From contig JAUHWN010000005.1 of the NCBI GenBank assembly GCA_030424665.1, forward strand, positions 1 to 58,588: a stretch of DNA of 58,588 nt, read 5' to 3'. The stretch is from Bdellovibrionia bacterium (GTDB lineage: Bacteria > Bdellovibrionota > Bdellovibrionia > Bdellovibrionales > JAGQZY01). A model generated the notes under the pieces. That model saw only the letters and a program-made list of their open reading frames with translations, did no database searches and was not told the origin of the DNA. A program made the translations under genes and the position numbers. Position 1 is the first letter of the stretch, and every line of letters starts with the position of its first letter. Shown in pieces: positions 1-58,588 of the stretch.

Positions 1-421
1 CATCTGTGCTTATTTGCGGAGATACTATCATCGGGCTTCTATATCGAATCCTCGCGTAACCGTTGCTGAGATTGGTAGTCGAAAAACCAATATTTGCACC
101 ATTGCGACTGGCCCCTTCGCCAGAAAGACCTGCTAGGGCTGTTTGCAACTGCTCTCCATCCGTTCGTGCAGACTGACAGGCATTCTCTGCTTCACCCATT
201 TGTCTTTCAGCCGCACTCACCTGAGCACAAGCCATGGCTCGTGTATGGTCACCACCCGAAACTTGACCGTAACCACCAGCATAGGGGCGGAGTCCATCGA
301 TCGCTAAAAAGTCTGAAAAATCTTGATATAAATTTTGATAGGCTGAACTACTCACGCCATTGCAGTTCGCCCAGGCACAGATCGGCCCTAGCGCTAATAG
401 CACTCCAATTACCACTCTCAT
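1..421 (-). CDS. Partial CDS (first 140 codons; continues past the left window edge): secreted hypothetical protein
   Basis: Absent from the ORF track because it has no stop inside the window. My own reverse-complement translation from the ATG at 421 reads MRVVIGVLLALGPICAWANCNGVSSSAYQNLYQDF... and stays open to base 1. AGGAG lies 6 nt upstream of the ATG. The N-terminus is hydrophobic and signal-peptide-like. No family recognised. Confidence 0.5.
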   Translation of the reverse strand, partial: MRVVIGVLLALGPICAWANCNGVSSSAYQNLYQDFSDFLAIDGLRPYAGGYGQVSGGDHTRAMACAQVSAAERQMGEAENACQSARTDGEQLQTALAGLSGEGASRNGANIGFSTTNLSNGYARIRYRSPMIVSPQISTD

Positions 422-585
422 TGCACTCTCCTTGTTAGCCTTTATTGGAGCAAGGCCTGAGCCGAATGGAATCTGTCCCAAATCGAAACATCGGCTAATA
501 GGGGCCCAATTTGAAATTCACTGTCTAATGTTTTATCGACAGCCGGGAGGTTTCTATACAAAAAACACCCACAAGAAATTCCCAC

Positions 586-614
586 AAAAAACTCCCATAG
601 TTAAGCCATGGGAG
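586..614 (-). terminator. Rho-independent terminator downstream of valS
   Basis: Minus strand reads CTCCCAT-(9 nt loop)-ATGGGAG followed by TTTTTT, 28 nt after the valS stop. Confidence 0.55.
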
Positions 615-641
615 TTGGGAAGGAATAGTTAAAAGTGTAAT

Positions 642-3317
642 TTATGAAAGTCGATTCAAACTCTCTTGGAGCCCAGAAAGCTGAGTTTTAAGGGAACTTA
701 ATAGCTCTTTATCTGCTGCCACTAAATCTTCCGGAGCATTCTTCACAAAGTTCTCGTTTCCTAACTTCTTTGTGAGTACGCCAATGTCTTTTTGAATTTT
801 CTCCATTGATTTATTAATCCTCTTAATCTCTTCTTCAATATCAACAAGACCTTCAAGAGGAACAATCACACTAATTTGATGACCTGAACTATGAACAGGA
901 GTCACCGCACACTTCGAGAGATTTCCTTCTTCACCGATCTCGCAAGTCTTCAATCGACCTAGGCGCATGATCTCAACTTTGTTGGACCCCAATATCTTTT
1001 GGGCCGTATCATCAAAAGGAGCTAAACGAACATCAATTTCAATATTGGGTTTGATGCGATTTTCCCCTTTTATGTTTCGAATGGCAGAAATGACGTCTTT
1101 AACCATTTCCATCTCTTTTGCCGCTTCCTCTGATCCAAGTGACAACCACTGGGCATCTTTTTCTGGAGTCGGAAATTCTTCGACGATCAACGCCTCTGAC
1201 TTGATCGGCAACTTGGCATAAAGTTCTTCTGTTATAAACGGAATAAAAGGATGCAGAAGACGCATGATTCGATTTAATGTCTGGGCAAGAACCAACTGAC
1301 TGGCCTTACGATCATCACTAGCATCACCGTAAACAACGGGCTTAACAAACTCCAAATACCAATCACAGAACTCGTGCCAAACGAATGAATAAACATTCTG
1401 CGCAGCTTCTTGAAAATTCATCTGCTCGAGGTTGCGATTCACATCTTCTTCAATTTGCTGAGTTTTAAAAACAATCCACTGATCCGCAACCGACATATTA
1501 GATTTCGAAGGAAGCGCATTCACGCCCTCGGCCGGCACTTCAAAGTCTTTCAAAGCTCCCAGGGCAAAGCGAGTCGCATTCCATATTTTATTCATGAAGT
1601 TGCGGTACCCCTCGAGTCTTTGTTGAGAGAACTTTATATCTCTTCCCGCTGCGAGCGAAGACATTAAGGTAAAGCGAAGCGAGTCCGCTCCGTAATTTTC
1701 AATCAATTCAACCGGGTCAATGGAGTTACCGAGAGACTTAGACATCTTTCGCCCTTGAGAGTCTCTAATTAAGCCATGAATATAAACCTTCCTAAATGGA
1801 ACATCCTCCTTGAATTCAAGTCCCATCATCATCATGCGAGCCACCCAAAAGAAAATAATGTCGTGCCCAGTAACAAGAACATTAGTTGGATAAAAAGTCT
1901 TTAGGGTCTCAGTCTCTTGAGGCCAACCCATGGTACTAAATGGCCACAGGGCCGAGCTAAACCAGGTATCGAGCACATCGGAATCTTGATCTAGCTCTTT
2001 ACTTTTACAAGACTCACATTCTGTTGGATCAGTTTCACTAACAGTGACATGCTGACAGCTCTTACAATACCAGGCTGGAATTCGATGTCCCCACCAAAGT
2101 TGTCGCGAAATACACCAGTCCTCAAGGATATTCATCCAGTGGAGGTAAGTCTTCGTCCATTGCTCCGGTTCAAAAACGGTGCTTCCGTTTTCGACGACAT
2201 GTCTAGCAGGTACTGCCACTTCCGAAACATTCATAAACCATTGTTCAGATAAGTAAGGCTCAACGACAGCACCAGAACGCGAACAGTAACCCACTTTATT
2301 TTTATAGGGTTCAATTTTGTTGAGAGCTCCTTCATCTTCTAGAGCCTTTACCACCTGCTTGCGAGCCTCTTGAGTTTTTAAACCTTTGAATTGCGCAGCA
2401 TTTTCATTTAGGGTTCCATCGATATTGAGTAGATTTATAAACTCGAGGTCATGGCGCTTACCAATTTCATAATCATTGAAATCATGAGCCGGTGTTATCT
2501 TAACAACACCCGTTCCGAACTCGCGCTCTACGTACTCATCTGCGATAATTGGAATTTTTCGACCCGTCAGAGGAAGAATAACGTTCTTACCGATAAAATC
2601 TTTATAACGTTCATCTTCTGGATGAACAGCTACGGCAGTATCGCCCAGCATGGTTTCAGGCCGAGTGGTGGCTACGGTTAATTTAGCGTCAGTACCTTCA
2701 ACGGGATAGTCGAGATGCCAAAGACTTCCCTTTTGTTCTTTATACTCAACTTCTAGGTCAGAGATTGCTGTTTCCAATGGAGGTGACCAATTCACGAGTC
2801 GAGTTCCTTTGTAGATCTGACCCTTTTTATAAAGACTTACGAAAACTTTTCGAACAGCTTTAGAAACATTGTCATCAAGTGTGAAGACCTCACGATCCCA
2901 ATCTACAGAGTCTCCAAGTCGGCGCATTTGCTTGTAGATGCGATCCCCATATTGTTTTTTCCAATCCCAGACCCGCTCTAGAAATTTTTCTCGGCCCATT
3001 TCTAGGCGATTGGTTCCCTCTTTACGAAGTTCTTTTTCGACAACTGATTGAGTGGCAATTCCCGCGTGATCTGTTCCAGGCATCCAAAGGGTGTTAAAGC
3101 CGCTCATTCTCTTCCAACGAACAAGAACGTCTTGAATAGTATGATCGAGAGCATGCCCCATGTGTAAAAAACCAGTGACATTCGGCGGAGGAAGAATAAT
3201 TGAAAAGGGAGGTTTGGTAGACCGGTCTTCAGCTTTGAAGTGACCGCTCTCTTCCCACCATTTATAAATTCGGTCTTCTACTTCGGCATGGGAGTACCGA
3301 TCCGATAATTCACTCAT
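642..3317 (-). CDS. valS: Valine--tRNA ligase
   Basis: Class I aaRS motifs are present: PPPNVTGFLHMGHAL (HIGH) and KMSKSLGN (KMSKS). Length is about 890 aa with a C-terminal coiled coil typical of ValRS. I prefer the second ATG (3317) because GGAGAA sits 5 nt upstream; the track start at 3329 is the alternative. Confidence 0.97.
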   Translation of the reverse strand: MSELSDRYSHAEVEDRIYKWWEESGHFKAEDRSTKPPFSIILPPPNVTGFLHMGHALDHTIQDVLVRWKRMSGFNTLWMPGTDHAGIATQSVVEKELRKEGTNRLEMGREKFLERVWDWKKQYGDRIYKQMRRLGDSVDWDREVFTLDDNVSKAVRKVFVSLYKKGQIYKGTRLVNWSPPLETAISDLEVEYKEQKGSLWHLDYPVEGTDAKLTVATTRPETMLGDTAVAVHPEDERYKDFIGKNVILPLTGRKIPIIADEYVEREFGTGVVKITPAHDFNDYEIGKRHDLEFINLLNIDGTLNENAAQFKGLKTQEARKQVVKALEDEGALNKIEPYKNKVGYCSRSGAVVEPYLSEQWFMNVSEVAVPARHVVENGSTVFEPEQWTKTYLHWMNILEDWCISRQLWWGHRIPAWYCKSCQHVTVSETDPTECESCKSKELDQDSDVLDTWFSSALWPFSTMGWPQETETLKTFYPTNVLVTGHDIIFFWVARMMMMGLEFKEDVPFRKVYIHGLIRDSQGRKMSKSLGNSIDPVELIENYGADSLRFTLMSSLAAGRDIKFSQQRLEGYRNFMNKIWNATRFALGALKDFEVPAEGVNALPSKSNMSVADQWIVFKTQQIEEDVNRNLEQMNFQEAAQNVYSFVWHEFCDWYLEFVKPVVYGDASDDRKASQLVLAQTLNRIMRLLHPFIPFITEELYAKLPIKSEALIVEEFPTPEKDAQWLSLGSEEAAKEMEMVKDVISAIRNIKGENRIKPNIEIDVRLAPFDDTAQKILGSNKVEIMRLGRLKTCEIGEEGNLSKCAVTPVHSSGHQISVIVPLEGLVDIEEEIKRINKSMEKIQKDIGVLTKKLGNENFVKNAPEDLVAADKELLSSLKTQLSGLQESLNRLS

Positions 3318-3412
3318 TGCATTCTCCATTGGGTATCTCGACAGTCGAGCTAGAGACCTAAATTATCAAAATCAGCGCAAAAGACAAGCCGTGTCGCAGT
3401 CTGTGAGGAGGA

Positions 3413-3589
3413 TTAGTTCGTAGGTCGAATCCAGGTTTTAAAGGAGTTTTTGTTGATTTCATCAACCTGCTCAACGGATTTCATTACATCCTGAGGGCTC
3501 AGTTGAGGCTCTTTCTCTGGAGCCTGAATAAAGGCGAAGTGGCCCAAGGCTAAAGATAAAATGAAGAGAAAAGTCGCTATAGATTTCAC
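3413..3589 (-). CDS. Small secreted or membrane hypothetical protein (58 aa)
   Basis: The track ORF 3413..3613 starts at TTG. An internal GTG at 3589 gives (M)KSIATFLFILSLALGHFAFIQA/PEKEP, a clean signal-peptide-like N-terminus. No homology recognised, so it may not be a real gene. Confidence 0.3.
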   Translation of the reverse strand: MKSIATFLFILSLALGHFAFIQAPEKEPQLSPQDVMKSVEQVDEINKNSFKTWIRPTN

Positions 3590-3620
3590 GGTTGCTAAAA
3601 TGAGCAAGACCAAGACCAGG

Positions 3621-3647
3621 CTCTATGGCCTCTCAAGGGCCATAGAG
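3621..3647 (-). terminator. 10 bp perfect hairpin after the PKS/MT/FAD operon (possible terminator; no clean U-tract)
   Basis: CTCTATGGCC (3621-3630) and GGCCATAGAG (3638-3647) flank a 7 nt loop, 21 nt downstream of the flavoprotein stop at 3668. Confidence 0.35.
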
Positions 3648-3667
3648 GGCAAAACGGGGTGAAATTA

Positions 3668-4810
3668 TTACCCCATCGTCCTCCAATAGTAGGCTTCGGG
3701 ACACCTGGTTTTTTCAAAGAGAAATGGAACAACCCCTGGAACCCACTTTATGGAGTGCCCCACAATAGAGGCCAAAGGACCGCGCATGAGGCTGTGTATA
3801 GGAAGGGCTAAACTCATCCTCCCCTTGAGAATTCGAGCCAGGTAATCGTGATACTTATGACTCGCGCTCGGCGAAAATTTATGGCTAACGATCAGGTCTG
3901 TCGCCATCCGCGCCGACAAAAGGGCAATACTCATCCCCTCTCCGGTAAAAGAAGGAATGACGGCGGCCTGATCTCCCAGTAAAAAGACGCCGGTTGGTAC
4001 CTTGGATGGTTCCAACATGTGGCCATAGGGAACACCCGAAATTGTAACCGGGCGATCCATTCTCTTTTGGCTCATCCTCAGCCGGTCTGCGAGGACTCGA
4101 TTTCGTTCCGAAAGATAGGATTGAAGGAGCTCCCAGGAGTGAGTGAGGCTATGATCTTTGAGTTTCTTCTTTTCAAGTAAAAAACAGAGGTTAAAGCGAC
4201 CCTCCTCTATCGGCGATAGACCACCATAGCCACCTTCAAAACTGAATAACTCAATACTGTTCTCGAGTTTCTGCTGATGAGCTGGAGTCAAATCCATGTG
4301 AACTTTAAATCCGACAAGATCCCTTTCTTTTCCGACACGCCTATGAAGCTTTGGCAGGTCATGCTTTCCAGTTGCTAAGAGAAGTAATGGGGCCAGAACT
4401 TTTTGGTTTTTTCCTTCAATTAAATAATATTCTTTTTCTCTTTTGTAAGCCTTCACCCTCTCACCCAATAGGACCTGAACTCCTAGGGACTCTGCCTTGT
4501 CGAGTAAAAATTGATCCAAAAGAAACCGAGAAATTCCGCGAGCTTTACGCTGCAATTTTTGTTGCAAACTGACCTTTGGAGCATGAAAAGAAAAGTCATC
4601 GATCAAGGGCGACTGAGCAAAATCAAAATCAAAGCCAACTTCTTCGAGGTAATAACAAGCCTCTTCACTGAGGTACTCGCCACAAACTTTGTGATGTGGA
4701 GCTTTTTCTTTTTCAAAGAGACAGACTCGCAAGCCTTTTTCCGCCAAATGAATTGCCGCTAAGCTACCCGCTAAACCACCACCAACAATTAAAGCGTCAT
4801 AGACTTGCAA
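3668..4810 (-). CDS. FAD-dependent oxidoreductase or hydroxylase (SrsC-like flavoprotein)
   Basis: N-terminal Rossmann motif YDALIVGGGLAGSLAA...EKE, plus GD motif LLGDQAAVIPSFTGEGMS near the C-terminus. The start must be TTG at 4810 because the GxGxxG strand begins immediately. It lies directly downstream of the methyltransferase. Confidence 0.85.
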   Translation of the reverse strand: MQVYDALIVGGGLAGSLAAIHLAEKGLRVCLFEKEKAPHHKVCGEYLSEEACYYLEEVGFDFDFAQSPLIDDFSFHAPKVSLQQKLQRKARGISRFLLDQFLLDKAESLGVQVLLGERVKAYKREKEYYLIEGKNQKVLAPLLLLATGKHDLPKLHRRVGKERDLVGFKVHMDLTPAHQQKLENSIELFSFEGGYGGLSPIEEGRFNLCFLLEKKKLKDHSLTHSWELLQSYLSERNRVLADRLRMSQKRMDRPVTISGVPYGHMLEPSKVPTGVFLLGDQAAVIPSFTGEGMSIALLSARMATDLIVSHKFSPSASHKYHDYLARILKGRMSLALPIHSLMRGPLASIVGHSIKWVPGVVPFLFEKTRCPEAYYWRTMG

Positions 4811-4829
4811 GTTCAGTGTTCTTCTCCAT

Positions 4830-5552
4830 TTAGATTTTTGCGTGGATCTTTGATACGAGAATTCTAAAGGACCAGTACCAGTCTATTTTCAATCCATCGA
4901 CACTTATTCCCGCCTGCCCAATGTACTTCTTCCAATCATCTTTGCTAAAACTTCGGGCCACAGACAATGGGGCATCATTTTTTATAAGACGATTCTTCGA
5001 CACCAGCTTCGTTACATACTTAATAAAATAGTAAGCCAGTGGATGCCTGTGAAGGTCGTTGATGATCCAAGCGCGAGTCGAACTCTGGTCCATCCATTTT
5101 ACGAAATTGCGAATTTCTTGATCACCCAAATGGTGCATGAAAAGAGAATTCATAATGACATCAAAAGAGTCCTCTTTGCTGCACTCTAAAGCACACTGAC
5201 GCCGATATTGAACCTTTAAAGAGGGATCTGTGTGAGCTGCTGCTAAGTCCACACATTCGGGGTTGAGATCGAGCCCTAAAAACTCAATATTATAGTCTTT
5301 CTTTTGAGCCCACTGAGCGAGATACCGCAAACTATCCCCAAAACCAAAACCCACATCGAGTACCCGCATCGGCTTAACCTTATAATCTTCAAGATTATAG
5401 ACTCTTTCTAAAAATTGACTCAAAGGAAAATAGGCAGCGGTGAAGCGATTGATTTGCTCCAACTCAGTCAGACACTGTAAAAACTCTTTCTTCGAATAGT
5501 CGCCACTATCCATAAGTTCTTCGGCGTAAGTCCTTTGACTAAAGTCAATCAT
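4830..5552 (-). CDS. SAM-dependent methyltransferase (SrsB-like)
   Basis: SAM-binding motif I RVLDVGFGFGD and the acidic loop LGLDLN. Its ATG overlaps the PKS stop (ATGA), which indicates translational coupling. Confidence 0.85.
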   Translation of the reverse strand: MIDFSQRTYAEELMDSGDYSKKEFLQCLTELEQINRFTAAYFPLSQFLERVYNLEDYKVKPMRVLDVGFGFGDSLRYLAQWAQKKDYNIEFLGLDLNPECVDLAAAHTDPSLKVQYRRQCALECSKEDSFDVIMNSLFMHHLGDQEIRNFVKWMDQSSTRAWIINDLHRHPLAYYFIKYVTKLVSKNRLIKNDAPLSVARSFSKDDWKKYIGQAGISVDGLKIDWYWSFRILVSKIHAKI

Positions 5553-6619
5553 AGAGCACTTTTAGTAAATGACATGGTTTCAACAGTCAGTCCGGGTCCG
5601 AATGCAAGAGCAATACCCGACCCATCGGTCTTAATGTCCTTCATGATTTCTTTCATTACAAAAACCACCGAAGGTGAAGACATGTTGCCAAAGTTATCGA
5701 GTACATAACGAGAATAAGACATGTCCTCTTCAGCTATTTCTAAGCCAGTTTGAACAGCATCTAAGATTGCTCTTCCACCCGGGTGAATCGCAAAAAGAGA
5801 CTTGTTCTGCAATTGGACTCGCTCTTTAAAACGATCTCCTAAATGGTGAATTCCTTGCTTCAGAGCCTGCGGAACTTTTGTATCTAAATGCATTAGAAAC
5901 CCCGAGTCCGCGACTCTCCAGGTAATCAGCTCTTTATCCTCAGCTAAGACATCACAGTGAAATGAATTGATTTCAAGGGGTGAACTCTCGCCAGATACAA
6001 CGCTGGCCGCACAACCATCTGCAAACAATAAAAAAGAAAGAAGGTCTTCAACTTCTCGACTCTCTTGCAAGTGCAAACTACAGAGTTCAAGATTGAGCAC
6101 AAGAACTTTAGACTCAGGTTGAGATCGAACAATGTGGTAGGCGGCCTTATAACTATTGATTCCGGCATAACACCCCATAAAGCCAATGAGTGATCTCTCA
6201 ACACTTGAAGAAAGGCCGAGCTTAAAAATGAGATCCAAATCTGGTCCGGGAGCATAAAACCCCGTGCAGCTTGAAACTATAAGGTGAGTAAATGATTTGG
6301 GGTCATGTTTTTTAAAAACGGGTTCAAGACATTGGGACATTAAATGAAATGCTTCGTCTTCATATTTTTTCATTCTCTCAGCCGTCGATGGAAAAGCTCC
6401 CAATTTATAAAACCCTTCATCATCCAAAATTTGGGGGCTCTTATCGGGTGCGAGAACACTGTATCTCTTGCTAATACCCGATTTTTTCTCGAGGCGTTTA
6501 AACAGGCTTAACTGTCTCTTATCGCTCAAAAGTTGGGGAATGAAATCAACAAATTTTTGGTGCATCTGGTGGGCGGGAACCGCCGTTTCGATTTGCTCAA
6601 CAAAGACTCTATTTTCCAT
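5549..6619 (-). CDS. Type III polyketide synthase (chalcone-synthase superfamily; SrsA/ArsB-like)
   Basis: Cys-His-Asn triad contexts are present: VSSCTGFYAPGPD, FAIHPGGRAILD and NFGNMSSPSVVFV. I prefer the start at ATG 6619 (MENRVFVEQIE) because GGGGAG sits 6 nt upstream. Confidence 0.92.
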   Translation of the reverse strand: MENRVFVEQIETAVPAHQMHQKFVDFIPQLLSDKRQLSLFKRLEKKSGISKRYSVLAPDKSPQILDDEGFYKLGAFPSTAERMKKYEDEAFHLMSQCLEPVFKKHDPKSFTHLIVSSCTGFYAPGPDLDLIFKLGLSSSVERSLIGFMGCYAGINSYKAAYHIVRSQPESKVLVLNLELCSLHLQESREVEDLLSFLLFADGCAASVVSGESSPLEINSFHCDVLAEDKELITWRVADSGFLMHLDTKVPQALKQGIHHLGDRFKERVQLQNKSLFAIHPGGRAILDAVQTGLEIAEEDMSYSRYVLDNFGNMSSPSVVFVMKEIMKDIKTDGSGIALAFGPGLTVETMSFTKSAL

Positions 6620-6729
6620 TGCTTCTCCCCTTTTGGTTTGAAGAACTAGCATAAAGCAATGTGTGGAAAGGACAAGTCAACAAGGGTAAAACTTAGGTCA
6701 ACAAGTGTTATGACGCCGCTTTTATAGAA

Positions 6730-7932
6730 TTATGTAGAAGGGTCAGGTTTTAGTCTTAGTACGACTACTAAAAAGGCTAAAAAGGTCAGAACGCCCGATA
6801 AAATAAAGGGGCTGCCAATAGATATGTGCTGATAGAACCAACCACCAATGACTGGACCAAGAATTCGTCCAAGCGCTGATAAGCTCTGGGTGACACCCAT
6901 AACTTGCCCCTGCTCGTCCTTTGAGGAATATCCAGAAATCAAACCCATGATAGGAGGGCGCATAATTCCGTTCCCCAGAGCCAGCAACGTCATAGTCACT
7001 GCGAGTAATGCAATACTCGGAGAGAAGGCAATGCCGCCAAGTCCTACAGCCATGATAACGAGCCCAAAGAGAAGGAGCCCTCTCTCGGAATGTTTCTTTA
7101 ATAGCTTTCTAATAAGATAACCCTGAACAAAAACCATTACGAAACCGACGTACGCGAAACCATAACTCGCTTTTTCAATCCCCCAACCAAAGACATCTTC
7201 TACAAATGGAAATAGCATCACTTCCATGAGAGCCATTGCTAAACTCGTAAGAAAGAAAGCACTCATTAATGACCCGACCTTGGGCATCTGAAAATGATGA
7301 AACAACTTTTTAAATCGATTTTTCTTTTCGGCGGTAACTTTAAAGTTTTTAATTCGAGTCTCTTGAAGTTTAAAAAAGGCAAAAGCGAAATTAGCAAAAC
7401 ATAGAGCCGCAGCTCCAAGAGCCGAAAAACTTTGGCCAAAAGGTGGGGCATCGCCAATCGACTTACCCAGAGTTGCCAGCAAAGCCCCAATCAAGGGACC
7501 AAAAATAAAACCTAAACCGAATGAGGCTCCGATCAATCCCATGCCCTTGGACCGCTCTTTTCCTTCTTCGGTGATGTCGGCTATATAAGCGTTGGCCGTT
7601 GAGATCGTGGCGCTAAATGTTCCAGCAAAGGCACGAGAAATAAAAAGCATCCAATAGGTCGTTGAAAAAGCGAAGCCAATATAGGATAGACCTGCGCCAA
7701 ACAAACTTAAAATAATAATGGGCCGCCTGCCAAAGCGATCACTCAATGTTCCCCAGAGGGGAGAGAAAATAAACTGCATCAGAGAGAATATGGACATCAA
7801 AAGTCCAATTTTTATCGGGTCGGCAGAAAACTGGCGCGCCAGGTAAGGGCTGAGAGGAATAATAATGCCAAAACCGACTAAATCGATAAAAACCGTGAAT
7901 ATAACGATAAATAGCGAGGATTTACTTTTCAT
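6730..7932 (-). CDS. MFS transporter (12-TM drug/H+ antiporter-like)
   Basis: About 12 hydrophobic segments. MFS loop motif GTLSDRFGRRPIIILS lies between TM2 and TM3. Same strand as the PKS start and 77 bp upstream of it. Confidence 0.9.
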   Translation of the reverse strand: MKSKSSLFIVIFTVFIDLVGFGIIIPLSPYLARQFSADPIKIGLLMSIFSLMQFIFSPLWGTLSDRFGRRPIIILSLFGAGLSYIGFAFSTTYWMLFISRAFAGTFSATISTANAYIADITEEGKERSKGMGLIGASFGLGFIFGPLIGALLATLGKSIGDAPPFGQSFSALGAAALCFANFAFAFFKLQETRIKNFKVTAEKKNRFKKLFHHFQMPKVGSLMSAFFLTSLAMALMEVMLFPFVEDVFGWGIEKASYGFAYVGFVMVFVQGYLIRKLLKKHSERGLLLFGLVIMAVGLGGIAFSPSIALLAVTMTLLALGNGIMRPPIMGLISGYSSKDEQGQVMGVTQSLSALGRILGPVIGGWFYQHISIGSPFILSGVLTFLAFLVVVLRLKPDPST

Positions 7933-8025
7933 TAGAACTCATTTCTGACACAGGCCCTATAGAAAGTCATCTCTACAAAGGCGAAAGGTCGTTGACGCCC
8001 AATGGCGGCGTGCTAAAATTTAAGT

Positions 8026-9084
8026 ATGAGTCGTTTACTTTTCCTTTTATTGCTCGTTAGTCCAACGGCGGTTTGGGCCCATAGTTTCGGACGAGACCCT
8101 CTACCTCCAAGTCCCGTTTGGTCCAAGGGAATTGAATTCGGAACTCAAGGCTTTTACCTCCTATCAGAGTCGAACTACATCACTGCCGGAGGAGAATTTG
8201 AACGCCTCCCCAACGAAAATGATATAAGTGCCCTCGGCATAGAGCTCTTTGCCAATTATAGTTTTAATCGAGATTTTCGTATCAATGCTTACGGAGCAAT
8301 CAATCGAGTTGCTGTTACTGATCAAGGGGTAAGTACCTCAAACTTTACAATGGAAGGAATCGGAGGAGGTCTTTCTTACGTTGTCTGGAAAAAATATGTC
8401 CGCGTAATCTTCAAGGGTAAATTCCATTATACGCTCGATGATGTCAGTTATGATCGAACAGATCCTTTGACGGCAGATGGAATTTCCTATGTTCTCCCTG
8501 AACTATATCTTTATAAAAAACTGGGACGAGTGATCCTTTTTACTAATCTCGGGGCCCGCTTTCCTACTGAGGGGTTAGCCAGTCACTTGTTTTGGGGGAT
8601 CGGTAGTAGTTTTCAAACAAAAAAATTTCAGTTTGGCGCGCAGCTTCGAGGGACAAGTTTTATTGGCGTTGATGAGTTTACGCTCACACCCTCCGTTCGA
8701 ACTGATGTCACGGATCGGGTTAATGGTACCAGCCTTCTTTACTATGCCCCAGACCCAGAGCTACTCGATATAACCCTGTGGGGTGGAATGAAAATTCGCC
8801 ACAACCTTTCGATTGCACTTGGATTTAATAGTACAATTGACGGAAAGAACTCGGCAAACAGTAGTTCCTTTTTATTTGCGCTCCGCTATGATATGGGAAA
8901 AAAGAAAAAGTTCCGCAAAAGAACGTCAAGAGTTACCGAAGAAGATTTTAAAATTGAATCGCGCACTGAAAAAATCAGTGTTGATGACGAAGATAGTTTC
9001 ACTACACCAACGCGCTTTGGTGACGACGGTATGCCATTAGAGGATACTGAACAAATGTTGGAAGACAGAATTAATCGCAACTAA
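8026..9084 (+). CDS. Secreted protein, probably an outer-membrane beta-barrel, with a charged C-terminal tail
   Basis: Signal peptide MSRLLFLLLLVSPTAVWA/H. The body has an alternating aromatic/hydrophilic pattern ending FLFALRYDM. A roughly 65 aa K/E/D-rich tail follows. No family recognised. Confidence 0.6.
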   Translation: MSRLLFLLLLVSPTAVWAHSFGRDPLPPSPVWSKGIEFGTQGFYLLSESNYITAGGEFERLPNENDISALGIELFANYSFNRDFRINAYGAINRVAVTDQGVSTSNFTMEGIGGGLSYVVWKKYVRVIFKGKFHYTLDDVSYDRTDPLTADGISYVLPELYLYKKLGRVILFTNLGARFPTEGLASHLFWGIGSSFQTKKFQFGAQLRGTSFIGVDEFTLTPSVRTDVTDRVNGTSLLYYAPDPELLDITLWGGMKIRHNLSIALGFNSTIDGKNSANSSSFLFALRYDMGKKKKFRKRTSRVTEEDFKIESRTEKISVDDEDSFTTPTRFGDDGMPLEDTEQMLEDRINRN

Positions 9085-9669
9085 TTAGGCGATTAATTCT
9101 GTCTTCTCAATCTCTTCTTCGTTGTTATCTTTGATGATTTTCTGAATGAGTTTGTAGATGCGGTCAAGGGGGCGTCTCTCTTCGATGCAATTCACTAAAA
9201 GGCTGCGCTGCCAGTAACTAGGACGAAAACTATCTATTGCATCACTAAGCATACGTGATTGAGAGCGTCGTTCGCCTGAAAACTTAGGCACCTGATAGAA
9301 GTCAGAAAGCGTACCGCCATTGTTCACACAGTCGACAAGGCGAATGGCATAGGCTTCAGCAGAACGTGAAAAGTCGTTTCTAACATCCTCGATAGTTTTT
9401 TCACCCTTGATTAGAAGTTCTTTCCAGAATTTTTGACTTTTAAGATCGGGCTCCCTTTTAAGGATCGATTGATAAATGGTAACCAATTGCTGATCGATTA
9501 AACTCTCATCTAAATCATTATATAACCCGGATTCTTCATCAAATTCTATAATCTCAATAATCTGACTATTAGATTTGAATAGTGAGTTAGATGCGAGTTT
9601 CGATTCCAGCTCTGTCCCCTCAGAGACTGAAAACAAAACTTCAATAATATTACTCGTCAGTTGGTCCAT
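9085..9669 (-). CDS. Hypothetical protein with a DUF4214-like segment
   Basis: The segment VTIYQSILKREPDLKSQKFWKELLIKGEKTIEDVRNDFSRSAEAYA resembles the DUF4214 pattern (lY..iLgRepD..g...W...l..g......v...f..S.E). I prefer the start at ATG 9669 (MDQLTSN) because GGGGGG sits 5 nt upstream; the track start at 9762 lacks a Shine-Dalgarno sequence. Confidence 0.55.
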   Translation of the reverse strand: MDQLTSNIIEVLFSVSEGTELESKLASNSLFKSNSQIIEIIEFDEESGLYNDLDESLIDQQLVTIYQSILKREPDLKSQKFWKELLIKGEKTIEDVRNDFSRSAEAYAIRLVDCVNNGGTLSDFYQVPKFSGERRSQSRMLSDAIDSFRPSYWQRSLLVNCIEERRPLDRIYKLIQKIIKDNNEEEIEKTELIA

Positions 9670-9913
9670 TATTTCCCCCCGAAACTCTTGGCCCAAATAA
9701 ATGGCCCAATTGTCTATTCCCCCCATGTTTCTATCATCCCTCCAAGCGAATGCTTTTCCCACTGATAAAAACTGATTGAACCCATCTCAATATTAGACAA
9801 TTAGGGCCACTCTGTTCGATTTATGCAATTGTTAAGGAAACGTTCAGGACTCTTATATCTAAGACGACTCAATCCAAAATCGATTCAAAAAAAAACATTT
9901 TTTCTCTCAGATC

Positions 9914-9942
9914 AAAAAAAAAGCCCGGAGAACTCTCCAGGC
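9914..9942 (-). terminator. Rho-independent terminator downstream of divIVA
   Basis: Minus strand reads GCCTGGAGA-GT-TCTCCGGGC (one mismatch) followed by T9, 29 nt after the stop at 9971. Confidence 0.6.
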
Positions 9943-9970
9943 TTCGGATATTTTTGTCATTTAAAGGGGA

Positions 9971-10510
9971 TTACTTCATCTCTAGATTGCGAGTCGGACT
10001 CTTGGCCATCGGGTCTCTCTGCCCGCTCGCCGAACTTCGTGGACCCGCTTGGATATCGTTGGTAAACATCTTTCCTTGATCAAGCATGGCCTGATGAGCC
10101 TGAATCAACGCTTTCAGATTGGCTTCGAATTGCATTCGAGATCGTTTGAGGTCAGCAATTTCTTGATAGATTTGCTTGAGAGAATCTTTCGCATCTCGAG
10201 TGATCACATCCGCTTTATGTTCGGCATCTTTAATAATTAATTTCGCCTCTTTCTCGCTATCCTGCTTTATCTGCTCAGACATTTTAGTAGCCGTCTGAAT
10301 CGTCGCTTTAAGAGTTTCATCTCTTTCTTTGTACTCCATAACCGAGAGTTCTTTTTCTCTGAGTTGTTCTTTCAGGGAATTTCGTTCGCGAATGATCTCT
10401 TCCATTTGGTCGGCGACATCACGCATGAAATTATAGACATCTTGAGGCTCTAAACCGTTAAACTTTCTTCTAAAGGTTTTATGTGCGATATCAATCGGCG
10501 CTATTTTCAT
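9971..10510 (-). CDS. divIVA: DivIVA-domain protein
   Basis: The N-terminus MKIAPIDIAHKTFRRKFNGLEPQDVYNFMRDVADQMEEI matches the DivIVA lipid-binding domain signature (I....F....rGYd..eVd.fL). A long coiled coil follows. Confidence 0.85.
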   Translation of the reverse strand: MKIAPIDIAHKTFRRKFNGLEPQDVYNFMRDVADQMEEIIRERNSLKEQLREKELSVMEYKERDETLKATIQTATKMSEQIKQDSEKEAKLIIKDAEHKADVITRDAKDSLKQIYQEIADLKRSRMQFEANLKALIQAHQAMLDQGKMFTNDIQAGPRSSASGQRDPMAKSPTRNLEMK

Positions 10511-10608
10511 GGTTTTTCCCTCCTAAGCCACTATCCTGGCAGCTCGTACTCAATGGAAAGCTTATAAAAAAGACATATTCTGGACAAGACAAATGTTTAG
10601 ATCTGGTC

Positions 10609-11439
10609 TCATTCTAAAAGTTTTCCTAGCTCTCGGTCCCGGATAATGGCCTTACCAAAGCTGATTCTTAGTCCACGCTCTATTTCATTTTCACGCATCG
10701 ACTCGAGTCCAGCGGCCGTGACGCCCTTTTTCGAAGTGACCTTTCGTTGAAGTGATTCTAAATCGACTTCACTGTCAAAACGAGCTAACTCGGCAGCTCC
10801 CAAGAAAGTTTCAACCACCATTCTTCGAGCCACTTCTGGCTCAAATCCATGCTCCTGGATCCACTCCTGCCAATAAAGCATTAATTCAAAAACAAATCCG
10901 GTTCCACTTCCACAGGCCACCATTAGGGCTTCAAACATTTCACCCTCATCGACACTCGTGACGTAACCCATAGCCTGGAAAAGATCTTCTACTAAGGATT
11001 TTATCGGAGATTGGCTCTTATCAAAACTGAGTCCAATGACCGCCTTCTGAATTTGGATTGGAGTATTCGGCATGGCACGTACTATATGCGCTCCGGGTAA
11101 CAACCTTTTTATATCTCTAATCTGAATCCCAGCCGCTAAGCTAATTATAATGTGGTCTTCATTAACAAATGACGAAAGATTTTCTACGGTTGATTTAAAA
11201 TCCTGGGGCTTGACCCCGATGATAATAATATCGGACACTTCAAACAGCTCTTGATTATTGGCTACGGCATTGATCCCCGTCAATTCTACTAACTTATTGA
11301 GTTTACCGGGCGTTCGGTTCGCGCCATAAATATTATGGGGTTCAATGGTCCCCGTCGAAATAAGAGACCGAATGATTGCTTGCCCCATATTTCCAGTTCC
11401 TAAAAATCCTACCTTTTTAGTTTTAAGCAAGTTCGACAT
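10609..11439 (-). CDS. proC: Pyrroline-5-carboxylate reductase
   Basis: N-terminal VGFLGTGNMGQAI Rossmann motif. C-terminal VTSKKGVTAAGLESM corresponds to the ProC signature (V.SpgGtT..gl). Confidence 0.92.
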   Translation of the reverse strand: MSNLLKTKKVGFLGTGNMGQAIIRSLISTGTIEPHNIYGANRTPGKLNKLVELTGINAVANNQELFEVSDIIIIGVKPQDFKSTVENLSSFVNEDHIIISLAAGIQIRDIKRLLPGAHIVRAMPNTPIQIQKAVIGLSFDKSQSPIKSLVEDLFQAMGYVTSVDEGEMFEALMVACGSGTGFVFELMLYWQEWIQEHGFEPEVARRMVVETFLGAAELARFDSEVDLESLQRKVTSKKGVTAAGLESMRENEIERGLRISFGKAIIRDRELGKLLE

Positions 11440-11447
11440 TCTACCTC

Positions 11448-12140
11448 CTAGTTTCTTTCTCCAAAAATGGCACTTCCTATGCGCAGCAAGGTAGAGCCCT
11501 CTTCGATGGCAATTGGGTAGTCATGAGTCGTACCCATAGACAAGACGTTAAAGTGATCGTTAAGATTCACGGGCAGCTTTTCTTTTAGCTCTGAAAACAA
11601 ATATGATGCATCTTTATAAAAGATCCGCAGCATCTTTTCACTTTCCTGAGGCGGGAAGAACATTAGTCCGCATATTTTAAGAGACCCATAGTTATCAATA
11701 GTTTGAATCAACTCCTCTAATTCCGATGCAGAAAACCCCCCTTTAGTTTCTTCTTCAATGAGATTAACCTGCAAAAGCACCTTTTGCTGAACTCCCAACT
11801 CTCGCGCTTTTTCATTACAGAGTTTCAGAATTTTAAGTCGATCAATAGAGTGAATCAATTCTACCTGACCAATCACATCTTTAACTTTATTGGATTGTAG
11901 GTGACCAATGTAATGCCACTTTATAGCCAGTCTTCCGCCATTGAGTTCTATTTTTTCGTGAAGCTCTTGAACATAATTTTCACCGAAATCATGCAACCCT
12001 AAATTGTATGCTTCTTCAATCTCCATAAAACTCTTCTTTTTCGAGACTGCAACTAATTGTAATTCAGACACGTTTCGCGCGGACCGCGCACAGGCTTCAT
12101 TCATTTGCTTTTTAACCAAAAGGAGTTTATCAGCGATCAA
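11448..12140 (-). CDS. yggS: YggS-family pyridoxal-phosphate homeostasis protein
   Basis: LVAVSKKK (PLP lysine context), WHYIGHLQSNKVK and LSMGTTHDYPIAIEEGSTLLRIGSAIFG are typical of the YggS/YBL036C family. It overlaps the maf stop by 4 nt. Confidence 0.9.
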   Translation of the reverse strand: MIADKLLLVKKQMNEACARSARNVSELQLVAVSKKKSFMEIEEAYNLGLHDFGENYVQELHEKIELNGGRLAIKWHYIGHLQSNKVKDVIGQVELIHSIDRLKILKLCNEKARELGVQQKVLLQVNLIEEETKGGFSASELEELIQTIDNYGSLKICGLMFFPPQESEKMLRIFYKDASYLFSELKEKLPVNLNDHFNVLSMGTTHDYPIAIEEGSTLLRIGSAIFGERN

Positions 12141-12724
12141 ATCATCACTCCAATTTCAGCTAGCTCATTTCTTATCTTCGTAATAGGTAGTCCTACAACG
12201 TTCAAAAAATCACCTTCATAGCTATCGACAAATTCACCCGCTTGCCCTTGAATTCCGTAAGACCCCGCCTTATCCATGGGTTCACCGGTTGCTATGTACC
12301 GATCTATTTGCGCTCGATCGAGAGGTTTAAAACAAACTTGAGTCTGATCGAAAGATTGAATCCACTGTCGACTCGAAGAAACGAAGACCGCATAACCAGT
12401 AACAACAGAGTGTGACTTACCAGAAAGTTTTAATAAAGTTTCTCTTGCTTCTTCTTCGGAGACCGGCTTTCCGAGAATTTCTCCTTCGAAAACAACAATT
12501 GTATCTGCTCCGATGAAAATTGCCTGATCCTCATTGTCGAATTGATTTGAACGAATGTAGGCCTCGACTTTAGCCCGAGCCACTTGGGAGACAGCTTTTT
12601 CAATACTTAAATCTGGATTTAAGAACTCCTCAATGTCGACCTTAACAACTTTAGGTGAAATTCCAGCCTCTTCAAGGATCTGCTTCCGGCGGGGCGACTG
12701 GGAGACTAAAACAATGGGAGCCAT
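12137..12724 (-). CDS. maf: Maf-family nucleoside triphosphate pyrophosphatase
   Basis: LVSQSPRRKQILEEAGI, the GADTIV context and DKAGSYGIQG are the conserved Maf motifs. Confidence 0.9.
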   Translation of the reverse strand: MAPIVLVSQSPRRKQILEEAGISPKVVKVDIEEFLNPDLSIEKAVSQVARAKVEAYIRSNQFDNEDQAIFIGADTIVVFEGEILGKPVSEEEARETLLKLSGKSHSVVTGYAVFVSSSRQWIQSFDQTQVCFKPLDRAQIDRYIATGEPMDKAGSYGIQGQAGEFVDSYEGDFLNVVGLPITKIRNELAEIGVMI

Positions 12725-13094
12725 GATTGATTTAGACCATAAATATCTAAAAAGAGAAAGCTTTTTAAAGCTCAGTCCAGACTGTAAAGAGTATGGCCAG
12801 AGGGCCCCCTCTAGAGGGTCATTTGTAAATTGGACGACCAGAAATTTTACAACTTTAGTCTAGGTTCACCCCCAGCGCCCCTAGTGACCTAAATTAACTT
12901 AATAATTTCAATTAGTTACACCAAACAATTGAGGCAAAAATCTATCGCTAAACGATTCAGCAAATTCAGGTTTTCACTAGGAATTTCCGATAGTTCCTAA
13001 TGAAGAGCCATATTTTTTAAAAAGATGGTCCTTTAAGAATACGTTGGAGAACAGTCTTTCTTGTCGTCGAGATAGACACTCTGTTGGGGATATT

Positions 13095-13988
13095 ATGAGC
13101 AATGATCTTTTACTTTACGGTGGACTCGTACTCGCGGGTTATAGCGTCTACCTGATTATACTTTCAATTTTTGGAGACAACTCTGAGGGCCAACTTCAAT
13201 GGGCGACCGGTGACGAACCTCAAAAGTCACCCGTCCCACTCATAGAAACGTCCCGCCCACTCGTTCACCAACTCACACTTCACCACGCTCGAAGAATCAA
13301 AAGTGAGAACTATCGCAAGAAGGTAGAATACAAAATCTTAACGGCGGGCTGGGAAGCTTCCCTCGCAGTCGATGAATACATTGGCTTGCAAATTCTCTGG
13401 GGAGTTCTCTTGCCAGTCCTCCTTGTCGTAATGAAGTTTGCACTTTCGTTAGATTACAATCTCTTTATCCCGATCGCTCTCGGTCTCGTCGGTTTCTTTT
13501 TACCGGGAATGATGGCCAATAGCTCTAAGAAAGAGCGATATACGGCAGTCATTTTAGATCTTCCTTTCTTTATTGATTTATTAGCGCTTTCAACTGAAGC
13601 AGGTCTCGACTTTATTGGCTCAATAAAGAAGATCGTGGAAAAAGCCAATGGCAGTGTTCTCGCCGACGAATTCGATAAAGTAATGCGAGACATTTCATTG
13701 GGAGCCACGCGAGAGCGCGCACTCAAAGACATGTCTTATCGCCTAGATATCAACGAGGTCACAAGCTTCGTCAACGTTTTAACAGACGCTGATGCCACCG
13801 GTGCCAGCATCTCGACAGTTTTAAAAGATCAATCGGAACAAATGAGGTTAGAGCGTTTTGTCCGTGCCGAGAAAGCCGGTGCCAAAGCCTCACAAGCAAT
13901 GCTACTGCCCATGATGGCTTTTATTTTACCCGCGGTTTTCATCATGGTTTTTGCTCCCGTTGCACTACAATTTTTCTATGGGAAATAA
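13095..13988 (+). CDS. Type II secretion system F-domain protein (TadB/TadC-like inner-membrane platform)
   Basis: One T2SSF-type domain: LPFFIDLLALSTEAGLDFIGSIKKI...LGATRERALKDM....VLTDADATGASISTVLKDQSEQMR, flanked by TM helices. I prefer the start at ATG 13095 because GGGGA sits 5 nt upstream. Confidence 0.8.
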   Translation: MSNDLLLYGGLVLAGYSVYLIILSIFGDNSEGQLQWATGDEPQKSPVPLIETSRPLVHQLTLHHARRIKSENYRKKVEYKILTAGWEASLAVDEYIGLQILWGVLLPVLLVVMKFALSLDYNLFIPIALGLVGFFLPGMMANSSKKERYTAVILDLPFFIDLLALSTEAGLDFIGSIKKIVEKANGSVLADEFDKVMRDISLGATRERALKDMSYRLDINEVTSFVNVLTDADATGASISTVLKDQSEQMRLERFVRAEKAGAKASQAMLLPMMAFILPAVFIMVFAPVALQFFYGK

Positions 13989-14008
13989 AATTGGGTCAAG
14001 AGGATAGA

Positions 14009-14356
14009 ATGAGAAAGTTAGTTAATCAGACCAAGAACATAACCATCGCTGAAAAAGTTATCGAAGCCGATAGCATAGGCACGCGCATGGTTGGCCTTAT
14101 GTTCAAGGATAGCTTTCCAGAAAACCAGACTCTTTGGATTTCTCAATGCAATTGGATTCACACTTTCTTTTGTCGCTTTCCACTCGATGTCGTGTTTGTC
14201 GATAAAAAACTCATTGTAAAGGGAATAAAACGGCAACTCAAACCATGGAGACTTCCAGGCCCTGTTTTTTCGGCCAACTCAGTTTTTGAACTGACAGCAG
14301 GTCAAGCGGCTACAAACCAAATTGAAATCGGAGATCAACTCTATGTGGGCAATTAG
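14009..14356 (+). CDS. DUF192 (UPF0127) family protein
   Basis: A....GLMFKD......LWIS.CNWIHTFFCRFPLDVVFVDKKLIV...........SVFELTAG.......IGDQL follows the DUF192 pattern. ATG 14009 has GAGGA 6 nt upstream and lies 20 nt after the TadC-like stop. Confidence 0.75.
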   Translation: MRKLVNQTKNITIAEKVIEADSIGTRMVGLMFKDSFPENQTLWISQCNWIHTFFCRFPLDVVFVDKKLIVKGIKRQLKPWRLPGPVFSANSVFELTAGQAATNQIEIGDQLYVGN

Positions 14357-16016
14357 ACTACTCAACGGAAAAAAGGCCGGTAAAGTTTGTCCACTCAAGG
14401 AGGGGTCAAACATACTAGGACGAGGTCCCGAGGCCACAATTAAAATCGCTTCTTCAGGTGTCTCCAAGACTCATGCGAAGTTTCACATCAGTGGAGATAA
14501 AATTATTGTTTCTGATATGAACTCTAGAAACGGAACTTTTATTAATGGTGTCCGCATACAAAACCAAAGAGTTCACATTGGTGACAAGATCGCTCTTCAC
14601 GACGTTATTATTGAAATACTAAATTTGCCAAACGCAGCCGTATCACCCATGGTTTCTCCAAATCAAGGGGTGCCCATGGTCCAAGGTAATGCCGCCGTGC
14701 AAATGAATCCGCAAATGATGCAACAGATGCAAGCCAATCCACAGATGATGCAGCAACAAATGGGGATGCCACAATACCAACAAATGGAAGATGATGAGGA
14801 AGAGACGGAAAGAGCTCCTACATCAATTCGATCTTGGGATGATGTCATGTACTACGTACATAAGTACATCGACGACGTAGCTATGCCAGGGGTTTATAGA
14901 CTCGTAGAGCTCTTTGAATTTAAGTTTGTGATGCTCGGCTTTGTCATCGCCTTTATCTTTCTAGTGACCTTTCTCTCTGTGATTCCAATGTCGCAAATGA
15001 CAAAAGAAAATATTCAAAAAGAGAGTCAACGAAGAGCCTTAACTATCGCTACAAATTTGGCTCTCTTTAACCGCGGTATTGTCAATGACCGCAGTGGTTT
15101 TACCGCCGAAACGAGAATGGCTGAACGGGAAGAAGGCGTAGAAAAGGCTTTTATAGTTAGCGCAAAAAACAGTGGCGCTATCATTGCCCCGGTAGGTATA
15201 TCTAGCTCCTACGCGAGACAACCCTTTGTAGCAAAGGCTAGAAAACAAGATGACCGCATCGTCGAGCAAATCACAAGTACCAAAATTGGTGCAGCCGTTC
15301 CGATTAAAGTATTCGACTCCACTACTGGGAATCAAACGGTTCATTCTTACGCAGTCGTTATCTACAACATGGATGGTCTGGCGATTGATTTCAAAAGAAC
15401 ATTGAGCCTCTTTATACAGATTTTCATTGTCGCATGCCTACTCGGCTCTTTACTTTACTTCATCCTCTATAAAATCAACACCTTCCCGTACGTTTCTCTA
15501 AATAAACAGATGAACGTTGCTCTTAAAGAAGGACGAGATGATTTAGAGGTTGAATATAAATTTCCTGAGTTGCAAAATTTAATATCAAATATAAATAGCT
15601 CTTTAAGTCGAGCTGCCCTCGCTGGAGCAGCTCCCGACAATATGGGTGATTCAACTACCTCTAAAGAAGAAGAAGCAGAGGCCCTCGTCAATATGATGGG
15701 CTGGGGAGCTTTTGCAGTTAGTGCCATCGACGAACGAATCATTTATGCCAACGATGCCTTTATCGACCAAATGCTCGGTGGCGCTGGTGGCATCCAGGGA
15801 CAGGGAATTGAATCACTAACAGACCCGGCCCTACAAGAGTCATTAAAGGACTTAATTATTCAACTTCAAAGTGGAATCCCACAAGCTATGAACCAACTTC
15901 CTAGTCAGGGATCAGAAATGTTTGAAATTACAGGGCGAACAATTTATGGCTCGCAAGAGCCAGCCTATTACATCTTTAGTGTCGTGCAAAGAGATGCTGA
16001 GGAGGATTACGGATAA
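14343..16016 (+). CDS. FHA-domain membrane protein (FHA, M/Q/P-rich linker, TM, extracytoplasmic domain, TM, PAS-like C-terminus)
   Basis: FHA signature NILGRGPEATIKIASSGVSKTHAKFHISGDKIIVSDMNSRNGTFINGVRI. Low-complexity tract MNPQMMQQMQANPQMMQQQMGMPQYQQ. Two hydrophobic helices: FVMLGFVIAFIFLVTFLSVIP and LSLFIQIFIVACLLGSLLYFILY. The C-terminal segment FAVSAIDERIIYANDAFIDQML...YYIFSVVQRD looks PAS-like. ATG 14343 has GGAG 9 nt upstream and overlaps the DUF192 stop by 14 nt. Confidence 0.85.
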   Translation: MWAIRLLNGKKAGKVCPLKEGSNILGRGPEATIKIASSGVSKTHAKFHISGDKIIVSDMNSRNGTFINGVRIQNQRVHIGDKIALHDVIIEILNLPNAAVSPMVSPNQGVPMVQGNAAVQMNPQMMQQMQANPQMMQQQMGMPQYQQMEDDEEETERAPTSIRSWDDVMYYVHKYIDDVAMPGVYRLVELFEFKFVMLGFVIAFIFLVTFLSVIPMSQMTKENIQKESQRRALTIATNLALFNRGIVNDRSGFTAETRMAEREEGVEKAFIVSAKNSGAIIAPVGISSSYARQPFVAKARKQDDRIVEQITSTKIGAAVPIKVFDSTTGNQTVHSYAVVIYNMDGLAIDFKRTLSLFIQIFIVACLLGSLLYFILYKINTFPYVSLNKQMNVALKEGRDDLEVEYKFPELQNLISNINSSLSRAALAGAAPDNMGDSTTSKEEEAEALVNMMGWGAFAVSAIDERIIYANDAFIDQMLGGAGGIQGQGIESLTDPALQESLKDLIIQLQSGIPQAMNQLPSQGSEMFEITGRTIYGSQEPAYYIFSVVQRDAEEDYG

Positions 16017-17011
16017 TGAATCAACCGATGATGGGTGAACATAGGATCCTGATTGCTTCAGGTCCAGATAAAGGAAGAGCTTTTAGAATTCTTCCTCCCC
16101 AAGTTCGTTTAGGTAGAGACCTGGACAACGACATCGTATTGACTGATCCGAGAATAAGTAGAAATCACCTCGTCCTAGAATTTATCGAGGGGCGCTTAAA
16201 AGTAAGGGATATCTCTAAAAGACCTGGATTAAAGGTTAACTCGAAGCCGACAAAAGAGGCCGGTCTCAATAACGGAGACCAAATCTTACTGGGCTCTACA
16301 AAAATGCTCGTGCAGGTCGTGCAAATGAACCAAGGAGCTGCTCTTCAGGTTGCTCAAGGTGGCCAAGCTATGACCCAAGCTCAGCAAGGATCATCAGGGC
16401 TAGGTCCTTCAGCCTATCAAAACTACGGTCAGCCGGGTCCCAATCCAAACATGCAGTCTGCCAAAAAGGGTGGCGGCAAAAAGCCACTGATCTACATTGT
16501 TGTCGGAGCCATTTTACTCTTTCTTTTTTTAGGCGATAGCGACACCAAAAAGAAGAAAGTCGATGACTACGACATTACTACTTCAGAAGAAATGGATGAA
16601 CTGATTGAAGAGACACAGAAGCGAAATCAAGAGATGAGAGAAAAAAGATCATTTGCTTCAGTCGAAGAGAAAATCAGATATGAAACCGCCCAAGCTCACT
16701 TTATTATCGGTCGACGAGATTATACCAAGGGCAAGTTTGACCGGGCCATCGAAGCCTTTCAAACGGCCTTGGCCAGTGACCCCAATCACGAGGATGCCAG
16801 ACGTTACTACTACTTAGCAAAAAAACGGAGAGATGAAGTCATCGACTCCCATCTCAGAGAGGGACAATACTACGCCAATAATTCTCATTACGATAAATGT
16901 GCATCATCTCTATTGAAAGCGATGGTAATGATTAATAACCCGCAGGAAGAAAAGTACAAACAAGCTAAAATAAAAAGAGAGCAATGTCAGTTGCAAATGG
17001 AGAATAGATAG
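16016..17011 (+). CDS. FHA-domain membrane protein (FHA, Q/G/P-rich linker, TM, TPR-like region)
   Basis: FHA-like VRLGRDLDNDIVLTDPRISRNHLVLEFIEGRLKV; the second half of the signature is degenerate. Q-rich linker, TM helix LIYIVVGAILLFLFL, and a TPR-like segment AIEAFQTALASDPNHEDARRYYYLAK. TAATG stop/start overlap with the upstream gene; GAGGAGG Shine-Dalgarno. Confidence 0.85.
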   Translation: MNQPMMGEHRILIASGPDKGRAFRILPPQVRLGRDLDNDIVLTDPRISRNHLVLEFIEGRLKVRDISKRPGLKVNSKPTKEAGLNNGDQILLGSTKMLVQVVQMNQGAALQVAQGGQAMTQAQQGSSGLGPSAYQNYGQPGPNPNMQSAKKGGGKKPLIYIVVGAILLFLFLGDSDTKKKKVDDYDITTSEEMDELIEETQKRNQEMREKRSFASVEEKIRYETAQAHFIIGRRDYTKGKFDRAIEAFQTALASDPNHEDARRYYYLAKKRRDEVIDSHLREGQYYANNSHYDKCASSLLKAMVMINNPQEEKYKQAKIKREQCQLQMENR

Positions 17012-19048
17012 TTGCATAAACTCAAGGTTTTAGAAAGAGGAATAGAAATACTCGAAGTCGAACTCCAGGTCGATTCTGAGTACATTGTTGGACGCAAGTC
17101 CGACTGTGATATTGTTCTTGAGGAACATCCCGGTATTTCTCGGCAACATTTCAAAGTCTACCACGATGGAGCCTCTTGGACTGCTGAAGTACTTTCACAT
17201 TTTGGTGAAGTGTTTTACCAGGGCCAAGTGACGACCCATATTTCTCTCAATGAGGGAGATCAATTTGAACTTCGCCCTTATACTTTCAAATTTCTAGAAG
17301 AGATTCCCGAAGCTCAAGAAGATTCCAGCGAAAATCAGCAGGCTGGAAGCTCAAAAAATTTACCATCCATTGCACCGGCGCAAAATCAAGGTGGACCGGC
17401 GAATCCTCAGGCTCTCCCGGTTATACAGCAACCAATATCTGCTCAGAACCTTATTAATGAATTTAATGAGGACAATGATGATGACGATTTTATCGATGAA
17501 ATAACTAATCCAGGCGTATCCTCGGTGAAACCCTATATTCGAATTCGTCGCGAAAAATCTAAGAAAGAAAAAGTGTTGCGCCTCGAAGGAAATTACTGGG
17601 TACTGGGAAGGGATGAAAACTGTGAAATCACCCTCCCCGACCCTAAAGCAAGTCGTAAACACTTTGAAATAATAAAGAAGAATGCCGACTTTTTTATCTC
17701 GGACCTCGGTTCGGCCAACGGAACTCAAGTCAACGGTCAGACACTCACAAAAGGTCAAAGTAGAAAACTCGAAAGTGGTGATATTATTGTCATCAATAAT
17801 TTGAGTATTTTCTTTGAGATGAGAGATCCCAGTTTTAAGTCGCGCCTTGAAGAAGTTCCTGACGAAATTAAAAACAATTTACCAATGCCCGTTGGTGGCA
17901 ATTTACCGATGGCTATGAATCAGCAATTCGCGGCTCCCATGATGTACGACCCGAACATGGCCATGGGCTTTCCGATGGAAGCTGAAATTGAACCGCCAAA
18001 AAGTTTCTATCAAAAACATAAAAAACAAATTTTATTAGCTGCCATAGCAATCGTTTTTCTGGCCCTTCTCATGCCCGGCAGCGAAGAGAGCGGCGAAAAA
18101 GACCTCTCTACCGAAAAAGTGGCTTTTAACAAGTTATCTGAAGACCAACAAAGAATTGTCATCGAGACTTATAAACTTGCTAAGAACCTTTACATTAAAG
18201 GAAATTTTCAACTGGCAGCAACTCAATTAGAGAAGTTACATCGCATCATTGATAACTATGAAGAGTCTCAACAAATAGCAAAATTTTGTCAAAGCTCAAT
18301 CGACATGCAACTTGAACAAGATCGAATCAAAGAGATGCGTGAACGAGAACGACTGATGAAGATGAAAGTACAAAGTATCATTGCAAATTGCCAAGAGATG
18401 GCGATGAGTACAGATGATATTGAAGCGATTAAATCGTGCCTAGCCCCGGCTCGAGAAAACGATCCATCAAATCCTGCGATTGATTCGATCTTAACTGAAG
18501 TTCAAATGCGTCAGGATGCAAAAGAAGAGGAAGCCAAAAGAAGAGCCCGTCATCGTGCTCGAGTACAAAAGGGACGCGTTCTTTTTCAGACAGCCGAAGC
18601 TCTTAAGGATGAAAAGAAATGGCTCAAGGCTATCGATGCCTACGAAAAACATATTTCATCGGCCTATCCAGACCCTGACAAATTGAAACAGAAGTCTCAA
18701 AGGTCTATCGCCTCGATTGAAACGAATATGAATAAGGCTCTTGGCAAAGTCATGCAAGCGGCACAGGACCTCTATTCTCAAGGCAACCTTGCAAATGCCA
18801 TCAATGAAGCCAAGAAAACCTTAGTAATGAATCCGAACTATTATGAAGCCGTTAGTTTTATAGAGAAGGTTAAGAAGGAGCTTAATTCTCAACTTAGGAA
18901 CATTTATACTGACTCAGTCCTCGAAGAGCGTTTCGGTAACATTGATGCAGCCAAAGAGAAGTGGCGAAAGATTAAGAGTCTCGATATTAAAACTGGCGAA
19001 TATTACAACAAGGCAAAGCGAAAGCTCAAGCAATATGGGGAGGCTTAA
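17012..19048 (+). CDS. Double-FHA membrane protein (FHA, FHA, M/P-rich linker, TM, multiple TPR-like repeats)
   Basis: Two FHA signatures: YIVGRKSDCDIVLEEHPGISRQHFKVYHDG and WVLGRDENCEITLPDPKASRKHFEIIKKNADFFISDLGSANGTQVNGQ. M/P-rich tract NLPMPVGGNLPMAMNQQFAAPMMYDPNMAMGFPM. TM helix ILLAAIAIVFLALLM. Several TPR-like helical pairs follow. The TTG start abuts the upstream TAG and has GGAG 10 nt upstream. Confidence 0.85.
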   Translation: MHKLKVLERGIEILEVELQVDSEYIVGRKSDCDIVLEEHPGISRQHFKVYHDGASWTAEVLSHFGEVFYQGQVTTHISLNEGDQFELRPYTFKFLEEIPEAQEDSSENQQAGSSKNLPSIAPAQNQGGPANPQALPVIQQPISAQNLINEFNEDNDDDDFIDEITNPGVSSVKPYIRIRREKSKKEKVLRLEGNYWVLGRDENCEITLPDPKASRKHFEIIKKNADFFISDLGSANGTQVNGQTLTKGQSRKLESGDIIVINNLSIFFEMRDPSFKSRLEEVPDEIKNNLPMPVGGNLPMAMNQQFAAPMMYDPNMAMGFPMEAEIEPPKSFYQKHKKQILLAAIAIVFLALLMPGSEESGEKDLSTEKVAFNKLSEDQQRIVIETYKLAKNLYIKGNFQLAATQLEKLHRIIDNYEESQQIAKFCQSSIDMQLEQDRIKEMRERERLMKMKVQSIIANCQEMAMSTDDIEAIKSCLAPARENDPSNPAIDSILTEVQMRQDAKEEEAKRRARHRARVQKGRVLFQTAEALKDEKKWLKAIDAYEKHISSAYPDPDKLKQKSQRSIASIETNMNKALGKVMQAAQDLYSQGNLANAINEAKKTLVMNPNYYEAVSFIEKVKKELNSQLRNIYTDSVLEERFGNIDAAKEKWRKIKSLDIKTGEYYNKAKRKLKQYGEA

Positions 19049-19728
19049 TGAATTTTGAAAGCCGATCCTACGGCGGAAAGTACTTTAGACCCTCACCAGA
19101 TATTCACCAAGACGAGGGACTGCCACTTCTGATTATCAGTACTCCTTGGGGCGTTTCTAATGGCTCGCAAAAGGTCTTTGATCGCATGCTCGAGTATTTG
19201 CAACTGGCGCAAAAAGACGAGGAAATTACTTCGCCTTTTCCGAGGCAAACCTGTTTAGGCTCTGTTGCTAATAACCTGCGGATCGCCACGCTTCTTGCCA
19301 ACGCAGCTCTGTATAAAGAAGAAAATCAAACTGAATACTCTTCAGGAACTGAACTCTTCGCCTGCTACAAAGAGGATAACGAGTTCACCTGGATTCAAGT
19401 CGGACAACCCAATATCGTTCTCTGTCGGGAAGGGGAAACGCCAATGCCACTCGGCTCCTTTCCTGACCTGGTACTCGACTTCGAAAGGCAAGAGACAAGA
19501 CTCTCCCCCTTACCATCTAACCTTATTGGGATTGAAAACAGCCTGAACCTCAACATAAGTTCCTTTCGTCCAAATAAGGGGGATAAAATCTTATTAATAA
19601 GTCGGTCTCGGGTACCGGGAACTTTGTTTAGTTTAGAAAACAAAGATATTAATCTGGACCTTGTAAGCCGTACCTTAGCTAAGGACCGAGAAGACCAGCC
19701 TTTTTGGTTAGGCCTTATCGAGATATAA
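19048..19728 (+). CDS. PP2C-like protein lacking the catalytic Asp residues (putative pseudophosphatase)
   Basis: Aligned by eye to the active PP2C at 55529..56263. LLIISTPWGVSNGSQ aligns with LYMVADGMGGHRGGD. GTELFACYKEDNEFTWIQVGQPN aligns with GTTLVVAFMHKDTLYIGNVGDSR. GDKILLISRSRVP aligns with GEMVLMCSDGLSG. The fold-level pattern is kept but the metal-binding Asp positions are replaced. TAATG overlap with the upstream gene; GGGGAGG Shine-Dalgarno. The CDS itself is solid; the family call is tentative. Confidence 0.5.
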   Translation: MNFESRSYGGKYFRPSPDIHQDEGLPLLIISTPWGVSNGSQKVFDRMLEYLQLAQKDEEITSPFPRQTCLGSVANNLRIATLLANAALYKEENQTEYSSGTELFACYKEDNEFTWIQVGQPNIVLCREGETPMPLGSFPDLVLDFERQETRLSPLPSNLIGIENSLNLNISSFRPNKGDKILLISRSRVPGTLFSLENKDINLDLVSRTLAKDREDQPFWLGLIEI

Positions 19729-19753
19729 TGAATGAGTTAGGAGACTTGCATAT

Positions 19754-20542
19754 ATGCAAAACGCAGTAGCTAAAGACACGACATACGAATGGGGACTCAG
19801 TCATGGTCCTATTCAATCCCCCCGTTTTGGGAACCATGTTGAAGTGAATCCTCTCGGCCAAGAAAAGGTTTGCTCATTCGACTGCCCTTACTGCAATCTT
19901 GGTCCTTCTTATATGCGAATGAATCAGATCAAAAAGGAATATGAATTCCCTAGCATCGCCGAAATAGAAGAAAGTACGCGAATGACATTGAGAGCTGCTC
20001 GGGCCAACAATGAAAATTTGAATACTATTTTGGTGTCCGGAAACGGTGATCCTAGTCTCTATCCCAACTTATCAGAATTGTATGATATGTTGTCGAATGT
20101 CAGAGATGATATTTATCCAGACGCATCTATTGAAATACTCACTAATGGGGCAAAAATCGACACACGCAAATCCATTGATGCTATGAACAAGTTCGAAAAG
20201 ATACACATCAAATTGGATGCTGGCAGCGACAAAGTTCTTAAGCAAATTAACACACCCCTAGTTCGTACAACGATTTCACAAATCGTATCGACCGCCAGGA
20301 AACTAGAAAATGTGGTCATTCAAAGTCTCTTTGTCCAAGGGATTATGGATAATACCACCGACAGTGAAGTCGAAGAGTGGGTTGAGTCGATTAGTTTAGT
20401 CGAGCCAAAAGAAGTTCATATCTACACACTTCAACAGGACCCTCAAGTTCCTGGCATAAAAAAGGCTGATGAAAATCGACTCTATTTTATATCTTCGATT
20501 CTTGAGCGTAAAAAGAAGATCAAAACCCTAGTTGTTCCTTAG
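19754..20542 (+). CDS. Radical SAM protein (small, COG0731-like)
   Basis: CX3CX2C cluster motif CSFDCPYCNLG follows the GPIQSPRFG N-terminal motif. VSGNGDPSLYP is a SAM-binding GGE-like region. AGGAG Shine-Dalgarno; 25 nt after the upstream stop. Confidence 0.8.
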   Translation: MQNAVAKDTTYEWGLSHGPIQSPRFGNHVEVNPLGQEKVCSFDCPYCNLGPSYMRMNQIKKEYEFPSIAEIEESTRMTLRAARANNENLNTILVSGNGDPSLYPNLSELYDMLSNVRDDIYPDASIEILTNGAKIDTRKSIDAMNKFEKIHIKLDAGSDKVLKQINTPLVRTTISQIVSTARKLENVVIQSLFVQGIMDNTTDSEVEEWVESISLVEPKEVHIYTLQQDPQVPGIKKADENRLYFISSILERKKKIKTLVVP

Positions 20543-20589
20543 GAATATTTTTTCAGAAAATGGAGCCTGAACTCGAGTTGCTCAGGCTT

Positions 20590-22425
20590 TCAATGAAAAT
20601 TTCGTAACACTCTTCTTGCAACTATTTTCATATACCTAGAGTTTTCAGGTAACCTTAAATAAAGCTCTGTCAGGTTTGGCTCGGTCGGTTGTTCTAAAGG
20701 CAGATCCCAGTTGAGTTCATTAACATAGTTCAGTTCATAAATTTTCAAACCGAGCATATAAGACTCGAATTGCCTTAAAAATCGCTCACGAAATAAATCT
20801 ACATCGGCCGGGTTAGCGTAAACCCAGTTGAGAAGGGCAATAAACAAAAGGTCATCACATTCTCTAAGACGAGGTACTTCGATGGACTCACGACTACTGA
20901 AATATTTGTTACAGCCCTTTTTGAATGGCTGAACTCGAAGTGACAAGTTTCTTCGACCCACATAGGACCAGAGTTTATTTTTATACATCCGTCCCATCTT
21001 TAATAGTTGTTCCCAATTATTGTCTCGTAGAGCTTGTCTCGCAGACCAGGCCGCCAACTGATAGTCTTTTGGATCTAACTCTGTTAAAAATTCCAGTTCT
21101 TCGAGGGCTGGAAAACTGACGTCTCTTCGTCCCCAGAGCCCCTTAGTAACTCTTACCTTGCGTTCAAAATTTGAAGTTAAACCCGAGTACTTCTTTTTAT
21201 CTTCTGTGGGAATAATTTTATCCAAACTCACTTTCAGTTCAGTAAAACGACTTTCTGACTCTGGAATAGGTGAACTTTCAAGGCGATCTGTAAGTGTATT
21301 GTAAATTTTAATGGGCTTATCAAATACGTATAGGAGGTGACCCTTACGAATACTCATCCGTGGCGAGCCAATGCCTGTCCACACCGGCCAATGGGATGAC
21401 ACCATGATCGGTCTGTTCTCTTTCCATGTAGCTTCAGGACCCTGAAGAACATCAAGGAGAGATACAATTTCGAGTTGAGAACTCACAGGTCTATAGGGGC
21501 GGCCCTCTAAAATTTCAAAAAGTGTTACTCCGACATCGACCAAACTGACATTTCGATCTACTTTCCAATTAAAGGGCCCGTCCCGGGTTTTACGGGCGGG
21601 TTTAATAAACAGTGCTACATGGGTTCTATCACTAAAAATATTGACTTGAGCTAACTCCCCAATCCTTGGCGATTCAATTCTTGAATTCAAACCCACGAGA
21701 ACAACATGTGTTTTATCCCACTTCTTCCTTCGCTTGAGATCAGAAACGAGATCGGCAATGGATTCATCAATTTCTTGAAGTTGGGCCTGTGGAGAGCTTT
21801 CGCGTACAACACCAAGTTTGTTCGTAGTGGGTGTTTGTTCAAACTGAACATCGGGCAAATAGATCATACTAAAAAAGCTCTGCGAGCCCGTTAGACTATC
21901 GAGCCAAGTGGTAAAGCGCTTAAAGTTTTCTGAAACCGGTCGATAGAGACTTTTTAAATTGGGCCGAATTCGATCATCGAAATGTTGAAAACCCTGGTGA
22001 AAACCCGATTTTCTGAAAACAGGGGGTCCTCCCGAAAAGAAAGAGGTAGCAAAGTTTTGATAAAATGCCACTTCTCCAAGGGTCTGCAAACCGCTTTTGA
22101 GGTAATAACTTCCATTTGCATAGACCTTATGCTCTCGCGGATATTTCGCTGTTAGGAGAGAGGCTAAACTAGGGACACTCATTGGCGAAGGGCTATAGGC
22201 ATGGCTAAACCGAACTGCTTCGTTACAAAAAGCTTCAAAACCACCCTTAATTTGATCGGCATTAACATTACTACAAGTGATATCCTCAAAACCGAGACCC
22301 TCTACCGCAATCACTAAGACAGATGGTCTAGCTTTTTTGAGAAAGGTACATGCCGATTGCGTCATACAGAGCATGAGAAGCAAGAGAAAATATTTTAATT
22401 TTTTTCCAGTCTTGGAAAGCTTCAA
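20590..22425 (-). CDS. Alkaline-phosphatase-superfamily (sulfatase-like) lipoprotein with a degenerate active-site motif
   Basis: VLVIAVEGLGFEDI and SPSPMSVPSLASLLTAKYPREHKV align with the sulfatase N-terminal motifs (DD... / C-x-P-S-R...LLTG). Here SVPSL replaces CxPSR. I prefer the TTG start at 22425, which has GAGG 8 nt upstream and gives (M)KLSKTGKKLKYFLLLLMLCMTQSAC. The track start at 22521 would overlap exbB. Confidence 0.6.
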   Translation of the reverse strand: MKLSKTGKKLKYFLLLLMLCMTQSACTFLKKARPSVLVIAVEGLGFEDITCSNVNADQIKGGFEAFCNEAVRFSHAYSPSPMSVPSLASLLTAKYPREHKVYANGSYYLKSGLQTLGEVAFYQNFATSFFSGGPPVFRKSGFHQGFQHFDDRIRPNLKSLYRPVSENFKRFTTWLDSLTGSQSFFSMIYLPDVQFEQTPTTNKLGVVRESSPQAQLQEIDESIADLVSDLKRRKKWDKTHVVLVGLNSRIESPRIGELAQVNIFSDRTHVALFIKPARKTRDGPFNWKVDRNVSLVDVGVTLFEILEGRPYRPVSSQLEIVSLLDVLQGPEATWKENRPIMVSSHWPVWTGIGSPRMSIRKGHLLYVFDKPIKIYNTLTDRLESSPIPESESRFTELKVSLDKIIPTEDKKKYSGLTSNFERKVRVTKGLWGRRDVSFPALEELEFLTELDPKDYQLAAWSARQALRDNNWEQLLKMGRMYKNKLWSYVGRRNLSLRVQPFKKGCNKYFSSRESIEVPRLRECDDLLFIALLNWVYANPADVDLFRERFLRQFESYMLGLKIYELNYVNELNWDLPLEQPTEPNLTELYLRLPENSRYMKIVARRVLRNFH

Positions 22426-22498
22426 TGCCTTGACCTCGTTCGCGCTAGGTAGCGATAATTTATAATTGTAAAACTGCGGTGCAAAGGAGCCAATCGTT

Positions 22499-23137
22499 AT
22501 GATGGAAAAATTTTTCGCCATTTCTCAAACTGGAGCTGATGTTATTTTGTGGCTTTTAGTCCTGCTCAGTGTGATCAGTCTTGCACTAATATTTGAACGC
22601 TTTTTTACTCTTAAAAAAGTTAAATCAAATAGTGCCAGAGTACAAAATAGAATTCGAGATATTCTTCAAACTTATAACTTAGAAGAGGTCGATGACCTCA
22701 GCAAAGATAGAGATTCCCTCGAAGGAAGGGCTCTCAGCTACGGATTAAGACATGCCAAATCAAATGGCGCTAAGGGTCTTGAGGAGATTTTTAATTCATT
22801 TACTCTCGTCGAAAGGCCAGCATTAGAACGTAATTTAAATTTTTTGGCCACCATTGGCTCGAATGCTCCTTATCTCGGACTTCTTGGTACCGTTTTAGGA
22901 ATCATGAAGGCCTTTAACGATTTGGCGATGTCACCGGGCACTGGCAATGAAGCCGTCATGGCCGGAATTGCCCACGCCCTTGTAGCAACAGCCATTGGAC
23001 TTCTCGTTGCCATTCCTGCAGTAATTGCCTTTAACACCTTTTCAAAACAGGTAAGAACTGTTCTCCAAAACATAGATGCTACCAAAGAATTGTGCCTGGC
23101 CTACGCAAAGCGTACTGGAGGCCCAAATGGCCAGTAA
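22499..23137 (+). CDS. exbB: MotA/TolQ/ExbB proton-channel family protein
   Basis: Three TM helices and the conserved LATIGSNAPYLGLLGTVLGIMKAF...ALVATAIGLLVAIPAV motif. Confidence 0.9.
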   Translation: MMEKFFAISQTGADVILWLLVLLSVISLALIFERFFTLKKVKSNSARVQNRIRDILQTYNLEEVDDLSKDRDSLEGRALSYGLRHAKSNGAKGLEEIFNSFTLVERPALERNLNFLATIGSNAPYLGLLGTVLGIMKAFNDLAMSPGTGNEAVMAGIAHALVATAIGLLVAIPAVIAFNTFSKQVRTVLQNIDATKELCLAYAKRTGGPNGQ

Positions 23138-23540
23138 AACCGACGGGACCAATTACGATGAACCAATAGCAGAAATGAATGTCATCCCGCTTGTGGATGT
23201 CATTCTCGTTGTACTTATTATTTTCATGGTAACAGCTCCCTTGGTTATGAAGCCCACGATCGACATTAATCTGCCCAAAGCCGCTAGTGGCGAAGAATCA
23301 ACGCAAAGTTCTCTTATCAATGTCAGCATTACACCCACTGGCGATTTACTCTTTAATGGTCAACCCTCTAGTGTTAATGAGATTAATGAACGGGCAAAAG
23401 CTCTTGTCGCCGAAAACCCAGATATTCCTGCCATTTTACTGGCTGATAAGACAGTAACCTTAGAAATTCTTACTCAAGTTGTTGATGCAGTTAAAACCGC
23501 GGGAGTAAAGAAAGTCGCCTTCAGTATCGAAAAGAAGTAA
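23127..23540 (+). CDS. exbD: ExbD/TolR family protein
   Basis: EMNVIPLVDVILVVLIIFMVTAP is the ExbD/TolR TM signature. I prefer ATG 23127 because GGAGG sits 6 nt upstream; it overlaps the exbB 3' end by 11 nt. Confidence 0.9.
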   Translation: MASKTDGTNYDEPIAEMNVIPLVDVILVVLIIFMVTAPLVMKPTIDINLPKAASGEESTQSSLINVSITPTGDLLFNGQPSSVNEINERAKALVAENPDIPAILLADKTVTLEILTQVVDAVKTAGVKKVAFSIEKK

Positions 23541-23544
23541 ATTT

Positions 23545-24207
23545 CTACTTTGGCTCTAAATAGTCTTTGAGACGTAATTTCATAAATTCCGAAAACTGCT
23601 CTCGAGAAACCGCATATCCTAAAATACTCTCAACATCCGTCATAGTTTCACTTTGGAAACCACAAGGGTTCAAACCCTTAAACGCATTGGGATCGTGCTC
23701 AAGATTGATAGCGATACCGTGGTAGGAAATCCACTTACGCACGGCTATTCCGATGGACGCTAGCTTTTTATTTTCATACCAAACTCCAGTGGCATCGACT
23801 TCTTCATCTTCACCAACGGGAACTGCTTTGGCCCGGCCCCCTGTTTTAATTCCGAACTCCTTAAGGGCTAAACAAGTGGTTTCTTCAAGAGCCCGCATCA
23901 GACCATGAAGATCTTTTGCCTTCAGATTTTTTCGCTCGATATTAAGGTCAATGATTGGGTAAATAACCAATTGAGACGGTCCGTGGTAGGTCGCTCGCCC
24001 GCCGCGAGAGACTTCCAGCACCTCCCCTTGCCAATTAAAAATATCGTCCTCCTTTGTCGCACGCCCCTTAGTGATCGTTGGAGGGTGAGAACAAAAGATA
24101 ATTGTGTCCCTTCGCTGACTAGCGACGAGTTCATCGACGTATTTTAATTGCTTTTTGGCGGCCTCTGGATAGGCGATCAGCCCCCAGTCCTCGAAAATTA
24201 AAGACAT
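23545..24207 (-). CDS. lipB: Octanoyltransferase (lipoyl(octanoyl) transferase)
   Basis: SRGGRATYHGPSQLVIYPI and the lysine context RKWISYHGIAINL are characteristic of LipB. Confidence 0.92.
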   Translation of the reverse strand: MSLIFEDWGLIAYPEAAKKQLKYVDELVASQRRDTIIFCSHPPTITKGRATKEDDIFNWQGEVLEVSRGGRATYHGPSQLVIYPIIDLNIERKNLKAKDLHGLMRALEETTCLALKEFGIKTGGRAKAVPVGEDEEVDATGVWYENKKLASIGIAVRKWISYHGIAINLEHDPNAFKGLNPCGFQSETMTDVESILGYAVSREQFSEFMKLRLKDYLEPK

Positions 24208-24245
24208 AGCTTGTATATAGAGTTTAATAAGAAGTCCGACAAGGA

Positions 24246-25085
24246 CTAATTACTCAAACAGGCGCTAATAGCTCGCTTTAGTTCTGAGTGAGCTTCAATA
24301 AGTGTCCCGTAATTACCACCGACAGTGCCTTCTTCCCGGTCATAAGCACACCCTCCGTGAGTGTGAATACCTATAACTTTTCCTGTAGCCTCATCAACAA
24401 TGGCGGAACCAGAGTCCCCTCCTCGGGTATTTGCGAGGTGAACGACGAAGGCGTTTTGCGGATCGACACCAGTGAGGCTTCCTTGTGCTGTTTTTAAGCT
24501 TCCATTGTGCTGGCGAACTCGACTACTTCCATAACCACTCACACGGAGATTCATACCTTCAATAGGAATACCTTGTTGTATTTGAAAGTACCCATAGCGG
24601 TGTCCAGGAAGCGCCCCAGTGATTGAGTTGGGCTTTAATGAAGCGACCGTCCAATCGTTGCCAAAACCAGCCTCTTTATATCCAAAAACCAAATGCGCTC
24701 GATACTGATCTACCGGGTTGGCATCTTCAAAACGACCCGTACTTGTAGAAATAGGTGCATCAAATTCAATCACGCCAAGATGCTTTTTACAGTGACCGGC
24801 CGTAAGAATGCATTTGGGAGAAATTAAAAAGCCCGTACAACCACGACTCGTGCGAAGACTCTTTCTGATCCGGGCGATTCGAATATCTCTATATAGTTGT
24901 CTCTCGTCTCTTTGTGTACATATTGCCTGGGTTTCAAATTCGTCTGGGGCTTCCGAAATAAACCCAAGACTCTTTAGTATCCCACTCTTTGAGAGTTTAG
25001 CTCCTTCAATCTGCGAAGATCGAGGTGCAGTATGACTGGTTATTGTGAAGAGTAAAACGACGAGTACGAGAATTATTTTTTCCAT
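24246..25085 (-). CDS. Secreted trypsin-like (S1 family) serine protease
   Basis: Signal peptide MEKIILVLVVLLFTITSHTA. His context CILTAGHC and Ser context GGDSGSAIV. Confidence 0.88.
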   Translation of the reverse strand: MEKIILVLVVLLFTITSHTAPRSSQIEGAKLSKSGILKSLGFISEAPDEFETQAICTQRDERQLYRDIRIARIRKSLRTSRGCTGFLISPKCILTAGHCKKHLGVIEFDAPISTSTGRFEDANPVDQYRAHLVFGYKEAGFGNDWTVASLKPNSITGALPGHRYGYFQIQQGIPIEGMNLRVSGYGSSRVRQHNGSLKTAQGSLTGVDPQNAFVVHLANTRGGDSGSAIVDEATGKVIGIHTHGGCAYDREEGTVGGNYGTLIEAHSELKRAISACLSN

Positions 25086-25413
25086 GTTCTAATTAAAGCA
25101 AAGATTCCGATGATCGGCTAGAAGGGGCCACAGTAGCTGGACATAGGGATGTTAATTCAAGGTGGATATTAGAATAAACAAAATCAATCTAGGCTTTTGC
25201 ACTACTACTTTCGTCCACACTCACCTTTCATATCTCAAACTGAAAAATTCTAAAAAGGAGACTTAGAAGGATCATTTTAATTTGAACGAGCATTAATAAA
25301 ACAAACTTTAACCACATAGATAAAGCTTTCCTTAAATACCTAAGCCACCGCTTATTTCATCACGGTATAAAACCGATTTATAGAGTGAATTAACGAAACA
25401 AGGGGAACGGGAC

Positions 25414-26595
25414 GTGTCTGCAATACAAAAATTAATTCTTATACTCAGTCTTTTTTCGGTCGGCTTTATCGGCTGTTCACAAGAACTCACAGATGATGAA
25501 GAAGGTGACATTACTTCAGTTATTATTACAGGTGTCAGTGAGGCCAATTCTAAACTCACAGCCACCGCCGATATGATTAGCTCTTCCGCTGGAAGTTCTA
25601 GTGTTGGAACATTGTCGACGAATCTCGACTCGGTTTGGAATACGGCAAATGGTGTTGGCGCACTCAGCAACACCGGTCAAGAAACACTTAAAGAGTGGAT
25701 CGGCAACATGTTTGATCCGACATTTGTTAACACTAACGATGCAAAAGTAACCTTTGCTGGTCGCATAACTAATGCCCTCGATGTACTTTGCATCCTCGGA
25801 GCCGCAGGCCTTACCACCGATAGCACGGGTCTTCCCGAGGATGGAAACCATACATTCACAATCACAGCAGCCATGCTTACGGCTTGTGGAAATTCTGAAA
25901 CCTCAATGATCGACGCAGAAATTAGCTTAACAGCCACAACACTCACCAACACGGCAATCTATGACAAATCTTTTTCTGTGGATCTACCTGGTGCGGCCAA
26001 CGACGCCTGTCCATTTGTCTTTCAAGTCAAAGCCAACTCGAGTGTCGTTAATATCGCAACAGCCGAAGACCAAAACTGCGATGGGCGAGATCAAGCGTCC
26101 GCATCAGTCATTCGTTACGACATCACCAATCAAACCATGCGGTTTCGATATATCTCGCAAGCTTTCGGTGCAGATCCTTCCGGTTTTGAATTTTACCGAG
26201 GGTATTTAAACGAAGCTTCTGATGAGGCCTATGTTCTCGGGTTTTACGGCGGAGATAGCAACCCGGCAGCAGGAAGTTCAGCGAACCTCGACGGGTACAT
26301 TGGTTTTTCAGCAGCCGGTCGCCCATCTGCCGGGGGAACCGTCGCAGTCAGTGCTGCCGTTGATAATCAACCGGGAATCGCCGACGATGTCTATAATGGT
26401 TGCGTCGATTCGAGTAACGGTAACGTAACCTCAACCACCGACACCCTTAACTGTACCCTCGGTGGCGGCGCTGACATGACTGGATCATTCAGTGAAATCA
26501 CCGATGCCTACGATGCCAACAATGCCCGCTCTGATATTTATGATATCGACGCAACAACTGACGTCGATTTTACCGACGATACAGATATGTTCTAA
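25414..26595 (+). CDS. Lipoprotein, hypothetical (T/S/G/A/D/N-rich)
   Basis: GTG start with AGGGGA 7 nt upstream. Lipobox-like LFSVGFIGC/SQE. No family recognised. Confidence 0.6.
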   Translation: MSAIQKLILILSLFSVGFIGCSQELTDDEEGDITSVIITGVSEANSKLTATADMISSSAGSSSVGTLSTNLDSVWNTANGVGALSNTGQETLKEWIGNMFDPTFVNTNDAKVTFAGRITNALDVLCILGAAGLTTDSTGLPEDGNHTFTITAAMLTACGNSETSMIDAEISLTATTLTNTAIYDKSFSVDLPGAANDACPFVFQVKANSSVVNIATAEDQNCDGRDQASASVIRYDITNQTMRFRYISQAFGADPSGFEFYRGYLNEASDEAYVLGFYGGDSNPAAGSSANLDGYIGFSAAGRPSAGGTVAVSAAVDNQPGIADDVYNGCVDSSNGNVTSTTDTLNCTLGGGADMTGSFSEITDAYDANNARSDIYDIDATTDVDFTDDTDMF

Positions 26596-26626
26596 AGCCT
26601 AAAGAATTAGTTTTATGAAAATTGGC

Positions 26627-26650
26627 AAAGGGACCTTAAAGGGTCCCTTT
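26627..26650. terminator. Bidirectional hairpin terminator between convergent genes
   Basis: AAAGGGACC (26627-26635) and GGTCCCTTT (26642-26650) flank a 6 nt loop. A/T runs lie on both sides. It sits between the stops at 26595 (+) and 26652 (-). Confidence 0.6.
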
Positions 26651-26651
26651 T

Positions 26652-27125
26652 TTAGTATTTGTTGGCATCTACAATAAAGATATCAAAAATATTTTGATCG
26701 TTATTAAGGCCATTATGCAATACTAGAGATTCACTCATGTGGGCCATAATCACAATGATATCCCGGTCTTGAACCGCTGGATCGGAAAAATATATTTTCG
26801 CGAGATCCAAAATTTCTTGGGCATCATAGGCTGGCATATTTGGGTCCGAGCCGTCGGCACCTGGAATCCCATCAGTTGTATCTATGAAAAAAGTAAAGCA
26901 TGCCGGTTCGACCTTGTTGGTTAGGTCAATGGTGTCGCGACAGGGCTCGACAATATTATTAAATTCTTCGGGAGTAAGGGCTCTGGCTGGCGAAACTAAA
27001 AGTCCATCCGACGCAAGAGCTTTAGCCTCAACTCCATCGCCGCAAGAGCAGAGAAAAGCCAATGTCCCAATACTAAACAGTATTAAAATGAGTGATTTTA
27101 AAGTTCTCATCATCCTGTGCCTCAC
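26652..27125 (-). CDS. Lipoprotein, hypothetical
   Basis: The N-terminus ...LKSLILILFSIGTLAFLCSC/GDG is lipobox-like. The exact start among the leading Met codons is uncertain. No family recognised. Confidence 0.55.
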   Translation of the reverse strand: MRHRMMRTLKSLILILFSIGTLAFLCSCGDGVEAKALASDGLLVSPARALTPEEFNNIVEPCRDTIDLTNKVEPACFTFFIDTTDGIPGADGSDPNMPAYDAQEILDLAKIYFSDPAVQDRDIIVIMAHMSESLVLHNGLNNDQNIFDIFIVDANKY

Positions 27126-27250
27126 CCCTATTTAGAGCAAATACGGTTCCAGACAAATGCTCCAGATTTGCCGCTAAGGGCGATAAAACGCCTAATTTAT
27201 AGTGAGTGTTAGGATCATGACAAAATCTTAGAGATTCAGATTTAGACAAC

Positions 27251-27274
27251 AAAAAACCCACTCAAGGTGGGTTT
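27251..27274 (-). terminator. Rho-independent terminator downstream of lpdA
   Basis: Minus strand reads AAACCCAC-CTTGA-GTGGGTTT followed by TTTTT. Confidence 0.65.
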
Positions 27275-27329
27275 ATCAAAATCGAACTTTATTAAGCCTC
27301 TCAAAAGAGACGCTCTTTTACTGACAGAA

Positions 27330-28787
27330 TTATGCTCTAGCCCCACTACCATTGCGCTTTGTAGCTGAACCTAAGGGCTTTTGAATAATGTGAATAGCAT
27401 GACCGAGAGTAGCCTCAGCAGCTTCCATCATCGTTTCACCCAGTGTTGGATGGGGATGAATTGAAAGTGCGATGTCTTCGAGCCTTGCACCCATTTCGAT
27501 AGCGAGAACCGCCTCAGAAATAAGGTTAGAAGCCTCTGGTCCAACGATATGAACTCCGAGTAAGACGTGAGTCTTAGCATCGGCAATCATTTTAACAAAA
27601 CCATCGGTTTCCATCATCGAAACAGCCTTACCGTTAGCCCCAAAAGGAAACTTTGCAACTTTTAAATCGCTGTGACCATTAGCCTTGCACTCCGCCTCAG
27701 TCCATCCAGCGCTGGCAATTTCAGGATCAACGAAAATGACAGCGGGAACCGTCTTGGCATCGTAAACACGATTCTTTCCGGCTATAACTTCTGCCACCAG
27801 AACTCCCTCGTGGGAAGCTTTATGGGCAAGCATGGGCTGGCCGGCGATATCTCCAATGGCAAAAATATTAGGAATACTAGTGCGTCGTTGTTCGTTCACC
27901 TTAACGAAACCGCGTTCATCAATTGCAAGGCCAATCCCTTTGAGATTCGCTTGATCAGAATTCGGCTTGCGACCAACAGTCACAAGAATTTTATCAGTTT
28001 TAATCTTTTCTTCTTTGCCACCCTTTTCAAAAGTCACTTCTAGGCTCTTACCCGACTTTTTAAAGGATTTCGCTTTTGCACCGAAGTGAAGATTAACTCC
28101 CGACTTTTTCAGTTTTCTTTGTACAACTTGAATACACTCAGGGTCAGCCATACCTGTGAGCAAACCATCTTGAGCTTCGAGAACGTGAACCTCAGCACCA
28201 AATTTTTGCATGAACGAGCTAATCTCTAAACCGATATAACCACCACCAATGACGACCATCTTCTTTGGCACTTCATCTTGCGCCAATGCACCCGTCGATG
28301 ACAGAACATCTTTTTCGTCAAACTTAAAACCTGGAATCTCAATCGGTCGAGACCCGGTAGCCACAACAAAATATTTCGTGGTTAGAGTTTCAGTTCCCTT
28401 AGAAGATTTGACTTCGATTGAAGTCGTCGTCTTGAATGTTGCATCACCTTGAACGATGGTGACTTTATTACCTTTTAGAAGTTGATTCACTCCGCCTGAC
28501 ATTTTATCGCAAACGCCTTGCTTCCACTTTTGCATCTGCTCCATGTCCACATCGACATCGCCCTTTACTTTGATTCCCATTTCTTTGGAATCATGTTCAA
28601 GTTTGTGCAGAAAATGGGCGGCACCAATCATGGCTTTTGAAGGAATACACCCCACATTTAGGCAAACGCCTCCCACTTTTTCTCGCTCGATTACGGCCGT
28701 TTTAAAACCCAATTGGGCAGATCGAATCGCCGCAACATAACCACCTGGACCAGAACCTACTACAATAACGTCATAAGATTGTGACAT
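27330..28787 (-). CDS. lpdA: Dihydrolipoyl dehydrogenase (E3)
   Basis: YDVIVVGSGPGGYVAA FAD motif, redox-active disulfide GGVCLNVGCIPSK, second Rossmann motif VVIGGGYIGLE, and C-terminal HPHPTLGE interface motif. Confidence 0.95.
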   Translation of the reverse strand: MSQSYDVIVVGSGPGGYVAAIRSAQLGFKTAVIEREKVGGVCLNVGCIPSKAMIGAAHFLHKLEHDSKEMGIKVKGDVDVDMEQMQKWKQGVCDKMSGGVNQLLKGNKVTIVQGDATFKTTTSIEVKSSKGTETLTTKYFVVATGSRPIEIPGFKFDEKDVLSSTGALAQDEVPKKMVVIGGGYIGLEISSFMQKFGAEVHVLEAQDGLLTGMADPECIQVVQRKLKKSGVNLHFGAKAKSFKKSGKSLEVTFEKGGKEEKIKTDKILVTVGRKPNSDQANLKGIGLAIDERGFVKVNEQRRTSIPNIFAIGDIAGQPMLAHKASHEGVLVAEVIAGKNRVYDAKTVPAVIFVDPEIASAGWTEAECKANGHSDLKVAKFPFGANGKAVSMMETDGFVKMIADAKTHVLLGVHIVGPEASNLISEAVLAIEMGARLEDIALSIHPHPTLGETMMEAAEATLGHAIHIIQKPLGSATKRNGSGARA

Positions 28788-28797
28788 TTAAAAACTC

Positions 28798-30111
28798 CTA
28801 CATCATATCCATCATTAGTACGCCGGGATTCTCCATGCGCTTAATAAAAGCAGCGAGGAATCGAGCGGCAACGGCACCATCAATGAGTCTGTGATCACAA
28901 GTCACCGTATAATTCATAAAGCTAGCCACATCGAGCTCACCGTCTTTAACGATCGGACGCTCTTGGATTTTATACATCCCAAAAATCGCGACTTCAGGGT
29001 GATTAATAATTGGCGTGGCATAGTTTCCGCCAACACTTCCAATATTAGTGATTGTGAAAGTCGCTCCACGCATTTCATCGAGGGCGAGTTTACCATCACG
29101 AGCACGCGTCGCGAGATCAACAATTTCTTGCGAAAGCTGCAAAATGGTTTTTTGATCAGCGTCTTTGATAACCGGTACCAATAATCCATTTGGAGTATCA
29201 GCTGCAAAACCCACATTGAAATACTTTTTGTAAACGATTTCCTGGGCGGCATCGTCAATACTGGCATTAAACATTGGGAACTCGCGAACTGTAGCAATAA
29301 GTGCCTTCATTACGAATGGAAGGTAGGTAATTTTTGTTCCGTACTGCTCTGCCAAAGGCTTCAAGGTTTTGCGAAGCTCAATGAGATCTGTGATATTGGC
29401 CTCGTCCATTAAAGTAAAATGAGGAATCACATGTTTTGCCATCTGCATGTTTTCGGCAATCTTCTTGCGAATTCCTTTAAGAGCAACGCGCTCCTCAACA
29501 GCTCCACCAGGACTCTGATAAGCAGGACGTGGAATTCCAGGTGACTGCAATGTTGGCGCTGCCGTGGTCGCAGATGTACTTCCGGTTTTTGATTTTGCAA
29601 GAACGTCGTCGCGAGTCACTCGCCCCGCAAGTCCGGTTCCAGAAATTTGATTAATATCAACACTTAACTCTCGGGCTAATCGACGAGTCGCCGGAGTCGC
29701 AAGAACTTTAATATCGGCAGCCGGTGGATAGACATCCATGCTGGCACTGCTTGCTTGTGGAGTTGAAGTCGCAGCAGCCATAGGTTGCGGCGTACTCGCT
29801 GGTGCCTGTGCGGCCGGCGCAGGCTCAGGCTTTTCTTCTTTGGTTGGCGCCGGCGTCGTCGATCCCGCAGCGTCGGTATCGATGACCATCATTACCGATT
29901 CAACTTCGATAACATCACCAGAATTGAATTTGAGTTCTAGAACTTTTCCGCCCGTTGGAGCCGGAACTTCAACAGTGGCTTTATCAGTCATAAGTTCGGC
30001 AATGGCTTGATCTGCTTCAATGGTATCTCCTACTTGAACTAACCAATCGACGAGTTCACCTTCAGTTACACCTTCTCCAATTTCAGGCAATTTAATATCT
30101 TGTTTGGCCAC
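28798..30111 (-). CDS. 2-oxoacid dehydrogenase E2 (dihydrolipoamide acyltransferase; one lipoyl domain)
   Basis: Lipoyl-lysine context AELMTDKATVEVPAP. Ala/Pro-rich linker. Peripheral subunit-binding domain ATPATRRLARELSVDINQISGTGLAGRVTRDDV. Catalytic CDHRLIDGA motif. Substrate class (pyruvate or branched-chain) cannot be decided from sequence alone. Confidence 0.93.
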   Translation of the reverse strand: MAKQDIKLPEIGEGVTEGELVDWLVQVGDTIEADQAIAELMTDKATVEVPAPTGGKVLELKFNSGDVIEVESVMMVIDTDAAGSTTPAPTKEEKPEPAPAAQAPASTPQPMAAATSTPQASSASMDVYPPAADIKVLATPATRRLARELSVDINQISGTGLAGRVTRDDVLAKSKTGSTSATTAAPTLQSPGIPRPAYQSPGGAVEERVALKGIRKKIAENMQMAKHVIPHFTLMDEANITDLIELRKTLKPLAEQYGTKITYLPFVMKALIATVREFPMFNASIDDAAQEIVYKKYFNVGFAADTPNGLLVPVIKDADQKTILQLSQEIVDLATRARDGKLALDEMRGATFTITNIGSVGGNYATPIINHPEVAIFGMYKIQERPIVKDGELDVASFMNYTVTCDHRLIDGAVAARFLAAFIKRMENPGVLMMDMM

Positions 30112-30227
30112 TTCTGCCTCCAGTTTGCTTACTGTTATTCAATCAAATAATTCCAAAGGAATAGTTTCTTTTAAAACGAAAGCCCATCTTATCGGGGCTA
30201 TCGAATACATCCAATACTTAATTCAAT

Positions 30228-31190
30228 TTACTGGGCTTCTCTTCGTTGTTTTTCGATCATACCCTTCATAAAAAATTCTGCAGCCTTATAAGAACTGCGA
30301 ACCAATGGACCACTTGCACAATAGAGAAAGCCCATTTCTTTTGCTGTGTCTTCCCATTTTTGAAACTTTTCGGGTGTGAGATATTCTTCAATCTGTAAAC
30401 GTCGGCCTTTTGGTTTTAGGTATTGACCAAAAGTAATGACGTCGCAGTCAATCTTTCGCAAGTCTTCCATGGTTTTCAGAATTTCGTCGTCGGTTTCGCC
30501 CAAACCTAGCATCAATGAGGTTTTTGTATAGCGGGAAGAGTCAAAATCTTTCACCCACTTAAGAACTTCCATAGACTGCTGGTAATTGGCGCGTGGATCG
30601 CGAACCTTTCGCTGTAAGCGCTCAACTGTTTCGAGGTTGTGGGCAAAAACATCCGGTTTAGCCGCAGCTAAGCGCTCAACCAATTCTTTATTTCCGCGAA
30701 AGTCAGGAGTTAAAACTTCGACAATGAGATCTGGGTCGTTTTCTTTGATAACTTTTATTGTTTCAGCAAAGTGACCCGAACCCTGATCTTCAAGGTCATC
30801 TCGATTCACAGATGTAATCACGACATATTCGAGGCCCATTTGCCCAATGGCCCAACCCACTTTTTGAGGCTCATCCTGATCGAGCCACCCTTTGGGGTTT
30901 CCGGTCTTAACAGCACAGAATCGACAACCACGGGTACAAACTTCACCCATCAGCATAAAAGTCGCGGTTCCACCGGCCCAGCACTCACCCATATTCGGGC
31001 ATTGAGCCTCTTGGCAAACCGTAGCTAAATTTAATTTTCCCAGCATTTCTTTGATCCGCAAATAATTGGGACCAGTTGGCGCTTTAACCTTAAGCCACTT
31101 CGGCTTTGCCAAGCCCTTGTCTTGAGATGCTGGTTTTCTGTCTGAGCCCTTCTGGGAGCCCGTGCCAGAACGCATTAAAGTCTTATCCAT
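30228..31190 (-). CDS. lipA: Lipoyl synthase
   Basis: Auxiliary cluster motif CQEAQCPNMGEC and radical SAM motif CTRGCRFCAV. Confidence 0.95.
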   Translation of the reverse strand: MDKTLMRSGTGSQKGSDRKPASQDKGLAKPKWLKVKAPTGPNYLRIKEMLGKLNLATVCQEAQCPNMGECWAGGTATFMLMGEVCTRGCRFCAVKTGNPKGWLDQDEPQKVGWAIGQMGLEYVVITSVNRDDLEDQGSGHFAETIKVIKENDPDLIVEVLTPDFRGNKELVERLAAAKPDVFAHNLETVERLQRKVRDPRANYQQSMEVLKWVKDFDSSRYTKTSLMLGLGETDDEILKTMEDLRKIDCDVITFGQYLKPKGRRLQIEEYLTPEKFQKWEDTAKEMGFLYCASGPLVRSSYKAAEFFMKGMIEKQRREAQ

Positions 31191-31455
31191 GGCCTCTTTT
31201 TAGTGGTTTTAGGCCCAGAACTCAAGGTTTATTCCCCCCTAAGATGCTCGCCTTTTTTCTAGGTTTTCACTTGCACAAATTAACGATCAGATCCGCGCTA
31301 CCTAAAACTATAACATATTGGTATTACTTGGCTTATGTAAAACTGGCGGTGAGCTTGAAGGGGTTTCTGAAGAGACCACTGCAGATCCTAGTAATTGCAC
31401 TGGACTAATTCCTGAAAAATTAAGTTAATTATGTTTGAACTGAGGAGCCAAATCC

Positions 31456-32052
31456 GTGTTTAAAGTCATCAATCTGAAGGGTCTTGCCTTTCAAATTCTA
31501 ATTATCCTTTTTGCCATTGAGGTCCTTGCGATGAAGCCCTACCGCCCAGAAGTTATGAAATTCGAAGCCCCCGAGCTTGGACTCGAACTCCAACTTCCCA
31601 TCGAAGGCGATCCGAAGCTTATCAAAAAAGAAGGCAAGTTTCTGTGGAAGAAAACAGAAACAACTCAGTGGAAAGACTTCGAAGGCGAAAAGCATCCAGC
31701 TCGAGTTTTGTTCTTTCCAGAAATTGAAAAAATTGTTTTTCTCGGTGGCCTCGGCGACCCTGGTGTGGACCTGGGACAAATTTCTATAACCGACTTTAGC
31801 GGTAAGATTCTTAAAGTTCTCAGTGCCAAGGACTCGATCACAAATTTAGAAGACATGGTACGGGAGTTTCGCCGAAAACCCAATTTTCCTTGGATGACGG
31901 GCTTGCTGATCAAAGATAAAAACACACTGGTTGTCGATATTTGCAATCAAGAGCGCATCGAACTCAATGTCGAAAAGATGAATCTGGTAAAAACGACTTA
32001 TAAAAAGGGTGAAACCAATCTCAATATCGGTGGCATGACCTACGACGAATAA
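31456..32052 (+). CDS. Hypothetical protein with an N-terminal hydrophobic anchor
   Basis: GTG start with GGAG 8 nt upstream. Hydrophobic segment LAFQILIILFAIEVLA. No family recognised. Confidence 0.5.
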   Translation: MFKVINLKGLAFQILIILFAIEVLAMKPYRPEVMKFEAPELGLELQLPIEGDPKLIKKEGKFLWKKTETTQWKDFEGEKHPARVLFFPEIEKIVFLGGLGDPGVDLGQISITDFSGKILKVLSAKDSITNLEDMVREFRRKPNFPWMTGLLIKDKNTLVVDICNQERIELNVEKMNLVKTTYKKGETNLNIGGMTYDE

Positions 32053-32105
32053 TAGCCATTGAGACCTTTTAAATTTACATTAGCAATGAAACTTCGATCG
32101 TCGCC

Positions 32106-33545
32106 TTAATTGTTTCTTCCGCCGGCGAGAATCCACAATCGAACCTGCTCAATGAGATTGGCATCTGCCAGATTGCCCGCTTGGGGCATCGGGTTGGCTG
32201 TGTCAGTCATCCTTTGATATATCAAACTATTGGTATCACTTCCCGGCATGATTCTTTGAACGACAGTATTATACTGATCAAAATTGAGTCCGCCACGAGC
32301 GCGTCCATTTCGATGACAGGCCCGACAGTTGTTTCTAAATACTCCGCCATTTCCGGCTAGTTCAGAAAAATCATAGGCCGTAAACAAGGCATCTTTCAGA
32401 CAATTATCGGCATTGGCCAAGCCATCGGTAGTAATACACTGATCAATATCGGCCTGGGTCAGTCCATTAAAGGTAACAAAGCCATTTGAACTTAAACAAT
32501 TCATGATGCCTGCCTGACCATTAATGCGATCACACATTTCAAGGTCAGCGCGGGCCAAAGACGTCTCGAGAAGGTTCTTACTACGCAAACAACTCGCAAG
32601 AGCGGCAAGTCCATCCTCTTCTACACATGTGCTAACATCAGTTTGCTCAAGAGTTGCGGCAAAACCATTTCGTCGCAGACACGAGGCTAGTGAATCAAGC
32701 CCTTGGGAACTAATGCACGAATCAATATGTTCTTGATGGGCTGTACGCGGCACACGCTCGCCACGGGCTAAACAGGTGCGAACATTAAAAACCCCGTCAG
32801 AATCAATACAATTTTCAATTTGAGCGGCAGCAGTCGCCGAAATATTCACGCGGTTGCGAACACAATCTGGAACATCAGCATCGTCACCCACGACAGCTTT
32901 ACAATAATCCACATCATATTGAATAAGCGCATTCCTTTGCTGACTTAAAATTCCCGCTGTACGCAAACAGGACTCTAGCTGATTAAAATTCCCACCAGCA
33001 AGACAGGTGTCGATTTCCGACTGAAACGTTGATACATCGCTGAGAATTTCTTCGCCAAAACTTTGGGTTAATCCGCGGTTTGCAATACAATTAGCAATAC
33101 CTTCACTCGAACTGTCCTGACAATCATTCAGGTCAATTTGTGAGAATTCTCGATATCCAAAAACCAAAAACCCTTTTCTATAGAGACAATTCGCCATAGC
33201 AAACTGCTCTTTACCAACAGAGGTACTACAAGCTTTTAAATCTAAACTCGAAAGTCCTTCTGGAAGAGAGTCATTGGCTATAATACAGTTTCTGATTTCC
33301 AGTTCGTCATCTTGGGCGAGACAGGTTTTAAAAACAGAATAGGTCATTGGTTTTTGCGGACCCGTAGGCATTGGCTCATCAAAAGGAATACCACCACTGT
33401 TATCTTCTTTTCCACCATTTCCCTCTGAAGAAAATGGATCTGAACTAGAAATGGGCTTAAAGCGGCCATTACAATTTTGATAGAACATCAAGTTGAAAGT
33501 TAATAGCGAGACAATAACGACAACATAAACGTGAGACGATTTCAT
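32106..33545 (-). CDS. Secreted protein with about 10 cysteine-pair repeats and a C-terminal CXXCH (PSCyt1-like) cytochrome c domain
   Basis: I prefer ATG 33545 (MKSSHVYVVVIVSLLTFNL...) because GGGGAAAAGG lies upstream. About ten units follow the pattern D.C....G......C(L/I)...G, for example IDSCISSQGLDSLASCLRRNGF and VSTCVEEDGLAALASCLRSKNL. The C-terminus FRNNCRACHRNG...GGLNFD...PGSDTNSLIYQRM....MPQ...L....I..VRLWILAGG follows the Planctomycete cytochrome C domain pattern. Confidence 0.75.
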   Translation of the reverse strand: MKSSHVYVVVIVSLLTFNLMFYQNCNGRFKPISSSDPFSSEGNGGKEDNSGGIPFDEPMPTGPQKPMTYSVFKTCLAQDDELEIRNCIIANDSLPEGLSSLDLKACSTSVGKEQFAMANCLYRKGFLVFGYREFSQIDLNDCQDSSSEGIANCIANRGLTQSFGEEILSDVSTFQSEIDTCLAGGNFNQLESCLRTAGILSQQRNALIQYDVDYCKAVVGDDADVPDCVRNRVNISATAAAQIENCIDSDGVFNVRTCLARGERVPRTAHQEHIDSCISSQGLDSLASCLRRNGFAATLEQTDVSTCVEEDGLAALASCLRSKNLLETSLARADLEMCDRINGQAGIMNCLSSNGFVTFNGLTQADIDQCITTDGLANADNCLKDALFTAYDFSELAGNGGVFRNNCRACHRNGRARGGLNFDQYNTVVQRIMPGSDTNSLIYQRMTDTANPMPQAGNLADANLIEQVRLWILAGGRNN

Positions 33546-33891
33546 ATACCTTTTCCCCATGGTCAAAAGACCCCGTGTACCACCCTCATCTAAAGCGAAT
33601 GTCGTACCAAATACCAAGTTCGATCTCACCATGAGATCTTTGCCGCAAGCCCCTAAACTACTGAAATTATAAACGATAACTGGCCACCAAAAAGTCCAAT
33701 TTTTTTGTCTATCTTCAAAACATAAAAAACATATACAAAAGCCCGAAATTAACCAAAGCTTAGACACCTCATTTATTGGGCGGGGTTTCTTTGACTGTAT
33801 AGTCTTGATACACTCACTATTTTGTGAAAACTCTTTTTATAATTCAAAATCAAAACTCGCCTAAAAAGGGCCATCAGAGTGGGAGTGATGA

Positions 33892-34641
33892 ATGGAATTT
33901 AATCCACCTTTAAAATCGGGACAGTTTCTTAAACGCTATAAACGTTTTTTTGCCGACATCGAAAAAGACGGCGAAGTCATAACGGCCCATTGCCCCAATA
34001 CGGGTAGCATGAAGGGATTAAAGGAACAGCCAACGGAATGTCGCTTCTCTGTTAACGACGACCCTAAAAGAAAACTCAAAGCAACTCTAGAGATGATTAA
34101 AACTGAAACCTCGTGGGTGGGAGTGAATACCGCTCTTCCCAATAAGCTCGTCTATGAACTCTGGGCTTCGGGCCAAGTGAAACACTGGAAACCGTTTGAT
34201 CGCGCTCAATCCGAAGTTAAAATCTCTGATAAGTCGCGCATCGACCTCGTGCTCTGGGAAGAAGCTAAAGCTCCTGACATTAAAAAGCTTTCCCATAAAA
34301 TTATTGAAAAAGATGAATTTCCATTGCACATGATCGAAGTGAAAAATGTGACTCTCGCCGAAGGAAAAACGGCAATGTTTCCCGACGCGGTGACCGAGCG
34401 TGGACAAAAACATATCATCGAACTCATGGAGCTCATGGATCGCGGTTACACGTGCGAGTTCGTATTCACAGTTCAGCGTGAAGATTGCGCTATCTTCACT
34501 CCAGCTGCTGACATCGACCCAGAGTACGCACGCCTTTTGAAAGAGGCCCATAATAAAGGTTTAATAGTCTCGGCCTTTCCCTGCAAACTGACTGAATCCT
34601 CTATCGAACTCTTACCCAAGTCGCTTCCCATTAAATTTTAG
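33892..34641 (+). CDS. sfsA: SfsA family protein (sugar fermentation stimulation protein A)
   Basis: MEFNPPLKSGQFLKRYKRFFADIEKDGEVITAHCPNTGSM closely parallels the conserved SfsA N-terminus (MEF.PPL......RYKRFLADV....G....HCPNTGAM). Confidence 0.9.
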   Translation: MEFNPPLKSGQFLKRYKRFFADIEKDGEVITAHCPNTGSMKGLKEQPTECRFSVNDDPKRKLKATLEMIKTETSWVGVNTALPNKLVYELWASGQVKHWKPFDRAQSEVKISDKSRIDLVLWEEAKAPDIKKLSHKIIEKDEFPLHMIEVKNVTLAEGKTAMFPDAVTERGQKHIIELMELMDRGYTCEFVFTVQREDCAIFTPAADIDPEYARLLKEAHNKGLIVSAFPCKLTESSIELLPKSLPIKF

Positions 34642-34643
34642 AC

Positions 34644-34672
34644 AAAAAAAAGCCCTCACTTTGAGGGCCTTT
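34644..34672 (-). terminator. Rho-independent terminator downstream of the DsbA-like gene; may also serve sfsA
   Basis: GCCCTCA-CTT-TGAGGGC hairpin with T8 on the minus strand. It lies between the convergent stops at 34641 and 34703. Confidence 0.65.
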
Positions 34673-34702
34673 GCGCTAGATTTTATGAAAACTACTTCTG
34701 AA

Positions 34703-35503
34703 CTATTTTTTCGCCAAATGACGATCAATAATTTTCTTAAACTCCGAAAGTGGGTAAGCACCCTTAAGAGAAACACCATTGATTAAATATCCAGGGGTTC
34801 CCGTAAAACCAAATTTATTGGCCTCTTGCTTATCTGCTTGGATCAACTCTTCGACAGAGTCTTTTTTAAGGTCCGCTTTCAACTTACTCATATTGATTCC
34901 ACCAATTTTCTTAACCCATCTATCCATTACGGCAGCGGCTTCGTCATCGGAACCAACCTGTAAATCTCTTTGCCCAGCAAAAGTCATATTTTTGAACTCA
35001 TATGCTTTTTCCGCGCTCTGCTTAGAGATCGCAATCATGTACATAGAAGCTAAACGAGCTCGAGGGTGAATCTGATCAATTGGAAAGTGCTTGAACACTA
35101 AACGAACTTTATCACCGTACTCTTGCATAATCTGATTTACTGTATCGCTTCCCTTGCGGCAGAACGGACACTGAAAATCAGAGTATTCAACGATTGTAAT
35201 AGGAGCGTCTTTGTTTCCTTTGATAGCACGATCCGCTTGAATCTCTGGCTTCTTAGGGTTGGCAAATTCTGCCTCACGCTTTTTAGACTCCTCCTCAACC
35301 ATTTTTTGTTCTTTTTGTTCGCGAGCCATTCGCGCTGCTTTGTTAACAGTTTCTAAAAATTGCTCGGGATTTTTCTCAATGGCAGAAAAGAGAATGTCTG
35401 GATTCTCTTCGATTACTTTTTTAATTTGTGCAGGATTGGGAGCACAGGCAACTGTCAGTAGGAATGAAAGCGCTAACACAGTTGTTAGGATAAGGTTCTT
35501 CAA
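34703..35503 (-). CDS. DsbA-family thioredoxin-fold lipoprotein (thiol:disulfide oxidoreductase)
   Basis: Lipobox LLTVAC/APN. CxxC active site YSDFQCPFCRKG. C-terminal GTPGYLING (cis-Pro loop context). Confidence 0.85.
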   Translation of the reverse strand: MKNLILTTVLALSFLLTVACAPNPAQIKKVIEENPDILFSAIEKNPEQFLETVNKAARMAREQKEQKMVEEESKKREAEFANPKKPEIQADRAIKGNKDAPITIVEYSDFQCPFCRKGSDTVNQIMQEYGDKVRLVFKHFPIDQIHPRARLASMYMIAISKQSAEKAYEFKNMTFAGQRDLQVGSDDEAAAVMDRWVKKIGGINMSKLKADLKKDSVEELIQADKQEANKFGFTGTPGYLINGVSLKGAYPLSEFKKIIDRHLAKK

Positions 35504-35704
35504 GGCTTGCCTCCGAATAATGGTAAATATTTCTAATAATTGACAAATAATAGCCCGATTCTCGCTATCGAGGCCAGGTTTTTAATAAGAATAATAGCAA
35601 AATTGGTGCATAGCGAGGGGGTATTTTGTAAAAAAAAGATTACATAGGCCTTTCACTTGTCTGTTCTTTCCCACCATGGTCTTTGGTCTCCAGTGAGGTG
35701 GGTT

Positions 35705-36349
35705 GTGAGAAAATACCTATTTATATTCCTATTTATGCAAACTAGTTTTGCTGCACAGGCGTCTATAAACTCGACATCTGACCAGCTGATTTCGGTGAAT
35801 GCTCATAAAATGCAGCGCGACCTAGATAAGTCCCTTGAAAAGATTCGCGACATCCGTCAAGAAACCTATTCGGATGGCTACAACGACGCAGAAAGTTTGG
35901 CTGTCGAAAGTGAAGGCAATGATCAATCTATTGAATTGCTCGAAGGGGAATTGACCAAGGTACTGGCACGACCCGATATCGATCATGCGCGAAACAATCT
36001 TTCTAACACTATTAGAAATGAACTTAAAAATTACTCCGCTTTCGAGCCCGTTCTTGCGCGAATCGCAGGTCGAGCCGTTGGAAAAGTCAAAAACCAGGGC
36101 CTCCCCTTGATCGAGAGAATCACAGCTCTTGAGATTCTAGATAATATCTTGGCCGAGTACCGCCCTGAATCTAAAACCAACGCAAAAGTTAAAACCATTT
36201 TTACGCAAATCTACAAGGCTGATATCCAAATCGATGAAGACTTGAAGGATCAACGTGCCCTCCTTTTAATGATCGAAAGAGCTTCGCCTTCAGAGAATGC
36301 ACGCATCATTCTCGGCCTCGAAAAGAAAAGTTCTGGGTGGTTTTGGTAG
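35705..36349 (+). CDS. Secreted hypothetical protein
   Basis: I prefer GTG 35705 (GAGG 6 nt upstream), which gives (M)RKYLFIFLFMQTSFAAQA/S. The track start is 35657. No family recognised. Confidence 0.5.
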   Translation: MRKYLFIFLFMQTSFAAQASINSTSDQLISVNAHKMQRDLDKSLEKIRDIRQETYSDGYNDAESLAVESEGNDQSIELLEGELTKVLARPDIDHARNNLSNTIRNELKNYSAFEPVLARIAGRAVGKVKNQGLPLIERITALEILDNILAEYRPESKTNAKVKTIFTQIYKADIQIDEDLKDQRALLLMIERASPSENARIILGLEKKSSGWFW

Positions 36350-36416
36350 TCAGGCCCATAGCCTAGCTGCCTCCATTTTTAGACTCAGCTAGGCCCTAAA
36401 GATTCCCGATAAGACA

Positions 36417-36917
36417 TTGATGAATTGGGAATCGAGACTGAACAGCCAGATGATAATTTTGACGGGCCTCATTGTAGCCGGTCTCTTCGTCATAAATGCC
36501 TTTTTCTTACTGACTCCCCCTAATACTCAAATGGAACAAAAGTTGAGCGAAAGAAAGCGAAGCCCCGCTGCGGTCGAAGGCCAAAAGAAAATTCTTGAAA
36601 GCCCTGGGAGCAAGAGGGTGACTCGAATCCAAGAATTTCAATTAAACTGCTTTGATAATACCGAGATCTTTGTAGAAAGAGCTATCCGCCAGATTCAACT
36701 GACCATAGGCCACTGCCAATCTGTACCCTCAGAAACACCGAGTATTCAGCTAGTGAATATTAACAACAACTTCACCGCTAGCATCTTTTCTCTCAGCCAG
36801 AATCGCTATAAGACGGATCTGATCCAACTGAAACCCGGGAACAATGAAATCGTTATTCGAAGTCAAACTCTCGATGGCAAGAAGTCATTATCTCGCCTCT
36901 TTGTAAAAAGAAAATAA
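36417..36917 (+). CDS. Membrane-anchored hypothetical protein
   Basis: TTG-ATG start pair. One TM helix MIILTGLIVAGLFVINAFFLL, then a beta-rich C-terminal region. No family recognised. Confidence 0.5.
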   Translation: MMNWESRLNSQMIILTGLIVAGLFVINAFFLLTPPNTQMEQKLSERKRSPAAVEGQKKILESPGSKRVTRIQEFQLNCFDNTEIFVERAIRQIQLTIGHCQSVPSETPSIQLVNINNNFTASIFSLSQNRYKTDLIQLKPGNNEIVIRSQTLDGKKSLSRLFVKRK

Positions 36918-37005
36918 AAAAAACCAGAGCCGGGGAGCTCTGGCTTCCGAGAAGAAAACTTCTCTGAACGTTGGTTTCGGGGGGGAGGGGGGTTGTTGCC
37001 TATAT
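36916..37005 (-). ncRNA. Candidate small RNA with a C-rich tract and a UCCCCG-loop intrinsic terminator
   Basis: Minus strand reads CCCCCCUCCCCCCC (36979-36992), then GAGAAG-UUUU-CUUCUC (36949-36964), then CCAGAGC-UCCCCG-GCUCUGG (36924-36943) followed by U8. No minus-strand CDS lies upstream. The 5' end is not determined. Confidence 0.35.
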
Positions 37006-37231
37006 GTAAGAGCAATCAAAGGACCAATTAGAATCCCTTTAGATTTGATTTGAAGTCAGTGCCAAAGCCTTTTGACAACTTTCGCCGGCACTTTGTCAGC
37101 TCACTTAACACCTGTCAGCACTCTCTAGATATGTAAAAACCCTTTACAATTTCAATGACCAAAGAGTCTCAACTCGGCCAAATTTGAATTCGTGCTTGAA
37201 AACTCGGCAGATTAATAGTGAAAAGAAATGG

Positions 37232-37744
37232 ATGAAAAAGCGAACTATCAAATACTATCCAGGAAAACTCAACCAAGTGGTCACCATGGGGGGAGCCACT
37301 ATTATATCGGTCTATCTCTTTTTCAATTATCTGGCTCTGAGTGAAAATGGCCTACTCGAGCCCTTGGAAATGACAAACTTGACGGCCTTTCTCGTGGGCG
37401 CTATGGCATGTATGTCTTTAGTGGCCTTTTATTACTTTATCTACTTCTTACTCGTGCGGCTAGAAACCGATCACAAAGGAATTTACGAGATTCACCCTCT
37501 TTTCGGTAAAAAGTCAGTCCTCTTCGCAGACATAAAGAAGTTTGCCGTCGTCTCTAATCGCGGACTCCACCACCGATTAAGAGTCATTGATTACGAAGGA
37601 AGGCGAATCAATTTGCTCTTTAATAGAGGCGCTCTTTACGAAGACCTTATCGAAAGTATGAAGAATTACGGCATCAAAGAATCCCAAGATGAGGGACGCC
37701 TCTTACCTCCACCCTACGCGGACGAACCCGAATCTTTAGTCTAA
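37232..37744 (+). CDS. Membrane hypothetical protein (two TM helices plus a small cytoplasmic domain)
   Basis: I prefer ATG 37232 (MKKRTIKYYPG). Helices VVTMGGATIISVYLFFNYL and LTAFLVGAMACMSLVAFYYFIYFLLV. No family recognised with confidence. Confidence 0.5.
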   Translation: MKKRTIKYYPGKLNQVVTMGGATIISVYLFFNYLALSENGLLEPLEMTNLTAFLVGAMACMSLVAFYYFIYFLLVRLETDHKGIYEIHPLFGKKSVLFADIKKFAVVSNRGLHHRLRVIDYEGRRINLLFNRGALYEDLIESMKNYGIKESQDEGRLLPPPYADEPESLV

Positions 37745-38556
37745 TAGCTCCAGCTGAGACCTGCCAAAATCAGCCTCTCGCGATCGCTATCACCGGTTCC
37801 ATTGGTGTAGGTGGATCCAGTCAATGAAGCCCCTAGGTTGGGCGCTATGCCCTGGCTCGCGGTAATCCGCCATATGCCATCGATATTCTTATAAAGTGTT
37901 TCTACGTAGGTTCTAGGGGCGACGCGCTTACCGAGGACGATAATTTCATCTTTGAGACCGTCTTCTCCGAATTCGAGAACAATTTTGGAATCGACCCAGG
38001 GGTTCTCGCCTTTGACCTCCAAATAATTACCACTCAAAGAGTACTTAGCTGAAAGTTTAAAGCTCTTCCCAACCTTAACATCAACTTTACTCACACGTTC
38101 TTTCAACTCGTAAACGGGCTTCATACTTGGACTATTTTTAAAGTAGTTGTCCGCATGGTATTCAACGACTCTTCGAACAACGTAGTCGCCAAATTTTCTT
38201 TCTTCGTCGACTTCTTCTTGAAAACTTCGCGAACGTCCCAGTTCATAACTGTAAAATGTGATGGGAGCCGGAAGGTTGTGAATCTGATCGATCGTCGAAA
38301 AGCCAAAGCGCTCTTCATAGCGATCGCGAAGTTCCTTCGTCAGCTTCGTATCGAAGATTACATCTTTAACGGGTCCATCTTTTCTTTCTGGATTGGGAAC
38401 GATGACCATTTCTTCCATGGCCTGGCCCTTTTCAGAGTAAACATCAAAGGTATAACCCTCGCGAGGACCATAAAAGTCCCCTGGCAGCCTTGTTCGAGCA
38501 GAAGCAAGCTGGGCGGTACCGATGAGAATGGCTAAGATGGGCACTAAAACTCTCAT
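37741..38556 (-). CDS. Secreted protein, possibly outer-membrane, hypothetical
   Basis: I prefer ATG 38556, which gives MRVLVPILAILIGTAQLASA/R. The C-terminus LILAGLSWSY ends in an aromatic residue. The track's 44-codon N-terminal extension has no signal peptide and covers a terminator-like hairpin on the other strand. Confidence 0.55.
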   Translation of the reverse strand: MRVLVPILAILIGTAQLASARTRLPGDFYGPREGYTFDVYSEKGQAMEEMVIVPNPERKDGPVKDVIFDTKLTKELRDRYEERFGFSTIDQIHNLPAPITFYSYELGRSRSFQEEVDEERKFGDYVVRRVVEYHADNYFKNSPSMKPVYELKERVSKVDVKVGKSFKLSAKYSLSGNYLEVKGENPWVDSKIVLEFGEDGLKDEIIVLGKRVAPRTYVETLYKNIDGIWRITASQGIAPNLGASLTGSTYTNGTGDSDRERLILAGLSWSY

Positions 38557-38669
38557 ACCTCTATTGTAATGCAAGGCACAGGCCTTGGAAAATATTTGTA
38601 AACACCTGAAATCACTTAATTTACAAATGTGAATTATTATTGCATTGTCTAAGGTATGGAGACTTTGCC

Positions 38670-38700
38670 ATGAGGTGTCCCACCTCATTTTTGCTGTTTT
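38670..38700 (+). terminator. Orphan intrinsic-terminator-like hairpin in the leader of the downstream gene (attenuator, or 3' end of a short RNA)
   Basis: ATGAGGTG-TCC-CACCTCAT (38670-38688) followed by TTTTGCTGTTTT. It lies 35 nt upstream of the TTG start at 38735. No plus-strand CDS lies upstream. Confidence 0.4.
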
Positions 38701-38734
38701 GGCGCTCCATACGTGTTAGCCAAGGAGAAACTTT

Positions 38735-39394
38735 TTGAATAATGTAAGTGGAATGATGGGATCGATAGAACATTTCGACTTAAAAGCTCGCAGTGACCTG
38801 CATATAGCGAGAAAAATCTGGCATGCTACCGGCATCTCAATCATGGTACTCGTCCATGCGACCCAGCCCATCGAGGTCAGCTGGCTCGCTTTGGGTCTTT
38901 TTGCGCTTCTTATTGTACCCGGCGATGTCATACGACAGTACAACTCAAAGGTCAACTTTTGGGCCCACAAACTCTTCGGACCCGTCATGCGAAAGTCTGA
39001 AAGTAAGAGAATCTCAGGCTCATCTTTTCTCGTCCTCGGAGCTGCTTTAAATCTTTTATTTTTTGAATCAGACATAATTAATATATCACTGTTATTTCTT
39101 GCCTTCGGCGACCCCATTGCCAGCTACTTTGGTATTCGCTTTGGCCGAGAAAAGCTCGCCAACGGAAAAACTCTGCAAGGCTTCTTAGCCGCACTCGTCG
39201 TCTGCTCGATCATTGTCGGTGTCTATTGCTATTCGACAAATATATTGGTCGACCGACTTTGGATTGTTATTCCTATTGGCGGAATAATTGGAGCCCTTTC
39301 GGAACTCATTACTATAAAGAACTTAGACGATAACCTCAGTTTTCCAGTGCTCAGTTCTTTAGGCCTGAGCCTTATGTTTTATCTCTTCTCCTAA
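38735..39394 (+). CDS. Polytopic membrane protein of the CTP-dependent polyprenol/diacylglycerol kinase (dolichol kinase / CdsA-related) superfamily
   Basis: FGDPIASYFGIRFGREKLANGKTLQGFLAALVV and GALSELITIKNLDDNLSFPV resemble the SEC59/phytol-kinase-type motifs (GD..A...G...G......KS.EGs ... DN...P). TTG start with GGAG 7 nt upstream. It lies directly upstream of pssA. Confidence 0.6.
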   Translation: MNNVSGMMGSIEHFDLKARSDLHIARKIWHATGISIMVLVHATQPIEVSWLALGLFALLIVPGDVIRQYNSKVNFWAHKLFGPVMRKSESKRISGSSFLVLGAALNLLFFESDIINISLLFLAFGDPIASYFGIRFGREKLANGKTLQGFLAALVVCSIIVGVYCYSTNILVDRLWIVIPIGGIIGALSELITIKNLDDNLSFPVLSSLGLSLMFYLFS

Positions 39395-39446
39395 GAGAGA
39401 GATTTTGCTTCGACTCGTGGGCTTTGATAGTCTTAAAGGATAGAGA

Positions 39447-40250
39447 ATGGAACCTATGGCCGAATCTAAACAAAATTTAAAACCCGTCGAGAAAGCGGGA
39501 AAACGTATTCGCGACAAAGTCGGAATTACGATCTATATTCTGCCGAACCTACTCACCACAGGAAACATGTTCTTTGGCTTTTTTGCCATAATTTACGCTA
39601 TCCGAGGAGAGTACCTCTGGGCCAGTTATGCGATTGTTTCAGCAGCCGTTTTTGATTTGCTCGATGGCCGAGTGGCTCGAATGACTCGCACGACGAGTGA
39701 TTTTGGCGCTCAATATGACTCCCTCAGTGACCTTGTCAGTTTTGGGATGGCTCCGGGCCTACTTCTCTACCTTTGGGCCTTGCAACCCTTTGGACGAATC
39801 GGCTGGCTCGCCAGCTTTGTCTATGTAGCTTGTGGTGCCTTGAGACTCGCGCGATTCAATGTCCAGCAGGCCACGGTCGAAAAGGCCTATTTTCAAGGGC
39901 TCCCGAGCCCTATGGCGGCTGGTATCGTCGCAAGTTCGGTCCTTGCCTTTACTGATCTCAAGCTCGAAGCCGGACGAAACTATATTCTTCTGGGCATGAC
40001 CCTCCTTCTGGCTTTTGTCATGGTCTCCAATTTTCGTTACCGCAGTTTTAAAGACATCGACTTTAAACGCAAAATGCCCTTCCACTTTCTCGTTCTTGGG
40101 GTCATCATCTTGATCGTCGTAGCGATCAGACCCGAGGTTATGCTTTTTGTACTATTTTTGAGTTATGCTGTACTTGGCGCGATTTTTGGATTACTTAGAT
40201 TAGGTCGACCCGTTCGACAAAAAATTCGCCGCGACAGTGATGAAGATTAA
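39447..40250 (+). CDS. pssA: CDP-diacylglycerol--serine O-phosphatidyltransferase (CDP-alcohol phosphatidyltransferase family)
   Basis: Family motif DLLDGRVARMTRTTSDFGAQYDSLSDLVSF (D-G-x2-A-R-x8-G-x3-D-x3-D), N-terminal LPNLLTTGNMFFG, and multiple TM helices. Confidence 0.9.
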   Translation: MEPMAESKQNLKPVEKAGKRIRDKVGITIYILPNLLTTGNMFFGFFAIIYAIRGEYLWASYAIVSAAVFDLLDGRVARMTRTTSDFGAQYDSLSDLVSFGMAPGLLLYLWALQPFGRIGWLASFVYVACGALRLARFNVQQATVEKAYFQGLPSPMAAGIVASSVLAFTDLKLEAGRNYILLGMTLLLAFVMVSNFRYRSFKDIDFKRKMPFHFLVLGVIILIVVAIRPEVMLFVLFLSYAVLGAIFGLLRLGRPVRQKIRRDSDED

Positions 40251-40362
40251 TTCTTAGCTCGAGTCCTCTAGAAGGCCCTATCAAAGCCTCAAACAAAGAC
40301 TGAGTCCATGAGCTCAAGGGCATCCACTTTGCTGATCAAGGCACTCAGTTGGAGCTTTTCCT

Positions 40363-41382
40363 ATGAAAGATTTAAAAATTGGTATTGTCGGTGCTACTGG
40401 AGTCGTTGGAGAAACTTTTGTTTATCTTCTTCAAGAATTCAATATTCCCGTCGCTGAACTTCGTCCTTTTGCCAGTGAAAGTTCGCTCGGTAAAAAAATC
40501 ACCTGTTTTGACGAGAAGTATCCCTGCCAAGTTTTAAAACCTGGCTGTTTTGAAGGTCTCGATGTGGTTTTCTTTTCTTCAGGTGACCCGATCAGTAAGG
40601 AATGGGCACCGCAAGCGGTTAAAGAAGGGGCCTTTGCTATCGACAATTCGGCGGCCTTTCGCATGGATGACAACACCCTTCTCTGTGTTCCCGAAGTCAA
40701 TGGCGATCAGCTTCCAAAGGCAGGTGATGCACCTGCAATTATAGCAAATCCTAATTGCTCAACCATTCAATTGGTTGTAGCACTGAAACCATTGGCCGAA
40801 AAATATGGCCTTAAAAGTGTTCGCGTAGCCAGCTACCAATCAGTGAGTGGCGCTGGAAGAGACGGTCTTGACGATCTCCTCGAACAATCAATGCAAGTCC
40901 TCAACGGTAAAGAAGTTACGGCTGGTAAAACTTTCGATCAACAAATTGCTTTTAACGCCATCCCTCAAATCGGTGGCCTTAGAGATGACGGCTTTTGCTC
41001 GGAAGAGTTTAAAATCATGAATGAGTCGAAAAAGATTCTCTCGCTCCCCGACTTACCGATCTCAGCCTTTACAGTGAGAATCCCATCAATTAACGGGCAC
41101 TCCGAAGCTGTTTGGTTTGAGCTCAATCAAAGTGTGGCAACTGAGGACATCGCAAATCTTTTACAATCCTCAAACGGCATTGAAGTGGTCTCCGAAAAAG
41201 ATCCGCAAAAGTACCCGATGAATGTCACGGCATCTGGCCAGAACCCAGTTTATATCGGTAAGTTACGTCAAGATCCCGCTTTTGATAATTCATTCCAGAT
41301 GTGGGTGGTTGCCGATAATTTGCGAAAAGGTGCGGCCCTGAATGGTTTGCAAATAGCTCAAGCTATTTTTGACAGGCTTTAG
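40363..41382 (+). CDS. asd: Aspartate-semialdehyde dehydrogenase
   Basis: IGIVGATGVVGE Rossmann motif, active-site Cys context ANPNCSTIQ, and SYQSVSGAG. Confidence 0.95.
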   Translation: MKDLKIGIVGATGVVGETFVYLLQEFNIPVAELRPFASESSLGKKITCFDEKYPCQVLKPGCFEGLDVVFFSSGDPISKEWAPQAVKEGAFAIDNSAAFRMDDNTLLCVPEVNGDQLPKAGDAPAIIANPNCSTIQLVVALKPLAEKYGLKSVRVASYQSVSGAGRDGLDDLLEQSMQVLNGKEVTAGKTFDQQIAFNAIPQIGGLRDDGFCSEEFKIMNESKKILSLPDLPISAFTVRIPSINGHSEAVWFELNQSVATEDIANLLQSSNGIEVVSEKDPQKYPMNVTASGQNPVYIGKLRQDPAFDNSFQMWVVADNLRKGAALNGLQIAQAIFDRL

Positions 41383-41425
41383 AATTTCATGAGAAAATCT
41401 TCAGAGTTAGGACCGGGAGGCCACT

Positions 41426-43702
41426 CTGAAGCTAATCCTTAGCAAAATTATATTACTTCTTTTGCTCATACCTTTGTCTAGTGGTGCGACTGTTACCGTA
41501 TCCGATGTCGATGGCGCTTCTGCAACTCTTGGTGTTAATTCTGCCGATGACGAAGACTCGGTAATCATCTTTGGCGGAACAGCGGGAGACGATGACGTCG
41601 GTGGTTGCGTCGATAAAGACAATAACAATACCTGTAACAACTGTATCGACGGAACTTTAGCTGGCACCGTTCGCGATATGAATGCCTGTAATCGCACGCG
41701 AATTTATGACGGTTTGATTTTAGATATTCGACTCAGTTCTGATTCTAAAACGGGTGATGTCATTATTACTTCCTCTGATGGCACCACTAAATTAACAAGT
41801 GTCAATAATCCGTTTCTTAGTTCAGCCGGCAATTCAGTAACACTCAGTATTCGGTGGCTTACTATTTGCTCAGCTATGACACTAACGAGTTGTGAGGATT
41901 CTGGAACTGCGAGCTTTCGAATCGGGGTTGATACCGATAACGATGATCAGCTCGACTCTAGCGACGATGATTTCATTTCTATTAGTGTTCGCGTGCAAAA
42001 AGACATCGGTCAACAGGCCGGTAGTGAGATCAGTGAACATTCCGATTGCACGACGGCAGCTACGAGCGCCGGACTTTGTAATTTTTCAGTCGTACCCGGT
42101 GACGGAAAGGTTTTTATTCGTGATCTTGAGGCTCCCGACGGCTTCCCTGCTACGAGCAATAACATTACTTTCAATCGAATTTTATTCTTGTGTACGGATG
42201 GCAACACTACTTTTGATGTAGCGGCCTTCGATAATATCACGCCACTTTCGGTTTGTGGAGAGCTCGAAATCGAGGAAGAATCCAACGGCTCCTTTGTTCT
42301 TTCAAGTGAAGTCATCGAGGGATTAGAAAATAATCGAGCTTACTATTTTAAAATCGCTTCCGTCGATCAAGCGGGAAACATCGGCTATTTTACTCCGGGC
42401 GATCGAAGCCTCGATACGACTTGTATTGATGGTGGAACAACCTGCCACTTTGCCATTCCCGGCGAAGTTTTAGGAGTACTCACCGGCGACAATGCTTGCT
42501 TTATCTCAACCGCTGCTTTTGGCAGCTCAATGCACTCAAAAGTTAATAGTTTTAGAAAATTCCGCGATCGTTTTATGTTAACCAATCGACTTGGCAGCAT
42601 CCTAGTCGACTATTATTACCAAAAAGGCCCTCGGGCAGCACGGTTTATCGGCGCAAGCTCTTTTAGAAAGTCATTAGCTCGCACAATACTTTGGCCGGCC
42701 TGGCTTTTTGCCGAAATGAGTCTTCAATATGGTTTACTCACGGCCATCTTCTTTGCACTTTCACTCCTAATCATTGGCCTCGCTATGCTCAAAATCCTTT
42801 TTAAAAAACTCCGTAAGCGCCACGCACAAATCATTGCCCTTATTTTCATCGTTAGCTTTAGCCCTGCGATCAAAGCTCAAGGTTACGAGGACGATTCCGT
42901 TGATCGAAGTTTGGCTTTGACAAATGCCGAAGCTGACGAGTCTTCAGAGCCTATTCAAAAGGAACCTCCCTACCCCAACAGCCAAGAGCGCGAGTACGAA
43001 ATCACTGAGAAGATGAACAATAAAAAGGGTAAAAAACCTTTAAGCCTCACTCCCGTCGTAAAGGCCGATGGTAGTTATCAATACGAAATAGAAGAGTCCC
43101 CACTTGAAGGCTCTTTCGCATTTCATGTCGGTATTTTTGGCCCTCTCGATATCACAAATCCTGTCAATGGATTCACCTTCGAAGACATTTATGGTGAACA
43201 ACCGGGACCGGTTTTATTTTTTGATTACGATTGGAATTTGTTTCGCGGCCTAGGTCATTTAAATTTACGCTTCACTTCTGGGGCCTATATTGCCCAAGGA
43301 AAGGGGCGATTCGCGGACCCCACTCGAGCTGACGAAGAACCGCTCGAGCAATTTACTTTTGTCCTCTTGCCCAACTCTCTGACCGTTCAATACAAATTTC
43401 AATACTCTGACACCCAGTTTTTTGTACCCTATATTGAGGGTGGAGCTGGCTATTTTACCTTTGCAGAATTTAGGGACGACAACGTCGGACCCAAGTTTGG
43501 TGCTTCGGCAGTGACGATTGCTGGCGGTGGCCTACAAATCCTCCTCGACGGCATCGAGCCTCGATATGCAGCCCAGTTAGATCGCCACTACGGCGTCAAC
43601 CACACCTGGTTTCTCGCCGAATTCAAGGCGATCGTCGGCCTCGATAACGAATTCGACTTCACATCCGCCCTTATTAACATCGGCTTCCTCGTCGAATACT
43701 AG
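41426..43702 (+). CDS. Large secreted composite protein (N-terminal extracellular region, CFI-box-like motif, TM segments, C-terminal beta-barrel-like domain)
   Basis: The frame is open from 41411. GGGAGG (41415-41420) lies 5 nt before an in-frame CTG at 41426, giving (M)KLILSKIILLLLLIPLSSGA, a signal peptide. The track's TTG at 41462 truncates it. Mid-protein motif NACFISTAAFGSSMHSKVNSFRKFRDRFMLTNRLGSILVDYYYQKGP, then hydrophobic helices. The roughly 270 aa C-terminal region ends INIGFLVEY (aromatic terminus). Confidence 0.7.
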   Translation: MKLILSKIILLLLLIPLSSGATVTVSDVDGASATLGVNSADDEDSVIIFGGTAGDDDVGGCVDKDNNNTCNNCIDGTLAGTVRDMNACNRTRIYDGLILDIRLSSDSKTGDVIITSSDGTTKLTSVNNPFLSSAGNSVTLSIRWLTICSAMTLTSCEDSGTASFRIGVDTDNDDQLDSSDDDFISISVRVQKDIGQQAGSEISEHSDCTTAATSAGLCNFSVVPGDGKVFIRDLEAPDGFPATSNNITFNRILFLCTDGNTTFDVAAFDNITPLSVCGELEIEEESNGSFVLSSEVIEGLENNRAYYFKIASVDQAGNIGYFTPGDRSLDTTCIDGGTTCHFAIPGEVLGVLTGDNACFISTAAFGSSMHSKVNSFRKFRDRFMLTNRLGSILVDYYYQKGPRAARFIGASSFRKSLARTILWPAWLFAEMSLQYGLLTAIFFALSLLIIGLAMLKILFKKLRKRHAQIIALIFIVSFSPAIKAQGYEDDSVDRSLALTNAEADESSEPIQKEPPYPNSQEREYEITEKMNNKKGKKPLSLTPVVKADGSYQYEIEESPLEGSFAFHVGIFGPLDITNPVNGFTFEDIYGEQPGPVLFFDYDWNLFRGLGHLNLRFTSGAYIAQGKGRFADPTRADEEPLEQFTFVLLPNSLTVQYKFQYSDTQFFVPYIEGGAGYFTFAEFRDDNVGPKFGASAVTIAGGGLQILLDGIEPRYAAQLDRHYGVNHTWFLAEFKAIVGLDNEFDFTSALINIGFLVEY

Positions 43703-43800
43703 GTAGAAGCTTCCTTTTGGTAGCATACCTGCATTATCCTTCAAGCATAGTCTTTCGCAGCACTTCGACACAGGTGCGCTACCAAAAGGAAGCTTCTACC
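43702..43800. repeat. 23 bp perfect inverted repeat (extendable to about 29 bp) with a 53 nt spacer
   Basis: GGTAGAAGCTTCCTTTTGGTAGC (43702-43724) and its exact reverse complement GCTACCAAAAGGAAGCTTCTACC (43778-43800). After one mismatch, ACCTG/CAGGT extends the stem. The arms touch the stop codons of both convergent genes (43700-43702 and 43796-43798). Confidence 0.9.
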
Positions 43801-44989
43801 GGGAGGATTTGGCGTAAATCTCAATTGATTTGCGAATTTCTTTGAAATGCATGGGGATGCGAATATAGGGAATTCGGCTGATATTCAACTTTTCAGTCTG
43901 TTGAGTTTCTTTGCCTAAATCGTGCTCGACTTTTAAATGTAAGGATTCACTTGCTTTATTCTGCTCCATCAACGGAATGAATGCGTCCAGTCCACAGGTC
44001 TTTAGCCATTGAACAAAAAACTCGTTTTCCCGCTTTAGATGCGACGTAAAGTCAGTTTCCAGCATTTTGGGATGCGCAAAGAAATACTTGTTAGAGATAA
44101 TCGGTTGGTACCCGCTGGCCAAAACTGAACAAATTCCCATTTGCTTGTTAAGAACCTCAGCAAAGGAATTCGGAAGCTCTTTAAAGAACACGGAGTGAAT
44201 CATAGAGAGACTGTAAAACCGGCTCCTTCTGAACTTCTGGATTTGCTCGCGATCCAGAGCTTCAAAGCCTTTCAGAGGATAGGTTCGCTGAAGCTGCCCC
44301 TCGATCAACATCAAGTCCGCAGCGAACATCATTGCAAAAACCGATGTCGAGTGAACCGCAAGCTGGATCGCCTTCCTCAATAGTCGGTAGGCCTTTTCCA
44401 CATCATTTTTTTGAATGTGCTGGGCCAATCGCACACTGAGAAGACTTCGAAATTCAAAAAATTTCGAAACCTGCAATTCTTCCAATTCCTCAATTTGTTG
44501 CATGTAATTCTGATCTTTTAAGGCTCCCAACGCCTTCTTTGCTCCATCACTCGCAAAGAGGTTCCAATGGTCAAAATCATGGATTTTGTCGAGCCAGGAA
44601 ATATCGATGTCAGCCCATTCTGGGTAGGTGAGAAAATTGAGGAGCTGCCCCTCCGACGAAGTCGAAAGCCTTTCTCGATCAATAATATCGAGAATTTGCT
44701 TCAGACCTTTATCTGGGACCCCTTCTGCTGGCAAAAAGCCAACATAGGCTTCTATAAAGGGCTGAAAGTTCACCTTCCAGGGACTTTTCTCAAAATGGGG
44801 AAGTTGTGACAATTCAACAAGATCCTCCAGGACCTCTAACCTCTTTTCAGCCAAATCAGTCATCTTATCTTTGATTTCCGGAATGGAGTGTTTGGCAATA
44901 ATCATTTGAGAAAAGATTGGAATTATCCCAAAAGAAAAAAGGAGCACAATTACGAGAATTGTGATGATAATTCTAAGGATGATTTTCAT
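43796..44989 (-). CDS. Membrane-anchored hypothetical protein
   Basis: N-terminal TM helix MKIILRIIITILVIVLLFSFGIIPIF. The remainder is helical. No family recognised. Confidence 0.6.
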   Translation of the reverse strand: MKIILRIIITILVIVLLFSFGIIPIFSQMIIAKHSIPEIKDKMTDLAEKRLEVLEDLVELSQLPHFEKSPWKVNFQPFIEAYVGFLPAEGVPDKGLKQILDIIDRERLSTSSEGQLLNFLTYPEWADIDISWLDKIHDFDHWNLFASDGAKKALGALKDQNYMQQIEELEELQVSKFFEFRSLLSVRLAQHIQKNDVEKAYRLLRKAIQLAVHSTSVFAMMFAADLMLIEGQLQRTYPLKGFEALDREQIQKFRRSRFYSLSMIHSVFFKELPNSFAEVLNKQMGICSVLASGYQPIISNKYFFAHPKMLETDFTSHLKRENEFFVQWLKTCGLDAFIPLMEQNKASESLHLKVEHDLGKETQQTEKLNISRIPYIRIPMHFKEIRKSIEIYAKSSR

Positions 44990-45017
44990 TGCTCAGCCTC
45001 TCGATTCGGAGATATTT

Positions 45018-45237
45018 TTGTCTGACAATAATGCAAACGAGACCATAGTAAAAAATCGAGTCTTTGTCAGACAACCCATTTTTCAAAGGCGCGACCTCAT
45101 TTGTCAGACAATTTCCAAAATTGAGGAGGTTTTTGCTAAACAATCTCACTTTTGACGATAACGAATTGTCTTACATTGGCTCACAGACCAGGGTCTGGGG
45201 GTGATTCGACAAATATCCATTGAATTTTGTCTGACAA
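45018..45237. promoter_or_regulatory. Four copies of the 11 bp palindrome TTGTCNGACAA (candidate operator array)
   Basis: Exact copies at 45018-45028, 45064-45074, 45101-45111 and 45227-45237. All lie in the 266 bp divergent intergenic region between the 43796..44989 gene (-) and truA (+). The last copy ends 18 nt before the truA ATG. Confidence 0.5.
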
Positions 45238-45255
45238 TCGACAATAAATCTCCCC

Positions 45256-46044
45256 ATGTCTTTGAAACCCCGATACCGACTTACACTCGCCTATGACGGA
45301 ACTGATTTTTTCGGCTGGCAAAAACAAAACAAGCCCGATCAGCCCAGCATCCAGGCTGAGCTCGAAGAAGCTCTGAGCAAAATCTTCAATGAAAAAATCC
45401 AGGTCATCGGTTCGGGACGTACAGATCGCGGAGTTCACGCTAAGGCTCAGGTTTGCCACTTCAACTCTCCTTTGAGACTCATGTCTAGCTTCGATTTACC
45501 CTATAAACTCAATGAATTGACGGCTCCTGGAATATGCGTGCACAGGATTCAAACCTGTCCACCGCGTTTTCACGCTCAACTTTGGGCAAAAAAGAAAACC
45601 TACGACTACTTCATCGATCCCCGCAAAAGGCCCGATGCCTTCAATCTCAGGTACTCTTGGCACTATCCCTATCGCCTGGACTTGGTTGAGCTCAATAAAA
45701 TGGCAGAACTCATCACTGGAAAGATGGATTTTAAGAGTTTTCAATCTAAGGGAACACCGACTCCAACATCGGTGAGAACGATTCTCAATTGCAAATGGGA
45801 GGAACTTGAGGATGGACGCCTTCGCTTTCGAATCGAAGGCGATGGCTTTCTCAAACAAATGGTGAGAAACATCGTTGGTACAATGATTGGCTTGCAAAAA
45901 GATGAAATAGCGCCCGAAAAGATTACGGAGATCATCGAAGCTCAAGATCGACAGAGAGCAGGCGGGACCGCCCCTGGCCATGGCCTCTTTATGGACCACG
46001 TTGACTATGGCCCAGATACTGACGGGTTGTGTAAGGAGTTTTAA
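45256..46044 (+). CDS. truA: tRNA pseudouridine(38-40) synthase
   Basis: YRLTLAYDGTDFFGWQKQ and the catalytic Asp context GSGRTDRGVHA. Confidence 0.93.
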   Translation: MSLKPRYRLTLAYDGTDFFGWQKQNKPDQPSIQAELEEALSKIFNEKIQVIGSGRTDRGVHAKAQVCHFNSPLRLMSSFDLPYKLNELTAPGICVHRIQTCPPRFHAQLWAKKKTYDYFIDPRKRPDAFNLRYSWHYPYRLDLVELNKMAELITGKMDFKSFQSKGTPTPTSVRTILNCKWEELEDGRLRFRIEGDGFLKQMVRNIVGTMIGLQKDEIAPEKITEIIEAQDRQRAGGTAPGHGLFMDHVDYGPDTDGLCKEF

Positions 46045-46236
46045 GGGCCCTCAGAGCCTTTGCGAGCTACATTCGGCGAAGCCCTGCCCCCTTCTAATAA
46101 AGCACAACTCCTCACTGGTAAGTAATACCCTAAACTATTATTATTATTAGATTTTTGCTTAACTACCCAGATTTATTGAACTTTGCTCAACCCTCTTCAA
46201 AAATTAGAAAATAAGCCTATAAAAAACACCTAACTA

Positions 46237-46265
46237 TTGACAATAAGTGACGAAGCCAGTACAAA
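46237..46265 (+). promoter_or_regulatory. Sigma70-like promoter candidate for rplM-rpsI
   Basis: TTGACA (46237-46242), 17 nt spacer, TACAAA (46260-46265), about 50 nt upstream of the rplM ATG. Confidence 0.4.
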
Positions 46266-46313
46266 CCAACGTCTTGCTAAAGTTTTAAGCTCTATTTGAT
46301 ATTGGAGATATCA

Positions 46314-46745
46314 ATGAAAACATGGTCTGCAAAAGAAGGCGAAATTAATCCGAACTGGTACGTAGTTGATGCCGAAGGTAAAAACCTTGGTCGCCTATCA
46401 ACTCAAATCGCCACTGTATTACGCGGCAAACACCGCCCCACTTTCACGCCTCACATGGATACTGGTGATTTCGTCGTTGTTATCAACGCTGACAAGATCA
46501 CAATGACTGGAAATAAATGGGATGACATGAAGTACTACCGTCGTTCACGTTGGTTTGGTTCTTTGAAAGAAACAACGGCTCGTGAAATGCTCGATAAAGA
46601 TCCTTCTTTCATCATCAAAGATAGTGTTCGCGGAATGCTTCCGAAGAACCGTCTTGGTCGTAAAATTATTAAAAAATTAAAAGTATATGCTGGTCCTAAC
46701 CATCCACACGATGCTCAGAGACCTGAAGCTCTTAAGGTAAACTAA
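46314..46745 (+). CDS. rplM: 50S ribosomal protein L13
   Basis: MKTWSAKEGEINPNWYVVDAEGKNLGRLSTQIATVLRGKHRPTFTPH is the conserved L13 N-terminus. ATG 46314 has GGAGA 6 nt upstream. Confidence 0.97.
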   Translation: MKTWSAKEGEINPNWYVVDAEGKNLGRLSTQIATVLRGKHRPTFTPHMDTGDFVVVINADKITMTGNKWDDMKYYRRSRWFGSLKETTAREMLDKDPSFIIKDSVRGMLPKNRLGRKIIKKLKVYAGPNHPHDAQRPEALKVN

Positions 46746-46757
46746 GGAAGAGATTGA

Positions 46758-47153
46758 ATGGCTGAAGAAAAAGTATTCTACGCAACAGGACGCCGAAAAA
46801 CCTCTACTGCCCGTGTATTTTTGAAGCCGGGTAGCGGAAAGATCGAAATCAACGGTAAGACAAGTGACAACTACCTTAGTCGCCCGTCTTCTAGAGCAAC
46901 AATTGAGCAACCTTTCCAAGCAATTTCACAAAACGGAAAGTTTGACTGCTACATTACTGTAAAAGGTGGTGGTGAGTCTGGACAAGCCGGCGCTATTCGT
47001 CACGGAATTTCTAGAGCTCTTACAATCTTTGACGAAGAGAACAGAAAAGCTCTTAAGAAGGTTGGATACCTTACTCGTGACTCTCGTATGGTTGAACGTA
47101 AGAAATATGGTCTCCACAAAGCACGTCGTAAGTCACAATTCTCTAAGCGTTAA
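46758..47153 (+). CDS. rpsI: 30S ribosomal protein S9
   Basis: [15 protein letters not shown]...[19 protein letters not shown]...[27 protein letters not shown] is the canonical S9 sequence. Confidence 0.97.
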
Positions 47154-47183
47154 TCGCAAGAGTATTAAAATTTGTTTTATCAA

Positions 47184-47210
47184 AGCCAGGTTTCACACCT
47201 GGCTTTTTTT
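47184..47210 (+). terminator. Rho-independent terminator of rplM-rpsI
   Basis: AGCCAGGT-TTCAC-ACCTGGCT followed by TTTTTTT. Confidence 0.8.
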
Positions 47211-47310
47211 GTGCCCTATGAATATCGATGGGGACCGCCCTAATTGCAAAACCACCAGAGTTAATTGAATTATAGTAATCCCCTAGGTTCATTCTTTTAA
47301 CTAAAAGTGA

Positions 47311-47440
47311 GGGGGTAAAAAAGAAGAAACCCTGGCGGGAACCAGGGTCTCCGGGTATTGGGTATAGGTAGGGACGACTCTTCGGGGAAAGAGTCACAGG
47401 TCGGGGAACCTGAACATCGGGGGGACGATGATACTTTTAT
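47311..47440 (-). ncRNA. Candidate small RNA: four consecutive hairpins with U(U/C)CCC(C/G) loops, the last an intrinsic terminator
   Basis: Minus strand reads CAUCG-UCCCCC-CGAUG (47415-47430), CAGGU-UCCCCG-ACCUG (47397-47412), GACUCUU-UCCCCG-AAGAGUC (47376-47395), and ACCCUGG-UUCCCG-CCAGGGU (47329-47348) followed by UUUCUUCUUUUUU. It is intergenic. The only overlapping ORF (47143..47397) looks spurious. The 5' end is not determined. Confidence 0.4.
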
Positions 47441-47709
47441 ATATAGCAAGGGCCAGACCAGCTCAGAACAGCTTTAAATTGGCGCATACAGAGTTCTAAT
47501 GTGTATAGTTGCTGCTAGGGTGTGACAATTTATCAGTCGTCACAATTCTACAGTTTGCGAACTCTTTTGATAGGCTTCGAACAGCTGTACATTTGTTAGG
47601 AATCTAACATTCGTTTCAAAGTGAGATTTCTCGCTCAACCCCATAAGGGCCGCTCTCAAATCAAACCTGAGAAGAGTATTCCTTAATCAATTTCAAGCCC
47701 GATAGATCG

Positions 47710-47737
47710 AAAAAAATAGGCGAGCTCTCGCTCGCCT
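47710..47737 (-). terminator. Rho-independent terminator downstream of the TonB-dependent receptor
   Basis: Minus strand reads AGGCGAGC-GAGA-GCTCGCCT followed by ATTTTTTT. Confidence 0.7.
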
Positions 47738-47771
47738 GTTATTCGTCGCTTTACAGAAAGGAACTTGGAAC

Positions 47772-49829
47772 CTAGAACTTCTGATCAACCGTCAAGCCGA
47801 CAAAACGCCCTGGCTGTGGAGCCTTAGTGTTAAGCCAGCCCTCAGGCCCTTCACCAAAAGGAGAGGCGTGCTCGTATTTTTCGTCTAGGAGGTTACGTGC
47901 AAACAGAGTTAAAGAGCCGTCTTTCCAAAGGTCTTTGTAATGAATAGAAAGGTCGACTAAAAAATGCCCATCAATCTTTCCAATTCCATTGGTAGCCGTA
48001 GCATCAAGAAAACTAATTTCATCAGACCAGCGGAGTCTTGTATCGAAACTCAATTGATCCATCTTATAGTTTGCTCCCGCAGAGACCTTGCTTTGCGCCA
48101 CCTTGTTGAGATCTTCTCCACCGTCTTGCTCAGCATTGAGGTATGAGTAATAGAGGTAGGCAGTAATGTTGTCCTGTTGATAATCGAACTCTAATTCAAA
48201 ACCAGATGACTTTGGCTCACCCTGGTTTACATTGCTACTCCATCCACCATTATTTTCGGGACGAATTAAATTCTTAATGTTGTTCATAAATGAATTAAGA
48301 GAAACATTGAGGTTTTTGGTGAGTAAGTACGAAAAGTTCAACTGAATCGTTTGCAACTCTTCTGGCTCAAGATCCGGATTGGGAAAATATCCAAAGGTAC
48401 CGGCGCTCCAATGCTCAAAAGCAAGGTAACGCGAAGGTTTGATATAGGCTTCACCATACAAGAGTTTAGCAACAAATTTATCATCCGGAGTATAGACGAC
48501 ACCCGCTCTTGGCGTGAAAACCCCATAGTAATCGGAGTTATAGTCATAGCGAACACCAACGTTAAACTGCCATACATCATCTGGTGCATAATTCGCTTCA
48601 GTGTATACACCTGCCCCGGTATATGGTCTCACACCGAAGTTGAGAGTCTGATTACGAAACTCAACGGGAATATTAGTGTCATTCGGGTATGTGATTGAGT
48701 CGACAAGGTCGTCTCTATCAAATGGAGTGTTTAAGTTGTTTCCTTTTGCAAAGGCATCGACTGATTCAGCTTTGAAACCCGAAACCAATTTATACTTTTT
48801 AGAAGGTCTCCATTCTAACTTCTCCTCAATATACATGGCTGTGTTCTTACCATACTTATACTGAAGGAATGGTCCCTGATAGTAGAAAACTGAATTGGGA
48901 TCGATTTCATAATCTTCATAACCTATCAATGTATCAAGTGTCCAATTCTCGCCTTCAAAAGTGTGCTCAACAGTGATTTTATTTTGCTTTTGATTCCATA
49001 CATAGCCAGCATCAAACTGAAAAAGTGCAGGAGACGTTGATTGCCCACCCGGTTCATTGGCATTCTGATGGTAGAAGGTAACCTTAGCTTCACCAATATT
49101 AGTCACCCAGTGTACTTCAAAATCATTAACTGGCTGCTCAAAACCTAATCCAAGAGTGTTGTAGGTATCAAATGATTCAAAACCTGTTGGATCAAACCCT
49201 TTACTAAAAAATCTTCTGTAAGAAATCATTGAATTCACTTTGTCATTGAACTCATGACCGACTACGACTCCGGCATCTATCGTCTCTGGATCGCCGTAAC
49301 TGATATTCACAGCTCCCATATTTCCGTCTTTTTTGTAGTCTTCGAAACTCTTAGAAATTACATTCACAATACCCGCATAGGCATCAGCACCGTAGTGAAC
49401 CGCTCCCGGCCCATAAACGATTTCAATTCGTTTTACATTAAATAATGGGATGTTATTTCCTAGAACGAAACGTTCACCAGTAATCGCATTAAGGCGTTTA
49501 CCATCTTTAAGAAACAGGAGCTTATTAGCGCCAAGAAGACCACGATTCATCGCAAGCGTTCTTACCTCACCCGTTAACTCTTCGGACACATCAAAGCCCG
49601 GAAGGTCACGAAAAATATCCTTAAGATCTCGATATCCTCTTTCTTTGATTTGGCTCTCTGTAATTACCCGAACCGTTGCCGGAGTTTTTCTTAGACTCTC
49701 TTCTGATTTCGAAGCTGTTGTCACCGTAACATCAAGAAATTGCGTAAGATCCATATTATCAACATCAATGTCTTGAGCTTGGGCCTGAAAACAAAACAGC
49801 ATTGCAAACAAAATAGTTAGTGATTTCAT
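47772..49829 (-). CDS. TonB-dependent outer-membrane receptor
   Basis: I prefer ATG 49829 (AGGA 6 nt upstream), which gives MKSLTILFAMLFCFQAQA/QD. Plug-domain motifs TASKSEESLRKTPATVRVITESQIKERGYRDLKDIFRDLPG and RIEIVYGPGAVHYGADAYAGIVNV. Long beta-barrel with C-terminal ...GLTVDQKF. Confidence 0.9.
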   Translation of the reverse strand: MKSLTILFAMLFCFQAQAQDIDVDNMDLTQFLDVTVTTASKSEESLRKTPATVRVITESQIKERGYRDLKDIFRDLPGFDVSEELTGEVRTLAMNRGLLGANKLLFLKDGKRLNAITGERFVLGNNIPLFNVKRIEIVYGPGAVHYGADAYAGIVNVISKSFEDYKKDGNMGAVNISYGDPETIDAGVVVGHEFNDKVNSMISYRRFFSKGFDPTGFESFDTYNTLGLGFEQPVNDFEVHWVTNIGEAKVTFYHQNANEPGGQSTSPALFQFDAGYVWNQKQNKITVEHTFEGENWTLDTLIGYEDYEIDPNSVFYYQGPFLQYKYGKNTAMYIEEKLEWRPSKKYKLVSGFKAESVDAFAKGNNLNTPFDRDDLVDSITYPNDTNIPVEFRNQTLNFGVRPYTGAGVYTEANYAPDDVWQFNVGVRYDYNSDYYGVFTPRAGVVYTPDDKFVAKLLYGEAYIKPSRYLAFEHWSAGTFGYFPNPDLEPEELQTIQLNFSYLLTKNLNVSLNSFMNNIKNLIRPENNGGWSSNVNQGEPKSSGFELEFDYQQDNITAYLYYSYLNAEQDGGEDLNKVAQSKVSAGANYKMDQLSFDTRLRWSDEISFLDATATNGIGKIDGHFLVDLSIHYKDLWKDGSLTLFARNLLDEKYEHASPFGEGPEGWLNTKAPQPGRFVGLTVDQKF

Positions 49830-49960
49830 AGGGTTCCTCTCAAATTGCATATGATCAATGTTACTCAAATTGAGACGATCAACAACTTCTATTGAAATCA
49901 AACAGGACTTTAGACCATTAACCGATAGAAACAAAATCTAGCCATTTAGAAGAGATAAAT

Positions 49961-50419
49961 TTATTTGCTCAATTGAGCTTCGACACAAGAAAAATACCGA
50001 TTATTGAGAACGTCAATCTCCCATTGCCCGTCTTCTTCAACTTCCTTCAGAAGTTCGACTTTTCCTTCGGAGTTAATTTTGACATCCTTTTCAACATCGA
50101 TAAGCAATTCGACTTCCCTTGAACCTTTTGCTGAAAAAAAGGGCACGTAAAAACTTTGGATTTGAATTTGATCCGTAATCACTTCAGGAAATAAAGACGC
50201 CTGGGTCATAAACGAAACACTCAGGTTTTTTAGAAGAAATTTAACTTTGTTAGAACTGTTGATCCATGCTGTCCAGCGCATGATTCCCAATGAATTGATC
50301 AAACGATTTTGCGAAAAGTCCACATGGACAGTGTCAATTTCAGTGAGGCTTGGAAGAGCAGTTTGCTCATTTAAAACTTCTGGTGCCTTGTAGGAGAGCT
50401 CGTTGTTTTTATCAGACAT
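49961..50419 (-). CDS. Hypothetical cytoplasmic protein
   Basis: No signal peptide. The segment VHVDFSQNRLINSLGIMRWTAWI is weakly STAS-like, which is too thin for a call. It lies between the anti-sigma/VWA gene and the receptor. Confidence 0.5.
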   Translation of the reverse strand: MSDKNNELSYKAPEVLNEQTALPSLTEIDTVHVDFSQNRLINSLGIMRWTAWINSSNKVKFLLKNLSVSFMTQASLFPEVITDQIQIQSFYVPFFSAKGSREVELLIDVEKDVKINSEGKVELLKEVEEDGQWEIDVLNNRYFSCVEAQLSK

Positions 50420-50447
50420 AGATGTAATTATTTTTTAAAAAGAACAA

Positions 50448-50475
50448 GGGATCAACCTATTTCTAGGAGGATCCC
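50448..50475 (-). terminator. Hairpin plus T-rich tract between the VWA gene and the downstream gene (possible partial terminator)
   Basis: GGGATC (50448-50453) and GATCCC (50470-50475) flank a 16 nt loop. The minus strand continues TTGTTCTTTTT. Confidence 0.3.
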
Positions 50476-50499
50476 TCATTTATCAATTTAAGCCCTATT

Positions 50500-52725
50500 C
50501 TATTTCTTTATAGATTTGGCCTTTCGAATGAGCTTAATAAATTCATCTCGATACCCTTTGTCGTCCTTACCTTGACCTTCGATAGCCCATTCCAAAACAT
50601 TGTCAAAATTGGCTGTTCCAGAGTGCTTGGAGTCCCGAAGCAGCATTCCAAAACCAGCCACTGCGGCAGCAAACTTAAAGTCCGGCTTTGCTCTTTCGAA
50701 ATTAGTTACATCAGACTTAAAAGGGAATTCCAGTAACTCACTTTTCGAAGCATCTGGCTTTTTGTAGCGCAACTTTAGCGTCAACCACTCATCAGAAGCC
50801 TTAGCCTCGGGCTTCTTGGCCGCTGGTTTTTGATACTTAAGAGAATCTACAGATCCAGGAACCGATTGCCCAGCAGGGACAATTTCATAAAGCGCTGTCA
50901 CTCTGTGGCCTGCACCCAACTCACCGGCATCTTTTTTATCATTGTTGAAGTCTTCCTTGGCAAGCATGCGATTTTCATAGCCAATCAAACGATAACCCGC
51001 AACCTTACCAGGATTGAATTCGATCTGTAACTTTACATCCTTGGCGATCGTGACAAGAGTTCCACCCATCTCTTCAACAAGAACTTTTTTTGCTTCTTTA
51101 GTTGTATCGATATAGGCATAGTTACCATTTCCTTTATTCGCGAGTTTTTCCATTTTATTGTCTTTATAATTACCCATTCCAAAGCCAAGCACTGACAAGA
51201 ACACTCCCGTTTTCGCCTTCTTTTGAATGAGGTCGACCAGACTTCCTTCGCTACTCACTCCGACATTAAAGTCTCCGTCAGTGGCAAGAATCACTCGATT
51301 CACACCTTCTTTAATGAAGTTCTCTTTGGCTACTTTATAAGCGAGCTCAATTCCTGCTCCACCATTTGTTGAACCACCGGCCTGAAGCTTGTCGAGGGCT
51401 TTTAATATATCCTCTTTCTTATCTCCACTTGTCGATGGAAGGACTAAGCCTGAATTTCCGGCATATACGACAATTGCGATTTTATCTTTTTCTGTAAGAT
51501 TATCGATTAAGAGTCGCATGGCTTTTTTAACGAGAGGAAGCTTGTTACCGTAATTCATTGAACCAGAAACATCGAGTAAGAATACTAAGTTACTACCCTT
51601 ATCATTCCACTGAATTTCTTTTCCTTTAAGTCCAACGCGAAGAAGGTAGTTACTTTCATTCCATGGAGCTTTAACAAGGTCCATAGACGTAGAGAATGGG
51701 GCCTTTCCTTTGGGCGCATCGTAATCATAGCTGAAATAGTTAATCATTTCCTCAATACGAACCGAATCCTTAGGCGGCATCTGCCCACTATTGAGGAATC
51801 TTCGCATGTTCGCATAAGATGCAGTATCAACATCAATTGAGAACGTTGAAAGCGGATGATCGATTACCTTCTTAAAGTCATTTTCAGTAATCGTGCTGTA
51901 CTCTTCAGCATTCATTTCAGAGTCATTGAACGAAGGCTCTGGCATCGGTGATGTCGGCGGGAGTATATGTCTTCCCCTACGACCTAATCCGAAGCTTTGA
52001 CCACCTGAATTCATTCGTTTTCTTTTGGCAAGATAGGTCCGCCCTTGGGTCCCACCAACTGCGGCCGACTCTCCCTTTTTCACAGAACTTACTTTTGAAG
52101 CAACCATTTCCATTGGTTTAGAGGCAGGTCGCCCCGGACCCGCATCTTGCTCCGATTCAGCGACATTTTTAAGACCGGCAATGGGAGCCACCTTACGATC
52201 TTTCCCAATGAGAGTAATTGTATCCGGCTTTTGCACGGTTCCATTAACTCTTTGTTGATCAAAGTCAATTTTCTTTGATTCCGTTCCGGTGGGTTGATTG
52301 TTGGCAATTTCATCTCTGTTAGCAATTGTTTCCTTAATCTCTTGCTGGCGAATGACACCTTCATTAAATCCACCCATAATATGCTGGTTCATGACGATGA
52401 CACCTGCCACTGACGCCGCAGCAAGGGCCGGAACTCCAATCATTAGAGATTTTTTATAACGCTGCCAAAAGCCCAAAACTTTTGTCTCTTCAGCCTGTGC
52501 CTCGGACCGAACTTGATCCGTTTTATTTACCTCGATTTTAACGGGCTCATAAACTTCTTTCTTAAATTCTGAACTCAACAATTCTGTCGTTTCACGAACA
52601 GCTTGAACGGCTTTTTGTAATTCTTCACTATTATTCAGCTCTTTTTCAAAAGCGATTCGATCTTGTTCAGACAATTCATTTAATACATATGCAGTAATTC
52701 TATAATCAGTTAAATCTGGTCTCAT
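50500..52725 (-). CDS. Anti-sigma-factor N-terminus fused through one TM helix to a YfbK-type von Willebrand factor A protein
   Basis: The N-terminus DLTDYRITAYVLNELSEQDRIAFEKEL is anti-sigma-like. TM helix LMIGVPALAAASVAGVIVM. vWF_A N-terminal-type segment LSTFSIDVDTASYANMRRFLNSGQMPPKDSVRIEEMINYF. MIDAS motif LVFLLDVSGSM. DUF3520-like segment DVKLQIEFNPGKVAGYRLIGYENR. Confidence 0.85.
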   Translation of the reverse strand: MRPDLTDYRITAYVLNELSEQDRIAFEKELNNSEELQKAVQAVRETTELLSSEFKKEVYEPVKIEVNKTDQVRSEAQAEETKVLGFWQRYKKSLMIGVPALAAASVAGVIVMNQHIMGGFNEGVIRQQEIKETIANRDEIANNQPTGTESKKIDFDQQRVNGTVQKPDTITLIGKDRKVAPIAGLKNVAESEQDAGPGRPASKPMEMVASKVSSVKKGESAAVGGTQGRTYLAKRKRMNSGGQSFGLGRRGRHILPPTSPMPEPSFNDSEMNAEEYSTITENDFKKVIDHPLSTFSIDVDTASYANMRRFLNSGQMPPKDSVRIEEMINYFSYDYDAPKGKAPFSTSMDLVKAPWNESNYLLRVGLKGKEIQWNDKGSNLVFLLDVSGSMNYGNKLPLVKKAMRLLIDNLTEKDKIAIVVYAGNSGLVLPSTSGDKKEDILKALDKLQAGGSTNGGAGIELAYKVAKENFIKEGVNRVILATDGDFNVGVSSEGSLVDLIQKKAKTGVFLSVLGFGMGNYKDNKMEKLANKGNGNYAYIDTTKEAKKVLVEEMGGTLVTIAKDVKLQIEFNPGKVAGYRLIGYENRMLAKEDFNNDKKDAGELGAGHRVTALYEIVPAGQSVPGSVDSLKYQKPAAKKPEAKASDEWLTLKLRYKKPDASKSELLEFPFKSDVTNFERAKPDFKFAAAVAGFGMLLRDSKHSGTANFDNVLEWAIEGQGKDDKGYRDEFIKLIRKAKSIKK

Positions 52726-53249
52726 TAGTGACCTCCTTGAATGGCAAGTGACTCTCTTAGCTTCAGTACACCTTGATGGATGAGCACACCCACATGGTTA
52801 ACAGTGCATCCGGTAATTTCACTAATTTCTTTGTAAGAGAGATCTTCTTGAAACTTGAGACGCAAAACTTCTCTATGTTTCGATGGTAAGGTTTCAATTT
52901 TCTTTAGAATGTTCTTCTGAGCTTCCTCTTTTTCCATAACTACAGAGGGCAGCTCATTTGGACATTCAATGGACTCCTGGTCGCCTTCGTTAAAGTGACT
53001 CATACGGTTTTCCTTTCGCAAATAATCAATACACGAATTGCGACAGGACTTAAAAAGCCAGACTTTGACTGCTGAATTATGAATTTGATCCTGATGCTTC
53101 CAAAAACTTAAAAATACATCTTGAACAACTTCTCGCGAGACTTCCAAACTGTGCACGATACTGACGGCATAACGGGTCAGTGAATTTTGGTGCGTCTCTA
53201 CTAGCTTCTGAAAAATCTTCGCCCCTTCGGGCTTTTCAAGTGTCGCCAT
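52725..53249 (-). CDS. ECF-type RNA polymerase sigma-70 family factor
   Basis: Region 2 (YAVSIVHSLEVSREVVQDVFLSFWKH) and region 4 HTH (LSYKEISEITGCTVNHVGVLIHQGVLKLR). TAATG stop/start overlap with the anti-sigma gene. Confidence 0.9.
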   Translation of the reverse strand: MATLEKPEGAKIFQKLVETHQNSLTRYAVSIVHSLEVSREVVQDVFLSFWKHQDQIHNSAVKVWLFKSCRNSCIDYLRKENRMSHFNEGDQESIECPNELPSVVMEKEEAQKNILKKIETLPSKHREVLRLKFQEDLSYKEISEITGCTVNHVGVLIHQGVLKLRESLAIQGGH

Positions 53250-53372
53250 TGCGTTACCTCGTTTGCTGTAAAAACGTGCGAAAGGAGGTTTTATTACAAC
53301 ATTTTTAATTTAATTTTGTGAGCGCTAAGTGATTGAAATGACGAGACTAAAGCTTAGATTTTCAAATCTGTA

Positions 53373-53397
53373 AACGGCCTTTTACAAGGGAGTTCCA
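53373..53397 (-). promoter_or_regulatory. ECF-type promoter candidate upstream of the sigma gene
   Basis: Minus strand reads GGAAC (53393-53397), 15 nt spacer, CGTTT (53373-53377), about 125 nt upstream of the start at 53249. Confidence 0.3.
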
Positions 53398-53475
53398 CAC
53401 TCGGGTTAATAGAGAACGTTTTGTTTTAAGACAATATCTGACGAGAAGACTTCTATTGAAAAACACCAGGCAAAG

Positions 53476-53505
53476 AAAAAAAGCTCAGTTAAAAACTGAG
53501 CTTTT
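53476..53505 (-). terminator. Rho-independent terminator downstream of the 53596..54399 gene
   Basis: AGCTCAGT-TTTTA-ACTGAGCT on the minus strand followed by TTTTTT. The plus strand also has TTTT after the stem. Confidence 0.65.
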
Positions 53506-53595
53506 CTAATTATTATCAATTAATCTTAATGTAAGTTCGCATGTAAGTTCGCTATATAAATCGATGAATTCATATTGAATCGAATTCGATCAATA

Positions 53596-54399
53596 TTATT
53601 TTCCGTTTTTCTTCATTTCTTCCATTTGTTTTTTCAGTTTCTCCATCATTGCTGGATCCATGCCCTTATTAGGATTAAAAACAGGCATAACAAATTTCTT
53701 GTAACCTTTCGGTGGTTGAAACTGAGAAGATTGGTATGAACGCGACTCTATTTTGGCCAAGGTCATTACTGAAGACTCTTTATTATTTAAGAAACGAACC
53801 CATATTGGATAGGCTGTTCCACCCACTAATTTTTTAAACTCATCCATAGAGGGCATGGACTTATCTTTGGGCATGTACTTTTCCATACGATTATTGAAGT
53901 TTGTCATGATTCGGTCAAAGGACTTCAGATCAGACTTCGAAAGGCCAAGATCAGACATTTTTGCCAAACAAGACTCTGACACAGCCTTCTTACCCTCCAT
54001 AACCTTAAACATCATACATTTCTTGCCTAATTTTTTAGACGGTCCAATCTTTTTAAAGCTATATTTAGTTTTCGAATTTTGTTTATTGCCCATAAACCTT
54101 TGGGCGTTTCTCATCATCTCAGCCATGTCCATATAGGTTTTCTGACTGGGAATCACCTGCAACATCTGACCTTCGCGGTTCATCAACATATAGGAACCTG
54201 CAGCGGGATTCTTCTTGCCCGGCTGACCCGTTGCCATTCCGTAGACTTTCATGCCGTACTTAGAAACATCCATTTTAATTTTAGACTTATGGGTTTTGCC
54301 CTCAGCCTTAGCCGTGATTTCCTGTTCGAGGTAAACGCCAGCGTGAACGGTAAACGAAAACAAACTGATGAGTGCCGTGAGCACTAGTGTATTTTTCAT
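53596..54399 (-). CDS. Secreted hypothetical protein (K/M-rich)
   Basis: Signal peptide MKNTLVLTALISLFSFTVHA/G. No family recognised with confidence. Confidence 0.6.
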   Translation of the reverse strand: MKNTLVLTALISLFSFTVHAGVYLEQEITAKAEGKTHKSKIKMDVSKYGMKVYGMATGQPGKKNPAAGSYMLMNREGQMLQVIPSQKTYMDMAEMMRNAQRFMGNKQNSKTKYSFKKIGPSKKLGKKCMMFKVMEGKKAVSESCLAKMSDLGLSKSDLKSFDRIMTNFNNRMEKYMPKDKSMPSMDEFKKLVGGTAYPIWVRFLNNKESSVMTLAKIESRSYQSSQFQPPKGYKKFVMPVFNPNKGMDPAMMEKLKKQMEEMKKNGK

Positions 54400-54424
54400 A
54401 ATGCAAATCTCTTTTTAAGTTTAA

Positions 54425-55429
54425 TTAAAATTCGATAATGTAATTATCGGGATCGACAGGTACGTTTTCAACACGCACCTCGTAGTGAAGGTGAGGACCT
54501 GTTGACCGACCTGTGTTTCCTACCGCTGAAATGATATCCCAACGTTTCACCTTTTGGCCAACTTTTACAAATAACTGAGAGTTATGACCATAGCGAGTCA
54601 CAACACCGAAACCATGATCGATAGAAACGAGACGCCCGTAACCTGGATCGTATCCAGCAAAAGAAACAACTCCATCAGCCGGAGCGTAAACTGGCGTTCC
54701 AGGAGCAGCTGCCATATCTAAACCATTGTGCATCACCGGACGATTCGAAAACGGCGAAATTCTGTATCCAAATTTAGAGGTAATCCAACCGCGAACAGGC
54801 TTAATATTTGGAGTGGCATTAATTCGACTTTCTTTTTGCTCAAGTCGTTGCCAAAGGCGAAGAACATCCCGCTCTCTGAGTTGCGTATCTCGAACCGCCT
54901 GATCGATACGAATAGCTAAAGAAGCATAATCTCTTTGCCCAGAGACCGAAAGCTCCCCTTTTGTCGCATTAACCGGTGGCTTCTCTATAAATATAGAGTC
55001 TTGTTGTTGCAAAGCTGCCGCTGGAGCTCTCTCATCGACATCGACATTAAGGCTATTTAAATCCTCTTTCGTCTTTACTCCAGGGCCCATGGCTAATTTC
55101 AAAGTACGATTTGGATCAGCCGATTTCGTAATAAGTTTCAGTTTTGTCGTGTTAACTTTGGTTCGCTCGAGTGCTTTTTCAAGGGCATTGAGCTTACCTT
55201 CGACCACTCGAAATTGTTGGTGAAGAAGCTTATTCTCAGCTCGTAGCTGCTTATTTTCAATAGATTGGGCAAGGAGACCAAAATAATCGACGACCATGGC
55301 AGAAAGCACGAGTAGGGCTACTGCTCCCAAAAAACTAAAAGCGCGCAACCACGTCGTAGAAACGACAAACTTACGGGTCGCTCCCTTTCGATTACTCACT
55401 AATAAAATGGTCATCTTCTTTTTGTCCAA
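54425..55429 (-). CDS. M23-family (LytM-type) metallopeptidase with N-terminal TM helix and coiled coil
   Basis: HNGLDMAAAPGTPVYAPADGVV...IDHGFGVVTRYGHNSQLFV..GQKV....I..VGNTGRSTGPHLHYEV carries the HxxxD and HxH motifs. Confidence 0.9.
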   Translation of the reverse strand: MDKKKMTILLVSNRKGATRKFVVSTTWLRAFSFLGAVALLVLSAMVVDYFGLLAQSIENKQLRAENKLLHQQFRVVEGKLNALEKALERTKVNTTKLKLITKSADPNRTLKLAMGPGVKTKEDLNSLNVDVDERAPAAALQQQDSIFIEKPPVNATKGELSVSGQRDYASLAIRIDQAVRDTQLRERDVLRLWQRLEQKESRINATPNIKPVRGWITSKFGYRISPFSNRPVMHNGLDMAAAPGTPVYAPADGVVSFAGYDPGYGRLVSIDHGFGVVTRYGHNSQLFVKVGQKVKRWDIISAVGNTGRSTGPHLHYEVRVENVPVDPDNYIIEF

Positions 55430-55528
55430 AACTTAGCTTCCACCTAAATTTTATATCTCAACCAAATTCTTGCTATACTTTGTACCTTAGATAAGTGGTC
55501 GAATCGCGTCAAACATAAACCGACTCAA

Positions 55529-56263
55529 CTAAGGTTTTGAATAAAGTACCATACACGTAATGTTATCATCCCCACCGGACTCTTTTGCCTCTTCTATCGC
55601 TCTAGGCACAATTTCAGCCGGATGAAGCTCTTGACACATTTTGTTAATCCTCTGATCAGAGACAAGTCCACTCAAACCATCGGAACACATAAGGACCATC
55701 TCGCCCTCTTGGAGATTGCGTTCGATAATATCGCACTCCACATCGCGCTCAAAACCCACACTTCGAGTTATTACATTTCGAGCTACAAAATTATCAATAT
55801 TTTCCTCGCTGATCAGCCCCAGCTTCAGCTGCTCATTGACCAGCGAATGGTCTTCGGTAATTTGCCACAGGTAGGGATCAGAAAAAAGATAGGCCCGCGA
55901 GTCCCCAACGTTTCCAATATACAAAGTATCCTTGTGCATGAAAGCCACAACCAAAGTGGTCCCCATCCCTCGGAGCTCAGGATTTTCAACATTACTCTTA
56001 TCAAAAATGGCATTACTGGCTTGCTTGTAGGCTTCGTTGATTAAGGTCTTTGGAGAAATGTTTTTACCCATTTCAGTGTAGTAGCGAGCAAAGACATCGC
56101 GAACGGTTTCGACCGCCATCTTAGAGGCCATGTCTCCCCCGCGGTGACCGCCCATCCCGTCGGCTACCATGTACAAACCGAGTTCACGATCCACGAGGAA
56201 GGCATCCTCATTTCGCTCTCGCTTCATACCGATATCAGTCTGACACCAAACTTCTAAACCCAT
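55529..56263 (-). CDS. PP2C-family Ser/Thr protein phosphatase (Stp1/PrpC-like)
   Basis: RERNEDAF, VADGMGGHRGGDMAS, GNVGDSRAYL, MCSDGLSG and GGDDNITCMVL give the complete set of PP2C metal-binding motifs. Confidence 0.92.
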   Translation of the reverse strand: MGLEVWCQTDIGMKRERNEDAFLVDRELGLYMVADGMGGHRGGDMASKMAVETVRDVFARYYTEMGKNISPKTLINEAYKQASNAIFDKSNVENPELRGMGTTLVVAFMHKDTLYIGNVGDSRAYLFSDPYLWQITEDHSLVNEQLKLGLISEENIDNFVARNVITRSVGFERDVECDIIERNLQEGEMVLMCSDGLSGLVSDQRINKMCQELHPAEIVPRAIEEAKESGGDDNITCMVLYSKP

Positions 56264-56443
56264 AGTCTACAGTTTAACCAAGCAAAATCAGGTAACCAAG
56301 CAAAAACTCAAAGGATTTCACCGGACAGGACGCTTTCCGGTCACTAGTCCGATAAAAGTCGAAGTCGTCCGAAAAATCACTCTGGACCCGCTTCCAGCCT
56401 CAATTCTGGCGCGAAAATACCGATACATCTCTAAAGGACTTTT

Positions 56444-57367
56444 ATGAACAAGAATAGACTCTTTATCACAGCTATTATTCTTTCTATTGCACTTCACTTG
56501 CTTACGTCCTTTGGTCTATTTCTCGCTGAATACAACCCGCCCAAGGTACAACAAGACCCCTTTAAAAACGCTGTCGAACTTGTAGACGCTGAGACCTTGA
56601 AAAAACTCCTCAAAGATTCAGGCGGCCAAATCGTTGAACAAAACGAAAAGGCCCTCAACGACGAAATCCCCGAGGATGCTAAATTTCTCAGCAAAAACAA
56701 CCAAAAGGTTGTCCAAGAGACGAAGGCCGCTAAATCTGGAAAGTACAAAAACACCAATGACCAGCACACGGGACCAAAACCAACCTCGCAAAAGCAAATG
56801 GTTCAGGTCAAACCTCCGCAGCAAATCAAACCCAATAAGGGTAAGACATTTACCACACAAAAGAATTCACCAGTGGCTTTGCCTAAGCTGGTCGACCTCA
56901 AGCCGAGCTTTAAGCCTGGAGAGACCTTTACTCAGCACCAACCAAAAATTCAAAATGCTGGCGGTGCGGGACCGAGCCAAACGGATGACTATCTAAAGGA
57001 TGTTAAAACTGGCTTACAAACCCTCTTAAGTACTCGGGAATTCGTCTATTACTCCTATTACTCGCGCATCAAAAACAAGCTTCGCCAGTACTGGGAACCC
57101 ATGATCAAAGAGAAGATTACCCGCCTATTGCGTTCGGGCCGAAGTATTGCTTCGAGCTCTAACAGGGTCACTAATCTCGTCATTACACTCGACCAGAAGG
57201 GTCACCTAGTAAAGGTCCAAGTCGTTGGTGAATCCGGAGTTCGGGACTTAGACGATGCTGCCATTGAGGCCTTTGAAGAGGCCGCCCCTTTTCCAAACCC
57301 GCCCAAAGGGATTGTCGAACAAGATGGTACCATTAAAATTCGTTGGGACTTTATCCTCGAGGCCTAA
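56444..57367 (+). CDS. TonB-family energy transducer (TonB C-terminal domain protein)
   Basis: N-terminal TM helix LFITAIILSIALHLLTSFGLFLA, a K/P/Q-rich spacer, and a C-terminal TonB_C-like segment VTLDQKGHLVKVQVVGESGVRDLDDAAIEAFEEAAPFPNPP. Confidence 0.8.
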   Translation: MNKNRLFITAIILSIALHLLTSFGLFLAEYNPPKVQQDPFKNAVELVDAETLKKLLKDSGGQIVEQNEKALNDEIPEDAKFLSKNNQKVVQETKAAKSGKYKNTNDQHTGPKPTSQKQMVQVKPPQQIKPNKGKTFTTQKNSPVALPKLVDLKPSFKPGETFTQHQPKIQNAGGAGPSQTDDYLKDVKTGLQTLLSTREFVYYSYYSRIKNKLRQYWEPMIKEKITRLLRSGRSIASSSNRVTNLVITLDQKGHLVKVQVVGESGVRDLDDAAIEAFEEAAPFPNPPKGIVEQDGTIKIRWDFILEA

Positions 57368-57449
57368 ATCCCTGTAATTACTCTCTCAGGACCTGATTTA
57401 AGTTTAGTTTTTTTCAATAATTTCAGATATTTACCCTACCCTCGTCATA

Positions 57450-57478
57450 TTGACAAGAAGGGGGCAGCAGGCTACAAC
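57450..57478 (+). promoter_or_regulatory. Sigma70-like promoter candidate for the E1 gene
   Basis: TTGACA (57450-57455), 17 nt spacer, TACAAC (57473-57478), 40 nt upstream of the GTG start. Confidence 0.4.
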
Positions 57479-57517
57479 CTAATAGTTTAATGCTGGATGA
57501 TAACAAGGATAAAGAAC

Positions 57518-58588
57518 GTGAATAAGAAATTACCTTCTCGCGAAGTACTCGATCGCATTTGTGGCCGCGTCCACTACCTAGCGACGCAAATGATTTATCA
57601 AGCCAATATCAGAAAAGACAAAGCCAAAGGCGACCCAAAAGTTGGTGGTCATCCATCGGCCTCTACCAGTGCTCTTCACATTCTTGGCGCTCTTCACTTG
57701 GTTTCAAAAACCGGTTTTGATTTTTTCTCAAACAAGCCCCACGCCTCACCGGCTGACCACTCTTACAACTACCTTCTCGACCTGTTATTAGACGAAAATG
57801 GCGAGCCCCTTTCTACAGAGCTCAAAAACAAAGCGATGATGGGACTTCGAGCTTATCCCAGTGAAGATATGCCTTATACCTTCCAGTCCTATCATTCTAC
57901 CTACGACCCCGATCACCACGGCTTTTTACCCTCTGGTACCGTTGGAATTCCACCAGTTAACGTCGGTTACATGGCCCATGCCTACCGCCTGGCTAAAGAA
58001 CATGGTTATGAAGTCCCTGAAGCTCATTTTTGGGCTTTGATTGGAGACTCCGAATTTCGTGAAGGTTCTGTATTTGAAGCAACTCCTGACTTTGCCGAGA
58101 GAGAAATTGGAAATCTCACTTGGATTGTTGATTACAATCGTCAATCTCTCGATGGCCACCGTATTACTAATAAGACTATTATGGGTGGAACCGACAACGA
58201 GCGGATCGAAAGAACAATGGCAGCCAATGGCTGGGACGTCATTCAAGTTCGCCACGGTAAGAAGCGCCAGGCCCTTTTCGAGCGAAAAGGTGGAAAAGCC
58301 TTCAAAAAATGGCTCGAAGACGATCTTGAAGACTATGAATTGCAAGCTCTTCTCCTCGTTCAGGATATGAAGGAGTTGAAAAAAGGAATTACCGAGGCAC
58401 ACCCTGACTTAAAGGAGTTTTTAAGCGATGTCAGTGATGCCGAACTCTTTGTTGCCCTTCGCGATCTCGGTGGTAACGACATCGAAAGAATGGTTGAAGC
58501 CCTTGAAGAGTCTAAAAAGAATCCCCGTAAACCCTGTATTATCATTGCCCATACCGTGAAAGGCTGGGGTCTGAAAATGGCGGCTCAG
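57518..58588 (+). CDS. Partial CDS (first 357 codons; continues past the right edge): AceE-type (homodimeric) 2-oxoacid dehydrogenase E1 / transketolase-like ThDP enzyme
   Basis: Absent from the ORF track because it has no stop in the window. My translation from GTG 57518 reads VNKKLPSREVLDRICGRVHYLATQMIYQ... Three segments parallel E. coli AceE. VGGHPSASTSALHIL parallels LGGHMASFQSSATIY. ALIGDSEFREGSVFEA...NLTWIVDYNRQSLDG parallels FLGDGEMDEPES...NLVFVINCNLQRLDG. PCIIIAHTVKGWG parallels ATVILAHTIKGYG. Confidence 0.85.
   Translation, partial: MNKKLPSREVLDRICGRVHYLATQMIYQANIRKDKAKGDPKVGGHPSASTSALHILGALHLVSKTGFDFFSNKPHASPADHSYNYLLDLLLDENGEPLSTELKNKAMMGLRAYPSEDMPYTFQSYHSTYDPDHHGFLPSGTVGIPPVNVGYMAHAYRLAKEHGYEVPEAHFWALIGDSEFREGSVFEATPDFAEREIGNLTWIVDYNRQSLDGHRITNKTIMGGTDNERIERTMAANGWDVIQVRHGKKRQALFERKGGKAFKKWLEDDLEDYELQALLLVQDMKELKKGITEAHPDLKEFLSDVSDAELFVALRDLGGNDIERMVEALEESKKNPRKPCIIIAHTVKGWGLKMAAQ

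Follow-up and report, generated by a model that had tools for sequence, protein, structure and literature searches.

We conclude, with a probability of roughly 0.75, that the gene cluster described here is the known Bdellovibrionales tadC operon, encoding the TadC subunit of a Tad/Kil-type machine together with an accessory module, and is not a new system. The cluster lies in a 58.6 kb stretch of a Bdellovibrionia MAG (the window, i.e., all of the DNA that was analysed), in which seven ORFs, g1 to g7, run head to tail on the plus strand from 13095 to 20542. The sequence-only reading had taken this composition for an undescribed system, yet it has been published as Bd0470–Bd0475 of Bdellovibrio bacteriovorus HD100 (PMC12034629, PMC6561027), with a Myxococcus counterpart beside kilH (PMC8460266). 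The features of the locus are as follows.

12137–12724, minus strand: maf, divergent from g1
12725–13094, no strand: divergent intergenic region between maf and tadC, 370 bp; presumed promoter region
13095–13988, plus strand: g1, TadC-type inner-membrane platform, 297 aa; probable Bd0470/KilH equivalent
14009–14356, plus strand: g2, DUF192 protein, 115 aa; probable Bd0471 equivalent
14343–16016, plus strand: g3, FHA, Q/P/M-rich linker, TM, periplasmic domain, TM, PAS-like domain, 557 aa; probable Bd0472 equivalent
16016–17011, plus strand: g4, FHA, low-complexity linker, TM, periplasmic TPR, 331 aa; probable Bd0473 equivalent
17012–19048, plus strand: g5, two FHA domains, linker, TM, periplasmic TPR-rich domain, 678 aa; probable Bd0474 equivalent
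19048–19728, plus strand: g6, predicted PP2C/PPM-fold pseudophosphatase, cytoplasmic, 226 aa; probable Bd0475 equivalent
19754–20542, plus strand: g7, small radical SAM enzyme, 262 aa; frequent neighbour, outside the conserved core
20564–20588, terminator-like on the minus strand: hairpin with a 9 bp stem, lying where g7 and the sulfatase-like gene converge, between their stops
20590–22521, minus strand: sulfatase-like gene, convergent with g7

When the ORFs were re-read, their coordinates and every junction came out exactly as previously described: a 20 nt gap at g1/g2, a 14 nt overlap at g2/g3, 1 nt ATGA-type overlaps at g3/g4 (16016) and g5/g6 (19048), a TAG stop abutting a TTG start at g4/g5 (17011/17012), and a 25 nt gap at g6/g7, before 19754. 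All seven starts have a purine-rich GGAG/GAGG/GGGGA motif 7–17 nt upstream, in line with the GGAG-type Shine-Dalgarno sequence that had been assigned to each, and both the 370 bp divergent spacer and the convergent gene at the end of the cluster were confirmed from the sequence. The maf–tadC spacer is longer here than in relatives, where it measures about 29–167 bp; sigma-70 and terminator scans of it returned sites no more numerous than in shuffled sequence, and it has no Rfam match. The T2SSF, DUF192, FHA (four domains), TPR and radical SAM calls of the sequence-only reading all scored above Pfam thresholds.

The product of g1 shows the hallmarks of TadC, a polytopic protein of the inner membrane with one T2SSF/GspF domain: Pfam finds one T2SSF domain (PF00482, E = 4e-16, aa 159–286) in a protein of approximately 300 aa, and hydropathy indicates about four TM segments. 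The ATG at 13095 (297 aa) fits the ortholog lengths of 297–303 aa, and homologs at 60–65% identity carry the JGI name "tight adherence protein C". No other gene of the cluster is as well conserved; identity is 46–65% in most related loci. As had been claimed, Pfam scans of the window's other 40 ORFs detect none of the usual partners (secretion ATPase, pilin, prepilin peptidase, secretin) and no Hanks kinase. A similar arrangement is seen in B. bacteriovorus, where tadC stands apart from the main tad cluster and the genes for TadB, the TadA ATPase, the RcpA secretin and the Flp pilins occupy other loci (bioRxiv 10.64898/2026.07.08.737194), which supports the earlier suggestion of an accessory or regulatory arm of a Tad-like machine encoded elsewhere. 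The term "orphan" for this TadC has to be dropped: HD100 has a sole TadC, that of an essential, pole-localised Tad (Kil-like) machine, and the published inventory thus leaves no orphan paralog.

The correspondence with HD100 extends over the operon. Bd0470–Bd0475 form one operon in that strain (PMC12034629), and the gene order is the same in both loci: TadC, a small protein, FHA, FHA, a 2xFHA-TM-TPR protein, and a protein of approximately 228 aa. Bd0474 (674 aa) has FHA domains at 2–100 and 134–241 and an extracytoplasmic TPR domain at 363–673 (PMC12034629), an architecture equal to that of g5 (678 aa); Bd0475 is a 228 aa hypothetical protein (PMC12034629), against 226 aa for g6. The one marked difference in length is in g4, which at 331 aa is 55 aa shorter than the FHA protein Bd0473 (386 aa; PMC12034629). 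In HD100 tadC lies apart from tadB, beside FHA/TPR/PAS genes, and could not be deleted (bioRxiv 10.64898/2026.07.08.737194); FHA, TPR and PAS domains are likewise found beside tadC here. HD100 belongs to the same class, Bdellovibrionia, as the uncultured MAG studied here. Our homolog searches and scan returned MAG or metagenome proteins only, with none from B. bacteriovorus, and no sequence identical to HD100 emerged from residue-motif and physicochemical-fingerprint checks. From gene order, domain architecture, lengths and taxonomy, we infer that g1–g6 are the counterpart of Bd0470–Bd0475.

Mutant phenotypes in B. bacteriovorus bear out the predation role that had been thought conceivable. 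The TadC transposon mutant BD0470::tn is attach-/kill-/round-, and BD0474::tn is attach+/kill-/round-; both were complemented (PMC6561027). TadC-mCherry localises to the invasive pole (bioRxiv 10.64898/2026.07.08.737194). Bd0473 and Bd0475 are predicted to interact by AlphaFold-Multimer (ipTM 0.604), and an interaction of Bd0474 with Bd0075 was confirmed by two-hybrid (PMC12034629).

A parallel is found in Myxococcus. Bd0470 is the reported reciprocal-best-hit ortholog of M. xanthus KilH (PMC8460266, supplementary files 1–2), and KilH is listed beside MXAN_4649 (FHA, annotated as PrgH-like) and MXAN_4648 (FHA+TPR) (PMC8460266, supplementary file 1). Kil cluster 2 (MXAN_4648–4650) therefore resembles the present locus, by its listed annotation, in placing a TadC-type platform beside FHA and FHA+TPR proteins, and FHA domains are over-represented around this predation-linked Tad machine (PMC8460266). 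The two differ in that kilH sits with kilG (TadB), kilB and pilins in one large cluster, the ATPase KilF has an FHA domain of its own, and a DUF192 or PP2C-like gene is not reported there (PMC8460266).

We examined conservation in 43 related loci, all from Bdellovibrionales, Pseudobdellovibrionaceae or Bdellovibrionaceae MAGs; the window itself is 99% identical to the Bdellovibrionia MAG JAUICP010000002.1. The gene-neighbourhood comparison showed an identical g1–g6 order in every locus covering these genes, even at 27% g6 identity. The flanking genes (divIVA-proC-yggS-maf upstream, sulfatase-exbB-exbD-lipB downstream) are equally syntenic in the same genomes, and because these are unrelated housekeeping genes, gene order alone is weak evidence of a functional link. 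It could accordingly be supposed that tadC and the downstream genes share chromosomal synteny and nothing else, but the junctions make this scarcely credible. Median gaps from g1 to g6 are, in order, -1, -14, -1, -1 and -1 nt, and gaps of 30 nt or less were found in 34/34, 35/35, 35/37, 39/39 and 35/38 genomes, these counts being drawn from about 35–39 divergent genomes. The g2/g3 overlap is 14–26 nt in all 35 genomes scored (median 14 nt). Such overlaps and tiny gaps, kept in about 35–39 genomes, suggest a coupling of g1–g6 beyond chance. Insertions and losses, moreover, pile up directly after g6, Bd0470 and Bd0474 are in one operon and their mutants are both predation-defective (PMC6561027, PMC12034629), and there is the parallel adjacency in Myxococcus (PMC8460266).

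The seventh gene stands apart. Its product matches Radical_SAM (PF04055, E = 1.4e-12) and carries a CxxxCxxC motif (C-SFD-C-PY-C), with no NCBIfam radical SAM subfamily model at cut-off. In relatives, g7 is adjacent in 27, lies 0.6–3.3 kb away in 4, and is absent in 11–12; the g6–g7 gap is loose (median 47 nt, with 30 nt or less in 10 of 31 genomes). Because about a third of relatives lack g7 or have it displaced, the conserved unit comprises six genes, and of the seven-gene operon first proposed only g1–g6 stand as one tightly coupled unit.

The second gene encodes a presumably cytoplasmic DUF192 protein (Pfam, E = 1.8e-17) with no signal peptide, TM segment or other hydrophobic segment by hydropathy. 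The DUF192 identity of the operon's second gene comes from the present analysis. The third protein has an N-terminal FHA domain (Pfam, E = 1.8e-14) and two TM segments (aa 196–214 and 356–374, by hydropathy) flanking a periplasmic domain of approximately 140 aa that has no family match; its C-terminal domain matched PAS families in 11 of 25 sequences (best E = 1.9e-6).

The remaining two FHA proteins each have a single TM segment by hydropathy, at aa 157–175 in g4 and aa 339–357 in g5. Pfam matches in g4 are FHA (1.9e-13), Yop-YscD_cpl (2.9e-17) and TPR_2 (8e-8); g5 has FHA twice (E = 4.2e-31) and a periplasmic TPR-rich domain of approximately 320 aa. The periplasmic domains of the two are homologous (hhalign 91.8%, E = 7e-7). 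Four FHA domains on three membrane proteins, one each in g3 and g4 and two in g5, are thus upheld by Pfam and hydropathy. The phosphate-contacting Arg and Ser are at least 95% conserved in all four. The g3 FHA has the canonical GR / SxxH / NG residues at 95% conservation or more (38 sequences), and g5 FHA2 keeps the full canonical GR / SxxH / NG(T) set; in these two domains the set is retained over 38–39 sequences whose overall identity is only about 30–40%. The g4 FHA has the GR and the Ser-Arg of SxxH conserved and not the NG motif, and the conserved Asn is absent from two of the four domains, g4 FHA and g5 FHA1. The FHA domains retain residues for phosphothreonine binding, and the module may be phosphothreonine-scaffolded, as had been proposed.

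We regard it as possible, if on balance doubtful, that the FHA-TM proteins are instead purely structural and phospho-independent, serving the Tad machine as a ring in the inner membrane or as an alignment subcomplex. The models would be SctD/PrgH of type III systems and GltG on the AglRQS motor, with g6 as a structural adaptor and no kinase involved. In a published model the FHA domain of GltG binds AglR and GltI independently of phosphorylation (PMC11761067), and MXAN_4649 is, as noted, annotated as PrgH-like (PMC8460266). Also consistent with a structural role are the missing Asn residues, the lack of a kinase in the window or conserved flanks, and the fact that all four FHA domains match Yop-YscD_cpl (PF16697, E = 5.6e-12 to 2.7e-24). 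The likeness goes no further than PF16697, a model of the cytoplasmic domain, and a full-length match to type III SctD/YscD/PrgH was rejected, with 21–23 bits for TIGR02500 (SctD; cut-off 86). In the periplasm these proteins carry TPR domains, or in g3 a domain that matches no family, in place of ring-building motifs. The presence of a PP2C-derived protein in the operon suggests descent from phospho-signalling, and the conserved Arg and Ser, with full residue sets in g3 FHA and g5 FHA2, speak for phospho-binding. The phosphate-contacting FHA residues are degenerate in YscD/PrgH, which is a further point against a structural role alone.

The g6 product had been described as a catalytically degenerate PP2C fold, and this is borne out by modelling and by its replaced catalytic motifs. 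Pfam gives no match, PP2C included, and NCBIfam Stp1 scores 13.6 bits (cut-off 230). The AlphaFold2 model (pLDDT 88.9, pTM 0.88) yielded 149 Foldseek matches in the PDB at E of 0.001 or less, of which the 50 listed all have a PPM fold, being phosphatases or phosphatase-like domains. The top matches are the PP2C phosphatases tPphA (E = 1.3e-13, TM 0.66–0.71), PstP and PppA (6jkv, E = 1.3e-10, TM 0.64–0.67), and the phosphatase-like domain of P. aeruginosa RssB (3f79) is also among them; a profile search of the PDB found tPphA at E = 1e-3. Four catalytic motifs are replaced (NED by PSP, DGMGG by TPWG, GDSR by GQPN, and SDG by SRS), such that the metal-coordinating Asp positions are now P17, T32, Q120 and R186. 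The family consensus at these sites is RPxP, TPWG, GxP and SRS. We therefore confidently predict a PPM fold with the four catalytic acidic residues replaced across the family, and, lacking the metal-coordinating Asp residues, g6 would be a pseudoenzyme and not a PP2C/PPM member in the catalytic sense. The family comprises 484 cluster representatives (E of 0.001 or less), those listed being stand-alone proteins of about 225 aa, and g6 has an invariant loop, D57-x-E-x-T61-S-P-F64. This predicted PP2C-fold pseudophosphatase assignment of a Bd0475-like protein is new from the present analysis. PPM-fold pseudophosphatases, e.g., the RssB C-terminal domain and TAB1, serve as protein-binding adaptors; g6 resembles them in combining a PP2C fold with a non-functional metal site, but differs in being a stand-alone protein of approximately 226 aa with its own invariant loop and no sequence similarity to them. 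Elsewhere in the window there is a canonical PP2C gene (55529–56263, minus strand).

Encoding FHA and PP2C-fold proteins with an envelope machine recalls the PpkA/PppA/Fha1 pathway of the T6SS, in which PpkA is the kinase and PppA the PP2C phosphatase. A T6SS-type threonine phosphorylation pathway was rejected, as Pfam found no Pkinase domain in the window, nor did the genes called in the listed related loci include one. In addition, the FHA proteins of this operon are anchored in the membrane and extend into the periplasm with TPR domains, and g6, without the catalytic acidic residues, cannot work as PppA does.

A broader likeness is to GltG/GltJ and SctD/PrgH, which are bitopic in the inner membrane, have an FHA(-like) domain at their cytoplasmic N-terminus, and through a periplasmic extension join a cytoplasmic or inner-membrane motor to outer envelope parts; g4 and g5 differ in having C-terminal TPR and no TonB-CTD or ring-building motifs. 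That g2–g6 serve such another machine, either an Agl-Glt-like motor or one powered by ExbB/ExbD, and are merely co-operonic with tadC, strikes us as improbable. Partial NCBIfam GltG matches (2.4e-11, 2.7e-6 and 6.9e-8) point that way but are confined to the FHA region, and GltG (NF033760, cut-off 650 bits) was rejected at 42.9, 26.2 and 31.5 bits. An exbB-exbD pair 2 kb downstream is syntenic in relatives, but a convergent gene and a variable region separate it from the operon. Bd0474 binds Bd0075, whose GYF-TM-TPR layout resembles GltJ (PMC12034629, PMC11761067), and the Bd0474 and TadC mutant phenotypes differ (PMC6561027); against these stand the conserved translational coupling of tadC-g2-g3-g4-g5-g6 and the TadC/FHA/FHA-TPR adjacency in the Myxococcus kil cluster, apart from the agl/glt loci (PMC8460266).

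Under the preferred reading, that of a tadC operon with its accessory module, g1 would be the true TadC inner-membrane platform of a type IVc pilus machine of the Tad/Kil type, with the genes for the ATPase, TadB, secretin and pilins at other places in the genome. The six genes would be co-translated, with g2–g6 as an accessory module made along with TadC. In B. bacteriovorus the Tad machine is found at the invasive pole, and both lasting attachment to prey and invasion depend on it. We propose that the TadB/TadC platform is surrounded by a scaffold in the inner membrane, made of the paralogous bitopic proteins g4 and g5, with cytoplasmic FHA and periplasmic TPR domains. The TPR domains would touch other envelope proteins, as in Bd0474 binding to Bd0075, while the FHA domains would dock phosphothreonine-bearing or other cytoplasmic partners. 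The third protein is sensor-shaped, with a cytoplasmic FHA, two TM segments around a periplasmic domain, and a cytoplasmic PAS-like domain. As a non-catalytic adaptor, g6 might bind and shield a phospho-epitope or, alternatively, might itself be an FHA ligand via its invariant D-x-E-x-T-S-P-F loop. The module may act after attachment, linking engagement of the pilus with remodelling and killing of the prey; both the phospho-dependence and the sequence of events are presumed in this scheme. We also note that a "Bd0486 family" outer-membrane protein is encoded approximately 22 kb downstream in the window, a weak additional sign of synteny.

The genes at 13095-20542 are packed head to tail on the forward strand, and we refer to them as g1 to g7:

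13095-13988, forward: g1, 297 aa, T2SSF domain (Pfam, E = 4e-16)
14009-14356, forward: g2, 115 aa, DUF192 (Pfam, E = 1.8e-17), no signal peptide
14343-16016, forward: g3, 557 aa, one FHA domain (Pfam)
16016-17011, forward: g4, 331 aa, one FHA domain and TPR (Pfam)
17012-19048, forward: g5, 678 aa, TTG start, two FHA domains (Pfam) and weak TPR
19048-19728, forward: g6, 226 aa, no Pfam match
19754-20542, forward: g7, Radical_SAM domain (Pfam)

The ORF list and direct reading of the junctions gave successive spacings of +20, -14, -1, 0, -1 and +25 nt, and a Shine-Dalgarno-like purine-rich motif precedes all seven starts. On the 5' side a divergent spacer of 370 bp separates the cluster from maf; on the 3' side the cluster faces a convergent sulfatase-like gene, and a hairpin sits between the stops of this gene and g7. 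The coordinates and junctions reproduce exactly those of an earlier, sequence-only reading, and profile-HMM (Pfam) searches bore out its T2SSF, DUF192, FHA (one in g3, one in g4, two in g5), TPR and Radical_SAM calls. An Rfam scan of the window returned nothing, and promoter and terminator scans gave counts not above those in shuffled sequence. The spacer (12725-13094) is longer than the ~29-167 bp seen in related loci with listed gene calls; it holds only weak repeats and no Rfam match, and by eye a GC-rich palindrome, AGAGGGCCCCCTCT, is present around 12800-12815.

Related loci were collected with a profile of g6 relatives searched against a species-representative genome collection, which yielded 43 loci. 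The top one is the Bdellovibrionia MAG contig JAUICP010000002.1 (99% identity), and the remainder come from Bdellovibrionales, Pseudobdellovibrionaceae or Bdellovibrionaceae MAGs. In a synteny map built by tblastn with 15 proteins of the window against all loci, plus gene calls with Pfam, the order and strand of g1 to g6 were identical in every sufficiently long locus, even at 27-33% g6 identity. Gene order alone says little, because the flanking housekeeping genes (divIVA-proC-yggS-maf on one side, sulfatase-exbB-exbD-lipB on the other) are equally syntenic. Across relatives the median junctions are -1 nt for g1/g2, -14 for g2/g3, and -1 for each of g3/g4, g4/g5 and g5/g6; gaps within g1 to g6 are nearly all at most 30 nt, and in 35 of 35 genomes g2 and g3 overlap by 14-26 nt. 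Between g6 and g7 the median distance is 47 nt. Of the related loci, 27 have the radical SAM gene directly next to g6; in 4 it lies 0.6-3.3 kb away, sometimes beyond an opposite-strand gene (as in the relative locus L002), and in 11-12 it is missing from this place. Because the g1-g6 junctions are kept while g7 is loose or missing, the conserved translationally coupled unit comprises six genes, and g7 is a frequent neighbor outside it. The sequence-only reading had proposed a seven-gene operon, which we rejected since the radical SAM gene does not hold a conserved position; the order of the first six genes did prove conserved. Judged from these loci, the overlapping starts and stops of the six-gene tadC module are conserved over the whole order Bdellovibrionales. 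Mere synteny without a functional link, a reading for which the equally syntenic flanks might be cited, we consider much less likely alongside these junctions. One relative (locus L030, about 8300-10000) carries an insert of ~1.7 kb that separates its g5 and g6 homologs; no other large interruption was seen within the unit.

As read from their arrangement and predicted topology, g1 to g6 are shown to be made together as one polytopic platform, three FHA membrane proteins and two small cytoplasmic proteins. Close homologs of g1 carry the name "tight adherence protein C", and it is the best-conserved gene of the cluster, with 46-65% identity over most related loci. Hydropathy gave ~4 TM segments in g1, 2 in g3 and 1 in each of g4 and g5. 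Topology prediction makes g3, g4 and g5 membrane proteins with FHA domains on the cytoplasmic side and further domains in the periplasm; linkers rich in Q/P/M/N connect the FHA domains to the membrane. In g3 an N-terminal FHA domain is followed by a TM segment, a periplasmic domain of ~140 aa, a second TM segment and a PAS-like domain, and the protein thus has the shape of a membrane sensor without a kinase module. PAS families matched its C-terminal domain in 11 of 25 sequences (best E = 1.9e-6), and a homology search with its periplasmic domain returned nothing. The periplasmic TPR-like domains of g4 and g5 align with each other (hhalign probability 91.8%, E = 7e-7), and by this measure the two are paralogs. 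PDB sequence searches with g1, g2 and g7 found nothing, and a literature search on DUF192, the family of g2, found no functional study.

We infer that this locus is the ortholog, in an uncultured relative, of the published and partly characterized operon Bd0470-Bd0475 of Bdellovibrio bacteriovorus HD100, on the basis of architecture, order, size and taxonomy rather than alignment. The lengths of g1 to g6 (297, 115, 557, 331, 678 and 226 aa) fit the HD100 description gene for gene, and the PAS-like domain of g3 fits the description of the HD100 tadC locus. In that operon Bd0473 is an FHA protein of 386 aa, Bd0474 (674 aa) combines two cytoplasmic FHA domains (2-100 and 134-241) with a TPR domain outside the cytoplasm (363-673), and Bd0475 is a hypothetical protein of 228 aa (PMC12034629); g5 shares the Bd0474 layout of two FHA domains, TM and TPR. 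Three homolog searches returned metagenome and MAG proteins only, and none of ten 228 aa members of the g6 family looked up by cluster was a named B. bacteriovorus entry. A search for the Bd0474 interface residues (N382, Y384, M385, Q386, Y389) gave a single hit, a non-matching ortholog. A "Bd0486 family" outer-membrane protein encoded ~22 kb downstream of the cluster is a small further pointer to Bdellovibrio identity. This 746 aa protein (41462-43702, forward) has no Pfam match; it matches the NCBIfam model "Bd0486 family outer membrane beta-barrel protein" (5.5e-46, below cut-off), as well as the MXAN_2562 family and a CFI-box-CTERM domain. The outer-membrane family is common to Bdellovibrio and Myxococcus.

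The Tad/Kil machine is central to prey attack in both of these genera, and the FHA proteins around it are reportedly named by authors as likely regulators. By reciprocal best hit, Bd0470 is the ortholog of KilH, the TadC platform of the Myxococcus Kil system (Seef et al., PMC8460266, supplementary file 2). The gene table of the Myxococcus kil cluster lists KilH beside two genes, one for an FHA and one for an FHA+TPR protein (PMC8460266, supplementary file 1), a parallel that points, by analogy, to a TadC-FHA link common to predatory Tad machines. In B. bacteriovorus the mutant BD0470::tn (TadC) lost prey attachment, killing and rounding, Bd0474 was needed after attachment, and both transposon mutants were complemented (Duncan et al., PMC6561027). 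A 2026 preprint that inventories the HD100 Tad machine places TadC in the polar Tad machine: a tadC deletion was not obtainable, TadC-mCherry formed a focus at the invasive pole together with RomR, and depletion of TadZA-TadB, RcpA or TadG left only transient attachment, with prey remodelling and invasion blocked (bioRxiv 10.64898/2026.07.08.737194). Contact between Bd0473 and Bd0475 is predicted (ipTM 0.604), and binding of Bd0474, the operon partner of Bd0475, to Bd0075 was confirmed by two-hybrid; Bd0474 makes this contact via its periplasmic TPR domain, and Bd0075 is a GYF-TM-TPR protein likewise required for predation (PMC12034629).

The accessory role in a Tad machine and the part in predation suggested by the sequence-only reading fit this literature (PMC6561027, PMC12034629, bioRxiv 10.64898/2026.07.08.737194). 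Its description of the platform as an "orphan" did not hold: a stray tadC paralog is rejected by the 46-65% conservation in most relatives and by published essentiality. Nor is the composition undescribed, as had been supposed, since the locus is the counterpart of a known operon. What appears to be absent from the papers cited here is the assignment of the Bd0475 family as a PP2C-fold pseudophosphatase, the order-wide conservation of the overlapping junctions and the exclusion of the radical SAM gene. The window thus adds an order-wide six-gene tadC module, a PP2C-fold pseudoenzyme as its sixth gene and the retention of FHA phosphate-binding residues.

In alignments of the window proteins with their orthologs (38-41 sequences), all four FHA domains conserve at ≥95% the GR-motif Arg, which contacts phosphate, and the SxxH-motif Ser. 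The complete GR / SxxH / NG(T) set is retained in the g3 FHA domain and in the second of g5; the Asn is lost in the g4 domain and in the first of g5. The GR, SxxH and NG residues have an established role in phosphothreonine binding, and their persistence among sequences only about 30-40% identical overall is an argument that two or more of the four domains would bind phosphothreonine. Among the remaining 40 ORFs of the window, a domain scan detected neither a secretion ATPase nor a pilin, prepilin peptidase, secretin or Hanks kinase, in agreement with the sequence-only reading. The lack of a nearby kinase favors the main rival explanation, that the FHA domains may have a structural, phospho-independent role like those of SctD/PrgH or GltG, but the conserved phosphate-binding residues speak against it; the two readings are compatible. 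Membership in SctD or GltG was rejected, with scores far under the cut-offs, as was membership in the PpkA/PppA/Fha1 pathway, for which the kinase is absent and the phosphatase dead.

The sixth gene, g6, was modeled with AlphaFold2 from a 15-sequence alignment (pLDDT 88.9, pTM 0.88), and Foldseek against the PDB placed PPM phosphatases on top: tPphA (E = 1.3e-13, TM 0.66-0.71), PstP, the type VI secretion regulator PppA, Stp1, SpoIIE, the phosphatase-like domain of RssB, and RsbX. At the sequence level, too, tPphA is matched by the family profile (E = 1e-3). The catalytic motifs were brought into register by the tPphA alignment and by hhalign to the canonical PP2C of the window, the latter with a weak score (E = 0.2). 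In g6, RxxNED is replaced by R14-P-S-P17, DGMGG by T32-P-W-G, GDSR by G-Q120-P-N and SDG by S-R186-S, and these replacements are the family consensus (RPxP, TPWG, GxP, SRS). Because four metal-ligand positions are lost, g6 is very unlikely to be catalytically active. We therefore rejected both its membership in PP2C as an enzyme and its reading as an active PP2C; the fold and the four replaced motifs confirm the catalytically degenerate PP2C that had been called from sequence. The family comprises 484 cluster representatives at E ≤0.001 in a whole-library profile search, and among the members listed nearly all are stand-alone proteins of ~225 aa. A loop placed between two long helices, D57-x-E59-x-T61-S-P63-F64, is an insertion relative to tPphA and is invariant or near-invariant in the family. 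FHA domains recognize epitopes of this type, a conserved Thr followed at +3 by a hydrophobic residue, and it is a speculative suggestion that the Thr61 loop serves as one.

A canonical PP2C lies 35 kb from the cluster (55529-56263, reverse; Pfam PP2C_2, 7.9e-19), with RERNED, DGMGG, GDSR, SDG and DDN all intact. It adjoins an M23 peptidase gene (54425-55429), has no kinase nearby, and could be an active phosphatase for the same phospho-network.

We propose that the FHA-TM-TPR proteins would surround the TadB/TadC platform as a scaffold reaching into the periplasm, with FHA domains that recruit cytoplasmic partners, partly via phosphothreonine. In such a scheme g6 would be a non-catalytic adaptor inside the FHA network, g3 would provide sensory input, and the module would couple pilus engagement to later steps of the attack. 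More tentatively, it might act as a post-attachment checkpoint on a "dead phosphatase plus FHA" logic, a proposal of four linked parts that seem rather unlikely to hold jointly: that g3, together with the pair of FHA-TPR proteins, senses the state of the engaged Tad machine or of the envelope in contact with prey; that g6 clamps a phosphothreonine of a Tad component or offers its invariant Thr61 loop to an FHA domain; that prey remodelling and invasion are licensed only once attachment is firm; and that the TadC/FHA linkage is ancestral to the predatory Tad machines of Bdellovibrionota and Myxococcota.

A pair of forward-strand genes of ExbB/MotA and ExbD type (22499-23540) lies 2 kb beyond the 3' end of the cluster, and nearly all related loci share this synteny. 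GltG, an FHA-TM protein of Myxococcus, is modeled as a binding partner of the AglRQS channel (PMC11761067), which is homologous to the ExbB/ExbD type, and by analogy a link of the pair to the FHA-TM proteins g3 to g5 is conceivable. That the module itself belongs to a gliding or ExbBD-type motor is much less likely than its placement at the Tad platform.

Elsewhere in the window, several ORFs of 166-397 aa (at 8026-9084, 25414-26595, 35657-38688 and 43796-44989) had no Pfam or NCBIfam match. ARAGORN called a tRNA-Pro with anticodon AGG at 40710-40788 (reverse), within the aspartate-semialdehyde dehydrogenase gene (40363-41382, forward); Rfam found no tRNA there, and the call is probably a false positive. 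The genes at 3668-7932 (reverse) form a small set of biosynthetic appearance that encodes an MFS transporter, a type III polyketide synthase (chalcone/stilbene synthase domains), a SAM methyltransferase and an FAD-dependent oxidoreductase. At 50500-53249 (reverse) the stop of an ECF-type sigma factor gene overlaps the start of a gene for a 741 aa vWF_A/VWA/YfbK_C protein, and together they resemble a sigma factor and a regulator.

What the first reader, a model, noticed from the sequence alone, without database searches (positions are those of the whole stretch)
47311..47440. Intergenic locus encoding four stacked hairpins with UCCCC-type loops and an intrinsic terminator (candidate anti-Shine-Dalgarno sRNA)
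Seen directly: on the minus strand there are four hairpins in a row, and their loops are UCCCCC, UCCCCG, UCCCCG and UUCCCG. The fourth stem is followed by UUUCUUCUUUUUU, so the terminator orientation points to minus-strand transcription. The region lies in a 560 bp non-coding gap after the rpsI terminator.

Also seen directly: several genes in this window use GGGGA-type Shine-Dalgarno sequences, which are exactly complementary to UCCCC.
- 9669: GGGGGGAAATA-ATG
- 6619: GGGGAGAAGCA-ATG
- 13095: GGGGATATT-ATG
- 25414: AGGGGAACGGGAC-GTG
- 33545: GGGGAAAAGGTAT-ATG

Established knowledge: sRNAs that present C-rich loops (RsaE/RoxS, the 6C RNA, CcsR-type RNAs) repress translation by pairing with G-rich ribosome-binding sites.

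Inference: this is a multi-loop anti-Shine-Dalgarno regulator.

Alternative: if it is transcribed from the plus strand, the loops read CGGGGA / CGGGAA. These are GGA-in-loop motifs like those of CsrA/RsmA-sequestering RNAs. The lack of a plus-strand U-tract argues against this reading.
Basis: partly seen in the sequence, partly recalled or inferred. Interest (0 to 1): 0.65.

Follow-up and report, generated by a model that had tools for sequence, protein, structure and literature searches.

The report
Sigma-54-driven small RNA with cytosine loops
This is very probably a real, uncatalogued small regulatory RNA gene of about 119 bases in a predatory-type (Bdellovibrionia) bacterium. It appears to be switched on by the sigma-54 transcription machinery, and its cytosine-tipped hairpins most likely block the unusual guanine-run ribosome-binding sites that many genes of this genome use.

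Summary
The four minus-strand hairpins with C-rich loops and a U-tract terminator are real (fold z = -5.97 on the minus strand, -1.36 on the plus strand).

It scores 16.9 bits on a matrix built from 28 promoters of other genera.

The 148-nt block from this promoter to the end of the U-tract (47314-47461) has no substitutions against the sister species. The rest of the 618-nt gap has 72. This defines an independent gene of about 119 nt on the minus strand and argues against the plus-strand CsrA-sponge reading.

Rfam has no match, and no homologue was found outside the genus.

The same design (sigma-54 promoter, unpaired C-runs, C-rich terminator loop) recurs in:
- a second RNA in this window;
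- a multicopy RNA in a sister genus;
- a 60-nt RNA in 135 of 201 genomes of the order.

Hfq is absent from 26 of 26 lineage genomes. G-run Shine-Dalgarno sites are common: 13.5% of G6 runs precede a start codon. The C-loops are computed to bind them better than the 16S tail does, and they barely bind GGAGG.

No transcript data were available and no specific target was identified. Verdict: a new member of the known C-rich, anti-Shine-Dalgarno type of sRNA.

The parts
47521..47544 (-). Inverted repeat TGTGAC-N12-GTCACA, centred about 98 nt upstream of the inferred start. It is a candidate binding site (UAS) for an enhancer-binding protein.
   Evidence: Read. It is the only copy of this repeat in the genome. 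It is only partly conserved: in the sister species and in metagenome relatives the right half-site becomes GTCACT or GTCATT. Its function is inferred only.
47446..47461 (-). Sigma-54-type promoter: -24 TGG at 47460..47458 and -12 TTGC at 47449..47446 (GG-N10-GC spacing), followed by the A/T-rich stretch TATATATAAAAG.
   Evidence: The sequence is. It scores 16.9 bits on a matrix built from 28 promoters of the order-wide RNA in other genera, and only about 48 of 8.86 million genome positions reach 16 bits. The invariant block begins exactly at the C before TGG. RpoN and at least 9 GAFTGA activators are encoded in the genome.
47316..47434 (-). Inferred sRNA transcript of about 119 nt. The start is placed at G47434 (+/-2), 12 nt after the -12 C. 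The end is the last U of the terminator tail.
   Evidence: The start is inferred from promoter geometry and was not measured. There are no differences in 47314-47461 against 72 differences elsewhere in the 618-nt gap, compared with the sister species. Metagenome contigs show the same pattern.
47415..47430 (-). Hairpin 1: CAUCG / loop UCCCCC / CGAUG (a C6 run).
47397..47412 (-). Hairpin 2: CAGGU(U) / loop CCCC / (G)ACCUG.
47376..47395 (-). Hairpin 3: GACUCUU(U) / loop CCCC / (G)AAGAGUC.
47353..47375 (-). Single-stranded linker GUCCCUACCUAUACCCAAUACCC with three CCC motifs. It resembles the CCC(C)AUA repeats of the sister-genus RNAs.
   Evidence: Unpaired probability is 0.89-0.99. The resemblance to the sister-genus RNAs is seen in the R1 alignments.
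47316..47352 (-). Intrinsic terminator: a 10-12 bp stem, loop U(U)CCC(G), and tail UUUCUUCUUUUUU.

Best explanation
The locus is an independent gene for a trans-acting small RNA of about 119 nt, read from the minus strand (about 47434 to 47316).

How it is made (inferred from sequence): RNA polymerase carrying sigma-54 (RpoN), activated by an unidentified enhancer-binding protein, starts transcription about 12 nt after a -24/-12 promoter. Transcription ends at the fourth hairpin.

What the RNA presents (shown by folding): C6, C4, C4 and C3 runs in four hairpin loops, plus three CCC motifs in an unpaired linker.

How it most likely acts (inferred mechanism): these C-runs pair, without Hfq, with the G-run Shine-Dalgarno sequences (GGGG(G)(G)A) used by several hundred genes of this genome. 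The computed C-loop:G-run duplex is more stable than the 16S-tail:G-run duplex, whereas C-loops hardly bind a canonical GGAGG site. The RNA would therefore selectively shut off translation of the G-run subset when its sigma-54 activator is on.

My odds for each step: sRNA gene on the minus strand about 0.85; sigma-54 dependence about 0.7; anti-Shine-Dalgarno action about 0.5. The confidence given for this explanation (0.5) is for the whole chain, including the mechanism.
For: Structure and terminator:
- (z = -5.97).

Purifying selection with sharp borders:
- There are no differences in 47314-47461 and 72 in the remaining 470 nt of the gap, compared with the sister species.
- A simple binomial estimate is (470/618)^72, about 3e-9.
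- Metagenome contigs show the same pattern. In one of them the left spacer is replaced by 89 unrelated bases while the block stays intact.

Promoter:
- It scores 16.9 bits on an independent matrix, a score reached at about 5e-6 of genome positions.
- RpoN and at least 9 GAFTGA activators are present.
- Dozens of similar promoters precede genes in this genome.

Support from other RNAs of the same design:
- RNA B in this window keeps TGG/TTGC and the UCCCC terminator loop in 4 copies. One stem pair is flipped C:G to G:C.
- The multicopy RNAs of the sister genus keep C-rich loops on completely different stems.
- RNA C is present in 135 of 201 genomes of the order. 30 of 30 copies examined have TGGCA(C/T)-N5-TTGCT, and the C-runs are conserved.

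A pool of possible targets exists:
- 13.5% of G6 runs and 9.8% of G5 runs lie 3-10 nt before the start of an ORF of at least 100 aa. The figures are 1-3.4% for C-runs and 12.1% for GGAGG.
- 54 predicted genes have a Shine-Dalgarno site with a run of at least 6 G.

Energetics:
- SL1 on a G6 site: -18.7 kcal/mol; 16S tail on the same site: -11.8.
- On GGAGG: sRNA loops about -4; 16S tail -13.3.

Hfq:
- It is absent from 26 of 26 lineage genomes, and the control genomes were positive.

Precedent:
Against: - No transcript was observed.
- No homologue exists outside the genus, and all known copies are identical. This RNA's own stems therefore have no covariation support.
- Target prediction is driven by composition. 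The real and the reversed RNA give the same energy distributions over 4012 start regions.
- The best-scoring candidate targets show no functional theme.
- The -24 element is TGGTCT rather than TGGCAC.
- A weak sigma-70 reading (TTCTGA-N17-TATATA) cannot be formally excluded.
- The putative UAS is unique in the genome and only partly conserved.
- The neighbouring receptor gene has an ordinary GAGAGGAA ribosome-binding site.
Confidence: 0.5

Rival explanations
1. The minus-strand RNA is real but works mainly as a decoy for a protein that recognises C-rich hairpin loops or C-rich unpaired RNA. Candidates would be a KH- or S1-type RNA-binding protein, or Rho. This would be analogous to how CsrB/RsmZ titrate CsrA.
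For: - There are four to seven repeated C-motifs on one short RNA. The related sister-genus RNAs are multicopy and carry 3-5 tandem CCC(C)AUA repeats, a layout typical of protein sponges.
- No specific mRNA target stood out.
Against: - I know of no bacterial protein with this specificity that is titrated by an sRNA (general knowledge).
- The genome has an abundant complementary RNA motif, the G-run Shine-Dalgarno sites.
- Characterised RNAs of this design act by base pairing (PMC4132741).
Confidence: 0.15
2. The minus-strand RNA acts by base pairing, but not by blocking ribosome-binding sites. It could pair with G-rich sites in coding regions or 5' ends to change mRNA stability, or it could sponge another G-rich RNA.
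For: - 86% of G6 runs do not lie at Shine-Dalgarno positions, so many other complementary sites exist.
- RoxS is known to act on mRNA 5' ends as well (paper title listed: PMC5419742).
Against: - G-runs are 3- to 13-fold enriched at Shine-Dalgarno positions compared with C-runs.
- The calculated discrimination between G-run and GGAGG sites fits a translational role.
Confidence: 0.15
3. The element is transcribed from the plus strand and is a CsrA-sequestering RNA whose loops read CGGGGA/CGGGAA (GGA motifs in hairpin loops).
For: - A csrA gene is present (G000:C215:4570-4761).
- All four plus-strand loops contain GGA.
Against: - The invariant block starts only 16 nt before the first plus-strand hairpin. 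The DNA further upstream is variable, or replaced outright, in relatives. No conserved plus-strand promoter can therefore exist.
- rpsI has its own terminator upstream.
- There is no proper plus-strand terminator; the only candidate is a 5-bp stem followed by ACTTTTAT.
- The 30 invariant bases beyond the last plus-strand hairpin are explained by the minus-strand promoter.
- The plus-strand fold is not better than shuffles (z = -1.36).
Confidence: 0.04
4. It is not a gene. It could be a chance cluster of hairpins, a spare or bidirectional terminator region between convergent genes, a repeat element, or a small protein gene (the 50-codon ORF 47297..47449).
For: - It lies between two convergent genes.
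- A 50-aa ORF overlaps it.
Against: - There are no substitutions in 148 nt, against about 15% divergence in the flanks. That includes every third-codon position of the ORF, and the ORF's TTG start lies inside the promoter.
- It is single-copy in the genome.
- Both neighbouring genes have their own terminators.
Confidence: 0.03

Closest known systems
LhrC sRNAs of Listeria monocytogenes
   Same: - About 110 nt long.
- Redundant UCCC-type sites placed in a hairpin loop, in a single-stranded stretch and in the terminator loop.
- Blocks a Shine-Dalgarno site.
- Hfq is dispensable.
- Controlled by a signal-transduction system.
- Multicopy, like the sister-genus relatives found here.

Source for the LhrC features: PMC4132741.
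   Different: - No sequence or covariance-model similarity; Rfam gave nothing.
- Different phylum.
- This RNA has three tandem short hairpins plus a linker.
- It has a sigma-54 promoter rather than a LisRK/sigma-A promoter.
- It carries longer pure C-runs (C4-C6) that match G-run sites rather than GGAG-type sites.
RsaE/RoxS, FsrA and IsrR (C-rich-region sRNAs of Firmicutes)
   Same: - Several C-rich regions in unpaired positions that pair with G-rich ribosome-binding sites.
- They function without Hfq.

Sources: papers listed, and general knowledge.
   Different: - Not homologous. The best Rfam score is FsrA at 15.6 bits, against a gathering score of 80.
- Those RNAs are controlled by ResD/Rex/Fur-type regulators through sigma-A promoters.
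- They occur in low-GC Gram-positive bacteria.
6C RNA of Actinobacteria and CcsR/cuckoo RNAs of Alphaproteobacteria
   Same: Hairpins whose loops carry conserved C-runs, thought to pair with G-rich mRNA sites (general knowledge).
   Different: - No Rfam match.
- Different stem architecture and different promoters.
- 6C has two loops with at least 6 C, and CcsR loops read CCUCCUCCC.
Sigma-54-dependent sRNAs (Qrr of Vibrio, Pxr of Myxococcus, GlmY, CrcZ)
   Same: Small RNA genes driven by a -24/-12 promoter and an enhancer-binding protein. Qrr also has four stem-loops ending in the terminator (general knowledge).
   Different: - No sequence similarity.
- Those RNAs use Hfq (Qrr), titrate proteins (GlmY, CrcZ), or have an unknown mechanism (Pxr).
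- None is defined by C-run loops.
CsrB/RsmZ-type CsrA sponges
   Same: Tandem short hairpins with a repeated loop motif. Read on the plus strand, the loops contain GGA, and csrA is present in the genome.
   Different: The orientation is wrong. The promoter, the terminator and the conservation borders all fit the minus strand, where the loops read UCCCC.

Membership tests
Any Rfam family (including RsaE, FsrA, 6C, LhrC-type, CsrB/RsmZ, Qrr) | A covariance-model score at or above the family's gathering threshold. | tested here: not met
   There were no matches at gathering threshold in the whole window. In a permissive search of 47150-47780, the best overlapping match was FsrA at 15.6 bits against a threshold of 80, E = 1.3.
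Functional class: C-rich anti-Shine-Dalgarno sRNA | An independent transcription unit (own promoter and own terminator) with no coding potential. | tested here: met
   - Promoter.
- Terminator.
- Invariance at all codon positions, with borders that match the promoter and the terminator.

This is in silico evidence only.
Functional class: C-rich anti-Shine-Dalgarno sRNA | C-rich motifs exposed in loops or single-stranded stretches. | tested here: met
   7 of the 8 C-runs have an unpaired probability of 0.84-1.0.
Functional class: C-rich anti-Shine-Dalgarno sRNA | Complementary G-rich ribosome-binding sites exist in the same genome. | tested here: met
   - G6 runs 13.5% and G5 runs 9.8% at Shine-Dalgarno positions, against 1-3.4% for C-runs.
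- 54 genes with a run of at least 6 G.
Functional class: C-rich anti-Shine-Dalgarno sRNA | Demonstrated pairing with, and repression of, a specific mRNA. | not testable with these tools
   In silico ranking did not beat a reversed-sequence control. Reporter or toeprint assays are needed.
Sigma-54-dependent gene | GG and GC dinucleotides 10 nt apart within a TGGCAC-N5-TTGCW-like sequence, placed just upstream of the transcript. | tested here: met
   The sequence is TGGTCT-GGCCC-TTGCT. It scores 16.9 bits on a matrix from 28 promoters of other genera, and about 48 sites in the genome reach 16 bits.
Sigma-54-dependent gene | The genome encodes RpoN and enhancer-binding proteins. | tested here: met
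   The RpoN box ARRTVAKYR is found on C110, and 9 GAFTGA motifs are found across the genome.
Sigma-54-dependent gene | An upstream activator site, and dependence on rpoN. | tested here: inconclusive
   The inverted repeat TGTGAC-N12-GTCACA at about -98 is unique in the genome and partly conserved. Dependence on rpoN cannot be tested here.
CsrA-sequestering RNA (CsrB/RsmZ type) | Transcribed so that the GGA motifs lie in the loops, with its own promoter and terminator on that strand. | tested here: not met
   There is no conserved plus-strand promoter region and no plus-strand terminator. The conservation borders fit the minus strand.
The order-wide sigma-54 C-run RNA ('RNA C', model R3) and the sister-genus multicopy RNA (model R2) | A match to the covariance model of that RNA. 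| tested here: not met
   R3 and R2 do not hit the locus. The model of this RNA (R1) gives only weak hits of 18-20 bits, through the linker and terminator, to the sister-genus RNAs. The design is the same, but homology is not demonstrated.

The most novel reading that the evidence does not exclude
Bdellovibrionia, a lineage without Hfq, may run a two-tier 'Shine-Dalgarno code'. Several hundred genes carry pure G-run ribosome-binding sites instead of GGAGG. A set of sigma-54-controlled C-run sRNAs would switch this whole subset off, or tune it, in response to enhancer-binding-protein signals. The set comprises the order-wide 60-nt RNA C plus lineage-specific elaborations such as this four-loop RNA, RNA B and the multicopy sister-genus RNAs. 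Predicted sigma-54-dependent mRNAs are themselves enriched in G5 Shine-Dalgarno sites (15.8% against 6.2%, p = 0.009), so the circuit could be a built-in feed-forward or feedback loop on the sigma-54 regulon.
Probability: 0.25. Interest if true: 0.75.

Novelty: new member of a known kind. Interest (0 to 1): 0.5.

Why it matters
- Almost nothing is known about RNA-based regulation in predatory Bdellovibrio-like bacteria. The one transcriptome survey read here lists eight attack-phase sRNAs with no homologues outside B. bacteriovorus (PMC3627812).
- This locus, together with the related RNAs found while checking it, points to an uncatalogued group of sigma-54-controlled, Hfq-independent regulators. 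One of them is present in about two thirds of the order.
- The work also gives a concrete, testable reason why these genomes use so many G-run ribosome-binding sites.
- Even if the mechanism holds, this particular RNA is a genus-level member of a mode of action already well described in Gram-positive bacteria.

Tried and rejected
1. Rfam at gathering and at permissive thresholds found nothing.

2. Searches for homologues of this RNA:
   - BLAST in 41 relatives.
   - Covariance model R1 in all 26 family genomes and in 201 genomes of the order.
   - Only the sister species matched. The other hits were terminators or unrelated sequences.
   - The third species of the genus lacks rpsI in its 81%-complete assembly, so absence there cannot be judged.

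   - None of the 80 metagenome loci scanned with R1 matched.
   - The only gain was the record title of the sister genome: 'MAG: Bdellovibrionia bacterium isolate 7_bin.39' (L183 = G001:C1).

4. RNA-seq: the runs flagged as possible RNA contained only short contigs that run past the promoter.

5. Target prediction:
   - Full-length duplexfold gave unphysical interactions.
   - An 18-nt-window version gave the same distribution for the real and the reversed RNA.
   - The best hairpin-centred candidates are an alpha/beta hydrolase, a RecJ-like DHH protein, an SPFH protein, an EF-hand hydrolase, an LPG-synthase-C protein and DUF4423. They share no theme.

6. A shared activator site: the TGTGAC-N12-GTCACA repeat occurs nowhere else in the genome.

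7. A regulatory link to the neighbouring TonB-dependent receptor gene: its ribosome-binding site is GAGAGGAA, not a G-run.

8. The 3' end of 16S rRNA was not found in this assembly. The anti-Shine-Dalgarno sequence used is therefore the universal one, from general knowledge.

Full report
**What is in the sequence**

Between the convergent genes rpsI (46758-47153, +) and a TonB-dependent receptor gene (47772-49934, -) lies a 618-nt non-coding gap. Each gene has its own intrinsic terminator: 47182-47206 on the plus strand and 47737..47718 on the minus strand.

Between the two terminators, the minus strand contains:
- three short hairpins: SL1 (47430..47415), SL2 (47412..47397) and SL3 (47395..47376);
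- a 23-nt unpaired linker;
- a fourth hairpin (47352..47325) followed by UUUCUUCUUUUUU.

Folding statistics:
- The minus strand folds far better than shuffled sequence: -43.8 against -24.3 +/- 3.3 kcal/mol, z = -5.97, with 0 of 200 shuffles as good.
- The plus strand does not: z = -1.36.
- In the ensemble, seven of the eight runs of at least 3 C are unpaired with probability 0.84-1.0.

Directly upstream on the minus strand the sequence reads C-TGGTCT-GGCCC-TTGCT-ATATATAAAAG. The TGG lies at 47460..47458 and the TTGC at 47449..47446. This is the GG-N10-GC geometry of a sigma-54 (-24/-12) promoter. It places the start at about G47434, four bases before hairpin 1.

To test this independently, I built a position matrix from 28 promoters of a different RNA in other genera (RNA C, described below).
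- The promoter at this locus scores 16.9 bits.
- Only about 48 of 8.86 million positions in this genome reach 16 bits.
- A chance occurrence at exactly this place and on this strand is therefore very unlikely.

The genome encodes RpoN (RpoN box on contig C110) and at least nine GAFTGA enhancer-binding proteins. Many similar promoters sit in front of protein-coding genes.

A weak sigma-70 reading (TTCTGA-N17-TATATA) cannot be formally excluded. However, its -35 hexamer varies in relatives, whereas the TGG does not.

An inverted repeat, TGTGAC-N12-GTCACA (47521-47544), lies about 98 nt upstream of the start. It is a plausible activator site, but it is unique in the genome and only partly conserved.

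**Conservation defines the gene and its strand**

The window is contig C187 of a 4.43-Mb, 42% G+C assembly. The sister species is titled 'MAG: Bdellovibrionia bacterium isolate 7_bin.39' (L183 = G001:C1).

- Aligning the whole gap with the sister species gives 72 differences. None falls in 47314-47461. A simple estimate of the probability is (470/618)^72, about 3e-9.
- Metagenome contigs of relatives show the same pattern. In one of them, the spacer between the rpsI terminator and 47314 is replaced by 89 unrelated bases while the block stays intact.
- The block begins at the base before the -24 TGG and ends just past the terminator U-tract.

These borders are what a minus-strand promoter-to-terminator unit predicts.

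They are not what a plus-strand RNA predicts:
- Only 16 conserved bases precede the first plus-strand hairpin, so there is no room for a conserved plus-strand promoter.
- Thirty conserved bases follow the last plus-strand hairpin without forming a terminator.

The invariance at every position also argues against the overlapping 50-codon ORF. The element is single-copy in the genome, so it is not a repeat element.

**Relation to known RNAs and to relatives**

- Rfam has no match at gathering threshold. The best permissive hit is FsrA at 15.6 bits, against a threshold of 80.
- BLAST and a covariance model of this RNA (R1) find it only in the sister species among 26 family genomes and 201 genomes of the order.
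- The third species of the genus lacks rpsI in its incomplete assembly, so nothing can be said about it.
- All known copies are identical, so this RNA's own stems have no covariation evidence. This is a real limitation.

**The same design recurs in the lineage**

1. RNA B lies in this same window, on the minus strand at about 37000..36916.
   - It has TGGTCC-N5-TTGCT.
   - The RNA reads GGCAACAACCCCCCUCCCCCCC..., and its terminator loop is UCCCCG.
   - It is present in all three species of the genus, in four copies in total.
   - TGG/TTGC and the UCCCC loop are kept while the upstream DNA diverges. One stem pair flips from C:G to G:C.

2. A sister genus carries a multicopy RNA: 4-5 copies in G019, 3 in G011, and weaker hits in several other species.
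   - It has three to five CCC(C)AUA repeats and a terminator whose stem is completely different between copies, while the loop stays C-rich.
   - It lies behind TGGCA(C/T)-N5-(G/A)TG(A/T).
   - The linker and terminator of the RNA under study resemble this repeat region. That resemblance explains why R1 found these RNAs at 18-20 bits.

3. RNA C lies at G000:C137:11039-11105 on the minus strand and is about 60 nt long.
   - It consists of a 5' unpaired C6 run and a terminator hairpin with a C-rich loop.
   - It occurs as a single copy in 135 of 201 genomes of the order, covering 56 of 81 genera.
   - All 30 best copies have TGGCA(C/T)-N5-TTGCT at a fixed distance upstream.
   - The stem is paired in 99.3% of cells, with one compensatory pair.
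   - It is not in Rfam.

Sigma-54-type promoters driving small RNAs with exposed C-runs are therefore a conserved feature of this order. The RNA under study is a genus-level elaboration with three extra C-loop hairpins. Homology among these RNAs is not demonstrated; the shared design is.

**Mechanism**

Hfq is absent from all 26 lineage genomes searched. The same search found it in five control genomes (tblastn was also negative). csrA is present.

G-run Shine-Dalgarno sites are a real, genome-wide feature. Share of motif occurrences that lie 3-10 nt upstream of a start codon opening an ORF of at least 100 aa:

| Motif | Share |
|---|---|
| G6 runs | 13.5% |
| G5 runs | 9.8% |
| C6 runs | 1% |
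| C5 runs | 3.4% |
| GGAGG | 12.1% |

- Fifty-four predicted genes have a run of at least 6 G in that position, typically in the form GGGGGGA-N3-5-ATG.

Nearest-neighbour duplex energies, in kcal/mol:

| Site | Best C-loop | 16S tail |
|---|---|---|
| G6 | -18.7 | -11.8 |
| G5 | -13.8 | -8.4 |
| GGGGA | -12.6 | -6.4 |
| Canonical GGAGG | about -4 | -13.3 |

These values ignore the cost of opening the sRNA stems.

The best-supported model is therefore an Hfq-independent RNA that selectively occludes G-run ribosome-binding sites. This is the mode of action shown experimentally for Listeria LhrC. [quoted passage not shown]

The mechanistic step is inferred, not shown:
- Target ranking by duplex energy did not distinguish the real RNA from its reversed sequence.
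- The top candidates have no common function.
- Predicted sigma-54-dependent genes are modestly enriched in G5 Shine-Dalgarno sites (15.8% against 6.2%, Fisher p = 0.009, one of three tests). This hints at a loop within the sigma-54 regulon but is weak evidence.

**Rival explanations**

- A protein-decoy role is possible, given the repeated motifs and the multicopy relatives, but no candidate protein is known.
- Pairing with G-rich sites outside ribosome-binding sites is also possible.
- The plus-strand CsrA-sponge reading is disfavoured by the promoter, the terminator, the folding statistics and the conservation borders.
- A non-functional element or a small protein gene is disfavoured by the invariance.

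**Limits of this work**

- No transcript evidence was obtained.
- No 16S 3' end is present in the assembly.

**Verdict**

This is a real, previously uncatalogued small-RNA gene. Its mode of action is most likely one already known from Gram-positive C-rich sRNAs. Here it is placed under sigma-54 control, in an Hfq-less predatory lineage that makes unusually heavy use of G-run ribosome-binding sites. Earlier notes of this scan report similar sigma-54-driven C-loop RNAs in marine myxobacteria and in Desulfobaccales. I did not check those notes and do not count them as support.

Noticed in passing
window 36916-37026 (minus strand): A second sigma-54-type unit ('RNA B'). It has TGGTCC-N5-TTGCT at 37026..37011, followed by an RNA of about 85 nt: GGCAACAACCCCCCUCCCCCCCGAAACC..., a GAGAAG/CUUCUC hairpin, and a terminator with loop UCCCCG plus U8. 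It is conserved in all three species of the genus (four copies). One terminator stem pair is flipped C:G to G:C while the loop is kept. The upstream inverted repeat TGACAA-N14-TTGTCA resembles a repeat found upstream of the sister-genus RNAs.
   Followed up: partly
G000:C137:11039-11136 (minus strand; loci L317/L343): 'RNA C' is an sRNA of about 60 nt: a 5' unpaired C6 run, then GGCGACCUGG, a C-rich loop, CCAGGUCG and U8. It lies behind a canonical TGGCAC-N5-TTGCT promoter. It is single-copy in 135 of 201 genomes of the order (56 of 81 genera). 30 of 30 copies examined have the promoter at a fixed distance. It is not in Rfam. It looks like an undescribed, order-wide sigma-54-dependent sRNA and deserves its own report.
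   Followed up: partly
G019 loci L032 (355-428 and 1501-1573, +) and L038 (1501-1587, -); also G011, G015, G021, G004, G020: A multicopy sRNA family in a sister genus. It has 3-5 CCC(C)AUA repeats and a terminator whose stem differs completely between copies while the loop stays C-rich. The promoters read TGGCA(C/T)-N5-(G/A)TG(A/T), that is a perfect -24 box with a non-canonical -12 box.
   Followed up: partly
G000:C191 about 48117-48290 (+); L010 (G039): Another orphan sigma-54-type unit ('RNA D'). It has TGGTCC-N5-TTGCT followed by ...CCGGCUCUUCCAC-N4-GUGGGUCC...GAGCU and a terminator. An orthologue lies in a different family (G039). The promoter of that orthologue is 91% identical over 31 nt to the promoter of the RNA under study.
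   Followed up: no
whole genome G000: Pure G-runs serve as Shine-Dalgarno sites on a large scale. 56 of 416 G6 runs and 231 of 2365 G5 runs lie 3-10 nt before the start of an ORF of at least 100 aa. This rate is similar to that of GGAGG.
   Followed up: yes
26 genomes of the lineage (G000-G034): No Hfq (PF17209) was found in any of the 26 genomes, although the same search found it in 5 control genomes. csrA is present at G000:C215:4570-4761.
   Followed up: yes
G000:C154, + strand offset about 33600 and - strand offset about 43900: Two similar non-coding stretches (...CUAAC(A)CCCCAU...UUCUUCUGUCAYCCUCUCCAUUUCU...GCUAGGGCUG(C/A)GGCC...) lie about 10 kb apart on opposite strands. They may be a repeated RNA or a repeat element.
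   Followed up: no
G000:C188 (- strand offset about 4369) and G000:C191 (+ strand offset about 34429): Two further terminator hairpins with strongly C-rich loops or C-rich upstream stretches: ACCCAACCCCUCCCCAACCCC + GCCGGUGCUG-CCCCCC-CAGCACCGGC, and GGCCCCC-AUCCCCUCCCCCUCUGGAAU-CGGGGGCC. No clear sigma-54 box precedes them.
   Followed up: no
genome G000, genes behind sigma-54-type boxes: Genes with a TGG-N8-TTGC box within 150 nt upstream have a G5 Shine-Dalgarno site more often than other genes: 9 of 57 against 247 of 3955, Fisher p = 0.009. The sample is small and this was one of three tests.
   Followed up: partly
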